Assembly: GCA_965153455.1 (NCBI GenBank)
Contig: OZ234494.1
Location: 7,440,001 to 7,504,000 of the forward strand
Origin: Sphagnum compactum
Lineage: Eukaryota
Reading direction: 5' to 3'
DNA: 64,000 nucleotides
Shown here: positions 1-64,000 of the stretch, piece after piece
Position numbering within the stretch: the first letter of the stretch is position 1
How the letters are laid out: the number at the start of each line of letters is the position of its first letter
The notes under the pieces: model-generated
Told to the model about the DNA's origin: nothing
Seen by the model: only the letters and a program-made list of their open reading frames with translations
Databases searched by the model: none
Program-made: the position numbers and the translations under genes

Positions 1-1119
1 TTTCATAGCTTAGGTTGAACCAACACCTACATTGGTGCCTTTATTGATGGCAAGTTTTTGAACATGGCTTCCATAATATCTTTAGATCCTCTATCAAAGA
101 AGAATTTATTAAATATATATATATAGTGAAAAAATAAAAAATAAAAAATCTACTTATATTATTCCCCACTTAAGGTTTATTTCTTGTGTTTTTAAAGTGG
201 TAGGTGTTTTTTTTGCAATATTTCACCTCATATATGAAACAAAATTGTGAACTTCAAAAATGTGATTTCAAGATATGATGTTCATTTTAAAGTAAATCTT
301 TGAAATTATTTATGTGGGGTCCACATGAAATACTTTAAATAGTTGCATATTTTGAAAACTATAACATCAAAATACTATGGTTAAGGTGGTGCCAAATACA
401 CCTTACAAACCAAGACCCTATATTGTGGCAAAACATTGCATTAGATTTTCATAATAACACAAAGAAAAGGTTGAAGTTAACATGATTTAGAATACATTCA
501 AAACAAGGACAAATGGATGATATTGATTAAAAAATTGTTGGCAATCCAAAATTAAATAGTGAACATTTTTGCTAAAATATTTTTGACATACAATTTGTGA
601 TTTAACACATATAAACATAACATGGATCATGAAATTTACATCACTTTTGATTGGAAGATGTACACCAAGCATGCCATCAACATATAAATACAAAAGGTGT
701 GCACTTCTTAGCTTGTTACAAATTTGGATTTTGTGATTGCGAAAAGAAAATTACATTTTTGTTCCAACCTTAATTAGTGTTCATTACTTATCAATATGAA
801 AATAAAGATGTTTAAGAATCAAAAAGAAACATTCTCAAAACTCCCATGCAACAGTCTCTATTTAGGAATTAAGAGTCCAAGGAATCCCAATTTTTTAAGG
901 AAAGGTTTGAAAAGGAAAACATTGGTCAAATCAAGTGATCTTTTACTCCTTGGAAAAAAATTGAAACAAGTTGGGGTTGCATGAATATGCCAATTAATGC
1001 CAATTAAAATAACTCATGTTTAAATAATGTATGTTAATATGTAAGTTGGCTCAATATTAAAAGGTGAACTTACCTTATTTTTCCACCAAGAATGTTGGGT
1101 ACTTTTCATCTCAATATTA

Positions 1120-1710
1120 TTTTTGAAATAACACCCTAACACATAATCATGACTGTTAGCAGTTTGATAATGATAATAGTGGTTTCCCATGATTCTTAAG
1201 TGTTTATCAAGCACTCCTAAGTACTTGGCAAGGACATCAAATGCTGAACCAAGACATTCAAAGGTTTACAAAATAACTTGATTACATAATCATGATTACT
1301 ACAGGTTTGACAATGACCATTAGTGGTTTCCTAATACTCTGTTGTGATTCACAAGTACTCCCAAGTGCTTATCTAACACTCCTAAGTCGCAAGTATCTCC
1401 AATGCTTGACCATGACACATTACATTTTGTAATAACACTTTAACTACATAATCATGACTGCTAGGAGTTTGACAATGACAATATAGTGGTTTCCCAGGAC
1501 TCCTAAGTGCTTTTCTAGCACTCCTAAGTACTTGGCAAGGATTTCTAAGCCTTAACAATGACATATTATCTTTTGAAAAAATACTTTAATTATAGAAGCT
1601 CACGACTTCTAAAAAACCCAACAATGGTTTGATGTGATTGACAAGTATTCCCAAGTGCTTATGTAACACCCCCAAGTACTTGACAAAACTTCAAATGCTA
1701 ACCAAAGAAT
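1120..1710. repeat. Degenerate tandem repeat, ~4 units of ~140-165 bp
   Basis: ACATAATCATGA(C/T)T...GTTTGA(T/C)AATGA...TAGTGGTTTCC...CACTCCTAAGT recurs near 1141, 1283 and 1446, with a decayed copy at ~1590-1700. Confidence 0.7.
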
Positions 1711-4700
1711 CCTAGGTGGTTGATGGGACCAGGTTGATGAAGGAACCACTTATCTAAATGATTGGTTGAATGACTATGACAACTATCTATTGAACAAGCT
1801 TATGCACAACACCACTGACAAAGCAATATACCTATTTTGACATTAAATCTTGAATTAAGAGGCAACAAAGAAGAGTACATTTAGTCTCCTTTTCCACAAA
1901 TGATCCCCCTCAACATACTCCCACAAACTCATGTTAATGATTCCAGCCAATGCACTTCCACAAATTCTACACCTTTCAAAATTTCAAACATTTAAAATAG
2001 ATCAATAGATTTGAACAAAAAAGATTGGCAAGTTGTTTTTACAAGTCTATGTATGAACATATTAAAACATAAGTCTTCTTGTTGGATTACTTTTAATTCC
2101 ATCTTCAAACCTAACTGTAGTAATCAAGATTATTTACAACATTGTTTAGCACCCAGACATAACTTGATTTCCTAGACTACACCCTCAAGTTCCATTCTGC
2201 AACATGTATAATTGGTAGCAAAGACTGATCAGTCCACATAAGGTTTCAAAAAGTAAAATATGGGTTGTACTTATGCATGTAGAACATAATCACTCTTTCT
2301 CAAGGCAACTGGATAGCTACTAATGCAATGATGAATGCACCTAACCTGCATTCATAGAGCGGACAACATTCAAGATCCATTCATAGTTGTTATTCCAAAT
2401 ATTCCTTCAAGAAGACACAATGTTCTGCAATTCAGGTACCTTATCCTTGTGTTTTCTCCTAGACCTAGAGGAATCTTACCTTTGGTTAGCAAGGAGGCCA
2501 TCTCCTGCTCTGTCTCATAGGAATCAACACCCATATTCAATGTTACCTGCAGATTTACCTTCACCCCCCAATATTAGAAGAACAAAGTGCCCAACTCCCA
2601 ATCTATCCTTCTTGATAAAGCTCTACAACATACTAGGTATGGGTAATGTCAATAGTTATAACTTTAATACAATATTAGAAATGCCAACAATGGCTTTGCC
2701 ATGTCTTCAATTCGGCCTATACCTTCAATTGAACTCCCCTTTCTAGGTGGGACCAAACTCCAACAATTGAATGCTTGACACTACAATCCTACAAAAAGCA
2801 AGCATGGGAAATAATAGAATTTTGGACCTGCAAGACAATACTACATCAATTTTTCCATATCAATTTTTTCAACTTCAAAATTTGCACAATCATAGGCAGA
2901 AGGTACTTAATACAACGTTTGGTGGACCTCTTTCATTGTTCAACTTCAGAGATTATACAAAAATCGGGAAAAAGGTCTACATTTTCCATGCATCTTTCTA
3001 TCTTGGTCGGTGGAAGGTAACGAGGTGATGTAAAAGTAGGCTTTGAAACATCATTGAAATTAAAATTCAGTGGCTACCAAAACCACATCAAACACAACAA
3101 TTTCAACTATAAAAAGCTAGGGCATTCTTGTGCATCTAGAATGCACAATAAGGGTAGTGAGGGATACCTATGCTATGAGAACCAAGTTTGCATTAAAGGA
3201 CTTGATGGTTCCAATGTCTTCCTAGTAATGATTGAACAAGTATATGCCTACAAAATCAAAATAACAAACAATAGTTATACCCAATCAAAGAGTTGACAAC
3301 ATTGTAAAATGTTTGTGGATTACTTCTAATTTGTCATATTGATGGTACCCATTTTTCATAGGAAGGAATGTCAAACCCGAACATTAAATTCTTTGGCAGA
3401 TGCAGGGATGATTTTAAAACCAAGGTCATTTGCATTTGGGTAACGCCATCTAAATCAACTATATAGCATGTCAGAATGACCAAATAAGTTGATGGAAAAT
3501 CATTAGGACTCCCAATTCTCCCAATAACCAAATTCTACAAACATCATCCCAACTAAGAATTTCCATACAACTATTAGAGGAAATGTACACAATCCCAACA
3601 AAACAGATAATTCAAAGGAGGAACACACATATGTATTAATCAAAACTGAAATGTTCAGTAGAACATACTGTACATACCTCAAATTTATAGTAAAATTGCA
3701 CCAACACCAAAATTGCAACTCTCATATCTATAATTCCCAAATACATGAAAATAAATAAGAATATTTTAGGTTTTCTGGAAACTGAACCAATTTTGCAATT
3801 GCAACATGCATACATTGTTGTTAAGTAGAAAAAGAAGAAGTAGAATAGCTTCTCCATTAAACCACAAAGAACAGATTTGAAACATTATAGGTTTCATGTC
3901 ATCTGTCAATGACCTCCATAAGTGGAAGCTAACAGGTCCTAGTCTGCAGCTCACTGCATGTAGAAGCATTGCTCATCACACCCCAACTTGAAAATAGTGA
4001 GTACCTCCCTTGTGCATGCAAGGCTCATTACATTGTGCCACACATAGCATTTAGTGTTTCCACCAACATCAACTTTTGATACTTTCCACAAGCAAATGGA
4101 AATTTCTTCACCATGCACACAAGACCTTTTTACAATCAATCTAGATAAACAACAAACTTAAAGCCACATAGGGTATGAATCGTGGTTTGGAAATACCTCT
4201 ACTACGTCAATGACCTCCCTGCATTCGCTCATGATCTACAGCTTGTTGCATTGTGCCATTCAAGAACACTTAACCAATGTGTTTAGCCTACAAATTGGGG
4301 ATTTAATACATTGTGTTTACTTTAGTCAAACCACCCTTTCTACATACAATAATTGTGGTTAAGTTGGAATCATGGATGCAACAGGTCAACAAATCTTTGA
4401 AGTTCCACACTTTAATTTTGACCCAAAAAAAAATCATATGGATTGGTGACCAACAAGGATTCTCAATGTCACAACCACATGCAACCTTAGTCCACTTCCT
4501 AAAGGAGCCATGGTAAAAGACCACTAAAGAGGTTCACAATCATGTGAATGCTTAGAACTAGTGTGAAATCATGTTCTAATGTTGTACTTGTCATTTTGGG
4601 CTAAAGTGCAATAGGACCCACCAAGACACCATGGAAAATGAATGGTCTACAAGATTTTTACATTGCTTTCTTGTCACATAGATAACAACCATAGTTAATT

Positions 4701-7700
4701 ATGTACTAACGAATGTTGACAAGTTCTTGCAAGTAGATGAAATCTTGGTTTATTTTTAATTTCAAGTTAATGGAGGCTTATAATATATTTATTTATTGTC
4801 AAATAATGCATATTGTAATCATAATATATCAAAACTTCAATGTAAAACTAACTTTGAACATCATATTGATCGCCTTGTTAATTTCAAACCTACTTGTAAC
4901 CTATAGCTACTTTTATGATGCCAATGTTTTTCAAATTTTGTATCAACTTACCATATATTCAATGGAGGAGTTTGGTTTCATAATTTTACTTACAAAGGTT
5001 TTAATTTACTTTCTGGTGTTTATGTCAAAAATTATCTTAGTTTTAAACTAGAATGTGAATGGACTTGTTTTTACTCTATCATGCTTTCATTTTACATTAG
5101 TTGGCAAGTTTTGTAATTCCCAAACATAAGGTGAACTTGGATTGTAAGACAATTTTTTAATTCATTTGGTTGTTGCAATACAAGGAAAGGTAAATTGTAC
5201 ATTCATTTAAATGTGTTGCATTAAAGTAGCGTGAAAGTTTAGATATTTCTTTTCTAATTTGGTAGTTTCTTCAAGAATGCATGTATGCACATAGTTGAAG
5301 TTCCTAGTATATATTCATGATTTTGTCTTGTCCCAAATTTAACATGGTGATTATGGAAAAGACCTTGGTAAATTGCCTTTCAAACATTAGGTCATTTCCA
5401 ATTGCATTTGCATATTTCATTATAATATATATTTCAAAATTAATTTCAAAATCATTTTGTGTTCATGCTAATTTCAATTTTTCATTGAAGGGATATTAAT
5501 TACATGGGTGCTTGAATCATAGTCAAACGAACCAAAAACTTATCAATTTTTTCAAACATATTTATGTAATGCCATTTTAATGTCATGTTGATCAAGGAAA
5601 TTTGTGCTAATTGATTCATATCAGTGTTGAAGAATTAAAGAAAAATTCATTTAGTTTAATTAATTGAGTATTGGTTTTAGTAAAGGACTTTTGAACTTTA
5701 ATAGCCCAATTTTTTTTATAAAACACTAGGTTAAGGACTCTTTTAATAAATAAATTTTGATGGGAAAATTTCTCAAATGAGATAACCTACTATCCACATA
5801 TGAAAAGCACTCATAATTTCAAAATTTTGATATTTGATTTTTTTTTAAATTCAAAATATAATTTCAGAATTTTCAAATTTCAAGAGTCATTTGCTAGATG
5901 TAAATGGGTGATAATGTGGATGACATATGAACAAAGCTTTGGCTTATGATACAAAAACCTAAAGTTTAATTTAGTTATCATATTTTAACATGATTTGAAA
6001 TTATGATCATTTTTCAAAATGAAACGTAGAATCTGGCATAATTTGTACATTTCTCGCAAATTGATATTTATTCAAAAAGAGTTAACACAAGTAATGTAAT
6101 TTATTGGGGAAATTTTGAATATTTTTAAAAACATGCTGCAACAAAAATCTTTCAAAAAATCCTTTTTATGAAAAAGTCAAAATGTACAAAAAAAAGACCC
6201 ATTTGTGGTTGAATCCTTTGTCACTGTTGGCCCATTTGATTATGATTGCACCCACATAGCTTAACTAGTTAAGGCTCATGGTTACCTTGCAAGTAGTTAT
6301 GTTCAATCCACAATTAGACATTCAAACATGCAACCCAATTATAACAAACAAGTCATCAAATTAAATTTTGCTACCTAAAGATGAATAGACTTGGGCAATA
6401 TTCCAACAAGGTTCCATTTTCAAAGAGGAAGCAATAGCCTAAAGTTTAAAAGACAATCATCAACCCAAAACAATACGAATAAACCCCAACAAAATAATCC
6501 TTTGCTTTGCCATTTCTTTTTTCTTTGTTGATAGGGGAACCATAGGATATTCAAATCAATGAACAAAGAAATCCTCATCATTTTGGTCTTTTTACATTGA
6601 TGATATCTCATTTCAAAAACTATATGAAATGATTTAGCTAAAATTAAAATTCACAAATATTTCCACATGTTATCTTTTAATCATAAGTTAATAATGTGCC
6701 TAGATTTGTTTTGATTATCATTTGAACTCATCATTTCATTATTGAGACCTAAGCATGACAAGGAAATGAACTTTCAATTGAATTCATTATTGCCAAACTC
6801 AAAGGCAAAGGATGCCTATGGAGGTTTTTAAAACTTAACTACCTTATTCATAAGTAACTATGGCAACAAGTCTTGACTTTTGACACCATGGGATCAATGG
6901 TTTACTTAGTAGAATGGACCATAGATATATATTTTTAAATACATTCAAAGACATGGGTATAAGTAAGACAAAATGAACAATCTTATACCTTGTTTTTCTA
7001 CTTGCAAAGTAAATATAAAATAATAACAAGATCCATTATAAAATTGTTATACATTGAATGTTTTTACATGAATGATTAAAACCAAGATAGTTTTTCACTA
7101 TTATGCATTAGTTTTTACATTTTGCATCATAAAAGTAAGTTGAAAGTAGGTTTTTAAAATACAAATAACTTTTGTAGTTTACTTTTCGCAATGTGAACTG
7201 TTGTAAAATACATGATAAGTAAGATGTAACAAATAGAAATAGACTAGATTTTTTTTGCTTCCCTCAAGAAATAAAATTATCTTATATCCTAACCTTAACA
7301 TTAAATATTTTGTGTCAAAGGTTCCCCATCCATGAATTGACCACCCAATAAATGGGGATACTTCTTGTATCCTTTCAAACCATTCCATATTCAAAATTCA
7401 AAATAAAAATGAAAATGAATTTGTATTAGTATTGTATTAAAGTAGTTTTGTTTGGTTTACTTTACCATGCTTGCACTCGCATAATAATTACTTACACCAT
7501 GAACATGGCTTTTAGTCTCAAAGGGCTCAATGTTTCCTCATAAAAAAGTGAAGATACTATGTTAGATTCAATGTTAAGAGTAGAAAATTGCACAACAATT
7601 TAATCCGCACACAATAATTACCTTCTTTTAATTTTTAAACTTGATTCGATTAAGACTAAATAAAAAATAAGAAAAAAATGTTCAAATTTTGTTCATATAA

Positions 7701-8369
7701 GGTCCACTCATCAATTTAAATAAGGTTGTGGGCATAATAAACTACCAAACCATTTGAAGTTTGGCTAGGTGCTCAATAAGAAAAGATTGCCTTACTATCT
7801 TCTTGTGTATTGGTTTTATGATCTAAACTCCTTGATCATGCCTTAAATTGGATGTTTTTCAATAAGAACACATGTGACCATATTGACTTAAGATAGGTCC
7901 TAAAATGAAATACAAGGTTTTAACTAATGTTGTTGCTTCAATTTACAATTTTGGTATATAAGTTGGCTATATGTCGGTCCATGTTTGATCTATGGTTGCA
8001 ACATGAACACATATTTGGTCAATTAATTGCCCAACCATCTAGTAGGGAGTGTGTTTTTTGTTCAGTAAGAAAAAAAGTGGGTCAATTTTCCTTTGAAAGT
8101 TTTCATAACAAAGGTTTAAGGATGATCCCACCAAAAAACCTTTGGGTGGGCCAATTTCATGATTAAGATTCACATATAACAAAATGTCAAATCATCCAAA
8201 GACCCATGTAGAATTCATAACTATAAGGATCCAAACAAATCTCAAAATTCAAGAAAAGAATTAATATACATGAAAAGAAAAATGTGAAGCTTAGTAACCT
8301 TGCCTTTCAACTAGCAAACCCTTGACTCAAACTTGCACCTTTTGCACCATATTGAATTACGGTCTCTAA

Positions 8370-8600
8370 TCTCCAATTCAAAATGTTATTCTAAATGGAA
8401 AGTTTTGCAAAGTGAAGAACTTTTGGTTAAACATGCAAATGAGTAGGTCTAAATACACAATCATTGAACTCCTTAGTTTAGTTTTCATAAAGGTGAATGG
8501 TCCAAACAAACGTTCATTTTCAATTGAACCAATGACTTGCACAATGTTAACAAAATCAACTAACCTTATGTAGTCAAGTTCATGATTGGTTCAAGAATTC
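8370..8600 (-). mobile_element. hAT transposase C-terminal dimerization-domain remnant
   Basis: Minus strand translates IVQVIGSIENERLFGPFTFMKTKLRSSMIVYLDLLICMFNQKFFTLQNFPF, matching the hAT S-x-x-x-ER-x-F...K-x-K-L-R dimerization pattern. Flanked by stops; no intact ORF. Confidence 0.65.
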
Positions 8601-11600
8601 ATGATGACATATGTAAGGGTCTTTTGCAACTTGTTCAATGCACTAGTAGGGGATGTAACCTAGTTTGTTAGGAATTTCATTGACATATGGGCAAAATTGG
8701 GACAAACTTTATTAAATTAGAAATGTAGTGAAATCACTATGCCCCATAGTGAGAAGGACAAATTCCAGTGGACATAGTGAATTCACTAACACATGAATGA
8801 GTACACAATTTACACATGGCAATGAAATTCAATTATATTTTAATAATATTTTAATATTAATATTTTATAAATACTAGTTTGGATGCACGTGATTTCCATG
8901 GCCTACCATGGCAAAAAGACAATTTGAAGTTAGGTAATATGTCAATTATTGTTTATTAACTTTCTGAAGCAATGAAAGATGAATTTGATAAATGGACACC
9001 TTTGGATTTCAAGGGATGGGATCCAAATTGAATTGAATTGAATTGAATTTTAATTCAAAAATGTTGTTGTTTATCTTACTGTGAGTGTGAACACAAGCCA
9101 AATAAATTTCTTCCAATTCAACATTCAATGGATCAGACATTGTGCTAAATTGCAAAATTATGTGTTTAGTTCTAACATAATTTGGTATGAGTTACTATGA
9201 TAAATTTATTCAAATAATGTTTACAATTCAATTAGTTTTCATGTGTTTTATTAGTCACATGGTGAACTCTATATTATATATACATATGTTTTGCAATTTA
9301 TCCACATATTTTACATTGGGGAAAAAACTTCAATATTTCAACAAATGATAGGAAGTTAATTTTATTCATTATTATTTTCATTTAATATGCTTGCACATGT
9401 TCATTATAAAGTTGGTTGTATTTCAACGAAATTGCATACACACCATAGGAAATTTGGTGTGAATAAACACAACTTTAAATGAAATTATCATGGATTGCAA
9501 ATGATCCCATATCTTTGTATGTGATACACCATAAATACAAATGTTTTAATTTGGACCAAATTTGAACATGCACATTCAAAGATGATATATATGTTAATGA
9601 TTGAAAAAACTAGATCCAAGATGTATGTAATATCAATTTGCAAAGTAATAGAATATTTCATTAATATGTATTAGTGAAATTCAAACTACCTTGTAATAAC
9701 ATTTTTCACAAAGATTGGATTTCAGCGTTTTGCTTCAATCACAAATTGGCCATAAATGGTATACAGTCATGGCAATATCATGATAATGAATGTGAAATGT
9801 TATAGTATCTTGTTATGCATGGTTGATAACTTTCATCAAATTCACACATTTTTGCACACATTTTATATCTTCCATTTCTCTTTCTCTTTTTTCCTTCTCT
9901 CTCTTTTTCCACCTCTTTATGGAACTTTATTATTTTGATAATTTTCATCATCTATATCATCTTCTCCACAATTTCAAAAAAAATTAATATTGGTTGTGTA
10001 TTGGTTGTGTGATCATTTTTTTCAATATTAACTTCTTGCGATGCTTTACAAACCTTTTGGTATATTTTCCTTAACATTGAATATTAACAATCAATATGGG
10101 TACATTCATGAAATAAGGAACTGAGGGCACCAAGGTTGAACTCCTTTCCATGAATTACATTTTACATGTGATAGTCATGTATTGGTTGATTAAATATCAA
10201 AAATATATTTTTTATATAATTGAACTGAAATCAATTGAAATTCAAAATATGACCCATCTTATGATAAACATCTAAATTTTTTGCATCATGTTTTACATTA
10301 TAATCAAAAGTATAATTTTGCTTCCAACCATTATCACAAATTTTGAACTATTTTAGTCATTAAGGATGTTCAAAATCCTTACATCCTTACATCCTTCCTT
10401 GCATCTTAAACATGTGCACCTAAACATATCAACACATGACATTCTTCTTATGAAATATATTAGAGCTCACAATAAATTTGAAAACATTTGGTGGAGGTTT
10501 GAATAACAAAAAACACATTCATATTTTGGAGTTTAGGAAAAAAAATAGGACAAAACATTGAAAGACCATTAAAAACAAAATCCACATCATTTTAAACATA
10601 TAAAAGGACTTGTGAAATTTCATGAATTTTCATGAATTTTTGATAGTTGGAACTTTGCAAAGAATGGAAGGACATCCAAAACAAAATCTTAATTATTATG
10701 TTCAAGCCATGGTGTAATTACAAAGAGACAATCAAAAGTGTCCATTCACTGTGTTGGTTCCTTTATTTGTGTATGTACCCATATATTTTGCAAATATTTT
10801 ATTTTCTTCCCATCATATTTGTCCAAATTACCTATATTTTAATTTAATTATAATTTACCATATTTATCATTTATAATTTTCATGTGAAATTATTCAAATA
10901 ATTTCAAATGGTGTTGATATTTGTTAGATACATCAATTTAAATGAGAACTAAATTCTAGTGGTAATTTATAAAATGAAGGTGTTTGAGTTTTATTTCTTG
11001 CAAGAAAAAGAAAAAAATCCTCTCTTCCATGAGAAAATCAAAATTGATGAAGTTTGAATTCTTTTCTCTATGAAAAACAAATGATGTGTGTGTCTTTCCA
11101 TATATATGCATTTTTAAACATAGATTTTTTTAAAATTATTCTAAAAATTAATTATATCAAACTATAAAATATGTATATAGTTAACAAATCATTACGCCAA
11201 AAACATGGTTTGATAACTAGATATTTTTTTGACTATGTTTCAAACCTAATCATCTAGTCATATTGGACATGAAAGTATGTCATTTCTACATCTAATTCTA
11301 TAATTACAATTACATGATTAGTTGTTTTCCTAGTAACCTGGTTCTAATTAGTCTAGTAGTAGCTTAAAAATAATATAGTTTGTAGTGTTAAACAAATAGT
11401 GGCACTACATCAAAGTGTCTTATTTCACTTTGTATTTCATTAAATTTTGAGTTAACTTGAACAAATTTATTATGGCAAAAGTGCCAACCCCTTAATTAAT
11501 AGAGTTTAAGGTTTTGGGATTTGTAAAAGTAGTGACATATGTAAAAGTCCTTTAAGGGGAATGCAACAAGTGATAAATAAAGGCCGAATCATGAATAATG

Positions 11601-13693
11601 CAAATTACTACTTTTGTGAACAAAAAGAAGGGCAAGAAAAAAACCCCTATATTCCCTCACTATATTGAGATTGAATTAACCAAAAGAACAAAATGGAGAT
11701 GTTTTTTTTGTTTCATTAAAAAGTCCTAACTAAAGAGATAACCCCATTATTTAAAAGTTCCAATGCTAAAGAAGAAAGGAAATCACTACAAATTAATTAG
11801 AACTTTGGTACACTTATTGCTTATGTTTCATTTCTCACCCAACTAAGATAACTAAATGCCCTATCAATGAATCATGAAATCAATTTTAAAAAACTAGTCT
11901 TCAATATCGTTGTCACAATAGTACAACAATTAATGATAAAAAACTAAAATGAAGAAAAAATGCATGGTTCAAACTTTATCTTGTATTTGTTTCTTTCATC
12001 CTTCTTGTTCCTCCCATATATTTTTAGGAAATGTCATTATATGCAAGCTTCACACATGCACACTTAAGTTCCATTCCCATTCATGTTAAAAACACAACAT
12101 AAACACATAACCCAACCCCAAACAAAGTTCTTTCTTCAAGCATTATTTAATCATTAGAGAAAATAAATAAATACAAAACATTTCACCCAACACTGAAACA
12201 TTGCAAATGCATAATATCATTACATAAAACTTTAGTAGGATAAACATGTGACATAAATTCCATTAATTTAAACATTATAACTATAATCCCAATATCTTGT
12301 GCTTGCCACAACCCCACAATGGCAACTGAATTCTCCTTCAAAACACACCTTAAACTTCAAATGACACATGATCAACATACAAACAACCTATGATAACAAC
12401 AATTTAGTCACATCACAAATAGACAACCTAAAACTTAAATGGTATTCCATTCTCGAATTCCCGTCAATTCCTTGAAATTTTCACCAATCCCATTCTCAAT
12501 AGGATTGTGAAGTAACTTATTTTTGCCATCACACCCATCACTCAATCTTCTTTATTTTTGAATACATTGCATGACAGCTACTATGCAATGAAAGTCTAAA
12601 GCAACACAATTAAGTGATGTAGGAATTACAAAGAAAAAGAAAAGATAGAATTCTCCCCTTGAAGCTTGATGATCATCACCATACTCCACAATCCATTTAT
12701 TTTCAAGCTCCATCACACACCACCGCAGTTATCTCAAGATCTTCCATAATCTAAAAACAAACAAGTGCCATCAAACATCTAGAGCCTTGCCAACTTTCTC
12801 TAGCAAAGCTTACTATTTCCAAGTCAAGAACAAAAATGCAAACTACCACACAGTCACTTCTCCATCATCTCCAAACATCAAAAACCAATAAGCACCAAAA
12901 ACTATTCATCCATTGAAAGTTCTTCTATGGCATGATCTCCAGAAGCTTAACCACCATCATCTACAAGCAATGCCCAAAGTTTCTCTATATCATAATCTCC
13001 AAACACCTCCAAAACTTATTCGCCAGAAGTTGACATAACCTAAATTTCTTCCAGCCGAACAGGAACCCCTGAACAACCTGAAACAAAAAAAACTGCCCTG
13101 TCTTAGGGCTACACTCTCACCACCTAGTTGGAACTTGGAACTTGGGCTACATATTTTTGTACTAGCGCCGAACACGCTCTGACAGCTTGATCACGAATCA
13201 CGATCCCAAGTCAAATAGACAGGATTCGCCATGGAGCCTGGAAGCTGGAAGGGAATGTTTTTTGGCTTTATAACCACTTTGTTCTGACAACCCCAAGACT
13301 TCCAAAATGAGAGGTGTAACTAATATATGGTCCACTCGGGACACGAGCTGCGGTTTTTTTCCTTCAGAAGTTTTGTCAGCTGGCGATGTTTTTGGTGTTG
13401 AAAAATGACAACAAATAAGTGTTTTTTTGGGATAGGAACTAGCAAAAAATATAGAAGGATGATTATGCATTTTTTACTTTTATATTTTGTTTATAGTTAG
13501 ATTTTGCTAATTAGTCTTATGGATGTTAGCCATTTCAGCTACATCACAAAATTGAAAAGAAAAGCACTGGGTCACCCGAGATGGAGCAAATTGGTGTCAT
13601 GACTTGTATGCAAAGTTCAAACCAATGGTGCTAATAGCTAGTTGATGACCAAATTATAAATTATCTGGAGGCATCAATTTAGACCACTACTTA

Positions 13694-14064
13694 GAGCATC
13701 TCCACCGGTGCTCAGTATGTGACTCCAGACGCTAAAATTTATTGTGAAAAAGTCAAAATGTGCCGGTTTAGCTCAGGAAATTGGTTTTTCTGCACCAAAT
13801 TCGTGCAGCTTGCCTCGGCCGGTAATTGGCGCAACACAGTTGTGCACCTCCAAAAAAGAGTGTAATAAATTGGACCTGACTGTGGCTCAGTATTCCTGAT
13901 TGGTCGATCATAATGATTGGTCCAGGTGGTTTGCTATAGTAGTACCCAAGTATACGCAATTCCAGTTACAGTTTTATTGGTGGGGTTGCCAGAAAAAAAC
14001 AGCTAAACTTAGACATTTAATTTTAATATCCAGAGTGACATACTGAGCACCAGTGGAGATGCTC
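13694..14064. mobile_element. Tourist-like (PIF/Harbinger) MITE, 371 bp
   Basis: 32-bp TIRs: GAGCATCTCCACCGGTGCTCAGTATGTGACTC versus right-end reverse complement GAGCATCTCCACTGGTGCTCAGTATGTCACTC (2 mismatches). TTA on both sides (13691-13693 and 14065-14067). Confidence 0.92.
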
Positions 14065-15231
14065 TTAGGAGAGGAGTTGACTACTAATTAGTAAGTGCAT
14101 TTTATCTCATATTCTTAGACCCCTTTGCAAGAATATGTGCTCTTTGGTGTACTTGTGGAGTGGAGTTTTTTTTTCCCTCAATTTTTTTATAACCATAAAC
14201 CATATATGAAAGTAAAAATACATATGTGCCCTTCTATATTCTGGGCTACTAACTAGAACCAATTACAAAAATCTGGTCATTTGGAATTTCTTTTTCTCAA
14301 AATCTGGCATATCTGAGCTATTTTTAAAACAAAAAGCCTTTGAATAAATAGAAAATTACAAGTCACATTTTTCAGGTCAAAATTCACCAAATAAAAAGTC
14401 GCTGGCACTGTCCACAATTCAAGATCTTGGGATACTAACAAGTTGAGACAATATTGTGGATGGTTGTTACACAGTCACACACTCATGCAAACCATTGAAC
14501 GAATGTGTGCACCACAAGGGATGAATGGGTTCTGGACAAGAAACACTTTTCCTATCGTGTTTTATAGACAACCACCGTGGTTGGCATAATTTATGTTTTT
14601 AGGTTTTACTACCTACCTTCTAGGTAGATAGTAACCTCCTTACCTATGTACTGACAATCAACAAGCAGCTACTTATCTAGTAACCACTAACCACCTGTTA
14701 CGCCACCTACCCACATACAACTGTCCTATAGTAACTACATTTATCCTAACTGCCTACACACAGGACTTGGATTGATACCTGCGTGAAACTTGATATCAAC
14801 TCATTTGGGGTTCATCCACAACTAAATCACAGAAGGCTTCCAAGCGATGGTGTGCTGGTGTCTGTTGGTTCACCATGGCCTCAAGAAGTGGCATGTAGGC
14901 CCAGGGCGTATTGCAGTGCATGGACTTAACAACAATACAAACAAAAAATTAGATGTTACACGTGAACTAACTTAACCCTTGGGGGATATTTCTCAAGACA
15001 ACCCTTAACTTCTCTCACAGTTGGAGTCACTTCCCCTACCATTGGGTCAGTCTGAACCCATAGGTATTATGAAACAAAACGATCAGCTCATTTGCGGCTA
15101 TGGCATTCATGGCCAGTTCAAACCAGCAATATGTACTTGGAAGGAAGACACTAAATACCCCCTAATGAGCACTGTCTGGGTGTCAGTGCAATCTCCTGCA
15201 TGGTTTTGCACAACGTTTGATTAATGTTTTA

Positions 15232-15258
15232 AATATATATATATATATATATATATAT
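15232..15258. repeat. (TA)n microsatellite
   Basis: Direct read of the TA run. Confidence 0.9.
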
Positions 15259-16469
15259 GCATGGTCCGGCTCTCAAACTAATAGAATAATGTGCATAAGT
15301 GGAGAATTGAATTCAAGACTTGAGATCAAAGGGAACCTTTCTCATTAAGCCATGGTTTCATATGTGAATAAAAAGTGTCAACCATTATTTAAAGTTTGAA
15401 TGCATGTAATGTTTTTAAATAAAAACAATCACTTGTCTTTTCTCATACAAGAAGGTGTGGGATAGTAGGGATGAAATCCTGTATAGAGGGTTTTGGGATC
15501 AGATCCCACTAACCTGAAGATCAGATGGAAACCAATGGTTATCTTTTTTGGGTATTTAAAAAATCCGACCAGTTCTCTATACCTGAAAAAAAATCCTAAA
15601 AACCAAGGCAATTTTTTAAACTTACTGTAAAAACCAAAACTAGTGGTTCTTAGAAAAGAATGAGAACCACCCATTCGTTGTCTTGTGGAAATGTTTCATG
15701 AAGTTAAAAATATCCTACTAAATTTTTAAAATTTTAAAATATATTTTAGATATATAAATATAAAATAGATTATAGAAATTATTTTTTTCATTAAGTTGCA
15801 TCCTATATGTTTTTTGCACATCATTTGAAAAAAATGAAAGTAACTCCCTCTAGGGTGGGCTTACAGAACAAAAAAAAAACAGAAAAACCCCTCGGAATTT
15901 TGCATTGTTTCTTATGCTGCATAAAGCCTGCAGGCAAGGCCATCACCAAAATTAGGCTTCCACTCAACTGCCACCTGGGGCACCCTTATTTTGGTAATGC
16001 CCTGGGGCTTACCCTACACATAATCAGACAGTTTTCACTGCACAGACTAACCCTTTGGGAAGAGGTTCTTCGTAAAGTAGAAGCTTCTAGCAGATTCCGG
16101 TCTGTCTAGTTGATGAATAAAACTTGGCTGGTAAGACAGTCCAAGAGTCACTGGAGTTATAATCACCAGCTGAACGTCATACCGACCTAAGCAGCAGGTG
16201 ACTCGCTGAGCTGCCGATTCAACAAATTAGACAGACCCCTACTACTAGTTGTGGTCCAGATTTAGCAGGAATTGAGGCCACCACGCCATTCTCCAACTAA
16301 CTTTAGGGAGACTGGGGATTTGTTGTGTGGAGTTGACTTCAAGTTGTCAAAAGTTAATTAACTACTAATAATAATAGGAGAAATAATGGTCCTTAAATAA
16401 GAGGGAGCTGTAGCGGTTGAAGTCCGAGTACACTAGCGGATGTAGGTGACATAAAGCAGCTAGTGGGCC

Positions 16470-16940
16470 TGTCAGATGCAGCGGTGGAACTGGGGTTCCA
16501 CTCCTGACAACAGTATGAGCCTTGGTGATGGCCTTCCTTGAAATCAGGGATAATGTGACCCAGAACGGTAGCACCCATCTTGTGTCGATGAACCGCAACT
16601 GAGTTACCAAGGTTCCAACTTGGTAACCTATCCTGTATACCATCCTACTTCCACATCATATTACCCAGAACTAACTATGTAAGTGGTTAAGTGAGCCTGT
16701 TTGTAGCGGTGAAACTAGGTTTCAGTCCTCAAAACATAGTATCAGCCTTGAGCCCTTCCTTGAATTAGGGACTAGCCTATGTGCATTGTGACCTAGCACC
16801 CACCAGTCCACCACTTACTGAGGTAAGTAATGTTCCTAAGGTTCCACCTTGGTAACCCATCGTGTAAACCCTCTCCTCCACCCCCACACCACCTAGGTAA
16901 CTATCTCGGTAAATGGGTAAGTATAAGATGTAACTGGGTA
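16470..16940. repeat. Diverged tandem duplication (~235-bp unit x2) with a related partial copy at ~18770-18900
   Basis: GCGGTG(G/A)AACT(G/A)GG...CTTCCTTGAA...AAGGTTCCA(A/C)CTTGGTAACC(T/C)ATC occurs at ~16481-16635 and ~16707-16862. Confidence 0.7.
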
Positions 16941-19900
16941 GTGTAGGGAAGCCTAGGGAATTGTAGGCCTGGAATTCACCTCATCATGTTGGAAAATTGT
17001 TTATGAAAATAAATGATTATTAGTTAAGAGAAGAAAGAATGGACTCCTCCACGAGCTTACATACTCTTTGCAAATCTTACTTTTATTGTTGGCAAAGAAA
17101 TGCTGACACATGTCTGTTAAAGCTCCTATGGATCGACTAAGACTCCATAATTGCAAAGATTTGTAGTGAAAGCCTTTGAATCTGGTAACTCTAAAATTTG
17201 GATAAGAAATTGCAATACCTTTGGCTTCATTCATAATTCACAACAAACTTTTTTGGCATTCCCTGTCGCCAAAAAAGTGAAAACCTCTAACAAATTGAAG
17301 TTGAATTATCAAAACACAGGGAAAAATCTCCAAGGGAATTGTGGGACCAATATTTCAATGTTTTATTCTAATTTTTCCATTAGTGACATAGCCCCAGAGT
17401 CATTGTATTTTCCCATTGTCAAACAAACCATTTCATGTTTACACTGGGGAAATTCAAGTTTCTCTTGATGGCCGCGCAGGGAATCCTAAAAAAGTTTGGT
17501 AACAAGCAAGGAAATAGATGAACTTCAGAAATAGAATTTGCTTTTGACTTTAGTAGTTACAACTTAAGGAGAAAGTGCATAAGGCTACAGCACCAAGCTT
17601 GATCTTGTACAAATTTCTGTAGCTCACATGCAGCTTTAGAAGATTTAGTGGCAATTTAGGCCAGCTTTGCCAATCACCTTCTCACAGAATAATGAGGTGG
17701 AGTTGGAAGGTAAGTACCATGGTTACTATGTAGGTAGGTAAACCACTTGTGGTTACTAGGCAAGTAGTGGATGCATGTGGACAGTTAGTACATAGCTAAC
17801 TGCTATGGGGCACGAATATAATGAAAGAAGTGTTTCCTGTCCACATATCATCCATTCTGCATGGTCCACAGGGTGAGTGCTGGTTCATTCTGGCTGAGTC
17901 ATTTGTAGCTGTGCCTCAGAAGTGTCCACTACATTTGTGGCAGTTCCCCTACAGTTGTTGCATTGATCACAAATGATGGATGAGGTTAAGATTCAAATCA
18001 AGCAGCGCCCCTTCACAAGGAATTGATCAATCTCGCACCTGGGTCAATTTAACCATGAATCTGCATAATTGTGCTATCTTTAGAGGAGTTTTGAGGTAGC
18101 TCGTGCAGCGCGCTAACTGCTCCGGATTCATCTTCCTTTGCTTTAACTGTACTATTGCTATTGCACTGCTAAAGCATAATTCCAGTTTTTGTCAAGGTAG
18201 TTGGTGCTTTGTCCTGACAGTTATTCCTATTTATAAGTTTGGCACTACAGAGTGTAAGAGATTTACATCAAACTTGTTACAAGTAATCAAACTTAACCCT
18301 TTAACAGAAAATGTTTGGTTCTACCTAAGCATCATATCCACTATTTCCTTCCACACCCAGCTACGTACGTACATGGATTTTGTGACCCATGCAGCAACCA
18401 CCAGTTCACCAGCCATTGGAAACCAGATATGGACTAGGTAACCTGGCTCGAGCTGCTGGGTTACCCAATGCAGTTGAGCCAGAGGTGGTGAGACTACGTA
18501 TGGTAACCCAGCAGCTTGAGCCAGTTACTGGACATAACTAGTGGTTGAAAGGTGCCGAGCATGTGTTCACTCCCCTCTCATCGGGCAAGGGTTATGAAGC
18601 TCCACCACTCTCAATGCGCTCCTACCAATGTGGAGACGAGGTTATGACCTTGATCAATCAGGCGATAAGGTACACACAGGTTATAACCCCCAACCAACCA
18701 ATCCGAGTGTGAGGCACCCCCAACAATGGGTTATGACTCAGTTGTGGATGAACCACAATTTGAGTTATGAAGGTTCCAAGTTCCAACCTATCCTAATAGT
18801 AACAACCTATCATGTAAACCCACCTACGTGCAGCTCTCCCGCTACCTAAGTGATGAATGACCTATGTAAGTCATGGGTAAGTATTATAGGTAAAGTGGTA
18901 GGGAATGTAAGTGATAACTATGTAGGGTAGATAAATAGGTACCTATTAAAGCACTTGGTGGCTACTAGGTCGTTAGATGAATGGTGGATGATTAGTACAT
19001 GGCTAACCACCATGGTCAGCTAGCTATATGGGAGAGAAATACAATGAAAAAGTTGTTTGGAAATTTGTGAACAGAATGGTGATTAGAACTAACTAGTGAT
19101 TAGACACTGCAGGATTAAAGACTGATTAGTGAAAGTTAAGCACAGTGGTTTTGCTAGGGAAATACCCTAGGAACTAGTGCAGGTTGCCAAGAGCGGCGGC
19201 GCGCTGGCTGGCAACAGGTGGCCTTGTGCAGCTTGCTGGCTGCATCACGAGGATTCCAACCGATTCTCCAAATCCAAAACACTACCCGAGTCATCAACAG
19301 GAGGGTGTTGTTGTACTGGACGCAGGCAGCCGGATCACCTGGAGCAATTGAATTCTCCTCTTCTTGGAAAAGCTCTCCCTCGCTGATCCTGCTTGTTCTT
19401 TTCCCTTGCGTCCAAATTATTAGCCTCGCCTAGTTTCTCAAGTCGAGGCTTTTCGTCATACTAGCCTTGTTGGCGACTGTGATTTTAGTTAAAACTGAGT
19501 TTGTGCTTCTCTAGCCCAACTTGTTGGTCGGGTGAATTTATATCCCTGAACTGATCTCAGTCCAGTAGTGGGAATCTTCCTGCCATGAATATCTCCGCGT
19601 GTGCTAGCTGCAGGTGTTTTTGCACCGGCTTCGAAACAAAATTACAACTTTCTTGGGAATTTGAATGGATGTGGTAAAGGAAAATCTTGCTGCTTACTGA
19701 TCCTCAAGATCCCATCGTGTCAATTTCAACTTTGTCATCATGATGCAGCTTCGCGGGTTTTGCTTAGCGGTTTGAAGGGGTTGAGCAGAGACTAGTGCAA
19801 CCGGAAGCAGTACTGGGTACATTCGTACATGTGCAGGTAGGTATGGTCGGAAAAGAATCACGATTACTGGGTCGGAGGAGAGGATCAGATTTGAGGGTGG

Positions 19901-19959
19901 GTGGTACGAATCGGATACTTGATCAGAGGTTATAATCGGCTTTAGAGAGTAGAGAGATC

Positions 19960-21174
19960 ATGACAGGATCATCAGTTGGCGGCACAAACACGACGGCTTG
20001 TGCCGCCTGCAAGTACCAGAGACGCAAGTGCATGCCTGACTGTCCGTTGTCTCCCTACTTCCCAGCCGACCAGCCGAGGCGGTTTGCAAATGTGCACAAG
20101 CTTTTCGGAGTAAGCAACACGCTACGGATCCTGAAACACGTAGACCCAAGCAAGCGTGAGGACACCGTGAAGTCAATTGCGTACGAGGCCGACATGCGCG
20201 ACAAAGACCCGGTACACGGCTGCTTGGGCGTCATTGCAATGCTCCAGAATCAGGTCTTAAACCTCAAGGACGAGCTCGCTATAGCCCACGAGCAGCTCTA
20301 CCTACTGCAGCAGCAACAGCAAAGCTTCCACAGCCAACAATCTCAGCTGCAGCTGCACGCGTTGCAGGGGACATCCTTCGCTGCCGTTACCAGCTCAGGT
20401 GTCCATGATGCCGGGCATGTTCACGGGAGCGGCAATGCAGCAGCTCTGATGAATTTGCAGTTACAGCCGTACAGCAGTTTAGGCGGCAACCATCTGCTGC
20501 TATCTACCTCCAGTTTCAACGATCAGTACTTGCGGCATGAATCTTTTGACCCACCCAAATTGCAAATCGCTCGTGAATACGATCACAGGTCATTCTCGCG
20601 CGTCCCTTTGGTGGGCACTTACCCTAGATCAGTTTGTAGAAAAGAATTTGATCGATTTTTATTAGATTCATGGTTTCATCATACTCATGTCGTTGATCAT
20701 CACCTGCTCCATCTAACCAAGTTGAAAGTGTACAATTTGAAACACAGGTACGCGGGTGAAGAAGCTGCTGATGATTCCAGTTGCTCACTAGTACAGCGTC
20801 AGGCCTTAGCATTGCAGATTAAGGCGGATGAACACGAGTTACAAAGAGCCGCACCGCCGGGAAGCAGCTACTTCGGCGGCGTAGCTAGAGTGAGCTCGGG
20901 TCAGTTTGATGATAGCCCGGTCAGCCACCATCAAATGCACCATCAAGCGGCACTACTCGAGGAAGAGCAAGCCGCCAGCATGCAGCACAGGACTCAGACG
21001 ACAGTACTGATTCCTGACGGTCTTGTAAACCTAGCTGTTACATCCGATCACAACGTCGACTTCAGGAGAGCGTCGAATTATTCGAGTGGAGCAACAGCAG
21101 GTCACGTTAATCCAGACCACGCGGAATGGAGAAGCAGTCCTGGGGTCTATCTAACCTTAACGAACCAGCACTAA
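19960..21174 (+). CDS. LBD: Class I LOB-domain (LBD/ASL) transcription factor
   Basis: CAACKYQRRKCMPDC (CX2CX6CX3C), GAS-type block FANVHKLFGVSN...DPVHGC and a leucine-zipper segment, followed by a Q/S/H-rich tail. Probable intron 20589-20747 (GT..CTAAC..CAG, 159 bp). Spliced product 351 aa; unspliced 404 aa. Confidence 0.95.
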   Translation: MTGSSVGGTNTTACAACKYQRRKCMPDCPLSPYFPADQPRRFANVHKLFGVSNTLRILKHVDPSKREDTVKSIAYEADMRDKDPVHGCLGVIAMLQNQVLNLKDELAIAHEQLYLLQQQQQSFHSQQSQLQLHALQGTSFAAVTSSGVHDAGHVHGSGNAAALMNLQLQPYSSLGGNHLLLSTSSFNDQYLRHESFDPPKLQIAREYDHRSFSRVPLVGTYPRSVCRKEFDRFLLDSWFHHTHVVDHHLLHLTKLKVYNLKHRYAGEEAADDSSCSLVQRQALALQIKADEHELQRAAPPGSSYFGGVARVSSGQFDDSPVSHHQMHHQAALLEEEQAASMQHRTQTTVLIPDGLVNLAVTSDHNVDFRRASNYSSGATAGHVNPDHAEWRSSPGVYLTLTNQH

Positions 21175-22268
21175 TGTCGATACATCAAATTGCTGTGAAC
21201 CAGTTGATCGGTGATCTGCTGCTCCATGATTCGACATTGGCGGCGATCGAGACTGTCCCAGATCTGGCGCAACTGGAGCGAGTACCCTAAGTGGTTTTTC
21301 CTACGACAGGAATCTGCTGGACTTTAGGCCTTGAATTGCAGGGCAGCCATTTAAGGCAAGCATCCAGCTGGTACCAATTCTTGGGTGCAGCAAAATAGCA
21401 CTCGGCCGAATTCCTGGGTGCATGTCCGCATGAGGTTTTGTGCCGGCAGTGAGCTACGTATGCAACACACCCTCGACTATCCTTGACTATCGTCTGCAGC
21501 AGTTGGGAATCCAAGCCTGTTGCTGGTCAGGACTGATCAGGAAAACATACAAGCTGGGCTTTTCTTCATCGTCCACCTCATGCAGGTTGGAACGACATAC
21601 GCAGCTCTCAACTATCCAGGAAGATCTTCCAGGAGTAGCTGAGACGTCGCTGACATAAAGGCACAATATCATGTCATCTCCAACACTTGTAGAACAATGT
21701 AGGTAGAGCAGGTTTATAGTTAGACCAGCTAGAGGTGGACCACTTAGACCTGGGCTTTAGATCCCTTCATAGGACCTCGTCAACGAACATAGATTTATTT
21801 TATTTTCTTGGGAGCAAATGGCAATTTCCATTGCAAATCAAAAAAGAACAACCACAGAACATAGATTTCATTCAATAGAGTCAAACACTAGATATAGTAT
21901 TCCTAGGCAATCGCGATAATTAGTGGATTGAAGTTGCAGCATCGCCTCATCTAGAAATCACTGGTCATGTGCACAAGAGTGCTGGAGTGCTATAGATCTT
22001 CTTCGAACGACATTATTAATTCTAAGTCATTACAGTACAATTTTTGTCAGGGGACTTGATTGATAGTCGATGAGCCACTAATTGGAAGCAGCTCTAGCTG
22101 GTTGAAACAGTAATCGAAACTGGGCTTTATAATTTAACCTATTTGTACAACACTAGCTATAAGTTGTGGATTCATCATTCAAACCTGAGTATTATTTCAA
22201 TGCAGTAGAAACGTTAGTTTCTCGCACTTCAGCTTCATGACTCCCACTGTAAGAAACCAGTCTCCACA

Positions 22269-22290
22269 AGATAGATAGATAGATAGATAT
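22269..22290. repeat. (AGAT)n microsatellite
   Basis: Direct read. Confidence 0.85.
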
Positions 22291-23242
22291 TATACGAGCT
22301 ATGTTCCTAATTCTTTTGAATTGATGTTATCTGCTTTTCTGGAGTTGCACTACGCTCCCTGCATGACGAGTTTTATTTGTTCTTGCAAAGCCGGTGATCG
22401 TGAGCTGAATGGACTCATTCTAATATTACCTTGCAGCAGCTATGGAAGGAATAATCCTGCGCATTAAGAGTTAAATGCACAAGTATATAGTACCCTTCTC
22501 CCTTACTCCTGGGGATTTAGTTTTAGTCTAGATCTGTGCCTCGATCGATCCAGCGCCCAGCTCCAACTTCTGATCAATGTTACGACTCATGAATCACCAG
22601 CTTCTGACTCGATCAGCTCTAATTGACCGCATCGACCATGAAGCTGTATAGAAACTTGTTGCATGTTGGAGGCTTACACTTAATAATTATAATATAACTT
22701 TTATATATATAGTGGTTTCTCCTACAGCACCACAAAGCCTTAGCTCACTCACACTGTGAGAGTTAAACGCTTGTGGCTTGTTGCTGTGTTGTTGCTGCTG
22801 TTGTTTCTGATGATGATTAGAATAGAAAAACACACGATTCAGGCTTTTTGATGAGGAGACTCATGAAATCTTTCTTCGACGCAATTGGAGGACGTTGCTT
22901 GTTGTCATTGTCGTCGTCTTTACCCTGTCGTGTTGTTTGGCAGCACCACCGCCACCATTCTTCTGATTCTTCCTGTGCTCCTCACAAAGGACATAATTCT
23001 ATTCTCTTCAGAGCTCCTCCTCCTCCTCCTCCTCCTTTCATGCTTAGGGTCGCGTCAGTCAAACCATCTGCTTCCAAAATTGTTTTGCAACTGTGTTTCC
23101 GTGCTCGATACGTGGACATCTGTTTGTGTATGTATGTGCGCGTGTTTCTCTCTCTCTTGATCTCTCTCTCTCTCAATCTCTCTTTCTTTCGCTCTTTCTG
23201 CGTCACGGTCCTTCCTGACATTTTTTGGTGGGTTTCTAAACA

Positions 23243-23619
23243 ATGTCCCGTGGTGGTGCTGCTGGCTCTCCTCTGAGACGTGGCAAGTTCATTTGCACTC
23301 TTCTTCCGGTGATTAGCAGAAGGAGAGGGATCGTTGGTGGTGCAACAGGACACGGGGTGTTTTATTGCGGCGAGAAAAAACAAGAAAGTGGAAAAGCTCT
23401 TTCCTCTCCGAGCCATCATCTATTGTCATCATCAGCCTTGCCACTCGTGTATTGTTGTCATTGCATCCTGATCTTGCAACGCTTTGAATCAATCTTGTAA
23501 GAAGCAGCAGATTCAATCATTGCTGCTGTGCAGGTTCATTTGTTGGAGGATCCTTCCGAGGAGGAGCTAGGATGGCAGCTGGAGATGTCGACTGCAGCCT
23601 GAATATTCTATTTTTCTAA
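23243..23619 (+). pseudogene. Candidate truncated gene start or short spliced ORF (41 aa)
   Basis: Exons 23243-23282 and 23534-23619 joined by a GC-AG intron (G|GCAAGT...TGCAG|) give MSRGGAAGSPLRRGSFVGGSFRGGARMAAGDVDCSLNILFF*. Preceded by CT-rich, UTR-like sequence and followed abruptly by AT-rich DNA. Confidence 0.3.
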
Positions 23620-26600
23620 AATGAAAATCTCAAAATTAATAATGAATTATTAGTCATTTCTATTTTGTCATTAAATTATGTTGTCAATGGTAGTGAGATG
23701 CACCACCCAGCCCAAGTAATTCAAATTAAGATAATTCACACGATGGTGGTGATTTTTCACATGTGTTCATTTTTATACATCAATACTTTGATTTTAAGTC
23801 AAAAATGCAAAAAAAATTTAATTAAAATTATGTTAAAATTTTGACCTTTTTTTTGCATGATTATTTTTTTCATTTAAGGTTACAAATTTTGAGCTTAGTG
23901 AATAGGGAAAAAAGCCTAAATTGTCCCCCCCCCAAAAAAATTTGATGCGACTTTTTGGAATAAACTTTAGAACTTTCAAAATTATCATATGGTGTATAAT
24001 CTAATAACTACATTAATGAACATTGTTAAACATAATGTAAACTTTTTTTATCTATTAACTTTTTAAAAAATCAAGTACATTATTTAATGCATTTTTTAAT
24101 TTTATTTTCTAAAACATATAGTTTTAAAAAGAATATAATTGTTTAGAAAGATTTCAAATGAACATTTATATTGTATCAAACCTATTCTTTGAAATTTTTA
24201 TTAATTTAATACATGACATAATTTTAATTGTAGGCATAGAATATTTATAATGCAATTAATCATTACCAACTTGTTATTGTTTTCATTAGATGGTTTGAGT
24301 GTCCCAATCATGAATGGACCCCAAAACTAATTACCCTTTGAGCTCTGGGAGTAATAGTAATGACAAAAATGAATGACAAGTTGGAGCTTATGGGGGCATT
24401 CTAGGCATTTGAAGATATTATGGAAATATCAAACAAGGCATTATAAGGGCATGCCTTGTTTGATATTTTACCATCACTCATGACATTTTGTTAGTGGATG
24501 TAAGCAATCTGAAGTTGTAATGTGTTACAAGTGATGCTAGTTGCATTAGATGACAAGGTAATGAACTTTAATTGGGTTCCCATGCTGCTATCTTTAAGTT
24601 GTAGAACATTGTGTTTTCATGACATATAAAGAAAAAATTCTCAAACTGGGGACTTCCATTCCATAAGTTATAACAAATTTTCCTCTATACAATTTGGTAG
24701 TGATATAAGGAGTTATGGATGTTCATGTGCTTGATGAGAGTGATGAGGGGGAAATTAGGGTGATTATAAAACCAATAAGTGTAGCTATTTAGGTTCTAGG
24801 CTAGGGCTTGATTGTTGCAAACAAATGCAATATAGTTTTGTTCCTACTACACATGGTGTAAAATGCACTTCAATCATTTGGCCCTTCTAATGGGCTTTTG
24901 GTTGTTAGGAAAGAAAATTGTTGGCAGCCTGGCATAATTTCAATGTGCAAGCTTCTCAATGGTTGTTTGGAGGTAGGAAATATAAAGATGAGGGAGCTCA
25001 AGCTGAAGGTACCAGAAAAAAGAAGAGTGTGGGTGAAAAACTTGGCATAAATGTAGCCATTTGGATGTGCTCTTAGCAAGGCAGCTTTGTGAAAAAAAAT
25101 TTGCTGGACCATAGTCTTCTTAGAGAAGTTTTTTATTCTCTTGGCTGGGGTAAACTGGCCCATCACCGAGCACTAGCCTATCACTGAACACTTTGGCAGA
25201 TCTTTCTCAATTCTTCTCCATTTTGAGTGATTTAAAATGTTATAGGAGCACCTTCTCAAGCTTTACAAAACATCTTTGAAATGCAAAGCCAAAGGAGCAG
25301 CCAAGAAAGAGCAGTAAAGAAATTACGTTTTTTCAAATTGCAGAACGTGTTTTTTTTTTTTTTTTTCTTCATTTTGACCCCTTCTACTTCATCAGTGCAT
25401 AACTTTCCCACTTTTTTTTTGTTCAAATTGAGCGATTTAATTGTTCAAATTGAGCAACTTAAGCTGTTCTGAAATCGCGATCTTAAGCTCTACAAATCAT
25501 CTTGTGACTCTATAAGCAACACAATAATATTTGAGGATCTTTTGAGAGGTTAAGAAATAGGCTATGAGCTGTTTGATCGAGACTTTTTTGTAAAAACGAC
25601 CCCCCACTGATTTGGGGGGCCATAACTTTCTCGCCTTTAGTCCATTTTTGCCGATTTTTTAGTGCAATAGATGCACAAAGAGCCTCCAACAATTCTTTGG
25701 ATATCATAAACAATGGGGCCCTCCTGTGAAAACGACGAGAAACATTACCTTAAATGTACTACGACTGGCCTCTCTACCCTAGTGGGAGGGTGATTAGTAT
25801 CTTGATGAACCCAATTTTTGTGAGAAGCTAAGCTAGTGACAATGTTCTATTAGTCTCATAGTTCAGTCAAAGTAGGCTATTTTGTGATGGGGGCATACTG
25901 TGTGAGCAGTGCAAGCTCACTTTGGTAAGGGTCCTACAAAATAACAAATTTGCAAAAACAGAGTGATATGAGGTTCATGCATTTTGCAACTAATGCACGT
26001 CTTATTTGTTGTGGAACCAAGCACCTTGATGAATCATGTTCTCCGATCAATTTAGTGTGTGAGCCTGCAGTTTGGCTGTGAAGTATTGTGCTGACCTTGT
26101 GCTGCGCCCTACATGCTGACATTTTGGTATTAAAAATATTTCCTCCATCATTTTATCTCTAACCATGGAAAATCACCCTTGACTGCTAGAATACATAAGC
26201 ATCAAAATAAGACATTTTTGTGCAATACAACAATGTACAAACACACATTCGAAACTACTAAAACTTTCCCACCTTAAGTACATTGCCCACAATTAGCTAA
26301 GCTAGGTGGTCAAATACCTTACACTTTCATGATATGTTTCAATTTTGAAATCTACCTGAAACAAATATTGTCATGTCATGAAGCACATTTAAATGTTTTG
26401 TATGTAGTTTGAAAACTTTAAAATTGACATACCTTCTTCAAAAGCACACCACCACATGCAAATTTTTTTGCCAAATTATGTGCTGTTTGACATTAATCAG
26501 CACCTTGAATGTATACAACCACATCACCCTACTAGTCATACATCAAAGCATTCAATAGAAACCAGGTTTTCACAAATACATGCCTAATATCTTGGATTGT

Positions 26601-27484
26601 GCATTTACCAAGAATTTCTTCATGGACATTTATTGTGACATAAAGATAAATCACGGATTGCAATTGAAAAAAGAAGTAGACATTCAAATAAAGAAATAAG
26701 TCATACACTATTTAATACAATCTTATCAATAATTCTTGTGCTTTTGACAGACTCAACTAAGCTATCTTCCACCCAACTCAGAAAAGTGCTCAAATGGGTG
26801 AAGAACCTCAAGGCATTGGTTGCTGCAACCATATAGATCCCGCCTTTGTAGAAGAGGCATACTAATGACACAGGCAAGAGGTTCTTTAATGCCACACGGT
26901 TTGGCTAGTATTAAATCAAATGATTTAATGGCTATTATCAAATGATTCAATTGCAAACTCTCTTTCACACCTGAAATGTCATTCATGTGTCATGTAGAGA
27001 ACCACATTAAAAAGCAACCCTAAACACACACCAAGGCAGATATGCACAAGCGTCAAGTCTCACTGTAACCCAGCAATGGCAGGGTGAGATGAATAATGGC
27101 TCACCATGAAAGACTTGAGAGGGTGGATAGGGAAGGGTGGGTATTTGGTGCTGAATTCTGGTATAGCGAGATGTCCACTATGGCTTATTCACCTCTCTCA
27201 ATGAAGTTGTGCTGAACAATTGATCATGTCCCTACCATGTTGGCTAGTCTCACAGCTCTAATTGCTGCACAGTTTTGAAAAGGGCAGCCCTGCCTTAACT
27301 GTCAGACGACCCATTAAAGGCATGTAGACCCAGTAAGGTCAAGCCATGAAAGTTTCCACAGGCACCCTGAAAATTGATTTAAGACATAATAACTCACCAT
27401 GCTCCAGCAAATGATTAAGAGAACTGGTGCACCAGCAAGAATCAATAGGGGTCCAACACAAGAATAGAAGGAAATGGTCTACTT

Positions 27485-30400
27485 CTATACCTTGACACTT
27501 GCAGCCTGACCAATTTTTTTGCGCCTAGCAACAAGAATAGTAGCAGACTTAACAAGCTCTTCCTTGATCATGAAAAGAACTGCTGCAGCCATGACACTCT
27601 GAACTATCTTGGTGCTCATGCCCTTGTAGAATCCAGCAAGGCCCTCATATTGTACCATCTTCACAATTGCATCTAGTGTGCCTGTGACAAATGCCAGGAT
27701 GTGATTAGTTTGCAAAATGATTCCTGGCCATACAGGTTGAAAGAAAAGTGAATCAATCAATATTTTCCCTTTGTAGTTCTCATGCATCACCCTATTGCTA
27801 ACCACAACACTAAATCACCAAATTGCAGTTCTGCATTTCCCTCACATCATGCCCTTCATTAATCCAGAACTCAATCATGATACCTACTTCCATTTCATTG
27901 CAGACAGTGCTCACATGAATGTGCCATGCATGGGTCAGAGATTTGTCACTGGATGGGATTTGAAAGCTGACTGACTTGCTTTTGCTGATAATACCTTGGA
28001 ATGGACACACATGGTGACAAGTTTGGAGCAATCTCTTTATTTGGATTCGGGTGTTTAGAGTTAGGATCATGAAGATTGGTGTAATGAAATGTGAGAAGGA
28101 GTTTGTTGTTGAATGTTAGGCATGGCAAGTCTCATTAAGACTACAAAATCAATCAACCCGTTGTTTTCACTTACCAGTATACTGTGATGACTTGTCTCTT
28201 CCAATCTCTTGCTTAGCTTGAAGTCGTGACTGCCAAGAAAAGAAAACTTATTAGTGGCATGCCCTCACCTCCAGTTGAAGGAGCTTGAATGTAAGACTCT
28301 CATACTACAGATCACTGCTCACATGCACCAGTAAGTAATAAGGATACAAAAGCTCCACACTCCTCACTAATGGACAGTTGTGAGGACCATTCAACAGTTT
28401 GGAAATGGTTTAACTGCTTGCTCATAAACCTTCCACAATTTTCAGGTTCACACTTAATAAATCTACTGTCAGACAGAGAATCTTTAAACAGCTTTTGCTC
28501 CCTTGACAAACTTTGTACAGAATTGATCAAAGATCAATGAAATTGATAGTGAAGTTCCATTCAAACTTCAAGGACACTTACTTTCACGACAAGTAGAGGA
28601 TAGGTTGCCACAGTGGCACCAAGCTTTGCAATAGCTCCAAACAAAAAAACCTGGCAATTGCAGACAACAGAAATATCAGTTTCATCATGCATGCAAATCT
28701 CAGATGCACCTTTGACCCACCACCTTATACCGTTGTACTTAGCCCATCCCATTCTGTTGGGTAATCCTGTTGGACAGTGTTCTGGCAACTTGGGATAGTT
28801 TGGGAGGAGTAATTGATTGGCTGTCTTGACTTTCTTGACCAACCTAGATCAGACTCTGTTGCCTTAAATCCCGAAATTTGGTACAAGCACTCTTTTGAAA
28901 ATTCATATTTCACTGAGAAATCTAAAAATTGGGAATAAGGCCCTTTGGCTCGGACCAACTTTCCGCAGTGTTACAGTCTTCCTTTTCCTCAACCTATTGC
29001 CCTCAATCTACTGTACATCAACCTTCAACCCTCTGGCCAAATTGGACCACTTTACTAGTAGTAAAACAAAGTGGATGAGACACGTAACAAAATTGGCTTT
29101 CCACACACAATAGAATCGGTTTGATTTACTCCAGTGACTCCAATGAGGCAGAAAAATAAAATACCTCTCCAGAAGACACCGTCTTCAATCCCCGTTTGTC
29201 TGCAGCCCGCTTTGCAGTCACATGCTTCAACAGACTTTCATAAATCATGAATTGAATTGAAGGGTTGCACACCTGCTTGTATACAATCAAGGGGATAACC
29301 TAAGAAGTAGATTTTGAAAAAATCCATAGCTTCACCATTTCTCCCTCACTCCCACCTTATAAAACCCAAAAAACCCTTGCAAGAACCATGAAGCCAATCT
29401 ACACCATGTTTCAAGTTCAAGATCTGAAATATGGCAAACCAGACCTGGCTCTCTTCTTCATCCGGGCATACCTAACCATCCTATTGTAAAGCTCCTATCA
29501 TTGCTTTTCCACTCATACCAAACTAAGTCTAGTCTCTTCTCTAGAAATAGCTGCACACTGCTCAATCTCCAAATAGTCATGTCCAGTGACTGCAGGCTGA
29601 CTTGCAGTTAAAAAGAATATATCTATAAGATTGCATGGAAAAACCCCACAACACTTTTGAAGGTAACATGCAATAAGTGCAGTCATAACCTCATGAGTGT
29701 TGCTCACAAAGTGTCAGACCATCACCTTCATCATGAATAGAAGTGATGAGCTGCCATGACTCCCCACTGAGGTCATTAGCTCCTGATGGTAAGTGAAGAT
29801 AATATAACAATTTGCCCAAAATTTCAGGAAAATCATTGTGCAAGCATTCAGGTGGCCCTGATCTTCTATCGCATTTCCAGAAGCACCAGGAAGACTCAGT
29901 CGTAATGTTGGCAAGCACAAAAGAGACTCAGTTGTATCCTCATTCAAGCTGCAACAAGCTTGTGAGGGTAAGCGATTCAATTCACTCTAGCCTGTCACTG
30001 TACAGTTGGCATTCAAAAAGGATAGTATACCGTACCATGATAAGGGTTGGAAAAACACCCTTCCACAAACCAAGGATGCCAGCTTCATCATAGAGCTCAC
30101 GTACCTGTCTTTCATACTCACTCCGAGTGTCAGATGTTTGAGCCCACCAGTACAATAAGTAAATTCTTACAATAAAACCCTCACAGCTAATCTGAACGAG
30201 TCAAAATTACAGGTCTAGAAGTGGGATGTATCACCAAGTTCCTCTTCATATCTTGTTGAAAGCCATCTGGAACAATATTAACACTTTACTACTAATACCC
30301 AGTAGTGATGCAACAAAAGAACTTGTGAAAAATGCCACCTTACCGTTTCAAAAGCTCCCTGTGGACGTACAACAGGCAACAAGTTGGGATTGGTGCTGGC

Positions 30401-32489
30401 TACAGCAGGAGATGGGTAAATCCAATCAGCAGAAGGTCTAGGGTTTTGAAGACCTGCAAGAGCAGCAGCACGCTGCTGTGCCTGTACTTGAGTCTGCATT
30501 AACACCACCAGTTCAAATATGAGAAGTTGATAGGTCCTGGTTAAAACTTCAAACCCAGACAAACAAACAAAACAAAACATGTCCTGGCATAGTGGGTCTG
30601 TGCAAGACCTATTAAGGTGCATGGGGAAAAATAGGTTTGAACAGAAAAAATCTAGTCAAATATGAGCCTGCAGACTGAATAGAGAGGGTAGTAGCGTACC
30701 TGCATACGGGTGACAACTACCCATATAGGATTAGTCAGCAGCACATTAGCACACCTGCAGGCCAGGAGAACAGACAAACAGAGGATGGGCACAAGTGAAC
30801 AGCTGTATCTTCTTCACAGGATCATGAAACTGGTTCTGAAGAACCCAACCCCATTTACAGACCTGTGAGACTTATACCAATAAAACAAAATGAAAACCTT
30901 AACTCAAATGAGAATTTGATGAGTAAATTGTGGAATTGTAGACATCCTTCAACATACCCAGCAAGGGCTGCAACAACAAGAGACCCAAACATTCCCACCG
31001 TGCCATCTCCTTTCCCACGCTTCTTCTTTCTCAGAGCCAGCTTCTCTGCTTGATTCCTAAAAACTTGATAGAAGTAGTAGTAAACACCCTGAACACACAT
31101 ACCTTTAGAGTCAGACTTCATATATGACTAATTGCATTCAAGACACGGTCCACCTCATTTCAAAAGTTTTCAAAACAAAAAATCACAGCTGTATGCTGGT
31201 CAACCTCAGCATACCCAAACAGCATTTTCCCTGATATGAAGAAATCTAAACTCAATAACAACTGCCCCCCTGATTCTGTATAGATGCTTGACGTTTGCAT
31301 CACTCAAATACTTAAGTATATTCAGCAACAAGCTCAATTGCATTCAACCCCATTTCTCTGCCTTCCATGCTCTTCAATACATCCAGACAAATCAAGGAAG
31401 ATAAACAGAGCACATACCTGAGAGGCGGCTGTGCCTACTAGAGAAGGTGAAAGGCCTCGATACAAACCTCCCCAGCCCTCCTGTCTGATCACCTGCAACA
31501 TGTTACCAGGTTAAACATAACTCCATCACATGCTAACTATTGCAAACAGTGACAACACATATCCTTGTGGCTACAGCCATTGATGTGCAAGAAGATGCAT
31601 CTCTATGATTTTTTGTTCAGAAGTTCTGACCTTTGACATTGGACCAGTTAGAAGAATGTGAGCTGTAAATATGCTAGCATTTTGCTGAGGATATGAACCC
31701 CACCCTTGCTACTGTACAATGAGTCTGACCTCTCTCAGCAATTCTATCTCATGTAAATAGCAGGTTCCTGATCTCTATAGAGGTTGGCTACACTTGTCTC
31801 TTTCCCAGTTAGTTTCCAACAAGGACAATGTCTCAAAGTAGTTGCAAGCCAAAGCTGTAAGCACCTTGTAAGACATAGTAGAAATGAAGTCTACAAAACA
31901 ACCACAAAGGGAACAAAGCACCAAGAAACACAGAAGAAAACCATATCATGTGATGCATTGTCTGAGGGAGCTCACCCTCAAAATCTCCTGGGCAGTGCCA
32001 TTCTTTCTTGGTGGGCCTGCGGAGGAAGCTGGTCCAGCTTCTGAGATTTTGAGATGAGCTTGCTTTGCCTGCCGTTCTGTCTGCTGCCTAGTGTTCACCT
32101 ACAACCCAACAACGCCATCCGAATTGCTATAATTTTACTGCCTTACCACTAATGGGAATCTGCCTACCTCTTTTCAGAGGTTAGTAAGAACATTTGCTAT
32201 GGACTCCAAGAGAAAGCACCCCAATATTTGCAATGGACCCCAGAAGACCCCTCAGCTCTCAGATAAGGACAATCTCTTGTTGCCTTCGTCTTGTAATCAG
32301 TAGCATGTGAATTTTCCAAACTAAAGCAGAGTTCAATACTTGCTATTCATGTTCTTGCTCAGTTCATTTACAAGACAGGGACAAGCAGTTGGGATGAGAA
32401 GAACTTACTGCTTGAAGAGGGTAGGTCAAGAGTTGCGAGACAATGCCACCCCCTGCCCCTGCTAACCCATTCACCACTGCATCTGACAT
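27485..32489 (-). CDS. PXN: Peroxisomal NAD+ carrier (mitochondrial carrier family, PXN/PMP34-like), 370 aa, 11 coding exons
   Basis: Exons 32489-32409, 32098-31976, 31492-31418, 31088-30958, 30754-30700, 30493-30344, 30104-30036, 29272-29165, 28650-28582, 28229-28175, 27681-27485; all GT-AG and phase-consistent (1113 nt). Translation includes MSDAVVNGLAGAGGGIVSQLLTYPLQAVNTRQQ, EGWGGLYRGL, LTNPIWVVVTRMQ, TYPLLVVKSRLQ and EGLAGFYKGMSTKIVQSV (three carrier repeats). Confidence 0.93.
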
Positions 32490-33295
32490 TATTGCCTGTT
32501 TTCTTCACACTGCAGTACTTCTTGAATTCGAGGGAGGTATCAGCATATTATGTACTCATCTCCAGGGGTGACACATCTTGCACATTTCTGTCTGATAATT
32601 GAAAGGGGGAAAATTTGTCAGTCCTTACTAGGACACAAATGACACCCTAATAACCCTGCATGCAAACAGTAGGATATACACATGTTGCCAATCAAGACAT
32701 GAAATGAATCAGCCTGTTATTCACCATATCATGAATCACACCAATCAGCTGCCAATGGAATTTCCACAACACAATCAATCCTCTTTCCTTCAAATTCCTG
32801 TTAATTTGTATGTTTTGAGGCTTGTCAAACACCAACTACTTAGGTGGCATACCAGTCGTTGGACAACAAGGGCATGAACTGAAACTCCAGAAAAGTACAT
32901 GTGTCATTCATTCAGTACGAATGTTGCTACTCGACTTTTTAACAGGAGGTGGGCAGATATTGGTCCTCTACAAACAAATTCATCAGTATCATGCCATTTG
33001 CAAGAGAGTTTAACCCTAACCCTTGGAAATGGCATGGAACTGTTTTCCAAATCTGGTGAAAAAGACATATGCCAGTCATGTTGTGCAGGAGACCAGATGT
33101 TGTAGGAAGTGGGAACAATTCTTCCGACAGCCTAATCATCATCATCAGAAACCCTCAGAATTACAACTCTACTCAATTCAGTCCCATCAATATGGTCACT
33201 GCACGCGCAGTAGTGCATCACAAAATTCAGCAAGAGAAACATATCACCATCTTGTTCAAGAAATCAAATCCTGACCATTTCCATAATTTTTTTGG

Positions 33296-33298
<3 letters not shown>

Positions 33299-33339
<41 letters not shown>
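33299..33339. repeat. (CT)n microsatellite in the probable 5'-UTR intron of PXN
   Basis: Direct read. Confidence 0.9.
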
Positions 33340-33342
<3 letters not shown>

Positions 33343-33468
33343 ACCTGTAAAGTTCTGACACCAACACTGGTTGGATAGCACACGCGCAGGCCAAGACCGA
33401 AATTACGGGACCGTGACAGAAGCGAAAAGAAACACACAAACACCATCCAACTCACAGCAAAGACTCAC

Positions 33469-33720
33469 GGCGTGCGTCGAGGAGGAGGGTTTCCGGACAA
33501 TTGAAACGGGAGAGAGAGCGCCGTCTGTCTGCGACGTCCAAGAGAAACAACCCCAACTTCGATTTTTAATTTGTTTTTGCTGAAAAGATTGAGATATGAT
33601 TGTGCGCTGCTGCCAATTTACAATCGCGGACGAAGATGAATTGGGCCCGTTCCTCCACAGCAACGAACACAACAAAGACTGCGCACCGCACTCTCGTCAC
33701 CGTCTCTCTCGCTCTCTCGA
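33469..33720 (-). other. Probable non-coding first (5'-UTR) exon of the PXN gene
   Basis: GC-rich segment ending at a GTGAGT donor (33468 downward). Candidate acceptor near 32656, upstream of the ATG. Confidence 0.5.
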
Positions 33721-35219
33721 TTCCGGCCAGCGTCCTTTCCCCGGAGAAAGCGAATACCAAATGTATCTTTTCTCACTGCAGGCAGGATCTTGTGACTTGT
33801 GACGCCCAAAGTGAACAAAGTTGAATGCCAGCGGTCGGCGGTTATTAGAAACAGGGAAAGACCCTCGACGGTTTTCATTCCGGCTCTTTGGATTAATGAC
33901 CATGGCTCTCCTGATACAGAACCACGGTTCTCAAAAAAATTCGGGAAAACAGTGAAGACGTACGTGCCTTGTCTCATTGGCACGGTGGGTTTTTTTCTCA
34001 TTTTTGTGATGTGGTGACATGGGTGGCTACGAAAGCACAAGAGATTTAGCATGAGTGGCGAGAATCCCACAGAAGATTTAGGTTTAATGGTGAAAATATT
34101 TGAGGAAACTGTCAAAACAGTAGAAAACTAGAAAAAAACAGGCCTGCACAATAAAAATCTGGTGAAAATTCCTTTGTGATTAGATGCAATCTGGCACCCT
34201 AAACCTTGTCCAAGAACAGAGCTCCAATTCCTGTCGTGGTGGGGTTGCACCTCCCTAGCTAGTGGTGAAATGGAATACCCATGTTGGCCAGTTATTACAA
34301 ATCAGAGCAGACCCCAGCGGTTATGTTGCCAATTCTGCGGATTTGTAGCCGATTATTGGAGGTTAGATCATTGACATGTCAAGTTCTGATTTTTCTGCAG
34401 CAGGGCAGTAGAGGTGCAGAAGTCTGCAACCTCGTACACATAATTTCTGCTTAAACATTTTCAAGCTTCTGATTGGCCCTCCTCCCCTTGTCTCTCAAGA
34501 TGTTGAACTTCTCCCTCTCTTTTTTGGTCCATTTACAAGAAGGCTATCAAATTTTTCATGCATTTATGAGAAGATTATACTGATTTAACTCATAGAAGAC
34601 CACACTTGAGTGACTGAAATCTCTACACAAATCTCTACACTCTTGATGATCATAACGACATCAACAATACAAATTTTCATACAATATTCCAATGTTTCCC
34701 AATAACAGTAACTAACTATCATCAACATAACTTTCTAAATGTGATCAATAGGTCTATATTATCACCAAGAAGACATGGTAAGATTGTAGATTTGGTGGAT
34801 AATATCTCTCACGACCATCTCTTTTTGGGCTATCACCCTTCACTTGGCATCAATTTATTAGTATTTTTTTCTCATAACCTAACTTTATCCCCATTTATGC
34901 ACTCAAGAAATTTTGACAAGAATAGTTCTTCAAGCATTCACATCACTAACCAATTTCTATTTTTCACTAGTCCTCAAAATGGTGCAACACAACCCTCCCG
35001 AAGTTCTCAATAATTGATTATCTTATTAATGCATGTTTCCTAGATTTCCACTTTACACTCTCAACATCTCACAAATTACAACAATGATGCTTTCTTTATT
35101 CAGACAAGTCCATTCATTAATCCCCTAAATCATTTTCATCATTTTCACCATATCTACATGTTTCACTCATGTTCTTGTTCTACACCTATTTGACCTTCAG
35201 ACTCCACTGGACTTTGTGT

Positions 35220-35770
35220 TAGGCGGTTATTAGAAATCAGAACAAGCAATCAACGGTTATCAGGCCTGTGCTTAGGATTCATAGAGCCACGGTTCTCAAA
35301 AGGCTGGTCCAAAAACTTGGTCCTGATGTGAAACTGTGGTGGGCCCCTGAAAAAAATTTCAAAAGTGAACCTCAAATGTACCTTTTTCTCACTCTAGTTA
35401 GGATCTTGTGACCCCCACGACAATGAGGACAAAAATGTACCAACCCTAATGGGTCATCAGGCCCGTTTCTAGGATTCATAACCATGAATTTCAATAGAGT
35501 GATCGAAAACCTAGTCCAGATATAGAATCATGGTTCTCAAAAAATTTGAAACAAGTGAATACCAAAAGTGCGTTTTCCTAACCGGAGGATCTTGTGACCC
35601 CACAGTGAGGACCAAATGTAAAACCAATGTACCCAAGTGTTGGGCGGTTATTAGAATGAGGAACAAACCCCCCCCCAAAGGTTATCATGCCAGGTCTTAG
35701 GATTCATCTCCATGGTTCTCAAAAGAATCCAAAAACTGGTCCTGATAGATAACCACAGTTCTCAAAAGAA
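35220..35770. repeat. Degenerate ~190-200-bp repeat, ~3 tandem copies plus a dispersed copy at ~33755-33940
   Basis: Recurring GGCGGTTATTAGAA, TAGGATTCAT, GGTTCTCAAAA and GGATCTTGTGACCCC motifs. Confidence 0.7.
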
Positions 35771-38700
35771 ATTGAAAAAATCAAATATGCACCCATCAAA
35801 CCACCTATTCTTTTATTGGTTCTTTCATGAGAACCGTCAGTTCTTTCATGAAAACCGTAGGTTCTTTATGGTTTTTGAATCCTAAGAACCAGCCAGAAGT
35901 TCTTTCTCACTGGACAGTTTTGTGACCCCACACACCCCAAATTCATGTTGCCTAACTCCAGAGTTCTAATGGTACCTGGTCTAGTTTACATGAAGTAGCC
36001 TTGGCTTTTTAGGGTTTTGGGTAATGGTTTAGGGTTAGGGTTCCGGGACTTTTTGGTGTAGGGTCAGGCCTTGGGGTGGGGACATTCATGACATTAAGGG
36101 GTGGCCTAGGACAAGGTGGTACCTTTTGTCACCGGAGGATTTTGGGAACCCAAACACCTCAAACCCAAATTTGTGCTAACTTGAAAGTTCTGATGGGATC
36201 TGATCTAAAATAGCATTGGTTTTGAAATTAGGGCTTAGGGGATTCTATTATAAGCTCAGGCCCCAAGGTTTAGGCATTTGTGAGATTAAGGGCCTAGAGA
36301 CAAGGCGGTGGGAATTTCAAACACCCACAAGCCCTAAGCACAAGGTAAATGTTATCGTAAGCCTTTAACATAGGTAGGAGTGAGAAGCACCTTACACCTA
36401 CAAAAAGCACCTTACATCTCCTACACATTACGAGGTTTGTAAGATTCCTTCTGTAAACATAAAGTGCCTTATGTTTTCGAGATGGATTATTAACATGTAT
36501 AATGTTTCCTGCCAAGTATATTAGGAAATTTCTCCAAATGCTTTAAGTAAGGCCCGTGGATAAAAGTGATACCGAAATAAGGTTCTCAGCCAAGCCAATG
36601 ACCAAATGCAAGACTAAAATTGTAGTAATCCCTCCATCTAATGGCCTTATTACATGTAAAAATTTGTCATGATTTTCTTTCAATATTTAACAACAAAGAT
36701 TTGAAACATCACATAAAGAAGAAAAGGTAGGCCTTTACAAAACATGTAAACTCATCCTCAAATGCAAGATGCCGGCCCTCTCTCTTTAGGTAGTAACATA
36801 GCGGTTGCCCAAAGTTCAAATGTCACAACTTATGAAGGTGGGTGAAAAGGAAGTTCCACCATGTTTTCATTTTGAGTCTGTCCAATGATTTAATAATTCT
36901 TTTGTGATGGGCCAATCAAAATGATTCGTTGCAAAATGATAAAACTTGGGTGCATGATCCCTAACTAATTAATAAAACTAAGAATTATAAATACTCACAT
37001 TCAATAAGTAAATTTTCTAAGGAACCTACGGGCTTCCATTGTCCATTAGGAACAATTGGGTAAACATGTTATTCTCATTAAATGTAGGCTATGGCCCTAG
37101 GATAAGGGCCGTCCCAAAATCAGGGTTAAAGTGCACTAGCACTCACTAACACACCTGAAAATGGATGGTGGTTGGACAAAAAATATTTTTTCATTTGTAT
37201 ACCATGTGTTTTGATTTTTTTAAACTTTGTTACTTCCTTAAATGATATTCAAACTCAAGTATAGACTAAGAGTCTATTTTATAATCCTTAACTAGATATT
37301 TTAAAAGACACATCAAATTCTTCAATCAAAGTTCATTTGATCCATCAATCAAATCAATAATTAAATGATTGAGAATCATTTTGACAATTTGACTCTTGAA
37401 CTTTCAAATGAGAAAGTTCAATACATTATGCTAAATATGCTTGTTTTAAAAAATAAAACTGCATGTTAATATTTTTATTTTTTTTAAATTTCAACTATTG
37501 AGAAAAGCCCAATTTGAACAAGATTTGACTCTCAAAATCTTGATCCAAACATTCAATACACCCAAAAACTTCCAAATCACAAATGGGAGTTCAACTTAAA
37601 AACAAAGCCTCCCTTTGACACCCACACATTTCCACTTCATGTGGAATTGCATTTACAATCTTTTGCTTTTGCTCTACACTTCAGCCCTTATATGCTCGAT
37701 CCTAAAAGAAACCTCATATTTTCTCTCATCCAAGAAGGATGATTTGTTGTCCATCTCAAAAATTTGTCATAGACCCAAGTTTGATTTTTAACATACATAG
37801 CCCACTTATTGATGAATGTTGATCCAATGAGGTATTGTTAAAACAAAAAGGATCAAATTTCATGCACTTTCTTATTTCAAATCTATGTTGTTCCCCTTAC
37901 CTACTTACATCCATCTACATATTTCAACCTCCTTACCAATCACATTCACACGCACATAAGTTGTTCATGCCTCAAAAAATTTAATATGAAATTGAATATG
38001 TTCTTCAAGCAATATCCAACTCATGCAATAGTTTTCAACACCTACCAAAAGCAACACAAATTGAAACAAAGCTGTAAATATTGCAATATTCTTTTTTTTT
38101 TAAAATCACAATTTACAATACCTACATCATTTCCATTAACTTTAACATATAGAAGGATAATTTGTGTAATATTTTTATCATCTTTGTTATTTTTAATTTA
38201 TTTTAAAAGAACATATGCAATACACAACTCATGTTTATCAACCCTAATATATGTAGATGACAATGTGTTTAATATTTTCATCATGTTTATTGTCCCTAAT
38301 ATATATAAAGGACAAACATATTTAAAATTTTAAACCTTTTCAAATCCTTGACAAAGAATAGCAACTACTTTACATGTGAATCATTTCAAAACTTTATTCA
38401 TGGAAGGCTTGTGATTTTATACCAATTTTTTAATTTTTTTTAATGGGACTCCAAATTACTAAGTGCAATAAAACATTTCCAAAGTGTAGTATATAAGTTT
38501 ACAAAAATGCAAACCATACACGTGCAAAATTAATATTGGTAGGAAGGGGAGTTTGTTCACTTAAAAAAATATGCCAACTAGCTTCACCTTGGTTCCATCT
38601 TTCGAGAAGAGATTAGGGCAATGTTAATGGTTTCTTAATTTACTTGAATCTAGTTTCAATTTTAACACAATGGTATTGTTTATATAGATGAAGATAACAC

Positions 38701-39869
38701 ACTTCCATGCAGAAAAACCTTTTCAACAATTGTGTTATAAATGACAAAAACACTTGAATTCCATACAATAAAAACTTCTACTCTTTGAAACAATTTTCTA
38801 TATTGATGACTAGAATGCAATAACATAAACAAATAATAATATTTTTTTGGATATTTGTTTTATATTGACGACAAGAATGAAATTTCATGTAAAAGATACC
38901 TTGAATCTTAAATCTTACAAGACATTTCATGCAAAAAAATTGTCTTTTGAAATTGTTAAATGAAATAGTTACACTTATGGGACCTCGTCCTAGAAGGTCA
39001 TGAATATGGTCACAATTGGAATTAACACTTTAAAAAAAAATTCATGTGAAAATCCAATTTTGCTAGTTAATAATGGGCCCTTATATTTAAACTTGAAACC
39101 AATTCTTTGAGTTGTTTAAAGCTTTAATTCTTGTTTATTCTTTAAAAATTCAAATCAAGTTGACTAATTAACAATAAAGTCCAATTCCACTTCCATTCCA
39201 CAAAAGTAGTCTTTTTGGTTTAGTCTTAGTTTGTTCAATTAATTTGCACAATCCAAGATAGATATTATGTAACATTAATTATGTGCAACCAATTGAAATT
39301 AATTACTTGCATAAAAATAGGGTCATTTTTAATTTAAAATTATATCTATGTACTTAAATAACCTAAATTTGTTGAACAAAGGATAACACCTTAATTTAGG
39401 TTTTAATTCAAAAAAATTAATGGTCAATCATTCAATCTAATTTTAATGGTGATTACAATAAAATATGGAACTTTTGGTTTGAACCCCTTAGAACTTGACC
39501 TCTAACCTAGACTTGAACCAACATAAAATCAAAAACCTGCCAACACTAGGAAAAAACCTCTCACCTTTTAAAATTGTTAAATGGACAATCACACATAATT
39601 GACCTTATATTAATTTCACCTACCAATTACATGCTACCTATTAGCTCCAATGGTACCTATTAGATCTTTATTAACATGGTTGCGATTGAAATTAACATTT
39701 TAAAAATCATTCAATGCAAAAAAACACTCTAATCTTTTGAAATTGTCAAGTGGACAAACACACATATTGAATCTTATATATGCTTCATGTACCATGTCTC
39801 CATTAAACATGGTCATGAAAAAAATTAACATTTTAAATTCATTCCATGCAAAAAGAACCTCTAATTTTA

Positions 39870-42800
39870 TTTTATTTTTCTTGAAAGAAATGGATAGAAT
39901 ATATTTCAAAGACAAAAGGAATACAAAGCAAACCAAGGGGACAACCCCAAACAATAAACATTAATCATGATCAATAGAAGTTACATTTGTTAGGCATGTG
40001 ATAAGACCATCAAACTTTATGGCCATCTTTAGCACAAATAGCATGATGCAGGCACCAATTTTCATCAAATTCCTTAAGGAAGGTTTGTTTAATAGTGGGT
40101 GACCTAACAATCTCATTCAAGGTCCTTGCCCACTCAATCCTACCATGATCTAATAAACCTTCCCAAATACACCTATTGAGTTTTTTCAAACCATCTACAA
40201 ACCCCACGGAGCAACACCCATGTTAACCAAAAATGTTTAAATTTTTTCAACAACCTCTTATTGAATAGGCAATGCTCCATGTGTAGGCCTTTCCATTGCC
40301 TTTTTATATTGGGGGGGAAATTTCAGTTGATGCAAGAATGTGAACACCCATGCCCAAGCTTCTTGCGATATTTCACATTCCCAAAATTTATGTAAAATGA
40401 TTTATGTTGTGTTTTGATTGCATGAAAGGCACCTTACTTCAATCCTTGGATTTGCCTTTGCTTTCCATTCATTAACTACAAAATTTTTGTGCCACAAGGA
40501 CCAAATGAATCCTACATCCTTTTTCATTCTGATTTAAGCCATCATTGTGCCAATTTGGTTTGAAATCTTGGGGGAGGATTGGGTCCCATTTCTTTGGTAT
40601 GGTCTTGGTCAAGGTTTGTTAATCATTGATTAGTTTCCTCCATGTTTTGAGCATGTATTCCACAAGGGCACCATGTAACAACCATTCATAGCATTTTGGG
40701 TTGAAAGGTGGTCATTTGTTGCAACCTTTTCTAACTCTCACCACCCACACCTTTTGGACCTTGCCTTGCATTGTATTGCAAGTTGGGTCTTACTATAGTA
40801 TCTTCGAAATCTTTCCCACTATAAACACAAGGACCTCTTTGGGGATGTCAAATGTTTGAATACGTTTTTCACAAGTAGGTGTGAATCATTGAATGGTGCA
40901 AAATACTACACTTGGTTAGTTATCACAAATGTTTTCATATGTACCTAATCGTTCATCCAGGTTTATGCAGCTTTTTAGTTGTTGAAATTTGAATGACCAA
41001 AAATTAAGTATGTTTGCAACTAATCACTACCATAAACATTTTTCATCACCATTAAAACCAAATTTGATCTTTGTTATCTCCCATTGTAGGAACTTTTTGT
41101 TGTGTTGGTCCCACATGTTTGGAATACACCTCAGTCCATTCTTATGTAATTTTTATGCCCATAAAATTGAGATTCCAAAGGTGCCTCCTCTATAACTTTA
41201 AGCCCACCAAATGTTGACATTTTTAATAAAATAGATATGCCAACAATAAAAGAGAAATTTTAATCTTCCTAACCATCACCTTCCAAGCCTTCATTACTTC
41301 ATCCCAAATTTTGGAACCATAAACTTGGGTAAGGCTATGGACAAAAGTCCATTGAATGTATGGTGCCCACCTTTTGTGTTTTGAAGGAAAACAATGTTTT
41401 AGCTTATATTTGAACAAAATCCTCAAGCTAAAGTCTTTAGGTTCAAGGGTATACATGACCCACTTAAATAATGAAGCTACCAAAACCTTTTTTAGATCTA
41501 TGATACCTAGGCCACCCACCATCCTTGGTGCACACATCATCTTAACAAACTTTGGTTCTTGTGGTGAGCTCACCACCACCCCATAAGAAGTTACAAAAAA
41601 TGGTTCTAGATTTCTGGACAAATTTTTTTACCCCCTCTCCCCCCTCCCCCCAACAATGATGGAGAACCATAATGAAGTCACTAACATTGAATTAACAATG
41701 AGGGTTTTGTCGACAAGGTGTAGGGGGACTAAAAACCAATATTTGAGTTTCTTTTTCAATTGCTTTATGAAAATTCATCCATGTCTTTAATCTCTAAGTC
41801 CACTCCAAAGGGAATACCTAGAAGCTTAGAGAGTTTCCTTTCTAGATTCCATTTCAATGTGATTTTGTTGACTCAACTAAACTTGGGTTGCCTTTTTATG
41901 CACCAAAAGACAACCTTATTTTTCCAATTGAATTCTAACCTTGAAATCTTGAGGAATTGGTTCAAGATGCCCACCACATTGTGAAGGTTGTCCTATGTCT
42001 CTAACATAGTGGTTGTTGTGTCATCTACATACTAAGAGAAAGTTTGTTGTGATTCAATTTGTGATTCAATTCACATGGAATTTGAATTTCAATCTGTTTC
42101 AAAATTCAATTTTGTGTAATTGGATTGTCAAATTATTATTCTCTTGGATCTAGAATTAAAACCAGTGTTTTCATAGATTCAAAACTGGAATTCAACCACT
42201 AGACTGCCAAATTAATGTTTTTTTAGATCTAGAACTGGAACTAATATTCCCTTGTAACCAAATGCACTCCCCTCCTAACATAAATGTCGATAAATTGTTC
42301 AATTGGGCTTCCTATGATTATTGCCATTCTGTAAACGTTTCCAAGTGATGATTCGCCACCATAGGCATTCTAAACCCAATAAATTCGCCAAAGTGGCTCC
42401 ACCTCAAAAAAAATTAAATAGCCACCTTTTCTATTTTATGTCTAAGCTGTGTAACCACCTTGGCAACTACTTGGACTTTTTAAAAAAAAACACTGCACCA
42501 AAGGTTGGTTCAATCTTCTTGCCTAATCAATTGTTCCATTTGCAAGGAACATATTGTCCAAAATGAATATTAATGGTAGAATGGTTGTTTGGCCATTGTC
42601 TATAATCTCCTATCAGGTGGAGTCATAATCAAAGTTGTAAGACTTTAACAATGCTTTTGTAAGTTACATTTAGTAATGTGATAAGCCGCCAGTCACTTAA
42701 CTTATTTATATCTGCAAATTTGAAGATTAAGGTGATGAGGCCAACATTGACCTTATTTGGTAACTTCCTTTCTCCATGGTTCATTGCAACATCTTGTAAA

Positions 42801-43070
42801 AGTTTGATCCAATTAAGTACCAAAAGTGGTGCTAGAACTTTGCAAGGACCCCATCTGATCCCAGGGCCCTAAGTCAAAGTTTTAAAAACTCCTTTTAATT
42901 AATTCCTTTTCTAAGGTAGGTGCTATTAAGGCCTCTTTCATTTGATCCATGAGCTTTTCTAACATCAAGCTTAGCACTTTATCCTTCAATTTTTCAACTT
43001 TATGTATTTCTTGGGATGCTCCCAAACGATCACTAGGGGTCGTTGAGCTTGTGAGATCTGATGGCATTCT
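39870..43070 (-). mobile_element. Degenerate L1-type LINE ORF2 remnant (reverse transcriptase plus C-terminal Cys/His region)
   Basis: GLITLIFK...DWRLITLLNVTYKSIVKVL (42629-42823); YVDDTT near 42020 (YADD-like); LLGIPFG; PRMVGGLGIIDL (41223-41621); CLSC...HKFWEC near 40370-40440. Many stops and frameshifts, unrelated-looking sequence at ~42050-42560, and an A-rich 3' end near 39870. Confidence 0.85.
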
Positions 43071-45268
43071 GTTTTTTTCATGGGACCATGGGTGTTAAAA
43101 GGACAAGAGAATGCTTGCATGCTTTGATAGGATCTATGTCCTTAAATTTTTTTCATCCTACCCATGTAATAAAATTTTGTAATACTGGATCAAAAGTGAT
43201 AGTATTGACCATCCTATCTCCTACGAAAGGAAACTGCAATAAGAGTTTAAAGAGAAATCGTATTGGAAGATGAATGCTAGACACTTAGAAAAAGTTGAAC
43301 CCTACATTAAGGAGATGTGGAACCAATTGCTAATTATTTTCAAAGATGAGGAAGATAATTAGGTTCTACAAAGGCTTTTGCAAGAAGAAAGCAAAACAAT
43401 TTTGAGAAGCAAATGTAGCTTTAAAGGTTGAGCTATGCACTACTCAAAAGCAGCTATAGAACACATCAAGTAACTTAGTATTCTAACAAAGGGTGAGTAA
43501 CATTTGTTCACGTGGACAAAATGAAAAACATCAAATCAACAAAAGCCAAATTTGATCCAGAATATAATGAAAATTTAAAAGAAACACAATGGCGAAAGAG
43601 GGTTTTTGCAACCATTAGAGATAAACCCCAAAAATCCTTGATCTCTACCTTAAAGAGATGAGAATGAATAGGCTATAACTAAATAGAAAGCAATGGAACA
43701 AATCTGCAGGGAATCTTCAGACAAACTGTACAAGGCTCCTACTAGGTCTTGATTAACATCGACATGATCAATGAGATCTTTTTTCAACAAATTTAGTTGT
43801 TATTTCAACCAAAAAAATTGCAATTAAAAAAAAACAATTCTGTTGTAAATTTGACTATATTTTTATTTTTTTTGGCAAAGACATCCCATATTTTCAATAT
43901 CATTTTTTTTTCTTAGAAAAACCCTCAACATTATCATTGTTTTTGTCACTTTCTTTTGGGACAAAAAAGTTCACACACTAGTGATTATTTTTTTTTGAAA
44001 AAATGTTGGGTTGTTTCAGTGAAATTTGGACTAAAATTTCAAAATTCTGTAGACATCTTTCACCAGCTTTTTGACATCCACAAATTCGAAAAATAATAAT
44101 TAAATAATTTAAATCACTGGGTCATGATTCGAATTCGCATTTTTTAAAGACTTGACTTGCATGCCAAAAAAAGAAAAAGAAAAGAAAAAGCCTGTAGCCT
44201 ACATCTTTAAAAAAATGTCAAGTGGACAAGCACACCTATGGGACGTTACCTTACCCTAAGGTCAGTTTCGTCATTAAATAATCCTCAAAATAGTGAAATG
44301 AAATCTTGTGAAAATATGAAGTTGATATATTGAGAATCATCATAATTATCATAAGCTACAATCTTATATATTCATTCACTAAGTCTGTTAGTCAGTCTGT
44401 GACCCCTTTAGGTTTTAGGTTTCACCGTCCGATCTCTGACTGTTGAGTGACTGAAAGCGAAAGTTAGTATGCAAACTGTCAAGGGGACTCACCACTTCGT
44501 AACTCTTCCTTTTATCTTACGTCTGATCTTTGCCATTTGTTGTGACATATCTCCTTTAGATGTAGCAGCTCTCCACATTTTTAATGCAAAGCCGATGCAA
44601 AGTTTTTAATCTTCAAGAACTTGAAAGAATCCAACTTTTTCTCTAATGGCTGCATGGATAAATGTAGTAATAGCTGGGTGTTCATTTATAACAAGGATAT
44701 AGATATGACAATAAAATAGCAACAAAGCAGCCAACATTTGAACTGCACCCATGCAGGGAGCTGATGAAGTGAGTGGAGATGTTATGGTAGCTGGTCACTG
44801 CAATACATGTTGGTGTCTAAGGTCACCAAGCATGCATCATGACAACCCCCCAGATGACAATTTACCAATTCTTTGCTTCTGCAGCAAAAATTTACTATTG
44901 CAGGAATTTTTTTTGGGTGATTTTTTAGTGCACATAGTTCATGCAAATCTGAATTTTCTCAGAAGAGTAGCTCCAGTTGCTGCAATGGGTATTTTTGACA
45001 GGAAAATCAGAGGCATGTTATGCCATAGATTTTGCTTGAAAGTTGACCAACTCACAGAGGCAAGATCTCTGGAAAATGAAGCTAGATCTGCTTCAAGAAT
45101 TAAAGACAAATGCTTCAAGAATTGAGAGGCAGATGGTTCAAGAATCGAAGGACTTGGCTTAATTCACTTGGTCTGTTAGTGTGTCTGTCTGAACCTGTCC
45201 ATTCCGACCCGTTAATAGTCTCTGCGAGGCCGATTCTACAACCCCCTAGATAACAGAAACGAGGTCCC

Positions 45269-45321
45269 GAAATGAGCCGCACCTGGCGCTAGAACATTTT
45301 AGGCCAGGTGCGGCTCATTTC
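45269..45321. repeat. Perfect 19-bp inverted repeat (hairpin) within a GC-rich repeat block
   Basis: GAAATGAGCCGCACCTGGC, a 15-nt loop, then GCCAGGTGCGGCTCATTTC. Confidence 0.9.
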
Positions 45322-46539
45322 TGTCTGTGACAGGGCTTGGGAAGGGGGTTTGGCAGAACCGGCCGGCCTCTAAATATACCCAGATGGGGAAAACATAGTT
45401 TATTTCGACCAATCGATGTAGCTGACAGAAACGAGGTCCCGCAACTGGCCTGAAATGTTCCAGCGCCAGGTGCGGGTCGTGGTGGCGGAGAGACACCTGG
45501 CCTGAAATATCTTTTTTTTATGGGAAACTTTTTTTTTTCCCCTCCTGGAAATGTGGCGATTTTTTTTTTTTTTTGAAAATTTTCCAAAATGCTCGCTTCA
45601 CCATGTATGTTTTCATGGGGGACTTTTCAACGGATTTTCATCACAAAAAATAAATAAAACAAAAATAAAAATAGTTGCTTTGCTCCTTTGTGTGTGTCTC
45701 TCTTGGTTTAAAGAAACCGGGGACTTCACAGTGTCCAAAGGTCACGGGTACCCACTAGTTTGACTAAATTCACTACTCATATTACAATATTCTAATAGAT
45801 GATGGAAAAAAATTAAAAATTAAAAATAAAATAAAATATAAATAAAAATATAATTTCAAATTTTAAAAACGAATTCTATTTTTGCAAAAAATACATTATT
45901 CGTTTTGTCACTGTGGAAACTGACCCTACCTACCAGTTCCTATTACCTACCTACAAACCAGGTCTTGATTCACATGGTGGTGATCGGACTGAGCACTTTC
46001 TGGGAACCAACACTTTTTTGGGCGTGACAGCAGGAGGAGCCTGGAGGAGCCTTTTTTTTTACGTTTGTCTGTCTGTTTGCTTGTGTGGATCACACGTGTT
46101 CCAGTTTGATCGTGCCGCGCATTTTCCATGCTCTTTCGGAACCGGTGATCATTCCGCGCATAATTTTGGCGTCGAAACAAATCGAAAGAAAGTCGTCACC
46201 AGCAGTAGTAGTAGGCTAGCAGTGTTTTCAATTTATTTTATTGGCGAAATTTCGCCAAATTTCGGCCTGAAAAATATATGATTTCAATGGATTTCTCATG
46301 GAAAAAACATTGCCCAAATTCGCCAGATTTCGGGAAATTTTGTTTCAAATTGCCAAGTTTTTTTATGATGAGTTCCAGTAGGTACCTATTTAGCCAAGCA
46401 TATCGAAGGATTCTGGTTTTTTTAAAGAAAAACTTTCATATCTAGTATATAGCCAAATTTGGCTAAATTATTTTTTGTATGATTATCACCAGGGATTTCT
46501 GTTTTTTTCCCAATTTTCTGTCGCTGGGTCATTGGGTAG

Positions 46540-46576
46540 GGCTTGAGTGAATTAGCAGCCACCAATGCACCAGTTG
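46540..46576 (+). repeat. Left terminal inverted repeat of the MULE
   Basis: GGCTTGAGTGAATTAGCAGCCACCAATGCACCAGTTG, versus the right-end reverse complement GGCCAGAGTGAATTAACAGCCACCAATGCACCAGTTG. Confidence 0.9.
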
Positions 46577-46871
46577 AGGATGAGCCCGTTCAACCCGTTT
46601 TGAGGATGAGCCCGTTCAACCCATTTTGGGGATGAACCAAAACCACATCCGGACTGCCCAAATATTTTTTTTTTCTCCCGCCTCTACTCTGCCCCAAAAC
46701 ATTTCTCCCCTACCTACCTTCCTCCCCCCTCCTACCTACCCCCTCCTACCTCCCCCCTCCTACCTACCTCCAACGTCTTACCTCTAATCGCCATCGCCAG
46801 AGCACCACAGCGAGAGCAGGAGCACCATCGCGGGAGCACCACAGCGAGAACGGGAGCACCATCGCGGTGCC

Positions 46872-49643
46872 ATGTGTAATCAAGGAAGGTCAGGATTGAG
46901 CTATTGGTCACCAAACATAAACATAGTCAGAGATCCTCGATGGGGAAGGACACAGGAAACACCAGGGGAGGATCCAAAGCTTACGAGTACATATGCAGTC
47001 TACTTTGTAAAGGGTCTGCAAGAGGGACATTATGATGGTTCCCAGATCCACACTGCTGGGGGGCCAAAGCGGTTAAAGGTTTCTGTGTGTTGTAAGCATT
47101 TTACAGCTCATGACTTGGACAGCTGGAAAGGCTATGATCGCAACTATTTTGATGCGAAAGTAAGTTCCATATCCCTCTGCTCCTCAGCATTTTGCTTTCC
47201 TCTAAAGTTCAATGCTTTACCTGCTCCTTTTCAGCTGTGATTTTGTCTCAAGCCCAGTTCATTTTACTGCTGGTTTGTGTCTTTCTATGGACTGATTTGT
47301 CCTCTTCTTATATTTGCTTACCTGGATGGGTAGACAAATGTAAAGCATTGTTTGTTTTAGATGAGCATATTCACCAAGTGAGGGAGATGTCCAAATGCAG
47401 TTTGAATTTTGAAAGTCAAGAATCAGGAAGAATTGTAGAATTCTGATTTAAGAACCTATGGGTTCAAAAGTACATTTCCAGAATCAAATCCTGATTGAAA
47501 CCTTCTCTTGATTGGAACTCAGACCTTCCTACGGATGATAGCTTAATGATCTCAAGAATGTGGTCAGGTGAGTCTGCAAGACTTGGAGGACACTTATAAC
47601 CCACCTTTCAAGAGCTGTGTGAAAGAAGGGCAGTCCAGTAGCCTAATGTGCTCCTACAATCGTCTCAATGGAATTCCTATGTGCAGTCACTATGAGCTTC
47701 TCACTCTCACTGTCCGCAATATTTGGGGCTTTAATGGGTATGTCACGACCTTCAATTGTTTGTGTTTTAGGTTTTGTGCTTGAAGTTGAAGATGAACTGT
47801 TATGAAATCTTAAGATGCCATTTGGCAACAGATTTTATATCAGTTTTTTTGTTGCAGGGCAATTGCAAAAGGGTTTTGATTGACAGAAACTTGTTGTTGG
47901 CTGTAGGTACATTGTGTCAGATTGTGATGCGGTTGCACTAATACATGAATACATCCATTATGCACCTACTCCAGAGGACGCAGTCTCTTATGTTTTGTTG
48001 GCAGGTGCTCCTCTTGGTGTTGGACAATTTGATACTTTTGTTGTGATCTTTAATCACTTTGATTTGTGGGAACTCTGAAAGGTAGGTCACCCATGAGAGA
48101 CATGCCCCAGAAAATGAACTGAAACTTGAGATGAATTTTTCAGGTATGGATCTTAATTGTGGAACGACAGTTTTATATCATGCTCAGGCTGCACTAGACA
48201 AGGGATTAATTTGGGAGGAACTTATAAACATGCACCTGCGCAACCTGTTCTCTGTGCGGATGCGATTGGGGATGTTTGACGGAGATCCTGAAACTCTTCT
48301 GTTCGGCTCACTGGGACCATCTGATGTTTGCACCACTGGTCACCAAAATCTTGCTCTTGAGGCTGCTCAACAAAGCATTGTTCTGTTGAAAAATGATAGA
48401 AGTGCACTTCCATGGAACAAAACAAAAAAGTTCAAGGTGGCTGTGATTGGCCCTCATGGGAATGCAACTCAAGAGATGCTTGGTAATTATGAAGGTATAA
48501 TTGGGCCATCCTATTGATTCCTCAAAGTGATTCCTCTTGACATCTTATAGTAATGTGGGTTGCCAGTACAAGTGCAACTATTCTGGCCTACCAACTCTGA
48601 AGCTTTCTGTGCTTAGTCAGTATTTTTGAAATGTCACATGTTGTCAAACTAATTGTCATGGCAAAGTTGTGAGTTTAACCCCAACATGCCTAAGGTTTGT
48701 AAGATTGGTCCCCTTAGGCACATAAGGGAAAATCTGTTTGCTTCCAAGGTTTTGCCAAAGCCTAGTCTTATCAGAAGAGTGAGAATTAGAAAGAGACTTG
48801 TCATAAAAAAAATTCTTTGGGTTTCTGCAGGCATTCCCTGTAAATTTACAAGTCCTTTGGATGGAATAAAAACACTTTTTGGGGGCAATGGGCAAAGTGT
48901 GATTTACGCACCTGGATGTGCTGATGCAACTTGCAGAGATGGAAATCTCTTTCCATTTGCAGTGACTGCTGCCTCAGAAGCAAATGCAGTTGTCTTATTT
49001 GTTGGATTAAGCCAGGCCCAAGAATCAGAAGGACGGGACCGTGAAAGTCTACGTCTTCCAGGCAAGCAAGAGGAATTAATTTCAACTGTACTAGATGCTG
49101 TTAACGGGCGCCCAGTTGTGTTCGTAATATTGTCAGGTGGGCCTGTTGATGTCTCATTTGCAAATGACGATGAGCGAGTTGGAGGTATTCTATGGGCAGG
49201 CTATCCTGGACAGGCTGGTGGTCAAGCAATAGCAGAAATCATCTTTGGTGATGTGAATCCAGGTAATTTAGGTGCCTTGTTAAATGCAATGACTTGGTCT
49301 CTGATTTGGTTTAATGAGTGAAACCTCTGGTGCAGGTTCTAGGGGAAGAATATTTGAGGGTGGGGTTCTGTTTCATAATAATTGTCAGGTCTCAATTACT
49401 GGATGGCTAGCTCCAGGATGTAACAAATGAGAACTGGCACGATGGGTGTTCTATCTCCTGCATATGGAGGTTAACTATTCTGTTATGATGACAGCCATAT
49501 GCTATAAGACACGTTAAGTGTTGTGATTGAAATGAACCTTTTTGCTCACAGGTTGTGGATGTTTTGATTGGTGTGATGTTATAGGAGGCCGATTAGCTCT
49601 TTCATGGTACCATGAGAATTACACACAGATGGATATGTTTTGA
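46872..49643 (+). pseudogene. BXL: Captured internal fragment of a GH3 beta-D-xylosidase/arabinofuranosidase (BXL) gene; open spliced frame of 465 aa
   Basis: Exons 46872-47159, 47568-47737, 47907-48004, 48144-48494, 48831-49262, 49585-49643. Motifs [80 protein letters not shown]. Lacks the signal peptide/N-terminus and the C-terminal Fn3-like domain. Confidence 0.9.
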
Positions 49644-49690
49644 TCCAAGGTGTGTTACGGTTTAATTTGGTGATTTTTGGGTGTTTGTAG

Positions 49691-49847
49691 GGTTCAGGAC
49701 CAAACAAAGGCCCAGTTTGTTGCAAATGCAGTTCAGATTGAGATGCAACGCTGCCATCTTTACACTGCTCATCATGCAGCAAAGGTTGCAAATGCAGCAG
49801 CTGCATATCGAGCTAAACACGGGATTGTAGATACTGATATGGGTTAG
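49691..49847 (+). pseudogene. Orphan terminal exon of an unknown, probably element-encoded gene
   Basis: After a TGTTTGTAG acceptor it reads VQDQTKAQFVANAVQIEMQRCHLYTAHHAAKVANAAAAYRAKHGIVDTDMG*, followed by T-rich, 3'-UTR-like sequence. Not BXL-like. Confidence 0.45.
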
Positions 49848-50959
49848 GGTTTCATTTTATATAATTAGTAAGGTTTTGTAGCCCTTTTCTTTTTTGGACT
49901 ACCCAATTTTGAACTTTGATCCTTTGATATGTTATAGTGATCCAATGTTTTTTCTTCATTGGGTTCTCTAGTAATTTTCCATGCACCCATTTTTGTACAT
50001 CTTTTATTAATATAATAGTATCGGCTACTCACACTTGTTTGATGTGTATTTGGTTAATCCTATATGTCTTCTTTGTCATAATTTTGTTTGTACTTGAAAT
50101 GTAAGAATCAAATCAAAGATCAAAATAAACATTATACAATACTTACATCTAAGTTAATAGGACTCACATCACTTGAAGACTTTAAAAATAATCCACACAT
50201 TTTAAACATATAATACCCACATCATTTTCTATTATGAACTCCATAAGACCATTTTCTAATATGCAATACCTGCATATAACCTCAAAAAATAGCCACAGAC
50301 ATTTTGCATTAAATGCAATACCCGCATATAAGTCCCATAATAGGCAATGGCCTTTTTCATTCATTGCAATACCCTCATATGAGTCCCATAATAGCCGCTG
50401 GCATTTTGCATTCCTTACAATACCCACATAAAGGGCACAAATAATCATTGACATTCTTCATTCGTTGCAATACCCGCATATAGTCTCCAAAATAGCGACT
50501 GGTTTTTTTGGGTTCTCTTGCAATACCCGCATATAGGTCCCATAATAGTTGCTGGTTTTTTCATTCATTGTAAAACTTACATTTTGTCATAAAATTAATT
50601 TAGAATAATATTTAATTTAGGTATATAAAAAGACATAATTTTGGTACCCAGACCATTTTTGAAATGACATTACATGCGAGTATTGCATTTAGGGTTTAGG
50701 GTTTTCACATATGCTTTCCTCCAATCACCTATGTATTATTTCAGTATGATCTTGCAAATATGTATTGCATTTTTTTGCATATAAAATTCCCCTTATAATG
50801 CACCATAGATTTATTTCATTTACTATTAATTTGTAAAAAAACTGTTAATTAATTTAGGGTTTCCCAAACTCTAAATTTCAATCATGGATTCCCAATCAAC
50901 AACCCTAACCTCCATACACACCTTTGTTAGCATATGATTTTGAAATTAACTAGTTATTT

Positions 50960-51112
50960 TAGAGTGACCCTAAATGCAGGTATTGCATTTAGGGTAAGAT
51001 CTTCATTTAAAAAAGGCTTAAACCCCACATGCGTATTTTTTGTGTGACCCAAAGTGCAGGTATTGCATTTAAGGTAGGATTTTCGTATAAAGATGCTTAA
51101 ACCCACATGCGT
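50960..51112. repeat. ~80-bp satellite block of the MULE (x2)
   Basis: GTGACCC(T/A)AA(A/G)TGCAGGTATTGCATTTA(G/A)GGTA...CTTAAACCC(C)ACATGCGTA starting at 50964 and 51044. Confidence 0.85.
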
Positions 51113-51246
51113 ACAATAGCCTCCCGCCTAAGTACGCAACTTGAACCTGGGAGGAGTGTGCGTACTTAGCCGGTAGGTGCGCACTTAAGACCAATCACTT
51201 TTCTTTGTAGCCACAACAGCAGCTTTAGCAACATCATTATCAGTAT

Positions 51247-51710
51247 CCTAAACCTAAACCCTAAACCTAAACCCTAAACCCAAAACCTGAACCTAAACCT
51301 TAAACCCTAAATTTAAACCCTAACTTAAACCTTAAACCTTAAACCTAAACCCTAAATCTAAACCTAAACCCTAAACCTTAAACCTAAACCTAAACCTTAA
51401 ACCCTAAATCTAAACCCTAACTTAAACCCTAAATCTAAACCCTAACTTAAACCCTAAACCCCTAAACCGTAAACCCTAAATCTAAACCTAAACCCTAAAC
51501 CCTAAACCTAAACCTTAACCTTAAACCCTAAATCTAAACCCTAACTTATACCCTAAACCCCTAAACCCTAAATCTAACCCTAAACCCTAAACTTAAACCT
51601 AAACCCTAAACCTTAAATCTAAACCCTAAACTTAAACCTAAACCCTAAATTTAAACCTAAACCTTAACCTTAAACCCTAAATCTAAACCCTAAACTTAAA
51701 CCTAAACCCT
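51247..51710. repeat. Degenerate interstitial telomere-like array (CCCTAAA/CCTAAA/CCTTAAA/TCTAAA)
   Basis: ~460 bp of variants of the plant telomere repeat. Opposite-orientation TTTAGGG units follow at ~51755-51775. Confidence 0.9.
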
Positions 51711-53326
51711 CTATAATGCATTGTAGATTTATTTTATTTACTATTAATATTTGTAGGGTTTAGGGTTTTAGGGTTTACCCAACCTTAACATGTGAAAACC
51801 CAACCCTAAACCCTAAACCCCTAAAATATTATATGTATTGAAAATGGATCAACAGTATAATTCCATAATATCATTATTTATGTATTAGGTTTTATAAATA
51901 ACAATATATTTGGACCAATATTTAAACCACTATTATGTGTTTTGATTTTTTTTTAACACAATTTAAAATCTCATTAAATTAAAGACTTTATATTTACGTT
52001 TTTAGTATGAATATACAACTTTAAAAGGGGAAAAAAAATATGAACATCTTTGAAAAATATTTAAGCTTGAACTTTTTATTTTTTGATCTTCACAAACTTT
52101 GTATTGCATTTAGGGTTGGGTTTTCACATAAGGTTTGTTTTTTACCTTTGTGTGATAACTCCAACCTAATTTTCCCAATCTCTTTCAGGAAGATATAGAA
52201 TGCAATTGTATTGTTTCACATATGTCTAAACCCTAAAATTTTCCCCCCAATTTAATATAAAATATTTATGATAATTAATGAATTATCAATAAAATTTGTC
52301 ATATAATTAAATAATTAATAGACCATTATTTTAGATAATTTAGATGATTAATTATGAAGAATTAGATAATCATTTATTTATTTAAAATAATTAACCAATC
52401 ATTTGGCTTAAATTTATTTACTTGAAAATAAAAAGTTGGATTTAATCAGATTAATTAATTTGATATTTGATTGACTAAATTTAGTATATTTTTGTTTTAA
52501 TAAGTTATTGGAATCATTATTTAAGATAATTATTCCATGTTATAAATTGCAAGTTCAACTTTTTCATGAAAATTTCTTACACCAAAATAAGCTTGATCAC
52601 AATTGTCATTGTACTATTTGTTCCACAAATAATAGAACCTCTTTTCAAATTCATGAAAAAAAGTAAGGGTTAACTAATTATTTTAGAGTGACCCCAAATG
52701 CAGGTATTGCATTTAGGGTAGGATCTTCATTTAAAGAAGGCTTAAACCCCACATGCGTATTTTTCGTGTGACCCAAAATGCAGGTATTGCATTTAGGGTA
52801 GGGTTTTTTGAAGGTGACTTTGCGTCTGCATATTGTGTATAGGGCTAGGTCTTCACTTAAGGGTACCCAAACCATTTAGATGGGTTTTGTTTTTACGTGT
52901 GGGTATTGCATCTAGGCTTGTTTTTCATTTAAACTTGCAATACCCGAACTTATACTTACATATACTAACTGGAATGTTGGGGTTTCATTGCAATACCTAC
53001 ATCCATACTTACCTTTACCAACTGGAATTTTGGGGCATAATTGCAATACTTGCATTTGTACTTACTTTTACCAACTGGGATTTTGGGGCCTAGTTACAAT
53101 ACTTGCATCTAACATTAATATTATCATTATCCTTGTGTGTTTGCATTTCACACTTTTTGTGCTTATTATTTGGAAACAATAATAACCTTTGTGCCATATT
53201 GGACTTCATGTGTGTTGAATACATGATGTTCAAAGAATTTGGGGTATGATTTCCTCCATACAACATTGATTCTAAAAGAAAATTCTTAGTGCTAATGGCA
53301 ACAATCTTGATTAGTAATTGAAACAT

Positions 53327-56046
53327 TTATTCATGACATCGTTTAGTACGTACATTTGTGTGATTGAGCATTGTTTCATGCCAATCTTTGAGCCGTTTGA
53401 CACTATTTCCCAATCCATCTTCTACACGGCGTAACACCAATCCTGGGTGTGAAATTGCATTTGCCTTTGTGAGGCGTATGTTACGAATATTACATGCCAA
53501 TATTCTCATGTATGAGGTGGCATGTTCACAAAGTGTCACAACGCCTTCTTTACATTCATTTGTGATCTTTTGCATTGTAGTGACCAATTGTGCAAGAGCC
53601 CTTTCCATTGGGGTTGATGACATTATTGTCTCATTAGACCCTACAATGGCACCCATAGGGAGATCATTTTGCTCCATGTTCATGAGCCCATCAAATTCCA
53701 TGATCCCATCATCACCTTCAAGATGATCATCTTCGTCATCATCACTAGACTCCATATCATCTGGAATATGTTGCGGGTCTGCAAACATGTGACCCAACCC
53801 TCCACGATGTGATCCATACCATGTTCCACAATAATGAATGATATCCTCTTGAGAAATGTCTATGCATGTGAGAATGACCTTAATTTGGTGTTTACACATG
53901 TTCGCTCGCAATGCCCATTCGCATGTGCAACAAAACATTTCGGTGAATGGGAATTTCACCGTGTAAATAACATTGGGAAGGCGCTGGCTCCGTACGGCCC
54001 AAGCTCCATCACTCTCAAGGGTTGGTTGGTACACATGGCTGATTGGAATAAGGGCTGCCTTCTCCACACTTTGTGTAATAATGGCTTCCATAACCTTGTT
54101 TTTTATGAAACCCTTCTTTTTCATTTCCAATGTGTGCATGTAGTGGCGTGCAATGGTTGTTGTTAATCGCCACACCAACCAGTCAATCCTACGCCCTCTA
54201 AGGCCTCTTGTGTCAAGAGCAAGCCAACGTTTCAACGCACCATGATATGAGTCAATGCTCGCTTGGGTGTCTTGGTTGGAATGGGCACTCTTCGAACACT
54301 CACCATCCATAATTCTACAAACATAAACACAATACACAAGGATGAATAACATTATACAAAATAAATTTGAATGCTGAACCATGATAAGTATTATCACTTA
54401 CCAAATTGATGGTAATAAGTCCAGAAATAGTTTGTCCACGCATCACCAGGCCTATGTTTATGAAGGCTTTCTCTCACAGCAACCCTCCCACGCTCTTTGA
54501 AGTCATCAATTGTTTCTCCATGATTGATGGACATGTACATCACATCATGAAGGTCTTGGAGGATTCCACCCCGCACTTCCACATCTTTGATTTTTTCAGT
54601 ACCACGTAGGCGCCATGCTTTGAGAACATGCCAACAACAAAGGTAGATGGGAACCTTGTCCATACCCCATACGACCCTAATAAGGACACATATGCAATAA
54701 AATATCCATGAGTGGATGGGGTTAGTACAACATAAAATGCATTTGAAATAATCAAGAATTTTATGAAAGATATTAAAAAAACATTTAAGGAAATAAACAC
54801 AAAGTCAATACTAGGTATAGAACTAACCGTAATGCCTTCAATTCTTGAGGTGCATCATCAACGAGAAAACATGATGGTTTCCAATGTGGCATGAGTGATA
54901 ACATCTTCTCTTTTAATGGTTTTAACCATTCGATCAAATCTTGCACTGTTTGCCTACCTGTAATGATCCAGGCTAAAGGGACACTCGTGCGATGATCATC
55001 AAATCCCATCAAGGTGAATAGATGGAATTTCATGTCATTTGTGCCAAATGTGGCATCCATAGAAATGGCACCATTGTGACCATATGATAGCATGGACTCA
55101 CATTGAGTTGGTGTTTGAATACCTATGGTGAATGGGACTTGACTTCCATTCATTTCACCAACATCTTGGAAAAAGAACACATCTTCCGGATGTTGGAGAG
55201 CCCAAGACCGAATTGAAATTGCAGGGTTAGTGTGTAAACGCCAACTCCCTTTCTTATGTTTTCGATCCAAATATGCAATGTCTTGAAGCCGAATGAAATC
55301 ATCTCGTGTCATGCTTTGACCCGCATTCACACGTTCCCACCAAATTGCTTTATGCTTGTCATATATTTGTTTGGGGGTATAACCTAAGCTTAATTGGGCC
55401 CATATGTGGTCTTACAGTGCTTGTGACATGCGTGGAGCATAACGAGACATACGAGAAATGGACTCTGGGTCATGCTCACCATGTGCGAATGACCCATCAA
55501 TTTGTGTATGGGCCTTATGATAAATTGTGATCTCAGCCACATCAGGTCGTGTGTATAGACGTTTGATTGAGAATGACGCTAGGCATCCTCGTTTAATAGA
55601 TCGAGTGTGGGTTGAATTTTTTCGATAGTCCTCTGGTCCATATGCGCATTGATACCTAGACCAAAAAACTTTCAAAATGTAAATGATTACATATTTGGTA
55701 TATGAATTAAATAAATTAAAAAGGTTAATGCCATAAATGTTTACCATGTATGCCCGAGGTGGTTTTTGATAGTTGGATGCTTGACATCCGTTTGGCTTGG
55801 AAAGTTTTTGTAAACACTCCATTCCACAGGGGTGCTCGTATCCCCTCGTTCACCTTCCAAGAATTCCGAGATGCGAGTATACAGAACATAAGCAAATTGA
55901 ATGCTCACTTTATTTTGCCCTCCATGGCGTATCCCAAACGTCCACACCAAGTCTTTGTTTGAGAAAGGGGACTTGGTGGGGTTTTGGACATGAATGGAAT
56001 GGGACTTTGGAACCCTTCCCATGATTGAAGGAAGTAGGACAAATTC
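53327..56046 (-). pseudogene. MULE (Mutator-family DDE) transposase with SWIM zinc finger, disrupted
   Basis: Exons 56046-55745, 55655-54828, 54676-54402, 54314-53327. Motifs SMDATFGTN (D1), FLVDDA (D2), LCCWH (CxxH), TQASIDSYH (expected E is D) and CTC...CKH (SWIM). In-frame TAA at 55412-55414 and an apparent 1-nt deletion near 54284. The true first exon was not located. Confidence 0.88.
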
Positions 56047-57517
56047 CTGCATCAAGAGAATTTATAATTCTCTAAACATTCATCATTGAACAAAAACCCA
56101 AAATGCAATACATTCATGGCTCCTTTAAAATCAATGTTGTGACTTGGAATTCCCATTACAACACCCATATCATGATATAAAAAACCTATTATTCCAATGT
56201 ACATAACGTACAACACTTGCATTATGAACCCATATACTAAAACAAACTTTGGCAATACCCACATTGAGCTATTAAACCTTCCATCATTGAAAATTTTCTC
56301 ATATGTAATACCCGTATTGTACCTTAAACCCATAATGTCTGAAAACCCCATGTAGCAATACCTACATAATGATAATTAATGCACACTGTTTGAAAGGTGC
56401 AAAATGCAATACCTGCCTTAAGCCATAAAACCCACACTGGTTGTGGGTAGTCAATGCATAATTCGCATATGGGTATGAAAAAAAGAACTACAAAGAAATA
56501 TTGAATATGAAATATCCATGTAAAAGTATAAAACCTTTATCTATGCTTGTATATTTAATGAAACTTGATGCCCTTTCTATATCCAACAAGTAGGAAATGA
56601 AAAGAGGTTGAATTATGAAAAATATAAACAAAAAAACAAAAGAAGTAACAAGAGACAAATGCATACCTTCAAGAATAAAAGATGACAACGTTCCACCAAA
56701 GTTTATAGTCCCAATTGAAAACGCAACCCTAAAAAATCATAACTCGTAAAAAAATGGGTTAGAAAATATTAAACCCTAGCAACTATGGAACATATGGAAA
56801 CAAAGGAAATTCAAATTATGGTATAGATCTAAACAAGTGAAAAGATCAAAAACCAATACAATGAACAAAATTTAGAGTATAAACCTTAGGTTTTGAAATA
56901 TATGAACCAAATTCTTATACACTAAATAATAAAGCATAACCTTTAAAATTCAAATGATATTTTGCCATAAGCCTTATTACAACCCTATTTATACAAACCC
57001 TAACAAGAAAAAGTCTTACTAATATATGTCCTAAACCCAAAAAACTATACAAATTATACAAATTATATAATGAAAAATACGTTAATCTACAAAAACAATC
57101 AAATAATTTTCATACAAAACCAAAAGAGAAGATATGTCTTTTACCTTTGTGTGATCTCTCCAACTTAATTTTTTCCACTCTTTTGGAAGAAGATATAGAA
57201 TGCAATTGTATTACTTCACATATGTGTAAACCCTAAAATTTTCCCCCCAAATTTAGCCTACTTTAGATTAATTACTATACATTTGTGAGAAACTTATGAA
57301 CTAATTTATGTGTCTCAACCCTAAACCTAATGGTTAAGTTAGTAGGGTATGTAATTAATAGAGTAGCTAGGTTAGTAGGGTAGGTGGTTAGTACAATAGC
57401 TAGGTCAGTAGGATAACTAGTTATTAGGGTAGCTATGTGAGTAAGGGATAATAAATAAGGTATGAAGGTTGGTGCAATACTTATGAGGGTAGGAAAGTGA
57501 GCAGGGTAGCTATTTAG

Positions 57518-57712
57518 AGTGACCCAAAATGCAGGTATTGCATTTAGGGTGGGATCTTCATATAAATAAGCCTAAATCCCACATGCGTACTTTCGACGTG
57601 ACCCAAAATGCAGGTATTGCATTTAGGGTAAGATCTTCGTATAAAGAAAGCTTAAACCTTACATGCGTCCTTTAGGAGTGACCCAAATTGCAGGTATTGC
57701 ATTTAGGGTTGG
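57518..57712. repeat. ~80-bp satellite block of the MULE (further blocks at ~52688-52805, 58640-58845, 59365-59555)
   Basis: Unit core CCCAAAATGCAGGTATTGCATTTAGGGT, starting at 57519, 57598 and 57678. Confidence 0.85.
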
Positions 57713-59594
57713 GTTATTTCAAAGTGACTTTGCATATGCATATTGTGTTTAGGGCTAGGTCTTCACTTAAGGGTATCCAAACCATTTAGATGGGGTTTTT
57801 TCAAACGTGGGTATTACATTTAGGTTTGTTTTTTCATTTCAACTTCAGACTTATACTTACCTTTACCAACTAGAATTTTGGGGTTTCGTTGCAATACCTA
57901 CACCTGTACTTACTTTTACCAACTGAATAGTTGCCGACATTCTTCATTCGTTGCAATACCCGCATATCGATCCATGGTATTCGTTGGGTTTTTATAACAT
58001 TCGTTGCAATACCCGCATATAGTTCCCATAATAGCTGCTGGTTTTTTTTGGCATCTCTTGCAATACTCGCATATAGGTCTCATAATAGTTGCTAGTTTAT
58101 TTTTGATCTCAACAAACTTTGTATCGCATTCAGGGTTGGGTTTTCACATAAAGTTTGTTAATTACATTTGTGTGATAATCCAACCTCATTTTCTCAATCT
58201 CTTTGAAGAAAATATAGAACGAGATTGTATTGTGTCACATATATCTAAACCCAAAAATTTCCCCCCAATTTAATATAAAATATTTCTGATAATTAATTTA
58301 TTATCAAATAATTTAGATGAATAATTATAAAAAATCAGATTGATTAATTTGATATTTGATTAATTAACTGAAGTATATTTTTGTTTTAATAAGTTATTGA
58401 AATCATTATTTAAGATAATTATTCCATGTTATAGATTGTAAGTTCAGCTTTTTCATGAAAAATTCCTACACCAAGATAAGTTTGATCACAATTGTCATCG
58501 TATTATTTGATCCACAAACAATACAACCTCTTTTCAAATTCATGAAACGAAGTAAGAATCATGGAACTCCTAATCAACAACACTAACCTCTATACACACC
58601 TTTGTTAGCATATTAATTTGAAATTAATTAATTATTTTTGTGTGCCCCAAAATGTAGGTATTGCATTTAGGGTAGGATCTTCATATAAAGAAGCTTAAAC
58701 CCTATATGCGTCCTTTCGGAGTGGCCCAAATTGCAGGTATTGCATTTAGGGTAGGATCTTCGTATAAAGATGCTTAAACCCCACATGTGTATTTTTTGTG
58801 TGCCCCAAAATGCAGGTATTGCATTTAGGGTGGGATCTTCATATAAACCCTAACTATACAAACCCTAACAAAAAGAAGAATTAGTGATATATGCCCTAAA
58901 CCCAAAAAACTATATAAACTATACAAATCATATAATGCAAAATAACCAAATTTAAAAGAACATAGGAAAAAATTTAGAAACCAAAATTCAAAGGTTTTTA
59001 ATTATAAATATTTATTAACTGAAAGAAAATATGTTAATCTTTAGAAATAATCAAATAAATTTCGTACAAAACCAAAAAAGAAGATATGTCTTTTACCTTT
59101 GTGTGATTTTTCCAACCTAATTTTTCCATTCTTTTTGAAGAAGGTATAAAATGCAATTGTATTACTTCACATGTGTGTAAACCCTAAAATTTTCCCCCCA
59201 AATTTAGCTTACTTTAAATTAATTATTATACATTTATGAAAAACTTATCAATTAATTTATGTGTCTCAACCCTAAACCTAATGATTAAGTTAGTAGGGTA
59301 TGTAATTAATAGAGTAGCTAGGTTAGTAGGGTAGGTGGTTAGTACAGTAGCTTGGTTAGTGATGTGACCCAAAATGCAAGTATTGCATTTAGGGTATGAT
59401 CTTCATGTAAAGATGCTAAAAGCCCACATGCGTACTTTCGAAATGGCCCAAAATGCAGGTATTGCATTTAGGGTAGGATCTTTGTATAAAGAAAGCTTGA
59501 ACCCCACATGCGTACTTTCGAAATGGCCCAAAATGCAGGTATTGCATTTAGGGTAAGGTTTTTAGGGTAGGGTATGTAATTAATAGGGTAGCTA

Positions 59595-59730
59595 GGTTAG
59601 TAGGGTAGGTGGTAAGTACAGTAGCTAGGTTAGTAGGGTAGGTGATGAGTACAGTAGCCAGGTTAGTAGGGTAGGTGGTGAGTACAGTAGCCAGGTTAGT
59701 AGGGTAGGTGGTGAGTACAGTAGCTAGGTA
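59595..59730. repeat. 33-bp subterminal tandem repeat (x4)
   Basis: GGTTAGTAGGGTAGGTG(G/A)T(G/A)AGTACAGTAGC(T/C)A repeated. Confidence 0.9.
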
Positions 59731-59909
59731 GAAAAGTGAACAGGGTAGAAAAGTGAGCAGGGTAGCTATGTGTGAGGTCAGGTCCAGGGAAAAACGAGCA
59801 AGAAAAAAAAAAAAAAAGTACAGTGGTCAGCAGCAAAAAGAAATCGACTGTGATGAGCCCCATCCGGCGCCGAATGAAAAAACGCAACCCATCCAGTGGA
59901 CAGAACGGC

Positions 59910-59946
59910 CAACTGGTGCATTGGTGGCTGTTAATTCACTCTGGCC
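59910..59946 (-). repeat. Right terminal inverted repeat of the MULE
   Basis: CAACTGGTGCATTGGTGGCTGTTAATTCACTCTGGCC followed immediately by the TSD ATTGGGTAG. Confidence 0.9.
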
Positions 59947-60511
59947 ATTGGGTAGCATCCTGAGAGGGATTTAGCATGACAACAGGTTAAAATTTTTCTT
60001 TTTCCAAGTTTGGCAATTCTGTCAGAAAAAAAAGGGGAAAAAACTAATTAAAAAAAAATGCTACAAAGCTATAAATCAAATTCCAAATGTGGCGAACAGT
60101 TTTGAAACAAATCATTTTTAGAATATTGGCGATTGTTTGACAGCAAACGGAAAATATAGTGACAGAATAATATTTCATATTTTTTTTGAAAAATTCCCAT
60201 TTTCTCGAAATTTAGCATTTCAAAAAAAAAGCTGAGATTCGCCACCTTGGCTACATCACAAAATCCTTTTTAAAAAAAAAAACAGCAGCAGCACCTGCAG
60301 GAGCCAGGGCATGGCGGAACAGCAGCCAGCAGGTCGCAATTTGATTTGCCAGATCGGGCACAGACGTGCACCTCTAAGGACGGGAACGGGAAAGTGTTTT
60401 GTTGTTTGTTTGTTAGGTGTGTGTGTGTGTGTGTGGGGGTGTGCTTTTTTCGCGGTTTTTTACATGCTGCCGCCTCCCATCGCTGCTTCGTGAGCTTCTT
60501 CCTTCCTAATA

Positions 60512-60632
60512 ATTTTTCATGGATTGCAATAAAACTCATGATTTTTCAAGGCTGCTTGCAATAAAAGTCATGATTTTTCAAGGATTGCAATGAACGCGAT
60601 GATTTCTCAAGGATTGCAGTAAAAGTCACGAT
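60512..60632. repeat. ~29-bp tandem repeat (x4) upstream of the ABCB start codon
   Basis: GATTTTTCAAGGATTGCAATAAAA(C/G)TCAT-like units. Confidence 0.8.
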
Positions 60633-60968
60633 GATTGAGGAAGAGGGGAGAAAAAAAAGTTTTTTTTTCGCATGATGGCTGTTCCTTCTTCCTTGGAGAC
60701 GCTTTTTTTCTTTTTCTTTTTGGGTTTATTAGTGCTTTGAGATTTTGGGAGTTTTAGGCGATTTGGATGGCTTGAGGTTTTTGTGGGTTTTTGTGGTGCT
60801 GCTCGTGCTCCTATAAAGATTTGGTTGTAGGAATTAGTAGTAGTAGTAGTAGTAGGGAGTTCAGGAATTGTGTGTGTGTGTGTGTTTGTGTATGTGGGTG
60901 CGAGTGTTGTTGGCTTTTTATTTTTTGCAGCAAAGGGAAGGGAAAGGAAAAGGACGGGAGGCCACTGA

Positions 60969-63900
60969 ATGGGGAAGAGGAATGGATACTTGCCGGAGAC
61001 TCCAGTGTTCAATGGCACCACCAATGTAAGAGTCGCAAGCAGGCAGCGGCGGTGGCGATTGGCGATATTCATTTCTGTCTTTTGCGTCGATCTTCTGTTT
61101 GCGCTGGTAATCCTTTGTGCAAAGTCTTCTTCTGTATAGTATTGCCTGTCCTTGTTTTGCCTTTTAGGTTTACCGTGCCCCGATGAGATTTTTTCTCAAA
61201 GCTCTGGGGTTTACATATTGCGGATACCCTATCACCTCTGGAGTAGGTATAGAGATCTGTTGTGGTTTATTTGGCTGAATTTGTTGTCTCCACAGATGTT
61301 GAGCAGGCAATGCAAATAGGGACAGTTAAGTTAGTTTTTTCAGAAGAAATTTATTTTTCAAAGAAGATTCACTCTGAGAATCCATAGGGAGGATGGAAAA
61401 TCTTGTTGGATGTGGAACGGTTGCAGCTCTTATACAGAAGATTTTTTAGTTTTTAAAAAATTTCTGAGAATCTGTAGTGAGGGTGGGAAAAAATTTCTTG
61501 CTGGATGTGGAACGGTGTTGCAGCTCTTGTACAGCACAGTGCATTTTTGGAGCGACAAGAATGATTTTTCATTGAGTGGGTTGTGGCATTCGCTGACATG
61601 CTTTACCACAGACACCTTGGATTTAGTTCTCCTGAGTCTGCTGCGGTTGGGGAGCCTTTCGGGGCTTTCCTATTATGGGAGTGTGCTTGCTTGTGTGGAA
61701 GCTGTGGACAAAGAGAAGAAGGTCAAAGGCAGCAGCAAACCACAGCACTCACAGCAGCCAACGAACAGGAACAACACTAGTAAAGTGTACTCACGTGCAG
61801 CAGGTGCCAACATCAATGGAGAGTCTCATCCTAATGGCAAATTATTGGAGAATGGAAGCCTTAAAGAACCACTGCTGTCCAAGAAGGACTCAGTAGCTGT
61901 TAAGGCTCCTGCAAGTTTCTATCAAGAGTGGTTTGCAGGATCATCAAGGAAAGATGCTGTTTTTCTTGTTGTCTTTCTTCTTTGCACTGGATTCCAGGTA
62001 CCCTCTTTGTTTCATCCTTTTCTGGCTGACTGCTCTATGTGTCAGCCCCTCTTTTGTGTTATGTATAGGAGAAGGGTAGGGCCAGAGGCTCTTCCTTGTT
62101 TTGAGGTGCCTAGGCACAAGGGTAGAAACCTGACTGACAGGCACTGAAAACAAGGATGGGCCAAGGGTCCTACCCTTCTACATCATAAAAAGGTGCCCTA
62201 ATTTTCAGAGGGTGTGAGCTTCCACCACAGAAGATTTCTTCTATTTCAGAAGATCCTTGCTGAGTTCTTGCACCTGACAATGGTCGTCTAAATACACTAC
62301 AAAAATTAGGGCAGGTTTTTACATGGTGGAGAGAGATGAAATTTGCGGCAGTTGTTGATGATGATGAACCATATGGAGGTTTTGCAGTTTATCAGATTAA
62401 TTGGTGGGCATGGGTGATATGTGGTGAACCTGTAGGCATATGTGGGGGCCAAGTGTGTCGGGTTTTCTTTTGACACTCTGCATAGACTGTTCAACGTGCG
62501 GCTTGAAATATGGCAAAGCATTTTGATGGGCACCACAGTTCTGTGGATAAATGCAGAAAGCTCCATGTTGACGCGTGTTGTGGACTCCAACCGTGTGCTG
62601 AGTCGTGCCCATTTTCTCAATGCCAAGCACACAGCCCAGGACCTTGAAGGTTCTCGAATTATTATTGGAGCTATCAAGTAGGAAATGCTTCCTGTGATGG
62701 ATCTAAAATGCTCATTAATCAGCTTGCAATTTTTTTTACAGCTGCAATGCTGCTATATTGGGTAAGTGCAGAATTGCTCTTCATTTTAGTAGGTAACAGT
62801 CAAATGGGCAACTTATAATTTGGGAGGGTGTAATGGTTTTCAGCAATGTGAATTCTGTGGAAGCTGAGGAAGGGACTTTGAGAGGCGACAAGGGAGTAAG
62901 AGAGGAGCAAGAGGTGGACCAGACTAGTTACTTGATGCGGGCAGTGTCTCTAGCTCGGAATGAATGCCTTCTGCTGTCCTGTGCTTTTTTCTGCCTTATG
63001 GTGTCATCTGTTTCCAGCTTGATCCTGCCAAATTATCAGGTTTTTCTCACTCTCACTTGACTGCTCTTATTTTCATTTGTGTTAGAAGAAATTTATGTCC
63101 AATGTATGTACCCATGTGAGAGTTCTCTTGTAATTTGCTGGTGCCAAAAGAGGAAACTCAAGCTATTGTTAGTGCTCACAGCATTGTGTTTAATTTCTTT
63201 CACAGGGTCGAATATTGGATCACGTGATTCAAGGAGCAGTAGCTCTGTTCAGGAGGGATGTGATATTGTTGATAGTCTTTAGCTTGGTGACCGGCCTTTT
63301 TGAGGCAGTTCGAAATCTATCCTTCACAGTGGTGAGCAAGCGTGTGTTAAAGACTCTGCAGGACAAGCTTTTCACAGGCATTGTGATACAAGACATTGCT
63401 TATTTTGATGGCACTACATCTGGAGAGGTCAGCAGTCAAGCTTTCAGTTTTTGAGTTTATTACATGAGATGGATAACCTTATCAAGCCCTGGTGTTGAAA
63501 CAATTGAAGGAGGTGTCATTTCCACTTTGGGGATTCTTTTTGTTTTACTCATGTTATTTTGGTGGCAGAGACATAAAAGGACTTGCTCATGAGGTGTAGG
63601 TTCCGTTGACATGAGAGTAAGAGTATACTTTGGTGAAACCTGATTATATTTATTTTGTGCACTATGAACAGCTGACCTCAAGGCTCACCAACGATGTGTC
63701 CTCAATGGCTGAGCCTGTGAACTGGATGCTTTCAGCACTTTTGCGAAATTTGCTCGCACTTGGCGGTGGATTTGCAATGTGCTTCATCATAAGCTGGAAG
63801 CTTAGCATGCTTGCTTTCACTACCATGGCTCCCATTATGCATATAACGGCTGTGTACTCTCGGTGGTCTAGGGAGCTTAATCGCAAGCGATATGCTTTGC

Positions 63901-64000
63901 TGGCAGAAGCAAACTCCTCTGCTGCAGAAGCTCTAGGAAACATAAGAACAGTGCGTGCCTTTTCCACTGAGGATGTGGAGATCGATCGATTCAAGTCAAA
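60969..64000 (+). CDS. ABC transporter subfamily B half-transporter (TAP/TAPL-like), 5' part; runs off the window
   Basis: Exons 60969-61025 and 61168-61242 (tentative), then 61524-61997, 62436-62677, 62844-63039, 63206-63427 and 63672-end; phase-consistent. ABC_membrane motifs LILPNYQGRILD, LFTGIVIQDIAYFDGTTSGELTSRLTND, ISWKLSMLAF and AAEALGNIRTVRAFSTE. Confidence 0.88.

Follow-up and report, generated by a model that had tools for sequence, protein, structure and literature searches.

Does a 13.4-kb block of moss DNA that encloses a piece of a host gene, arrays of satellites and the remains of a transposase gene owe its position to a single transposition event, and if so, what kind of transposon carries such a load? 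The question is raised by the interval 46540–59946 of the window, the 64-kb stretch of DNA analysed here, which had been predicted from its letters alone to be a large cargo-carrying Mutator element. Our analysis argues strongly that the interval is one MULE insertion, belonging to a family with many copies in a Sphagnum-like moss and derived from a coding element that captured a fragment of a GH3 gene and was moved in trans. The element is real and well documented, but it is an ordinary kind of Mutator-type element.

Termini and target-site duplication

The terminal inverted repeats (TIRs) occupy 46540–46576 on the plus strand (an L-type end) and 59910–59946 on the minus strand (an R-type end); each arm is 37 nt long, 34 of the 37 positions (92%) are complementary, and the spacing between the arms is 13,333 nt. 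The outer edge of both arms is abutted by ATTGGGTAG, which is identical in direct reading at 46531–46539 and 59947–59955, so that the original prediction of 37-bp inverted termini with three mismatches and a perfect 9-bp target-site duplication (TSD) is confirmed. The length of the TSD falls within the 8–11 bp given for MULEs, whose recorded TIR lengths range from 14 to 500 bp (PMC6446971). When as many as three mismatches are allowed, a 32-nt TIR core occurs at exactly two sites in the 64-kb window and in none of 100 shuffles, and a looser 31-nt pattern returns the same two sites; neither kind of TIR pattern search found internal TIR remnants within the element. A supposed third terminus at 29981 was rejected as a chance match.

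Of the three mismatches between the arms, those at positions 4 and 16 distinguish left from right ends throughout the family and are not decay; the T at position 5 of the left arm is the one change private to the window copy, the right arm being equal to the R-type consensus. The TIR mismatches therefore provide no clock. An exon of an ABC transporter lies 3.7 kb downstream of the element, placing the insertion near a gene.

A single-copy empty site, with one 9-mer and the flanks joined, would read ...GCTGGGTC ATTGGGTAG CATCCTGAG.... When the flanks were used to look for a paralogous empty site in the window and the loci, they gave only scattered matches of 33–92 nt. Contig joints leading from 46467–46484 to 60239–60247 occur in all four runs among the joints listed; they were not counted as an empty site because their shorter sides measure only 18–39 nt, they lie 47–64 nt and 284–292 nt away from the TSDs, and the flanks are repeated.

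A high-copy family of termini

The 24-nt core of the termini recurs in at least 120 ends in moss-associated metagenome contigs, and the termini belong to a family present in many copies in a Sphagnum-like moss. Among the matches listed, the flanking sequences show no relation to one another until the outer G of the TIR is reached, and it is at this G that similarity stops in 119 family ends. The L-type consensus, GGCTGGAGTGAATTAGCAGCC..., is carried by 26 of the 120 ends and the Ra subtype by 57, again among the matches listed.

These 119 ends, with 108 distinct flanks among the matches listed, were scored for TSD pairing. At offset 0, the flanking 9-mer of one end is the reverse complement of that of the other in five pairs of ends, against a chance expectation of about 0.02 (5,778 pairs × 4^-9); of ten other offsets that served as a control, nine gave no pair and one gave a single pair. 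Further paired ends with 9-bp TSDs, which had been proposed as a check, are thus present in the metagenome contigs. Four of the five pairs among the matches listed combine an R-type with an L-type end, like the window element, and in the remaining one (L014+L065) both ends are R-type and match over ~140 nt. The description of the TIRs as short consequently suits the L/R architecture but does not extend to the whole family. The assignment to Mutator holds, given the 9-bp TSD here and in five other family insertions, the conserved termini and a PF10551 match above cut-off (see below).

A terminus of a sister family lies within 66 bp in 5 of the 108 flanks and, in three of these, at exactly 9 bp (among the matches listed). 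Our literature search found no description of MULEs or Pack-MULEs of Sphagnum, and the main repeat classes named in the Sphagnum genome paper are CACTA and unclassified (PMC9946827). The present analysis would define a previously undescribed, abundant Mutator family of peat-moss genomes, including its ends, TSD length, target preference and transposase.

Interior of the element

All of the predicted contents, namely a host gene fragment, an orphan exon, a telomere-like array, satellites and a transposase pseudogene, were found between the termini. The left subterminal region (46577–46868, plus strand) consists largely of tandem repeats identified by TRF, with 26-bp repeats at 46574–46635, CCTACC repeats at 46713–46783 and 34-bp repeats at 46791–46867, and as far as ~46822 it is common to the L-type ends L001, L007, L037, L050 and L061 at 76–96%. 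On the opposite side, the right subterminal region of the Ra subtype (59770–59909, minus strand) is identical or near-identical in many R-type ends.

Several satellites of 33–80 bp lie inside the element, in two large blocks. The left block (50246–53130) is made up of a 51-bp satellite, 80-bp-type units, a degenerate telomere-like CCCTAAA array at 51247–51710 and a 53-bp satellite, and is composed of direct copies, at 75–94%, of blocks within 56981–59769. The latter interval, the right block, contains 33-bp, 54-bp and 80-bp satellites as well as an internal duplication of ~1.9 kb, and its repeats recur at 90–95% inside the R-type ends L024, L029, L051, L070 and L080. The interiors of other L-type ends are low-complexity tandem repeats in which no gene-like ORFs were seen by eye.

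The captured GH3 gene fragment

Between the left subterminal region and the left repeat block, a fragment of a GH3 (beta-xylosidase-like) gene extends over 46869–49638 on the plus strand, recognised by Pfam domains PF00933 and PF01915 and by tblastn matches to several GH3 proteins, P0001 among them. It comprises six exons (46872–47159, 47568–47737, 47907–48004, 48144–48494, 48831–49262 and 49585–49637), its reading frame is open and all five introns have GT-AG borders; the last, short exon is probably the orphan exon of the original prediction. The predicted host gene fragment is thereby identified, with its introns kept, and it lies between the termini as in Pack-MULEs. Relative to complete proteins, ~140 N-terminal and 187 C-terminal residues are missing. 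The best match is P0001, a 5'-truncated protein of Sphagnum magellanicum whose cluster has 68 member sequences and with which 451 of 464 residues (97%) are identical, bearing out the prediction of a bryophyte-like genome; identity to those full-length GH3 proteins of Sphagnum that were found is no more than ~59% in exon 5.

At the left end of the element, 330 nt of family subterminal sequence precede the GH3 homology, which begins at 46869 and ends at 49638, directly after which family-internal sequence starts again (49639–50245). One other family member, L057, matches 49639–49994 at 87% and differs in the sequence before that stretch, and the sequence at 49639 is internal in L057, 2.2 kb from its L end; contigs of X12 have loose ends at this same position. 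The left breakpoint is also seen elsewhere: a contig from another sample (X4 record 9) spans the junction between subterminal region and GH3, and P0001 begins at the very breakpoint at which the fragment of the element begins. Because it starts at the capture breakpoint, the truncated Sphagnum magellanicum gene model probably represents the cargo of a transposon rather than a gene of the host.

GH3 exons were found by tblastn nowhere in the window outside the element, and beside none of the six other L-type ends among the matches listed whose interior is available for 440 nt or more. In contigs of X4, X8 and X9 a second GH3 form continues past 49638; it could be the donor itself or a captured copy of greater length, and its presence means that at least two GH3-bearing variants exist. 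The summed contig depth over GH3, which is not equivalent to copy number, is ~4–5 times that of the flank in X4 and about equal to it in X8. DNA-level capture of gene fragments by MULEs is known mainly from angiosperms, and the GH3 fragment indicates that it occurs in a bryophyte too.

The transposase pseudogene

The MULE/SWIM transposase pseudogene occupies about 53327–55850 on the minus strand, where eight long relatives align by tblastn. Three exons can be seen, separated by introns at 54827–54677 and 54401–54315, and the N-terminal exon is undefined. The PF10551 match has an E-value of 4.1e-08 and a score of 34.0 bits against a Pfam cut-off of 27.6, and the relatives P0162 and P0185 pass the same cut-off. 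A word-indexed protein search with the 356-aa exon gave no match and an exhaustive HMMER search then gave 580. Identities to MULE/SWIM proteins of 650–870 aa amount to 31–39% over 160–320 residues, and the nearest named relative is a hypothetical protein of Riccia sorocarpa (35%), for which cluster look-up returned MULE/SWIM clusters only. Pfam reported no SWIM domain in the 356-aa exon at E ≤ 0.01; its motif CCTCEWALRANMCKHQ aligns with the CxC...CxH of the relatives.

The gene of the window copy has three lesions: a TAA stop codon at 55414–55412, a frameshift caused by a 1-bp deletion at 54282/54283, and an Asp codon (GAC, 54253–54251) where relatives carry Glu. Glu occupies the third triad position in all 13 pattern-matched relatives and in seven further ones, and judged by spacing and conservation this Asp probably sits at the catalytic Glu position. 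The CxxH motif follows the second Asp by ~25 residues and the Trp precedes the Glu position by 19, in agreement with the spacing reported for Muta1 (D283, H307, W401 and E419; PMC5225508). The combination of intact DDE triad, CxxH and Trp is found in the family as a whole but not in the window copy, which retains both Asp motifs, CxxH and Trp and has Asp at the third triad position. The claim that the element carries its own transposase is therefore true of the form of the gene but not of its function, given the stop, the frameshift and the change at the probable catalytic Glu. Since the frameshift is common to many family copies, a large part of the family, the lineage has probably been mobilised in trans.

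Origin of the element and alternative explanations

The events that produced the locus can be proposed as follows. The window copy would descend from a transposase-coding element in which a 2.8-kb genomic GH3 piece, introns included, took the place of an internal segment beside the left end; this step may be seen as capture of the Pack-MULE type, with gap repair or template switching as its probable route. By analogy with what is established for MULEs, the family DDE transposase would bind the conserved termini and excise the element, and integration through a 9-bp staggered cut would give rise to the duplication of ATTGGGTAG. The transposase that moved the element most likely came from an intact relative and acted in trans, because the element's own is dead (stop, frameshift and Asp at the probable Glu position).

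The most immediate challenge to one moved unit of 13.4 kb is that the GH3 piece or other cargo entered after insertion, through gene conversion or recombination with a GH3-carrying family copy, for which a high-copy family with a repetitive interior and the second GH3 form running past 49638 in X4, X8 and X9 would offer the means. We consider this unlikely, however: the subterminal/GH3 junction exists in another sample and P0001 starts at the same breakpoint, so that capture most simply predates the window insertion. It is improbable, too, that two family members came to flank a GH3 piece and that their outer ends then acted as one transposon. A model of this type is described for Pack-TYPE elements (PMC8903248), and the sister-family termini close to 5 of the 108 listed flanks, three of them at exactly 9 bp, are compatible with it, yet there are no traces of internal termini on either side of GH3, and the sequence from 49639 is internal and not terminal in L057.

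A different doubt concerns the assembly, in which repeats shared between copies may have joined parts of different elements into a chimeric interior, the ends and the TSD being real. No contig among those listed spans 49.2–60.3 kb, where each of the four runs has a contig depth 10–100 times as great as over the single-copy flank; against this, the element has an L-type left and an R-type right end, as do four of the five TSD-matched pairs among the matches listed, and the order of blocks on the right side is the same as in other copies, which makes a chimera very improbable. That two independent insertions landed by chance beside identical 9-mers has nothing in its favour but logical possibility and practically no probability, as a given 9-mer match has a probability of 4^-9 and other insertions likewise combine an L-type with an R-type end. 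A single insertion of a GH3-carrying coding-element derivative, moved in trans, accordingly remains our preferred reading.

More tentatively, and with the balance of probability against it, the element could belong to a gene-capturing MULE lineage, the first to be described from a bryophyte, and be on its way from coding element to classic Pack-MULE, with its cargo aboard and its transposase freshly dead, in a family that may also prefer to integrate into the 9 bp beside the terminus of a related element. Such a preference, if true, would generate back-to-back pairs of elements, raw material for composite cargo-carrying transposons.

Comparison with known Mutator-type elements

With the Pack-MULEs of rice, maize, Arabidopsis, tomato and Lotus the window element shares the 9-bp TSD, an intron-bearing, DNA-level host gene fragment between its termini and insertion near a gene. 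Most Pack-MULEs have long TIRs; the window element, by comparison, is 13.4 kb long, has TIRs of 37 nt and resides in a moss. Pack-MULEs are by definition non-autonomous, having lost the transposase gene (PMC6446971), whereas here a nearly full-length gene is kept, though dead with its three lesions, and the element is non-autonomous in function and not through gene loss. The predicted reading as a large Pack-type MULE that carries its own transposase is thus partly supported.

Coding MULEs such as MuDR, Jittery, Os3378 and Muta1 resemble the window element in their multi-exon gene, DDE domain with CxxH and conserved Trp before the Glu position, and putative C-terminal CxC...CxH (SWIM-like) motif. 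They differ in that the window transposase is at most 39% identical to any long relative found, the ends of the window element differ from each other beyond 37 nt and the copy is inactivated. In the KI-MULEs/VANDAL group a ULP1 protease domain is carried that has evolved a role for the element, and clear TIRs are missing from VANDALs. These elements, mentioned as transposase-encoding MULEs that carry ULP1-derived genes (PMC13317346), likewise combine a transposase-encoding MULE with host-derived coding sequence, but the truncated GH3 glycosidase carried in the window copy serves the element in no evident way. Finally, Mutator lineages of maize alternate between TIR pairs that are similar and pairs that are dissimilar (PMC10401008), and the moss family is alike in containing both L/R elements with 37-nt TIRs and an R/R element (L014+L065) with TIRs of ~140 nt.

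Structure of the insertion and its surroundings

The 13.4-kb segment at 46540–59946 is very probably one genuine insertion, made by a Mutator-like element (MULE) that belongs to a large family of a Sphagnum-like moss, carrying a captured fragment of a glycoside hydrolase family 3 (GH3) gene together with a dead transposase gene. Its left end reads ...tcgctgggtc ATTGGGTAG, followed by GGCTTGAGTGAATTAGCAGCCACCAATGCACCAGTTG, the terminal inverted repeat (TIR) at 46540–46576 in direct reading; the reverse complement of the right TIR (59910–59946) is GGCCAGAGTGAATTAACAGCCACCAATGCACCAGTTG, after which the + strand continues with ATTGGGTAG at 59947–59955. A repeat finder returned arms of 37 nt that are 92% complementary, with 13,333 nt between them. 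The 32-nt TIR core, with up to 3 mismatches allowed, occurs at two sites only in the window and in 0/100 shuffles, and a more degenerate 31-nt pattern recovered the identical two sites. The 37-nt inverted termini and identical flanking 9-mers of the original prediction are thereby confirmed as written. The perfect target site duplication (TSD) and a single private change across the 74 nt of TIR hint at a recent insertion but do not establish it.

Older repeat debris seems to surround the element. A LOB-domain gene at 19936–21174 (+; PF03195, E = 1.3e-38) and an ABC-transporter membrane domain exon at 63621–63998 (+; PF00664, E = 2.3e-24) indicate a land-plant host, the insertion lying 3.7 kb from a gene. 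Contigs of four public sequencing runs were placed on 44500–62000: X4 and X8 stem from other samples of organism A, and X9 and X12 represent organisms B and C, respectively. The only cross-element joints among those listed, 46467–46484 to 60239–60247, were rejected as an empty site, their shorter sides being 18–39 nt and both flanks repeated. Depth of the placed contigs over 45084–46835 was 436–7,294 in X4, X8 and X9, and paralogues of the element flanks in the window and the metagenome loci are only 33–92 nt long. Both flanking stretches (45084–46530 and 59956–60267) are highly repeated in the runs, and loose ends are numerous at 46432, 46468 and 60268. A 40-nt inverted repeat (45274–45313 / 45439–45478, 90%) is MITE-like in look.

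Satellites and blocks at 50246–53130 recur, directly oriented but rearranged, as blocks at 56981–59769 (75–94% identity), and none of them is found elsewhere in the window over 90 nt or more. Identical block types lie inside the R-type (right-like) ends of other copies, at 92% over 730 nt in L024 and at 90–95% in L029, L051, L070 and L080; the internal repeats belong to the family rather than to foreign elements nested in it. The CCCTAAA-type array at 51247–51710 is degenerate, with ~75% matches. Outside the element, a 29-bp tandem repeat (60512–60632) has a TTGCAATA motif resembling the GCAATAC-bearing satellites within it.

Right-flank sequence is present in 19 listed public runs, 10 of which contain half or more of its words; one run may itself be the source of the window sequence. 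Summed contig depth, which is not copy number and serves as a hint only, was 8–11, 33–42, 3–14 and 25–29 (X4, X8, X9 and X12, respectively) over the single-copy flank at 60852–62000, 44–51, 35–41, 79–97 and 30–39 over the GH3 piece, and 1,002–1,484, 1,988–2,493, 3,158–3,858 and 5,046–7,757 over the transposase region; it hints that each of the three organisms has a highly repeated element body and that the GH3 piece is low-copy.

A large family of elements with 9-bp TSDs

Scanning a metagenome collection with a 24-nt TIR core matched at least 120 contig stretches. Most of the listed matches lie within reach of a contig end, at ~100 nt, the pattern expected when an assembler runs into a repeat. 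Once all listed ends had been oriented from outside to inside, the flanks proved mutually unrelated up to the base preceding the outer G, and element sequence conserved from that G inward. The 120 listed ends comprise 57 Ra, 31 Rb, 26 L-type and 6 other ends; R-type ends (Ra and Rb; GGCCAGAGTGAATTAACAGCC...GCCGTTCTGTCC) resemble the right end of the window element and L-type ends (GGCTGGAGTGAATTAGCAGCC...MGGATGAGCCCGTT) its left end. Fixed differences between the two kinds explain the TIR mismatches at positions 4 and 16, and of the three arm mismatches only the left-arm T at position 5 is private to the window copy.

Sufficient flank for scoring was available at 119 ends (L061, whose TIR touches the contig start, was excluded), giving 108 distinct flanks. 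Among these, exact reverse-complement 9-mers directly outside the TIR occur in five pairs (L010+L083, L011+L109, L014+L065, L033+L072 and L091+L102) against a chance expectation of ~0.02 (5,778 pairs x 4^-9); nine of ten control offsets gave no pair and one gave a single pair. The match extends beyond 9 nt in none of the five, and four combine an R-type with an L-type end, as in the window. The exception, L014+L065, is an R/R pair whose ends match at 137/147 positions, a long-TIR form of a family otherwise having 37-nt TIRs. The first and last TSD positions are G/C in 74 and 84 of the 108 flanks, and the inner positions are A/T-rich. The family is large, previously undescribed and of a Sphagnum-like moss.

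In 3 of the 108 distinct flanks (L014, L032 and L085), a related 'sister' element has its terminus (...GGTTCACTCTGGCC, inside to outside) exactly 9 bp from the family TIR; in two more (L093 and L105) the distances are 45 and 66 bp. In L014 the intervening 9-mer is the TSD common to the partner end L065; new copies can therefore insert precisely within the 9 bp that adjoin a relative already in place. Self-nesting is seen in L025:1-2990, where an R-type end is flanked by the interior of another family copy in opposite orientation.

The captured GH3 fragment

Open reading frames at 46788–49321 (+) match the N- and C-terminal Glyco_hydro_3 domains. The best database relative, P0001, is a 651-aa Sphagnum magellanicum protein (NCBI hypothetical protein CY35_05G092000) whose first residue aligns at 46872. 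Six + strand exons with GT-AG introns (46872–47159, 47568–47737, 47907–48004, 48144–48494, 48831–49262 and 49585–49637) supply 464 open codons, and 451 of the 464 residues are those of P0001. Full-length moss GH3 proteins (P0008, P0014 and P0016) align only from their residues 129–148 onward; neither their first ~140 residues nor residues 465–651 of P0001 have a match anywhere in the window.

On the left, 330 nt of family subterminal sequence precede the GH3 sequence, and other L-type ends match the window as far as ~46822. The right breakpoint is 49638|49639: window sequence from 49639 onward matches another copy, L057, where it sits 2.2 kb inside an L end behind a different, T-rich sequence, and run X12 has loose ends at 49639. 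Breakpoints and introns together indicate that the piece is genomic DNA, introns included, replacing an internal element segment. It is absent from all six L-type ends with 440–2,880 nt of interior (L001, L007, L037, L050, L057 and L061), which consist there of low-complexity tandem repeats. The capture breakpoint is also where the annotated P0001 gene starts, and the cluster of P0001 at 90% identity has 68 member sequences.

GH3-exon contigs differ from the window by 0–0.7% in X4, 0.8–2.9% in X8, 0.5–1.5% in X9 and 0.4–2.7% in X12, and X4 record 9 spans the family subterminal/GH3 junction (46678–47042). X4 record 13, X8 record 21 and X9 record 29 cover 49130–49638 and continue for 596–1,411 nt unlike the window, so a GH3 copy extending beyond the window breakpoint exists in these samples; such a copy fits P0001, with its identical start and 187 more residues. 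The simplest reading would be a single capture of a longer GH3 piece, its 3' part then lost in the window lineage. The two-neighbour capture model (PMC8903248) is an improbable history for this element: the family does insert adjoining relatives, but pattern searches of the window found no remnants of internal termini inside the element that could support that route. P0001 itself may be a piece of transposon cargo that was taken for a host gene in annotation.

The transposase gene

Open reading frames on the - strand between 53327 and 55849 exceed the curated cut-off for PF10551 (MULE). Used as the query of an exhaustive HMMER search, the 356-aa last exon found 580 proteins (E <= 0.001), including many short fragments of 70–87% identity. 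Alignment of eight long relatives, with splice sites, defines three exons separated by introns at 54827–54677 and 54401–54315. Among named full-length relatives the nearest is a SWIM-type protein of Riccia sorocarpa (35% identity), whose Atlas neighbours are MULE/SWIM clusters.

The original prediction rightly called this gene a pseudogene, and three - strand lesions mark it. An in-frame TAA (55414–55412) interrupts a block aligned to relatives. At 54282/54283 one base is missing from a C-run, the intact-relative frame ...ELWMVGVRKVPHSNQDTQ.SIESYHG... needing one more; a G put in behind 54282 accounts for 42–64% of contig depth in all four runs, so about half of the family shares the frameshift state of the window. 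Since the frameshift is common to other copies, the window lineage probably already relied on transposase acting in trans at the time of this insertion. Finally, GAC (Asp) stands at 54253–54251 in the motif SI[E]SYHGxLK, where Glu is found in 13/13 relatives (selected by a pattern allowing E, D, Q or K) and in 7 further relatives. A CxxH follows ~25 residues on from the second Asp (LVDDAP), and Trp and Lys lie 19 residues before and 7 residues after the lesion. In Muta1 the corresponding set is described as D283, H307, W401 and E419, and changing E419 to Ala abolishes transposition (PMC5225508). From this spacing and comparison, the Asp probably occupies the predicted catalytic DDE Glu position.

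Relation to known MULEs

Our literature search found no paper on Sphagnum MULEs, and the Sphagnum genome paper gives ~30% repeats, mostly unclassified and CACTA (PMC9946827). The element is of use in annotation and adds to the natural history of gene capture beyond the angiosperms; its type is already known and would not surprise a specialist. According to PMC6446971, MULEs are defined by 8–11-bp TSDs, TIRs (recorded lengths 14–500 bp) and a DDE transposase that often bears a zinc finger; the Pack-MULEs among them carry fragments of host genes and are non-autonomous, having lost the transposase. Transposase-bearing MULEs with host-derived genes are likewise known, namely the ULP1-carrying VANDAL/KI-MULEs (PMC13317346). 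Of the proposal of a Pack-type MULE with its own transposase, the Mutator features and the gene fragment aboard hold good, whereas the literal Pack-MULE label, which excludes a transposase gene, does not apply. In contrast to Pack-MULEs, the window element keeps its transposase gene, yet it is non-autonomous in function.

Follow-up and report, generated by a model that had tools for sequence, protein, structure and literature searches.

A Mutator-like element in Sphagnum compactum with a probable recent DNA-level capture of part of a GH3 beta-xylosidase gene

The window, the whole 64-kb stretch of Sphagnum compactum DNA analysed here, contains a Mutator-like element (MULE) at 46540-59946 (13,407 bp) that holds, 329 bp inside its left end, the middle part of a GH3 beta-xylosidase (BXL) gene. 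We interpret this arrangement as a recent Pack-MULE-type capture of mid-BXL at the DNA level, with a probability of about 0.85; the open frame of the fragment would reflect youth rather than selection, and its product is likely nonfunctional. In the proposed course of events, a MULE copied the middle of a gene for a secreted GH3 beta-xylosidase (Pack-MULE-type transduplication), and the retained introns point to copying from DNA. Both capture breakpoints would lie inside parental exons, the fragment would read inward from the left end, and the element 46540-59946 would have inserted at this site as one unit.

The captured piece was delimited by blastn against full-length parental BXL loci found in peat-moss metagenomes (L001 and L002, which are mutually identical, L003 and L004). 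It occupies 46869..49638 on the plus strand (2,770 bp) and is 96.6-96.8 % identical to L001-L004 over 2788 columns, with the match ending exactly at 46869 and 49638. At both ends, BXL homology breaks off abruptly within exons. The piece extends from most of parental coding exon 2 to the first 54 nt of exon 7 and includes five introns. A preliminary description of this DNA had recognized the abrupt ends and placed them at 46860 and 49643, positions that blastn corrects to those given above. It had also ended the fragment 18-19 codons into an exon, but its 'sixth exon' is the parental seventh, because 'exon 1' of the fragment corresponds to the second coding exon of the parent, truncated 21 nt past an intron acceptor that was read from the alignment.

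Joining six exon pieces on the plus strand (46872-47159, 47568-47737, 47907-48004, 48144-48494, 48831-49262 and 49585-49643) yields a spliced open frame at 46872..49643 of 1398 nt, equal to 465 codons plus TGA, and all five splice joints are present in poly-A RNA reads. The frame has no internal stop and all five introns have GT..AG ends, as the preliminary description had reported. Pfam assigns exons 1-2 to the GH3 N-terminal domain and exons 4-5 to GH3_C, with E = 2.6e-30 for exon 5. BXL homology starts 3 nt upstream of the ATG, which corresponds to an internal Met of the parent (parental context GRAMYNQ), and the TGA (49641-49643) lies in non-BXL DNA just past the final BXL base. The start codon would thus be borrowed from the parent and the stop supplied by element DNA beyond the breakpoint. 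On the left, 34-nt repeats containing GGAGCACCATCGCG (46791-46867) adjoin the breakpoint, in agreement with the earlier observation that BXL begins right after the repeats of the element. Microhomology at this junction, judged by eye in the alignment, was not convincing.

The element is bounded by 9-bp target-site duplications (TSDs), ATTGGGTAG, at 46531..46539, adjoining the left terminal inverted repeat (TIR), and, in an identical copy, at 59947..59955. This word occurs three times in the window, and the third occurrence, at 49899 on the minus strand, is unrelated. The 37-nt left TIR (46540..46576, plus strand) pairs with the 37-nt right TIR (59910..59946, minus strand), matching its reverse complement at 34/37 positions; within the window, the 32-nt TIR core is found only at the two element ends, with a chance expectation of 0. 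The features that identify a MULE, namely TIRs at both ends, a TSD of 9-11 bp (here a perfect 9 bp) and a MULE-type (MURA-like) transposase, are all present; the part of one account that was consulted gives the TSD as 9-10 bp (PMC3310237). The retained introns, lying inside a TIR element, support the earlier suggestion of a DNA-level capture.

A tandem-repeat search resolved the left subterminal arm (46577..46868, plus strand) into 26-nt repeats, pyrimidine-rich 14-nt repeats and 34-nt GGAGCACCATCGCG-type repeats, with arrays at 46574-46635, 46713-46783 and 46791-46867; over ~280 nt this arm can be aligned loosely, with gaps, to the right arm. Directly 3' of the BXL fragment lies high-copy element DNA (49639..50207, plus strand) that is covered by sense poly-A RNA and might form the 3' UTR of a chimeric transcript. 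A 57-aa ORF within it (49674-49844) gave a phage-sheath Pfam match that was rejected as chance (E = 0.0099, 16 bits versus a cutoff of 31). Self-blast, repeat families and tandem repeats define an internal subterminal-type repeat block at 50246..53108 (plus strand), in direct orientation to the right arm and with a telomere-like CCTAAAC array at 51247-51710. The right arm (56981..59770, plus strand), delimited by self-blast and tandem repeats, is a tandemly duplicated subterminal unit of ~1.9 kb in which 57052-57409 and 59000-59360 are 90 % alike, with further matched blocks and 33-nt and 80-nt tandem repeats.

A MULE/SWIM transposase gene of three coding blocks lies at 53327..55849 on the minus strand. 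It was identified by the Pfam MULE domain PF10551 (E = 4.1e-8, 34 bits versus a cutoff of 27.6) and by tblastn with the Riccia SWIM/MULE protein P0170, which matches 55294-54794, 54654-54409 and 54286-53765 at 35 % identity; a SWIM-like CxC...CxH motif was read by eye. A search of its 208-aa ORF found one protein, and a search of its 356-aa ORF against longer proteins returned no match. The gene is broken by an in-frame stop at 55412-55414, so the element could move again only with transposase supplied by another copy. When the whole window was compared by blastn with 80 fetched loci, nothing related to the element was matched, and the non-BXL matches were seven short ones at 13846-16003.

The BXL sequence could instead belong to a native gene disrupted in place, with the arms as separate insertions and the other exons lost or nearby. 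Nothing beyond the position of BXL sequence between repeats favors this reading. The homology ends inside exons and is joined to arm repeats that have no TIR or TSD of their own, and all 13.4 kb lie within a single pair of TIRs flanked by a perfect 9-bp duplication. The parental loci run on into one upstream and two downstream exons, the upstream exon encoding a start Met, a hydrophobic leader and the stretch WWGEGLHG. Tblastn of a full-length moss BXL against the whole window matched only residues 141-590, with residues 1-140 and 591-796 absent. The preliminary description had proposed two observations that would speak against capture, missing BXL exons just outside the TIRs and the lack of a full-length parent; such exons were found neither there nor elsewhere in the window, and full-length parental loci exist. 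Disruption in place is accordingly a near-negligible alternative to capture.

The junctions between MULE and BXL sequence might also be an assembly chimera of a repeat and a parental gene, since neither is bridged by an independent contig or read, and the best-matching DNA data set (X1) shares just 0.81 of sampled words. However, the contigs of X1 break off precisely at 46867, 46869 and 49638, as expected of graph branch points if both forms exist. Contigs from X8 (record 22) and X15 (record 9) pass through a breakpoint into parental sequence. The window copy moreover has derived letters of its own that also occur in RNA reads, and two clean breakpoints within one TSD-flanked element would be an improbable misjoin. 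We regard a chimera as very improbable. Support for the capture junctions in independent data is indirect, coming from contig ends rather than from bridging contigs or reads, and the captured and parental forms both appear to be present in the X1 organism; five poly-A RNA reads of run X22 cross 49638 into the parental downstream exon.

The divergence of the window copy suggests that the capture is young. The copy differs from the X1 contigs at 10 letters in 2,733 bases (~0.4 %) and from X8, which represents the parent in a second organism, at 19 letters in 2,575 bases (0.7 %). Its exons have no gaps, and its introns are likewise gap-free relative to X1. These distances favor very recent capture as the better of the two options raised in the preliminary description. 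Seven exon sites differ from X1, and the five nonsynonymous and two synonymous changes fit neutrality, for which 74.5 % nonsynonymous changes are expected. When seven random substitutions were simulated, the frame remained open in 73 % of cases (P about 0.73); an open frame is thus expected by chance because the capture is so young. The 465-codon frame would then have stayed open through too little decay time and not through selection.

Comparison with the more distant parents is less one-sided. Substitutions private to the window copy amount to 1.08 % in exons and 1.89 % in introns, a ratio of 0.57 that resembles the 0.62-0.75 found among the parental loci, which are presumably functional orthologues; this resemblance argues against pure neutrality. 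The same branch carries seven nonsynonymous and five synonymous changes (P = 0.23 versus neutral, P = 0.48 versus parental branches), so it fits neutral and parental-like models alike, and the two cannot be told apart. An alternative to a young, decaying copy is a functional new gene that the element would transcribe, either a selected cytosolic truncated GH3 or an RNA regulator of the parental BXL. The open frame and the intact state of every splice site are in keeping with such a gene, whereas the 5:2 ratio and the chance expectation of an open frame count against it.

Like plant and fungal GH3 beta-xylosidases such as PcBxl3 (PDB 7VC6/7VC7), the fragment has GH3 N- and C-terminal domains, and the frame retains YIVSDCDAV and QESEGRDRES. 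In the alignment to PcBxl3, the nucleophile Asp of SDCD falls on Asp267 and the acid/base residue, the second Glu of ESEGRDR, on Glu470, bearing out the earlier claim that both putative catalytic residues are kept; the catalytic and subsite -1 residues of PcBxl3 are taken from the consulted part of PMC8913315. Parental protein P0001, which shares the start Met of the fragment and was used as its stand-in, aligns from residue 120 of the 743-residue PcBxl3, and the fragment begins at position 120 of 316 in the Pfam GH3-N profile. In contrast to PcBxl3, the fragment covers only the equivalents of ~120-560 of 743 residues and is without the signal peptide, the N-terminal barrel strands and the Fn3-like domain. 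The predicted product lacks ~119 N-terminal barrel residues, including the equivalents of Trp60 and Glu62 of subsite -1, which fall in the missing part because the alignment starts at residue 120. WWGEGLHG is found only in the parent's first exon, as is the Met followed by a hydrophobic leader that would serve as signal peptide. At the other end, the fragment stops 18 codons into the exon preceding the Fn3-like C-terminal domain, which is listed as PF14310 for full-length relatives.

Enzyme activity of the 465-aa product is unlikely, given that the signal peptide, the first ~119 barrel residues (two of them in subsite -1) and the C-terminal domain are missing. A protein made from it, having neither the signal peptide nor the initial third of the (beta/alpha)8 barrel nor the C-terminal Fn3-like domain, would stay in the cytosol and be either catalytically dead or unfolded. 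Three exon ORFs of the window copy were looked up for exact matches in a protein collection and none was found (0/3), which also weighs against a functional new gene. The second option of the preliminary description, a selected, signal-peptide-less derivative, is unsupported in light of the neutral 5:2 ratio, the chance-expected open frame and the missing barrel and Fn3-like parts.

A share of Pack-MULEs typically transcribe the captured fragment, although transcription is not a defining feature. RNA was examined in one poly-A run, X22, of which about 12 % was read; data sets sharing <=0.41 of sampled words (organism C, moss metagenomes and four other RNA runs) were left out. The five BXL splice joints are present in 14, 8, 5, 5 and 4 X22 reads and also in metatranscriptome contigs; these spliced reads may come from the window copy or the parent and cannot be assigned between them. 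The window's derived letters at seven sites occur in 8/22, 6/12, 7/10, 5/9, 6/11, 2/12 and 3/15 X22 reads (17-70 % of depth), counts that paralogue reads may contaminate. Because RNA reads carry these letters, the window copy, or a parental allele identical to it, is by this indication expressed. The 3' flank has X22 sense depths of 4.69 and 2.57 in two bins of 49639..50207, and at 49752 the window's T is found in 4/8 X22 reads versus only 12/168 depth units in the X1 DNA contigs. We consider expression of the window copy plausible on these grounds. The copy is probably sense-transcribed, spliced and polyadenylated, with element DNA as its 3' UTR.

The sense, spliced poly-A reads with derived letters at all seven sites are also what a functional gene would produce. 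RNA over the 3' flank is a further point for that reading, whereas reads are nearly lacking over the transposase part of that high-copy family (X22 depth 0 in 7/9 bins and <=0.9 in the other two). Contig depth in X1, 30-39 over BXL versus 4.3 for the one flank contig shown, hints at several copies, although depth is not equal to copy number and the BXL/flank ratio is inconsistent (~7-9 in X1, ~2 in X8). On the other side, no read was placed on the left arm beside exon 1 in the ~12 % of X22 that was read, except 11 reads fitting the TIR core alone. The search for spliced reads that begin within the element's left end, proposed in the preliminary description, is thus negative in this poly-A run. 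The preliminary description had also suggested that the fragment could give rise to siRNAs against its parent; antisense reads are almost absent from the poly-A library (depth 0-0.79 versus a sense depth of 7-17.5), which provides no source of double-stranded RNA in this library. A functional gene or RNA regulator is, on balance, unlikely. We attach similarly low credence to the BXL-carrying element being a small, active multi-copy subfamily whose chimeric spliced mRNA makes up a large share of BXL-like transcripts and whose RNA or truncated protein influences the parental BXL; if true, this would show a bryophyte Pack-MULE with a transposase gene at an early stage of giving birth to a gene or of regulating one. 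Twelve RNA reads with a loose end at 46878 were considered as parental transcripts and rejected; their loose letters match an 80 % paralogue (L005-L010), and as partial fits of paralogue reads they are uninformative on the window copy.

Pack-MULEs are Mutator-like elements that carry host gene fragments, and such gene capture is well documented in grasses (rice, maize), Arabidopsis and a lycophyte, Selaginella lepidophylla. The moss element likewise has TIRs, a 9-bp TSD, an intron-containing host fragment between its ends and an identifiable parent elsewhere, its 2,770 bp host gene fragment being 96.6-96.8 % identical to full-length parents. It holds a transposase gene, interrupted by a stop, unlike the classical Pack-MULE, which Jiang et al. 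in 2004 reportedly described as non-autonomous and without one. No description of a Pack-MULE in moss or Sphagnum was found in the literature searched. The locus looks like a clean example of a known process, with a young, truncated copy rather than a new working enzyme, and alone it leaves existing knowledge of transposon-mediated gene duplication unchanged. It is an unusually clean, young case, in which the breakpoints are base-exact, the parent has been identified, a complete element with TSD is present and five introns look functional. It could mark recent MULE activity in peat mosses and may serve as a test case for the pace of silencing, decay or recruitment of captured fragments.

In the parts of the literature consulted, the moss element finds its likeness in the Pack-MULEs of S. 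lepidophylla, both in size (8.81 kb on average there) and in identity to parental genes (93.0-99.0 % there), whereas rice Pack-MULEs total ~2 kb (PMC6839031), so that the single captured piece in the moss (2.77 kb, five introns) is long by comparison. Maize MuDR carries convergent mudrA and mudrB, transcribed from TIR promoters, according to the part of PMC3310237 consulted. The moss MULE is similar in having two convergent reading units, the transposase and a second gene, which read inward from opposite sides. It differs in that the second unit is recognizable as a recent fragment of a host enzyme gene, that no RNA read was found to start in the left arm (one poly-A run, ~12 % read), and that repeat arrays separate the transposase start from the right end, ~4 kb away. 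The duplicated ~1.9 kb subterminal unit and the internal right-arm-like block recall MULEs with multiple or tandem terminal repeats, as far as these are covered in the same part of that source (Ferguson and Jiang 2012, PMC3310237). In the moss element, by contrast, the 32-nt TIR core is single at each end, and the subterminal arrays, not the TIR tips, are duplicated.

The GH3 beta-xylosidase (BXL) fragment lies within a Mutator-like element (MULE) of 13,407 bp. Its ends are marked by 37-nt terminal inverted repeats (TIRs) at 46540-46576 and 59910-59946, which match at 34 of 37 positions. The 32-nt core of the left TIR (46545-46576) has a single other occurrence in the window, inverted, at 59941-59910 (chance expectation, 0), and a perfect 9-bp target-site duplication, ATTGGGTAG, directly abuts both TIRs (46531-46539 and 59947-59955). 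A transposase gene occupies 53327-55849 on the minus strand. It matches the Pfam MULE domain (E = 4.1e-8), its three coding blocks are all supported by a Riccia SWIM/MULE protein, and its translation shows a SWIM-like CxC...CxH motif; an in-frame stop is present at 55412-55414. The right arm includes a tandemly duplicated subterminal unit of ~1.9 kb, and an internal block resembling this arm (50246-53108) contains a telomere-like array (51247-51710) of ~71 copies of the degenerate heptamer CCTAAAC, with 75% matches. RNA reads touch the array on both strands, and their loose ends lead elsewhere.

The BXL piece begins 329 bp from the left end of the element and is oriented inward, converging with the transposase gene. 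Classical Pack-MULEs are non-autonomous, whereas this element contains a transposase gene. Because it holds a host gene fragment inside a Mutator-like element, it qualifies as a Pack-MULE under the broad usage of PMC6839031. Lycophyte Pack-MULEs described there average 8.81 kb and are 93.0-99.0% identical to their parents, similar in both respects to the moss element. The convergent arrangement resembles that of MuDR, in which, according to PMC3310237, two convergent genes are driven by TIR promoters. At the level of titles and abstracts, no published Pack-MULE or Mutator-like element of this kind was found for a moss, including Sphagnum. The locus represents a young, transposase-bearing, Pack-MULE-type capture in peat moss by a process already known; it is of interest as a clean example, and is unsurprising.

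Exon borders were fixed from a three-frame translation of 46000-50600, giving six BXL pieces on the plus strand (46872-47159, 47568-47737, 47907-48004, 48144-48494, 48831-49262, and 49585-49643). Joined, they total 1398 nt (465 codons and the TGA stop); internal stops are absent, and all five introns have GT..AG ends, just as the preliminary description had read the frame. The abrupt start that it reported was likewise seen, the fragment directly following 34-nt repeats at 46791-46867. In Pfam, exons 1-2 cover positions 120-245 of the 316-position GH3 N-terminal profile, and exons 4-5 fall in GH3_C (exon 5, E = 2.6e-30). The ATG is an internal Met native to the parent (GRAMYNQ), and the TGA (49641-49643) falls in non-BXL DNA, the final BXL base being 49638 in the alignment to parental loci.

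Exon 5 shares 96% identity with the 651-aa Sphagnum magellanicum protein P0001 and 80% with a second peat-moss sequence group; for a BXL of Ceratodon the figure is 65%, and for further Sphagnum BXLs 58%. These values place the window in a Sphagnum-like moss. Metagenome contigs, when scanned, yielded both the 94-96% class, as genomic loci (L001, L002, L003, and L004, of which the first two are identical), and the 80% paralogue, as one spliced transcript (L005) and further genomic loci (L006-L010). When window positions 40000-64000 were compared with L001-L004 by blastn, each locus gave one match, 46869-49638, at 96.6-96.8% over 2788 columns, and in the alignment similarity breaks off sharply at both ends. 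The capture claimed earlier implied a parental locus, and one was found: L001-L004 continue past both breakpoints. Upstream lies an intron of ~1 kb, whose acceptor was read 21 nt before the left breakpoint, preceded by a first exon with the start Met, a hydrophobic leader, and WWGEGLHG; downstream are two more exons. A native BXL gene disrupted in place would have left its missing exons beside the TIRs. However, tblastn of the full-length Ceratodon protein against the whole 64-kb window matched residues 141-590 only, which excludes this explanation as far as the window extends.

The public S. magellanicum model P0001 is probably 5'-truncated; it begins at the same internal Met as the captured fragment, and contig L001, which is exon-identical to it, has the upstream exon with start Met, leader, and WWGEGLHG (L001:1448-2230). 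At two 80% paralogue loci, a second, more distant BXL-like match lies ~8 kb downstream of the first (L008:11305-11390 and L009:16850-16935), suggesting tandem BXL genes in peat mosses.

The junctions were also traced in assembled contigs. The best-matching DNA contigs (X1, organism A) end exactly at 46867, 46869, and 49638, the graph-branch pattern expected if parental and element junctions are both present. A 1,106-nt DNA contig from a second organism, B (X8), fits 49130-49638 and then runs for 596 nt unlike the window, and a metatranscriptome contig (X15) begins 50 nt upstream in parental sequence. None of the records shown bridges a junction; the contig ends suggest indirectly that organism A holds both junction forms and organism B the parental form only.

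Divergence of the fragment from the metagenome parents is 1.9-2.2% for exons, which align without gaps, and 3.1-3.5% for introns, where there are 18-21 gap columns. Since the parents also differ among themselves (1.2-1.9% in exons, 1.9-2.9% in introns), most of this distance is species divergence. The X1 contigs differ from the window at 10 of 2,733 bases and the X8 contigs at 19 of 2,575, so the capture is no older than about 0.4-0.7% divergence. Seven of the differences from X1 are exonic. At six, the metagenome parents carry the other letter, making the window letter derived; the seventh (48922) varies among parents. Five are nonsynonymous, at V72 (47086), L238 (48300), T317 (48872), F345 (48957), and F400 (49121), and two synonymous, at A333 (48922) and Q382 (49069), where neutrality predicts 74.5% nonsynonymous. 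The longer window-private branch has 7 nonsynonymous and 5 synonymous changes and the three parental branches together 10 and 15; the 7:5 ratio cannot be distinguished from neutrality (P = 0.23) or from the parental branches (P = 0.48). In simulations, the frame remains open in 73% of cases with 7 random substitutions and in 53% with 15, so its openness is what youth predicts and is no evidence of selection. Between the alternatives first proposed, the age bound thus favors a very recent capture, and the 5:2 ratio and expected openness speak against a selected derivative.

Transcription was examined by mapping X1, X8, X15, and poly-A RNA raw reads from organism A (X22; 209 reads placed, from roughly 12% of the run) to 46200-56200. 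X22 depth over BXL exon bins is 7.0-17.5 in one direction, which under most stranded library protocols corresponds to plus-strand RNA, and 0-0.79 in the other. All five splice joints are seen (14, 8, 5, 5, and 4 reads). Twelve reads with a loose end at 46878 bear paralogue letters there; paralogue reads therefore fit the fragment in part. Five reads continue past 49638 into the parental downstream exon, and the parental gene is thus expressed in organism A. For the captured copy itself the signal is indirect: its derived letters at the seven exonic sites are carried by 8/22, 6/12, 7/10, 5/9, 6/11, 2/12, and 3/15 reads. Element DNA directly 3' of the fragment has sense coverage (bin depths 4.69 and 2.57), and the window T at 49752 occurs in 4 of 8 X22 reads, whereas in X1 DNA it accounts for only 12 of 168 depth units. 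The preliminary description proposed looking for reads starting in the element's left end; in this portion of the run none was seen, the depth of 1.05 in bin 46534-46867 coming wholly from 11 reads that match nothing beyond the 32-nt TIR core and have loose ends on both sides. Expression of the captured copy is plausible, at about even odds.

Those 11 reads (46545-46576) have A at 46555, as in the right arm, and extend into right-arm-like sequence at one end and into unrelated sequence at the other; they come from another element copy elsewhere in the genome that is read through by a transcript. Across the transposase, seven of nine X22 bins have depth 0 and the remaining two no more than 0.9. 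DNA contig depth over 53214-56200 is 361-928 in X1 and 2086-4824 in X8, and the element family is abundant and apparently untranscribed in the poly-A sample.

For the predicted product, P0001, which shares the fragment's start Met, served as a stand-in for alignment to the 743-residue structure PcBxl3 (7VC6). By manual count along this alignment, the Asp of SDCD corresponds to Asp267, the nucleophile, and the second Glu of ESEG to Glu470, the acid/base, as designated in PMC8913315. Both are kept in the window frame, confirming the catalytic residues noted at the outset. The fragment starts at the equivalent of residue 120 and therefore lacks counterparts of Trp60 and Glu62, two residues contacting xylose in subsite -1 (PMC8913315). 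It also lacks a signal peptide, 119 of 316 barrel-domain profile positions, and the entire Fn3-like domain. From its sequence, the product is unlikely to be a working xylosidase.

Right of the element, several open frames 136-270 codons long occupy both strands of 60626-62752, and the two that were scanned had no Pfam match. About 1 kb to its left is a MITE-like pair of 40-nt inverted repeats (45274-45478; 90% identity, 125-nt spacing). Some 25 kb upstream of the element, an open frame of 412 codons (19936-21174, plus strand) contains a LOB (lateral organ boundaries) domain (Pfam E = 1.3e-38) and probably represents a transcription-factor gene of the host.

Follow-up and report, generated by a model that had tools for sequence, protein, structure and literature searches.

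The 64,000-nucleotide stretch of Sphagnum compactum DNA analysed here (the window) contains a Mutator-like transposase gene on its minus strand, which we assign, at a probability of roughly 0.8, to an autonomous-type MULE transposase pseudogene of a land-plant lineage that includes the AT1G60560-like and the "zinc ion binding" or AT4G13970-like host genes. On the evidence of sequence comparison, this lineage would still be repeated in liverwort, fern and conifer genomes, with its angiosperm members reduced to two low-copy conserved host genes that both appear to have lost the histidine of the CxxH motif. The element to which this transposase gene belongs is Mutator-like, 13.4 kb long, and occupies 46540-59946.

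All of the motif blocks named in the initial annotation are present on the minus strand within 53327-56046, namely VQNPTKSPFSNKDLVW, YTRISEFLEGE, KRGCLASFSIKRL, YAPRMS, RDDF, PFTIGIQT and DATFGTN, followed by VPLAWII, FLVDD, CCWH and a SWIM pattern of the form CxC-x9-CxH (FCCTCEWALRANMCKH). The bounds given there were exact, 53327 being the last base of the stop codon and 56046 the base that directly follows a splice acceptor. This interval holds four coding exons, preceded by a 5′ exon known from RNA contigs (Table 1), and the WYQCAYGPEDYRK block forms only once intron 1 has been spliced out, a splice seen in RNA contigs. If intact, the gene would specify 789 aa in three parts: an N-terminal Cys/His domain of DNA-binding type, an RNase-H-like DDE core with the CxxH motif, which in MULEs is located after the second catalytic D, and a putative C-terminal SWIM zinc finger.

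Table 1. Features of the transposase gene and of the surrounding element (window positions).
Feature	Position	Strand	Remarks
Left TSD	46531..46539		ATTGGGTAG, 9 bp; repeated at 59947-59955; homology of other copies starts just inside
Left TIR	46540..46576	+	37 bp; 34/37 against reverse complement of 59910-59946
Captured GH3 fragment	46790..49321	+	beta-xylosidase-like exons; private host-gene cargo
Family-shared 3′ non-coding region	49500..53326	-	arrays of 50-80-bp sub-repeats carrying GTATTGCA
Telomere-like array	51208..51825		degenerate (CCCTAAA)n; repeat families D1, D6; largely private
Exon 4	53327..54314	-	third catalytic residue, putative SWIM zinc finger, acidic tail, stop codon
SWIM zinc finger	53929-53885	-	exon 4; putative
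Third catalytic residue	54253-54251	-	D in window copy, E in family
Exon 3	54402..54676	-	CxxH motif (CCWH, 54636-54628); basis: frame and GT/AG sites
Exon 2	54828..55655	-	N-terminal Cys/His DNA-binding-type domain and MULE core; Pfam MULE 1.5e-6
Catalytic D2	54859-54854	-	exon 2
Catalytic D1	55057-55055	-	exon 2
Exon 1	55745..56046	-	likely start ATG 56022-56020; Met in 37/39 copies
Element 5′ region	56047..59909	-	~57520-59560 is an extra 2 kb of rearranged family sequence, absent from canonical copies
Intron 0	56047-56666	-	between 5′ UTR exon and exon 1
Upstream non-coding exon (5′ UTR), 3′ end	56667..56695	-	RNA contigs
Right TIR	59910..59946	-	pairs with left TIR
Right TSD	59947..59955		ATTGGGTAG; same 9 bp as left

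The domain assignments were compared with Pfam and with the other copies of the family (the best 80 of 448 related stretches, 39 of which span the coding sequence). The Pfam MULE match (PF10551; 54842-55411, minus strand) scores 29.0 bits and barely exceeds its cut-off of 27.6. Family-majority residues across the 39 copies are D at the first catalytic position (35), D at the second (32 and 36), C (36) and H (39) in the CxxH motif, and E at the third catalytic position (36). The four C-x-C-x9-C-x-H ligands of the SWIM pattern are retained in 32-38 of these copies; Pfam SWIM (PF04434) gave no match to the window exon at E<=1, and relatives reach 16-19 bits, the cut-off being 19.6. No Pfam DNA-binding family matched the N-terminal domain, where two Cys and one His that are conserved in relatives are replaced in the moss family (CLAS for CxCH, AHG for CHG). 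A profile search against solved structures returned no meaningful match, its best being a chance match at E 0.29.

Splicing of the family is documented by RNA contigs, which, having been matched at 90% likeness, may derive from other copies; their depth is no measure of expression level. Intron 1 (55656-55744) is removed in RNA runs X15, X16 and X17, and intron 3 (54315-54401) in X15 and X17, whose contigs connect 54314 with 54402, a joint carried by 0 of the 7375 DNA contigs of X1. For both introns the predicted joints are exact in moss and plant metatranscriptome contigs and occur in no DNA run. Intron 2 (54677-54827) was skipped by no RNA contig and is read through by those that reach it; we infer its removal from frame and homology only. 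Past 56048 the RNA contigs continue with 27 letters that correspond to 56669-56695 at 26/27, where 0 matches are expected by chance. The exon so defined is non-coding, with an in-frame stop upstream and no ATG.

The initial annotation had described a copy bounded by TIRs and a TSD, and the element ends, the TSD and the repetition of the whole length elsewhere were all found. The TSD of the window copy is a perfect 9 bp, within the 8-11 bp criterion for MULEs. Of the 80 loci, 31 contain the element terminus, with 41 occurrences in all, and two more independent copies have 9-bp TSDs at 8/9: L036/L037, an element of 10.2 kb that includes the gene, and L071, a derivative of 4.1 kb. Homology to the 80 loci extends over 46540-46750 and about 49500-59946, minus 51251-51750, and ends at the TIRs, so that the whole element, private inserts excepted, is repeated elsewhere. 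One feature private to the window copy is the GH3 fragment (Pfam Glyco_hydro_3, 9.2e-12; Glyco_hydro_3_C, 1.4e-30), whose bins from 47001 to 49500 are found in 0 of the 80 loci, while bin 46751-47000, with the first 210 bases of the fragment, averages 1. The 3′ non-coding region is common to 12-77 of the 80 loci per 250-bp bin, except for the bins at 51251-51750 in the telomere-like array, which are found in none and are flanked by bins common to other loci. No convincing second ORF, only low-complexity sequence, was found in the 3′ region of the canonical copy L032. On the 5′ side, the gap between TIR and exon 1 is about 2.0-2.8 kb (most about 2.1 kb) in 12 listed loci and 3.9 kb in the window. 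Pack-MULEs carry host gene fragments and lack a transposase gene; the window element carries the GH3 fragment but also the family's own transposase gene, and falls outside that definition.

Relatives are encoded by 448 of the 514 candidate metagenome-contig stretches, the best 80 being 70-91% identical. With the Pfam MULE match and the profile matches given below, this puts the annotated blocks well beyond a chance resemblance. The window copy is a pseudogene and an ordinary dead transposon. Three defects are private to it: an in-frame TAA at 55414-55412, where a Lys codon (AAG or AAA) stands in 45 of 45 other copies; the loss of 1 nt from the C run 54283-54285, where all 74 other copies carry one more C; and the replacement of E by D as the third catalytic residue, where D occurs in none of the 39 copies. 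The other loci that span the coding sequence are likewise all broken (39/39, or 30 distinct copies without the window), with 2-16 stops each, and no intact copy was seen among them. Between pairs of 31 distinct copies, differences amount to 10.8% at codon position 1, 9.8% at position 2, 9.0% at position 3 and 10.1% in introns; this lack of codon-position bias is as expected for dead repeats, and, together with a divergence of about 10%, points to an old single burst. The family probably passed through one old amplification followed by neutral decay, and the window copy also gained the host glycosyl-hydrolase fragment, the telomere-like array and a 2-kb internal rearrangement.

The family may alternatively not be extinct, an intact autonomous copy elsewhere in the genome being able to mobilise such elements. 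This reading, which competes with the dead-family part of ours only, would agree with the spliced family transcripts in the RNA runs and with the scope of the survey (80 of the 448 stretches examined, 39 of them spanning the coding sequence), but we consider it unlikely given the stops in every such locus and the age of the burst suggested by the divergence. For the dead family that we favour, all copies seen being broken, the activity of the transposase is inferred from its motifs only. If it worked like the MULE transposases that have been characterised, the protein would attach to the element ends, cleave at the 37-bp TIRs and insert the element anew, duplicating 9 bp of the target.

A word-index protein search with the MULE exon gave a single match, in Riccia, and was replaced by an exhaustive search with a profile of the exons and one liverwort protein. 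At E<=1e-3 the profile matched 4087 representatives, and at E<=1e-30 it still matched 107. Among full-length proteins the nearest, at ~30% identity, belong to a liverwort, a fern, conifers and two angiosperm-wide gene groups. Group A consists of angiosperm proteins named in their source "like AT1G60560" or "SWIM zinc finger family protein" (9.8e-63), and group B of those named "zinc ion binding" (rows about 1e-56 to 7e-47), the label that a table in PMC6265505 gives to AT4G13970. Both groups are equated with the Arabidopsis genes by source names only, since the Arabidopsis proteins themselves were not among the sequences compared. With that link, the parallel drawn by the initial annotation between its blocks and AT1G60560/AT4G13970-type genes extends to the N-terminus, where IPxxRxxxFxxGE, YWCxYGPxD, RGCxxxFxVKRL and APxIS are common to the moss family, A and B in a 54-row alignment. 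Its statement that the host genes lack CxxH holds for the angiosperm orthologue groups: R (WR) occupies the site in 13 of 13 angiosperm rows, and H is found in the moss, liverwort and fern transposases. Of the full-length relatives scanned, Pfam MULE matched none of the 5 from angiosperms but 10 of the remaining 13, with 8 matches exceeding the cut-off; it occurs in 0 of 240 precomputed rows.

A careful tree was computed from 38 rows and 693 columns, without MURA, Jittery, FAR1/FHY3, MUSTANG or the Arabidopsis AT1G60560 and AT4G13970 proteins. The moss family groups with the fern and two liverwort rows (UFBoot/SH-aLRT 94/94), and this branch is sister to a seed-plant branch (96/95), the two uniting at 97/97. 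The angiosperm A+B clade (100/100) belongs to the seed-plant branch, so the moss family lies outside it, and conifer sequences, not the moss family, are the closest repeated kin of the angiosperm genes. The moss family has a long stem (1.29) and pairs with the fern rows at weak support (79/24). Tree placement was the check proposed by the initial annotation, which would have yielded to a position among unrelated MULE clades; the 97/97 clade that the moss family shares with A and B leaves its proposal standing. Thus, the comparison supports the view that the window element represents a transposon lineage related to the AT1G60560/AT4G13970-type genes.

It is rather improbable that this resemblance reflects merely a generic MULE-plus-SWIM architecture, with the moss family belonging to one of the classical MULE clades (MuDR, Jittery/Hop, or the progenitors of FAR1 or of MUSTANG). 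No classical family is in the tree, identity to group A is only ~29%, and the fern relative has FAR1-RELATED SEQUENCE clusters among its structure neighbours in the Atlas (TM about 0.57), all of which would be compatible with a classical position. However, the A/B profile scores are strong, and none of the names of 30 profile-matched clusters is FAR1, FRS, MUSTANG or MuDR. Searches for Pfam DNA-binding families, including the FAR1 DNA-binding domain (PF03101) and PF03108, which we take to be the MuDR-type domain, found none in the window exons (E<=1) or in 18 relatives (E<=0.01). The N-terminal blocks, which lie outside the catalytic core, link the moss family specifically to A and B, and the support for the shared clade is high. 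A far less credible suggestion, that a moss host gene orthologous to the SWIM genes became a pseudogene and lies inside, or was captured by, a Mutator element in a Pack-MULE-like manner, can appeal to the GH3 host fragment captured by the same element and to the host-gene-like introns, but is contradicted by the same flanks and a similar TIR distance (2.0-2.8 kb) in dozens of copies that do not share the GH3 sequence, by the 448 stretches encoding relatives, by the D, D, E and CxxH residues kept in the family majority and by the lack of codon-position bias among copies.

Under the lineage reading that we prefer, we tentatively propose, at slightly less than even odds, that the AT1G60560-like and AT4G13970-like genes constitute a third angiosperm-wide domestication of a Mutator transposase, next to FAR1/FRS and MUSTANG, that TIR/TSD-bounded mobile ancestors survive in mosses, liverworts, ferns and conifers, and that the H-to-R change in CxxH marks the switch from DNA cutting to a host function. 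If this is true, the moss family would be the first in which the mobile form is known in full, with its TIRs, TSD, gene structure and transcripts. The moss protein, on the same family branch as the two angiosperm genes, would show their mobile-stage form. Two genes without known function, kept from Amborella to asterids, would gain an origin, the other members of the clade being repeated Mutator transposases. The lost CxxH histidine suggests the testable idea that the conserved N-terminal domain binds DNA while the cutting activity is gone. No description of the third-domestication reading was found in the literature searched, in which the codes AT1G60560 and AT4G13970 occur only as table entries and are absent from 10 supplements of PMC5715367; a search for the SWIM zinc finger family together with MULE gave unrelated papers only, and a full-text search found no paper on a Mutator-like transposase in Sphagnum. 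A well-bounded, transcribed MULE family is hereby added to the sparse record of bryophyte DNA transposons. It has the TSD, TIRs, MULE DDE core and CxxH of the MULE superfamily, although no open frame in the copies examined.

The closest host-gene counterparts are the proteins of group A (P0025, P0278, P0279, P0215), which have the domain order and blocks of the moss family from the N-terminal Cys/His region to SWIM and keep D, D and E, but at ~29% identity, with CxxH changed to (S/C)xWR and without a Pfam MULE match. Group A is one conserved protein of 670-748 aa, known here from proteins alone; its best 119 other matches are 71-88% identical to the query and range from Magnolia and Nelumbo to asterids. 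Its sister, group B (P0044, P0031, P0358, P0367, P0079; 100/100), shares these blocks and likewise has R for the H of CxxH, but is longer (655-1217 aa, with extended tails) and is linked to AT4G13970 by a generic name. Host genes of this type would be expected as one or few conserved intact copies per genome; the moss family comprises 448 related stretches, and the copies examined are broken.

Among repeated relatives, the nearest full-length proteins are those of Riccia sorocarpa, Adiantum, Taxus and Cryptomeria (P0015, P0063, P0012, P0030, P0074, P0020; 28-32% identity), annotated only as hypothetical and known here from their proteins. Two of these six (P0012, P0020) retain CxxH, and of P0012, P0015, P0020 and P0074, three match Pfam MULE, two of them above the cut-off (P0012, P0015). 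Paralogues are abundant: Riccia has at least 10 representatives, and Taxus has 18 members that are nearly identical. Unlike in these proteins, three of the conserved N-terminal Cys/His residues are replaced in the moss family.

MuDR/MURA and other TIR-MULEs have a 9-bp TSD, a MULE domain in the DDE core, CxxH, a zinc finger and captured host fragments. Each of these has its counterpart in the window element, that of the zinc finger being the SWIM-type pattern. It differs from MuDR in having no Pfam MuDR-type DNA-binding domain and no second gene in the 3′ region of the canonical copy. Its 37-bp TIRs are short for a MULE, given that an excerpt of PMC6446971 puts MULE TIRs commonly at hundreds of bp and TSDs at 8-11 bp.

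Hoen and Bureau (2015) reportedly listed 67 exapted genes. Excerpts of PMC4948706 name FAR1/FHY3-FRS and MUSTANG as two well-studied MULE-derived plant gene families, and describe its authors' other novel exapted genes, from an earlier study, as not close to MUG or FRS. The FAR1 DNA-binding domain sets FAR1/FHY3-FRS apart from the window exons and the 18 relatives, in which it is unmatched. Both families are likewise examples of a MULE transposase lineage with conserved host-gene descendants in angiosperms.

The transposase gene lies in a repeated, transcribed and spliced Mutator-like element (MULE) that is bounded by terminal inverted repeats (TIRs) and a target-site duplication (TSD). The element's ends were checked at 46531–59955, where both features are present: ATTGGGTAG flanks the element on both sides, and the 37 bases directly inside these flanks match at 34 of 37 positions in inverted orientation. 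Scanning metagenome contigs with the last exon returned 514 candidate stretches. Relatives are encoded in 448 of them, and the 80 best of these (70–91% identity) were compared as family loci. They cover the window from 46540 to ~46750 and from ~49500 to 59946, with no coverage outside the TSDs; the 46751–47000 bin is covered by a mean of 1 of the 80 loci, and none matches 47001–49500 or 51251–51750, the latter within a degenerate telomere-like array. The element terminus was found 41 times, in 31 of the 80 loci, and lies ~2.0–2.8 kb (mostly ~2.1 kb) upstream of exon 1 in 12 listed loci. One locus seen twice (L036/L037) is a complete 10.2-kb element with the gene and another (L071) is a 4.1-kb derivative, with 9-bp flanking repeats that match at 8 of 9 positions in each. 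The gene thus belongs to the family itself and is not cargo. By analogy the element would move by cut-and-paste, with a putatively DNA-binding N-terminal domain. Two loci hold family members end to end with termini facing apart, separated by 9 bp at L036 355–385 (the L037 locus), a spacer that doubles as the TSD of its complete element, and by ~13 bp at L078 630–660; this arrangement hints at insertion directly beside the end of an existing copy.

The peptide blocks listed in the initial annotation were all recovered on the minus strand at 53327–56046, in a gene of four coding exons whose borders were read from the DNA.

Coding exons of the transposase gene (window positions)
Exon	Position	Strand	Borders
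E1	56046-55745	minus	GT/AG
E2	55655-54828	minus	GT/AG
E3	54676-54402	minus	GT/AG
E4	54314-53327	minus	GT/AG

The block WYQCAYGPEDYRK is formed only by the first splice, which joins E1 to E2. Contigs of public RNA runs, aligned to the window at 90% likeness and given that threshold possibly derived from other family copies, skip intron 1 (55656–55744) in X15, X16 and X17 and intron 3 (54315–54401) in X15 and X17. At either joint the plus strand reads CT..AC, which for the transposase gene is GT..AG, and neither joint occurs in any of the 7375 aligned contigs of the DNA run X1. Since the contigs of X16 and X17 are nearly identical and may be one data set, we count two independent sources of splicing. 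RNA runs carry 'moss metagenome' labels, in keeping with a probable peat-moss genome. Intron 2 is skipped by no RNA contig and read through by several; its removal is predicted from the reading frame and a gap-free alignment with relatives. RNA contigs also extend beyond 56048 by 27 letters, 26 of which match 56669–56695, which points to an upstream exon ending at 56667 and followed by a 620-nt intron. This exon has a stop and no ATG in the coding phase and is therefore assigned to the 5′ UTR, with ATG 56022–56020 as the start codon (conserved as Met by 37 of the 39 other copies).

The transposase gene is dead in the window copy. An in-frame TAA (55414–55412) replaces the AAG or AAA of 45/45 aligned copies, the C run at 54283–54285 lacks one C that is present in 74/74 aligned copies and in RNA contigs, and the third catalytic residue is D, a state seen in 0 of 39 copies (E in 36); bridging the stop and frameshift by X gives a frame of 789 residues. 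In the majority state of the family copies, D, D and E, the CxxH motif and the SWIM finger are all present. A search for intact copies, suggested in the initial annotation and confined to metagenome contigs, found none among 39 CDS-spanning loci, all of which carry 2–16 in-frame stops or further frameshifts. After collapsing, 31 distinct copies remain, the window copy included. Pairs of these differ on average by 10.8%, 9.8% and 9.0% at the first, second and third codon positions and by 10.1% in introns; such similar values indicate that the copies diverged free of selection, as would follow one burst. As far as sampled, the moss family is old and dead.

The window copy also carries captured and rearranged sequence. 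Plus-strand exons of glycosyl hydrolase family 3 (beta-xylosidase-like; 46790–49321) adjoin the left end inside the element, three reading frames in 47001–49500 matching Pfam domains of that family. This captured fragment stands in place of ~2.3 kb of common 3′ sequence (positions 8500–10750 of family locus L032 and equivalents), which is low-complexity and repeat-rich and holds no convincing reading frame. The telomere-like (CCCTAAA)n array spans ~600 bp (51208–51825). Compared with canonical copies, the 5′ region is longer by ~2 kb (57520–59560); the surplus is rearranged family sequence, assembled from parts found 3′ of the gene in those copies and from duplicated 5′ sequence (81% similar). 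The 8-mer GTATTGCA has 39 matches in the window vs 3.3 expected, 32 of them in the element's non-coding gene flanks (50262–53049 and 56104–59546), which hold arrays of 50–80-bp sub-repeats with the 8-mer in both orientations. Other family copies share these arrays, and we speculate that the 8-mers are candidate protein-binding, perhaps transposase-binding, sites. Elsewhere, 16000–22000, 28000–34000 and 60000–64000 have a G+C of 0.41–0.50 vs ~0.27–0.37 in the rest of the window, and are probably genes or other elements.

Pfam recognized a MULE domain in the exon-2 translation past the in-frame stop (54842–55411; 29.0 bits, cut-off 27.6) and named no family for the window's N-terminal domain or SWIM region. 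The MULE domain was found in 10 of 13 other full-length relatives scanned (8 above cut-off), in 0 of 5 angiosperm proteins scanned and in 0 of 240 precomputed rows from the group A and group B searches described below; FAR1 and MuDR-type DNA-binding domains were detected by Pfam neither in window translations nor in scanned relatives. At E ≤ 1e-3 an exhaustive profile search returned 4087 representatives, 107 of which reached E ≤ 1e-30, the high-identity matches being short fragments of the moss family itself and the full-length ones reaching at most ~31–37% identity. Names looked up for 30 matched clusters include many Riccia sorocarpa paralogues, Adiantum, Cryptomeria, Taxus (18 near-identical members), Mesostigma, a tick and several angiosperms. 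At E ~1e-27 to 1e-32 the profile also matched the MULE-type proteins P0136 (tick) and P0104 (Mesostigma, a streptophyte alga), which takes the wider lineage beyond land plants. Searching with one angiosperm match yielded group A, 670–748-aa proteins whose 119 best other matches are 71–88% identical to the query, from Magnolia and Nelumbo to asterids, with names including 'SWIM zinc finger family protein' and 'hypothetical protein like AT1G60560'. Another angiosperm query yielded group B, a second conserved group with several members named 'zinc ion binding', the label of AT4G13970 in a table of PMC6265505.

Two trees agree: a quick one of 46 rows, for which 8 fragmentary rows were left out, and a careful one (38 rows, 693 columns), for which a further 8 were removed (two long-branch rows, three family copies and three group-B rows). 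With supports given as UFBoot/SH-aLRT, the moss family is monophyletic at 100/100 (stem 1.29, careful tree), joins the Adiantum and Logan rows weakly (79/24) and forms a clade with these and two Riccia rows at 94/94. A seed-plant branch of Cryptomeria, Taxus, an Amborella gene and groups A+B (together 100/100) has 96/95. Both branches join in a clade with 97/97 support that leaves out a second Riccia clade, Mesostigma and the animal rows. The transposase thus belongs to a land-plant clade together with groups A and B, both conserved among angiosperms. This is in keeping with the proposed kinship with At4g13970/At1g60560-type genes, to which the two groups are matched by source names. In a 54-row alignment, the proposed loss of CxxH holds for the angiosperm groups, R replacing H in 13/13 angiosperm rows, although D, D and E are retained there; the H is present in the moss family and in several more rows from outside the angiosperms, and N-terminal blocks are shared with groups A and B.

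Within these limits, the lineage proposed in the initial annotation stands. Linked by source names, groups A and B are probably orthologous to At1g60560 and At4g13970, and we infer that domestication led from transposase to host gene and not the other way. In the literature covered, no paper was found that gives either of these genes a transposase origin. MULEs as such are well known, as are their capture of host fragments and the host genes derived from them (PMC4948706, PMC6446971), and the interest of the moss family lies in its evolutionary link to two conserved angiosperm gene groups.
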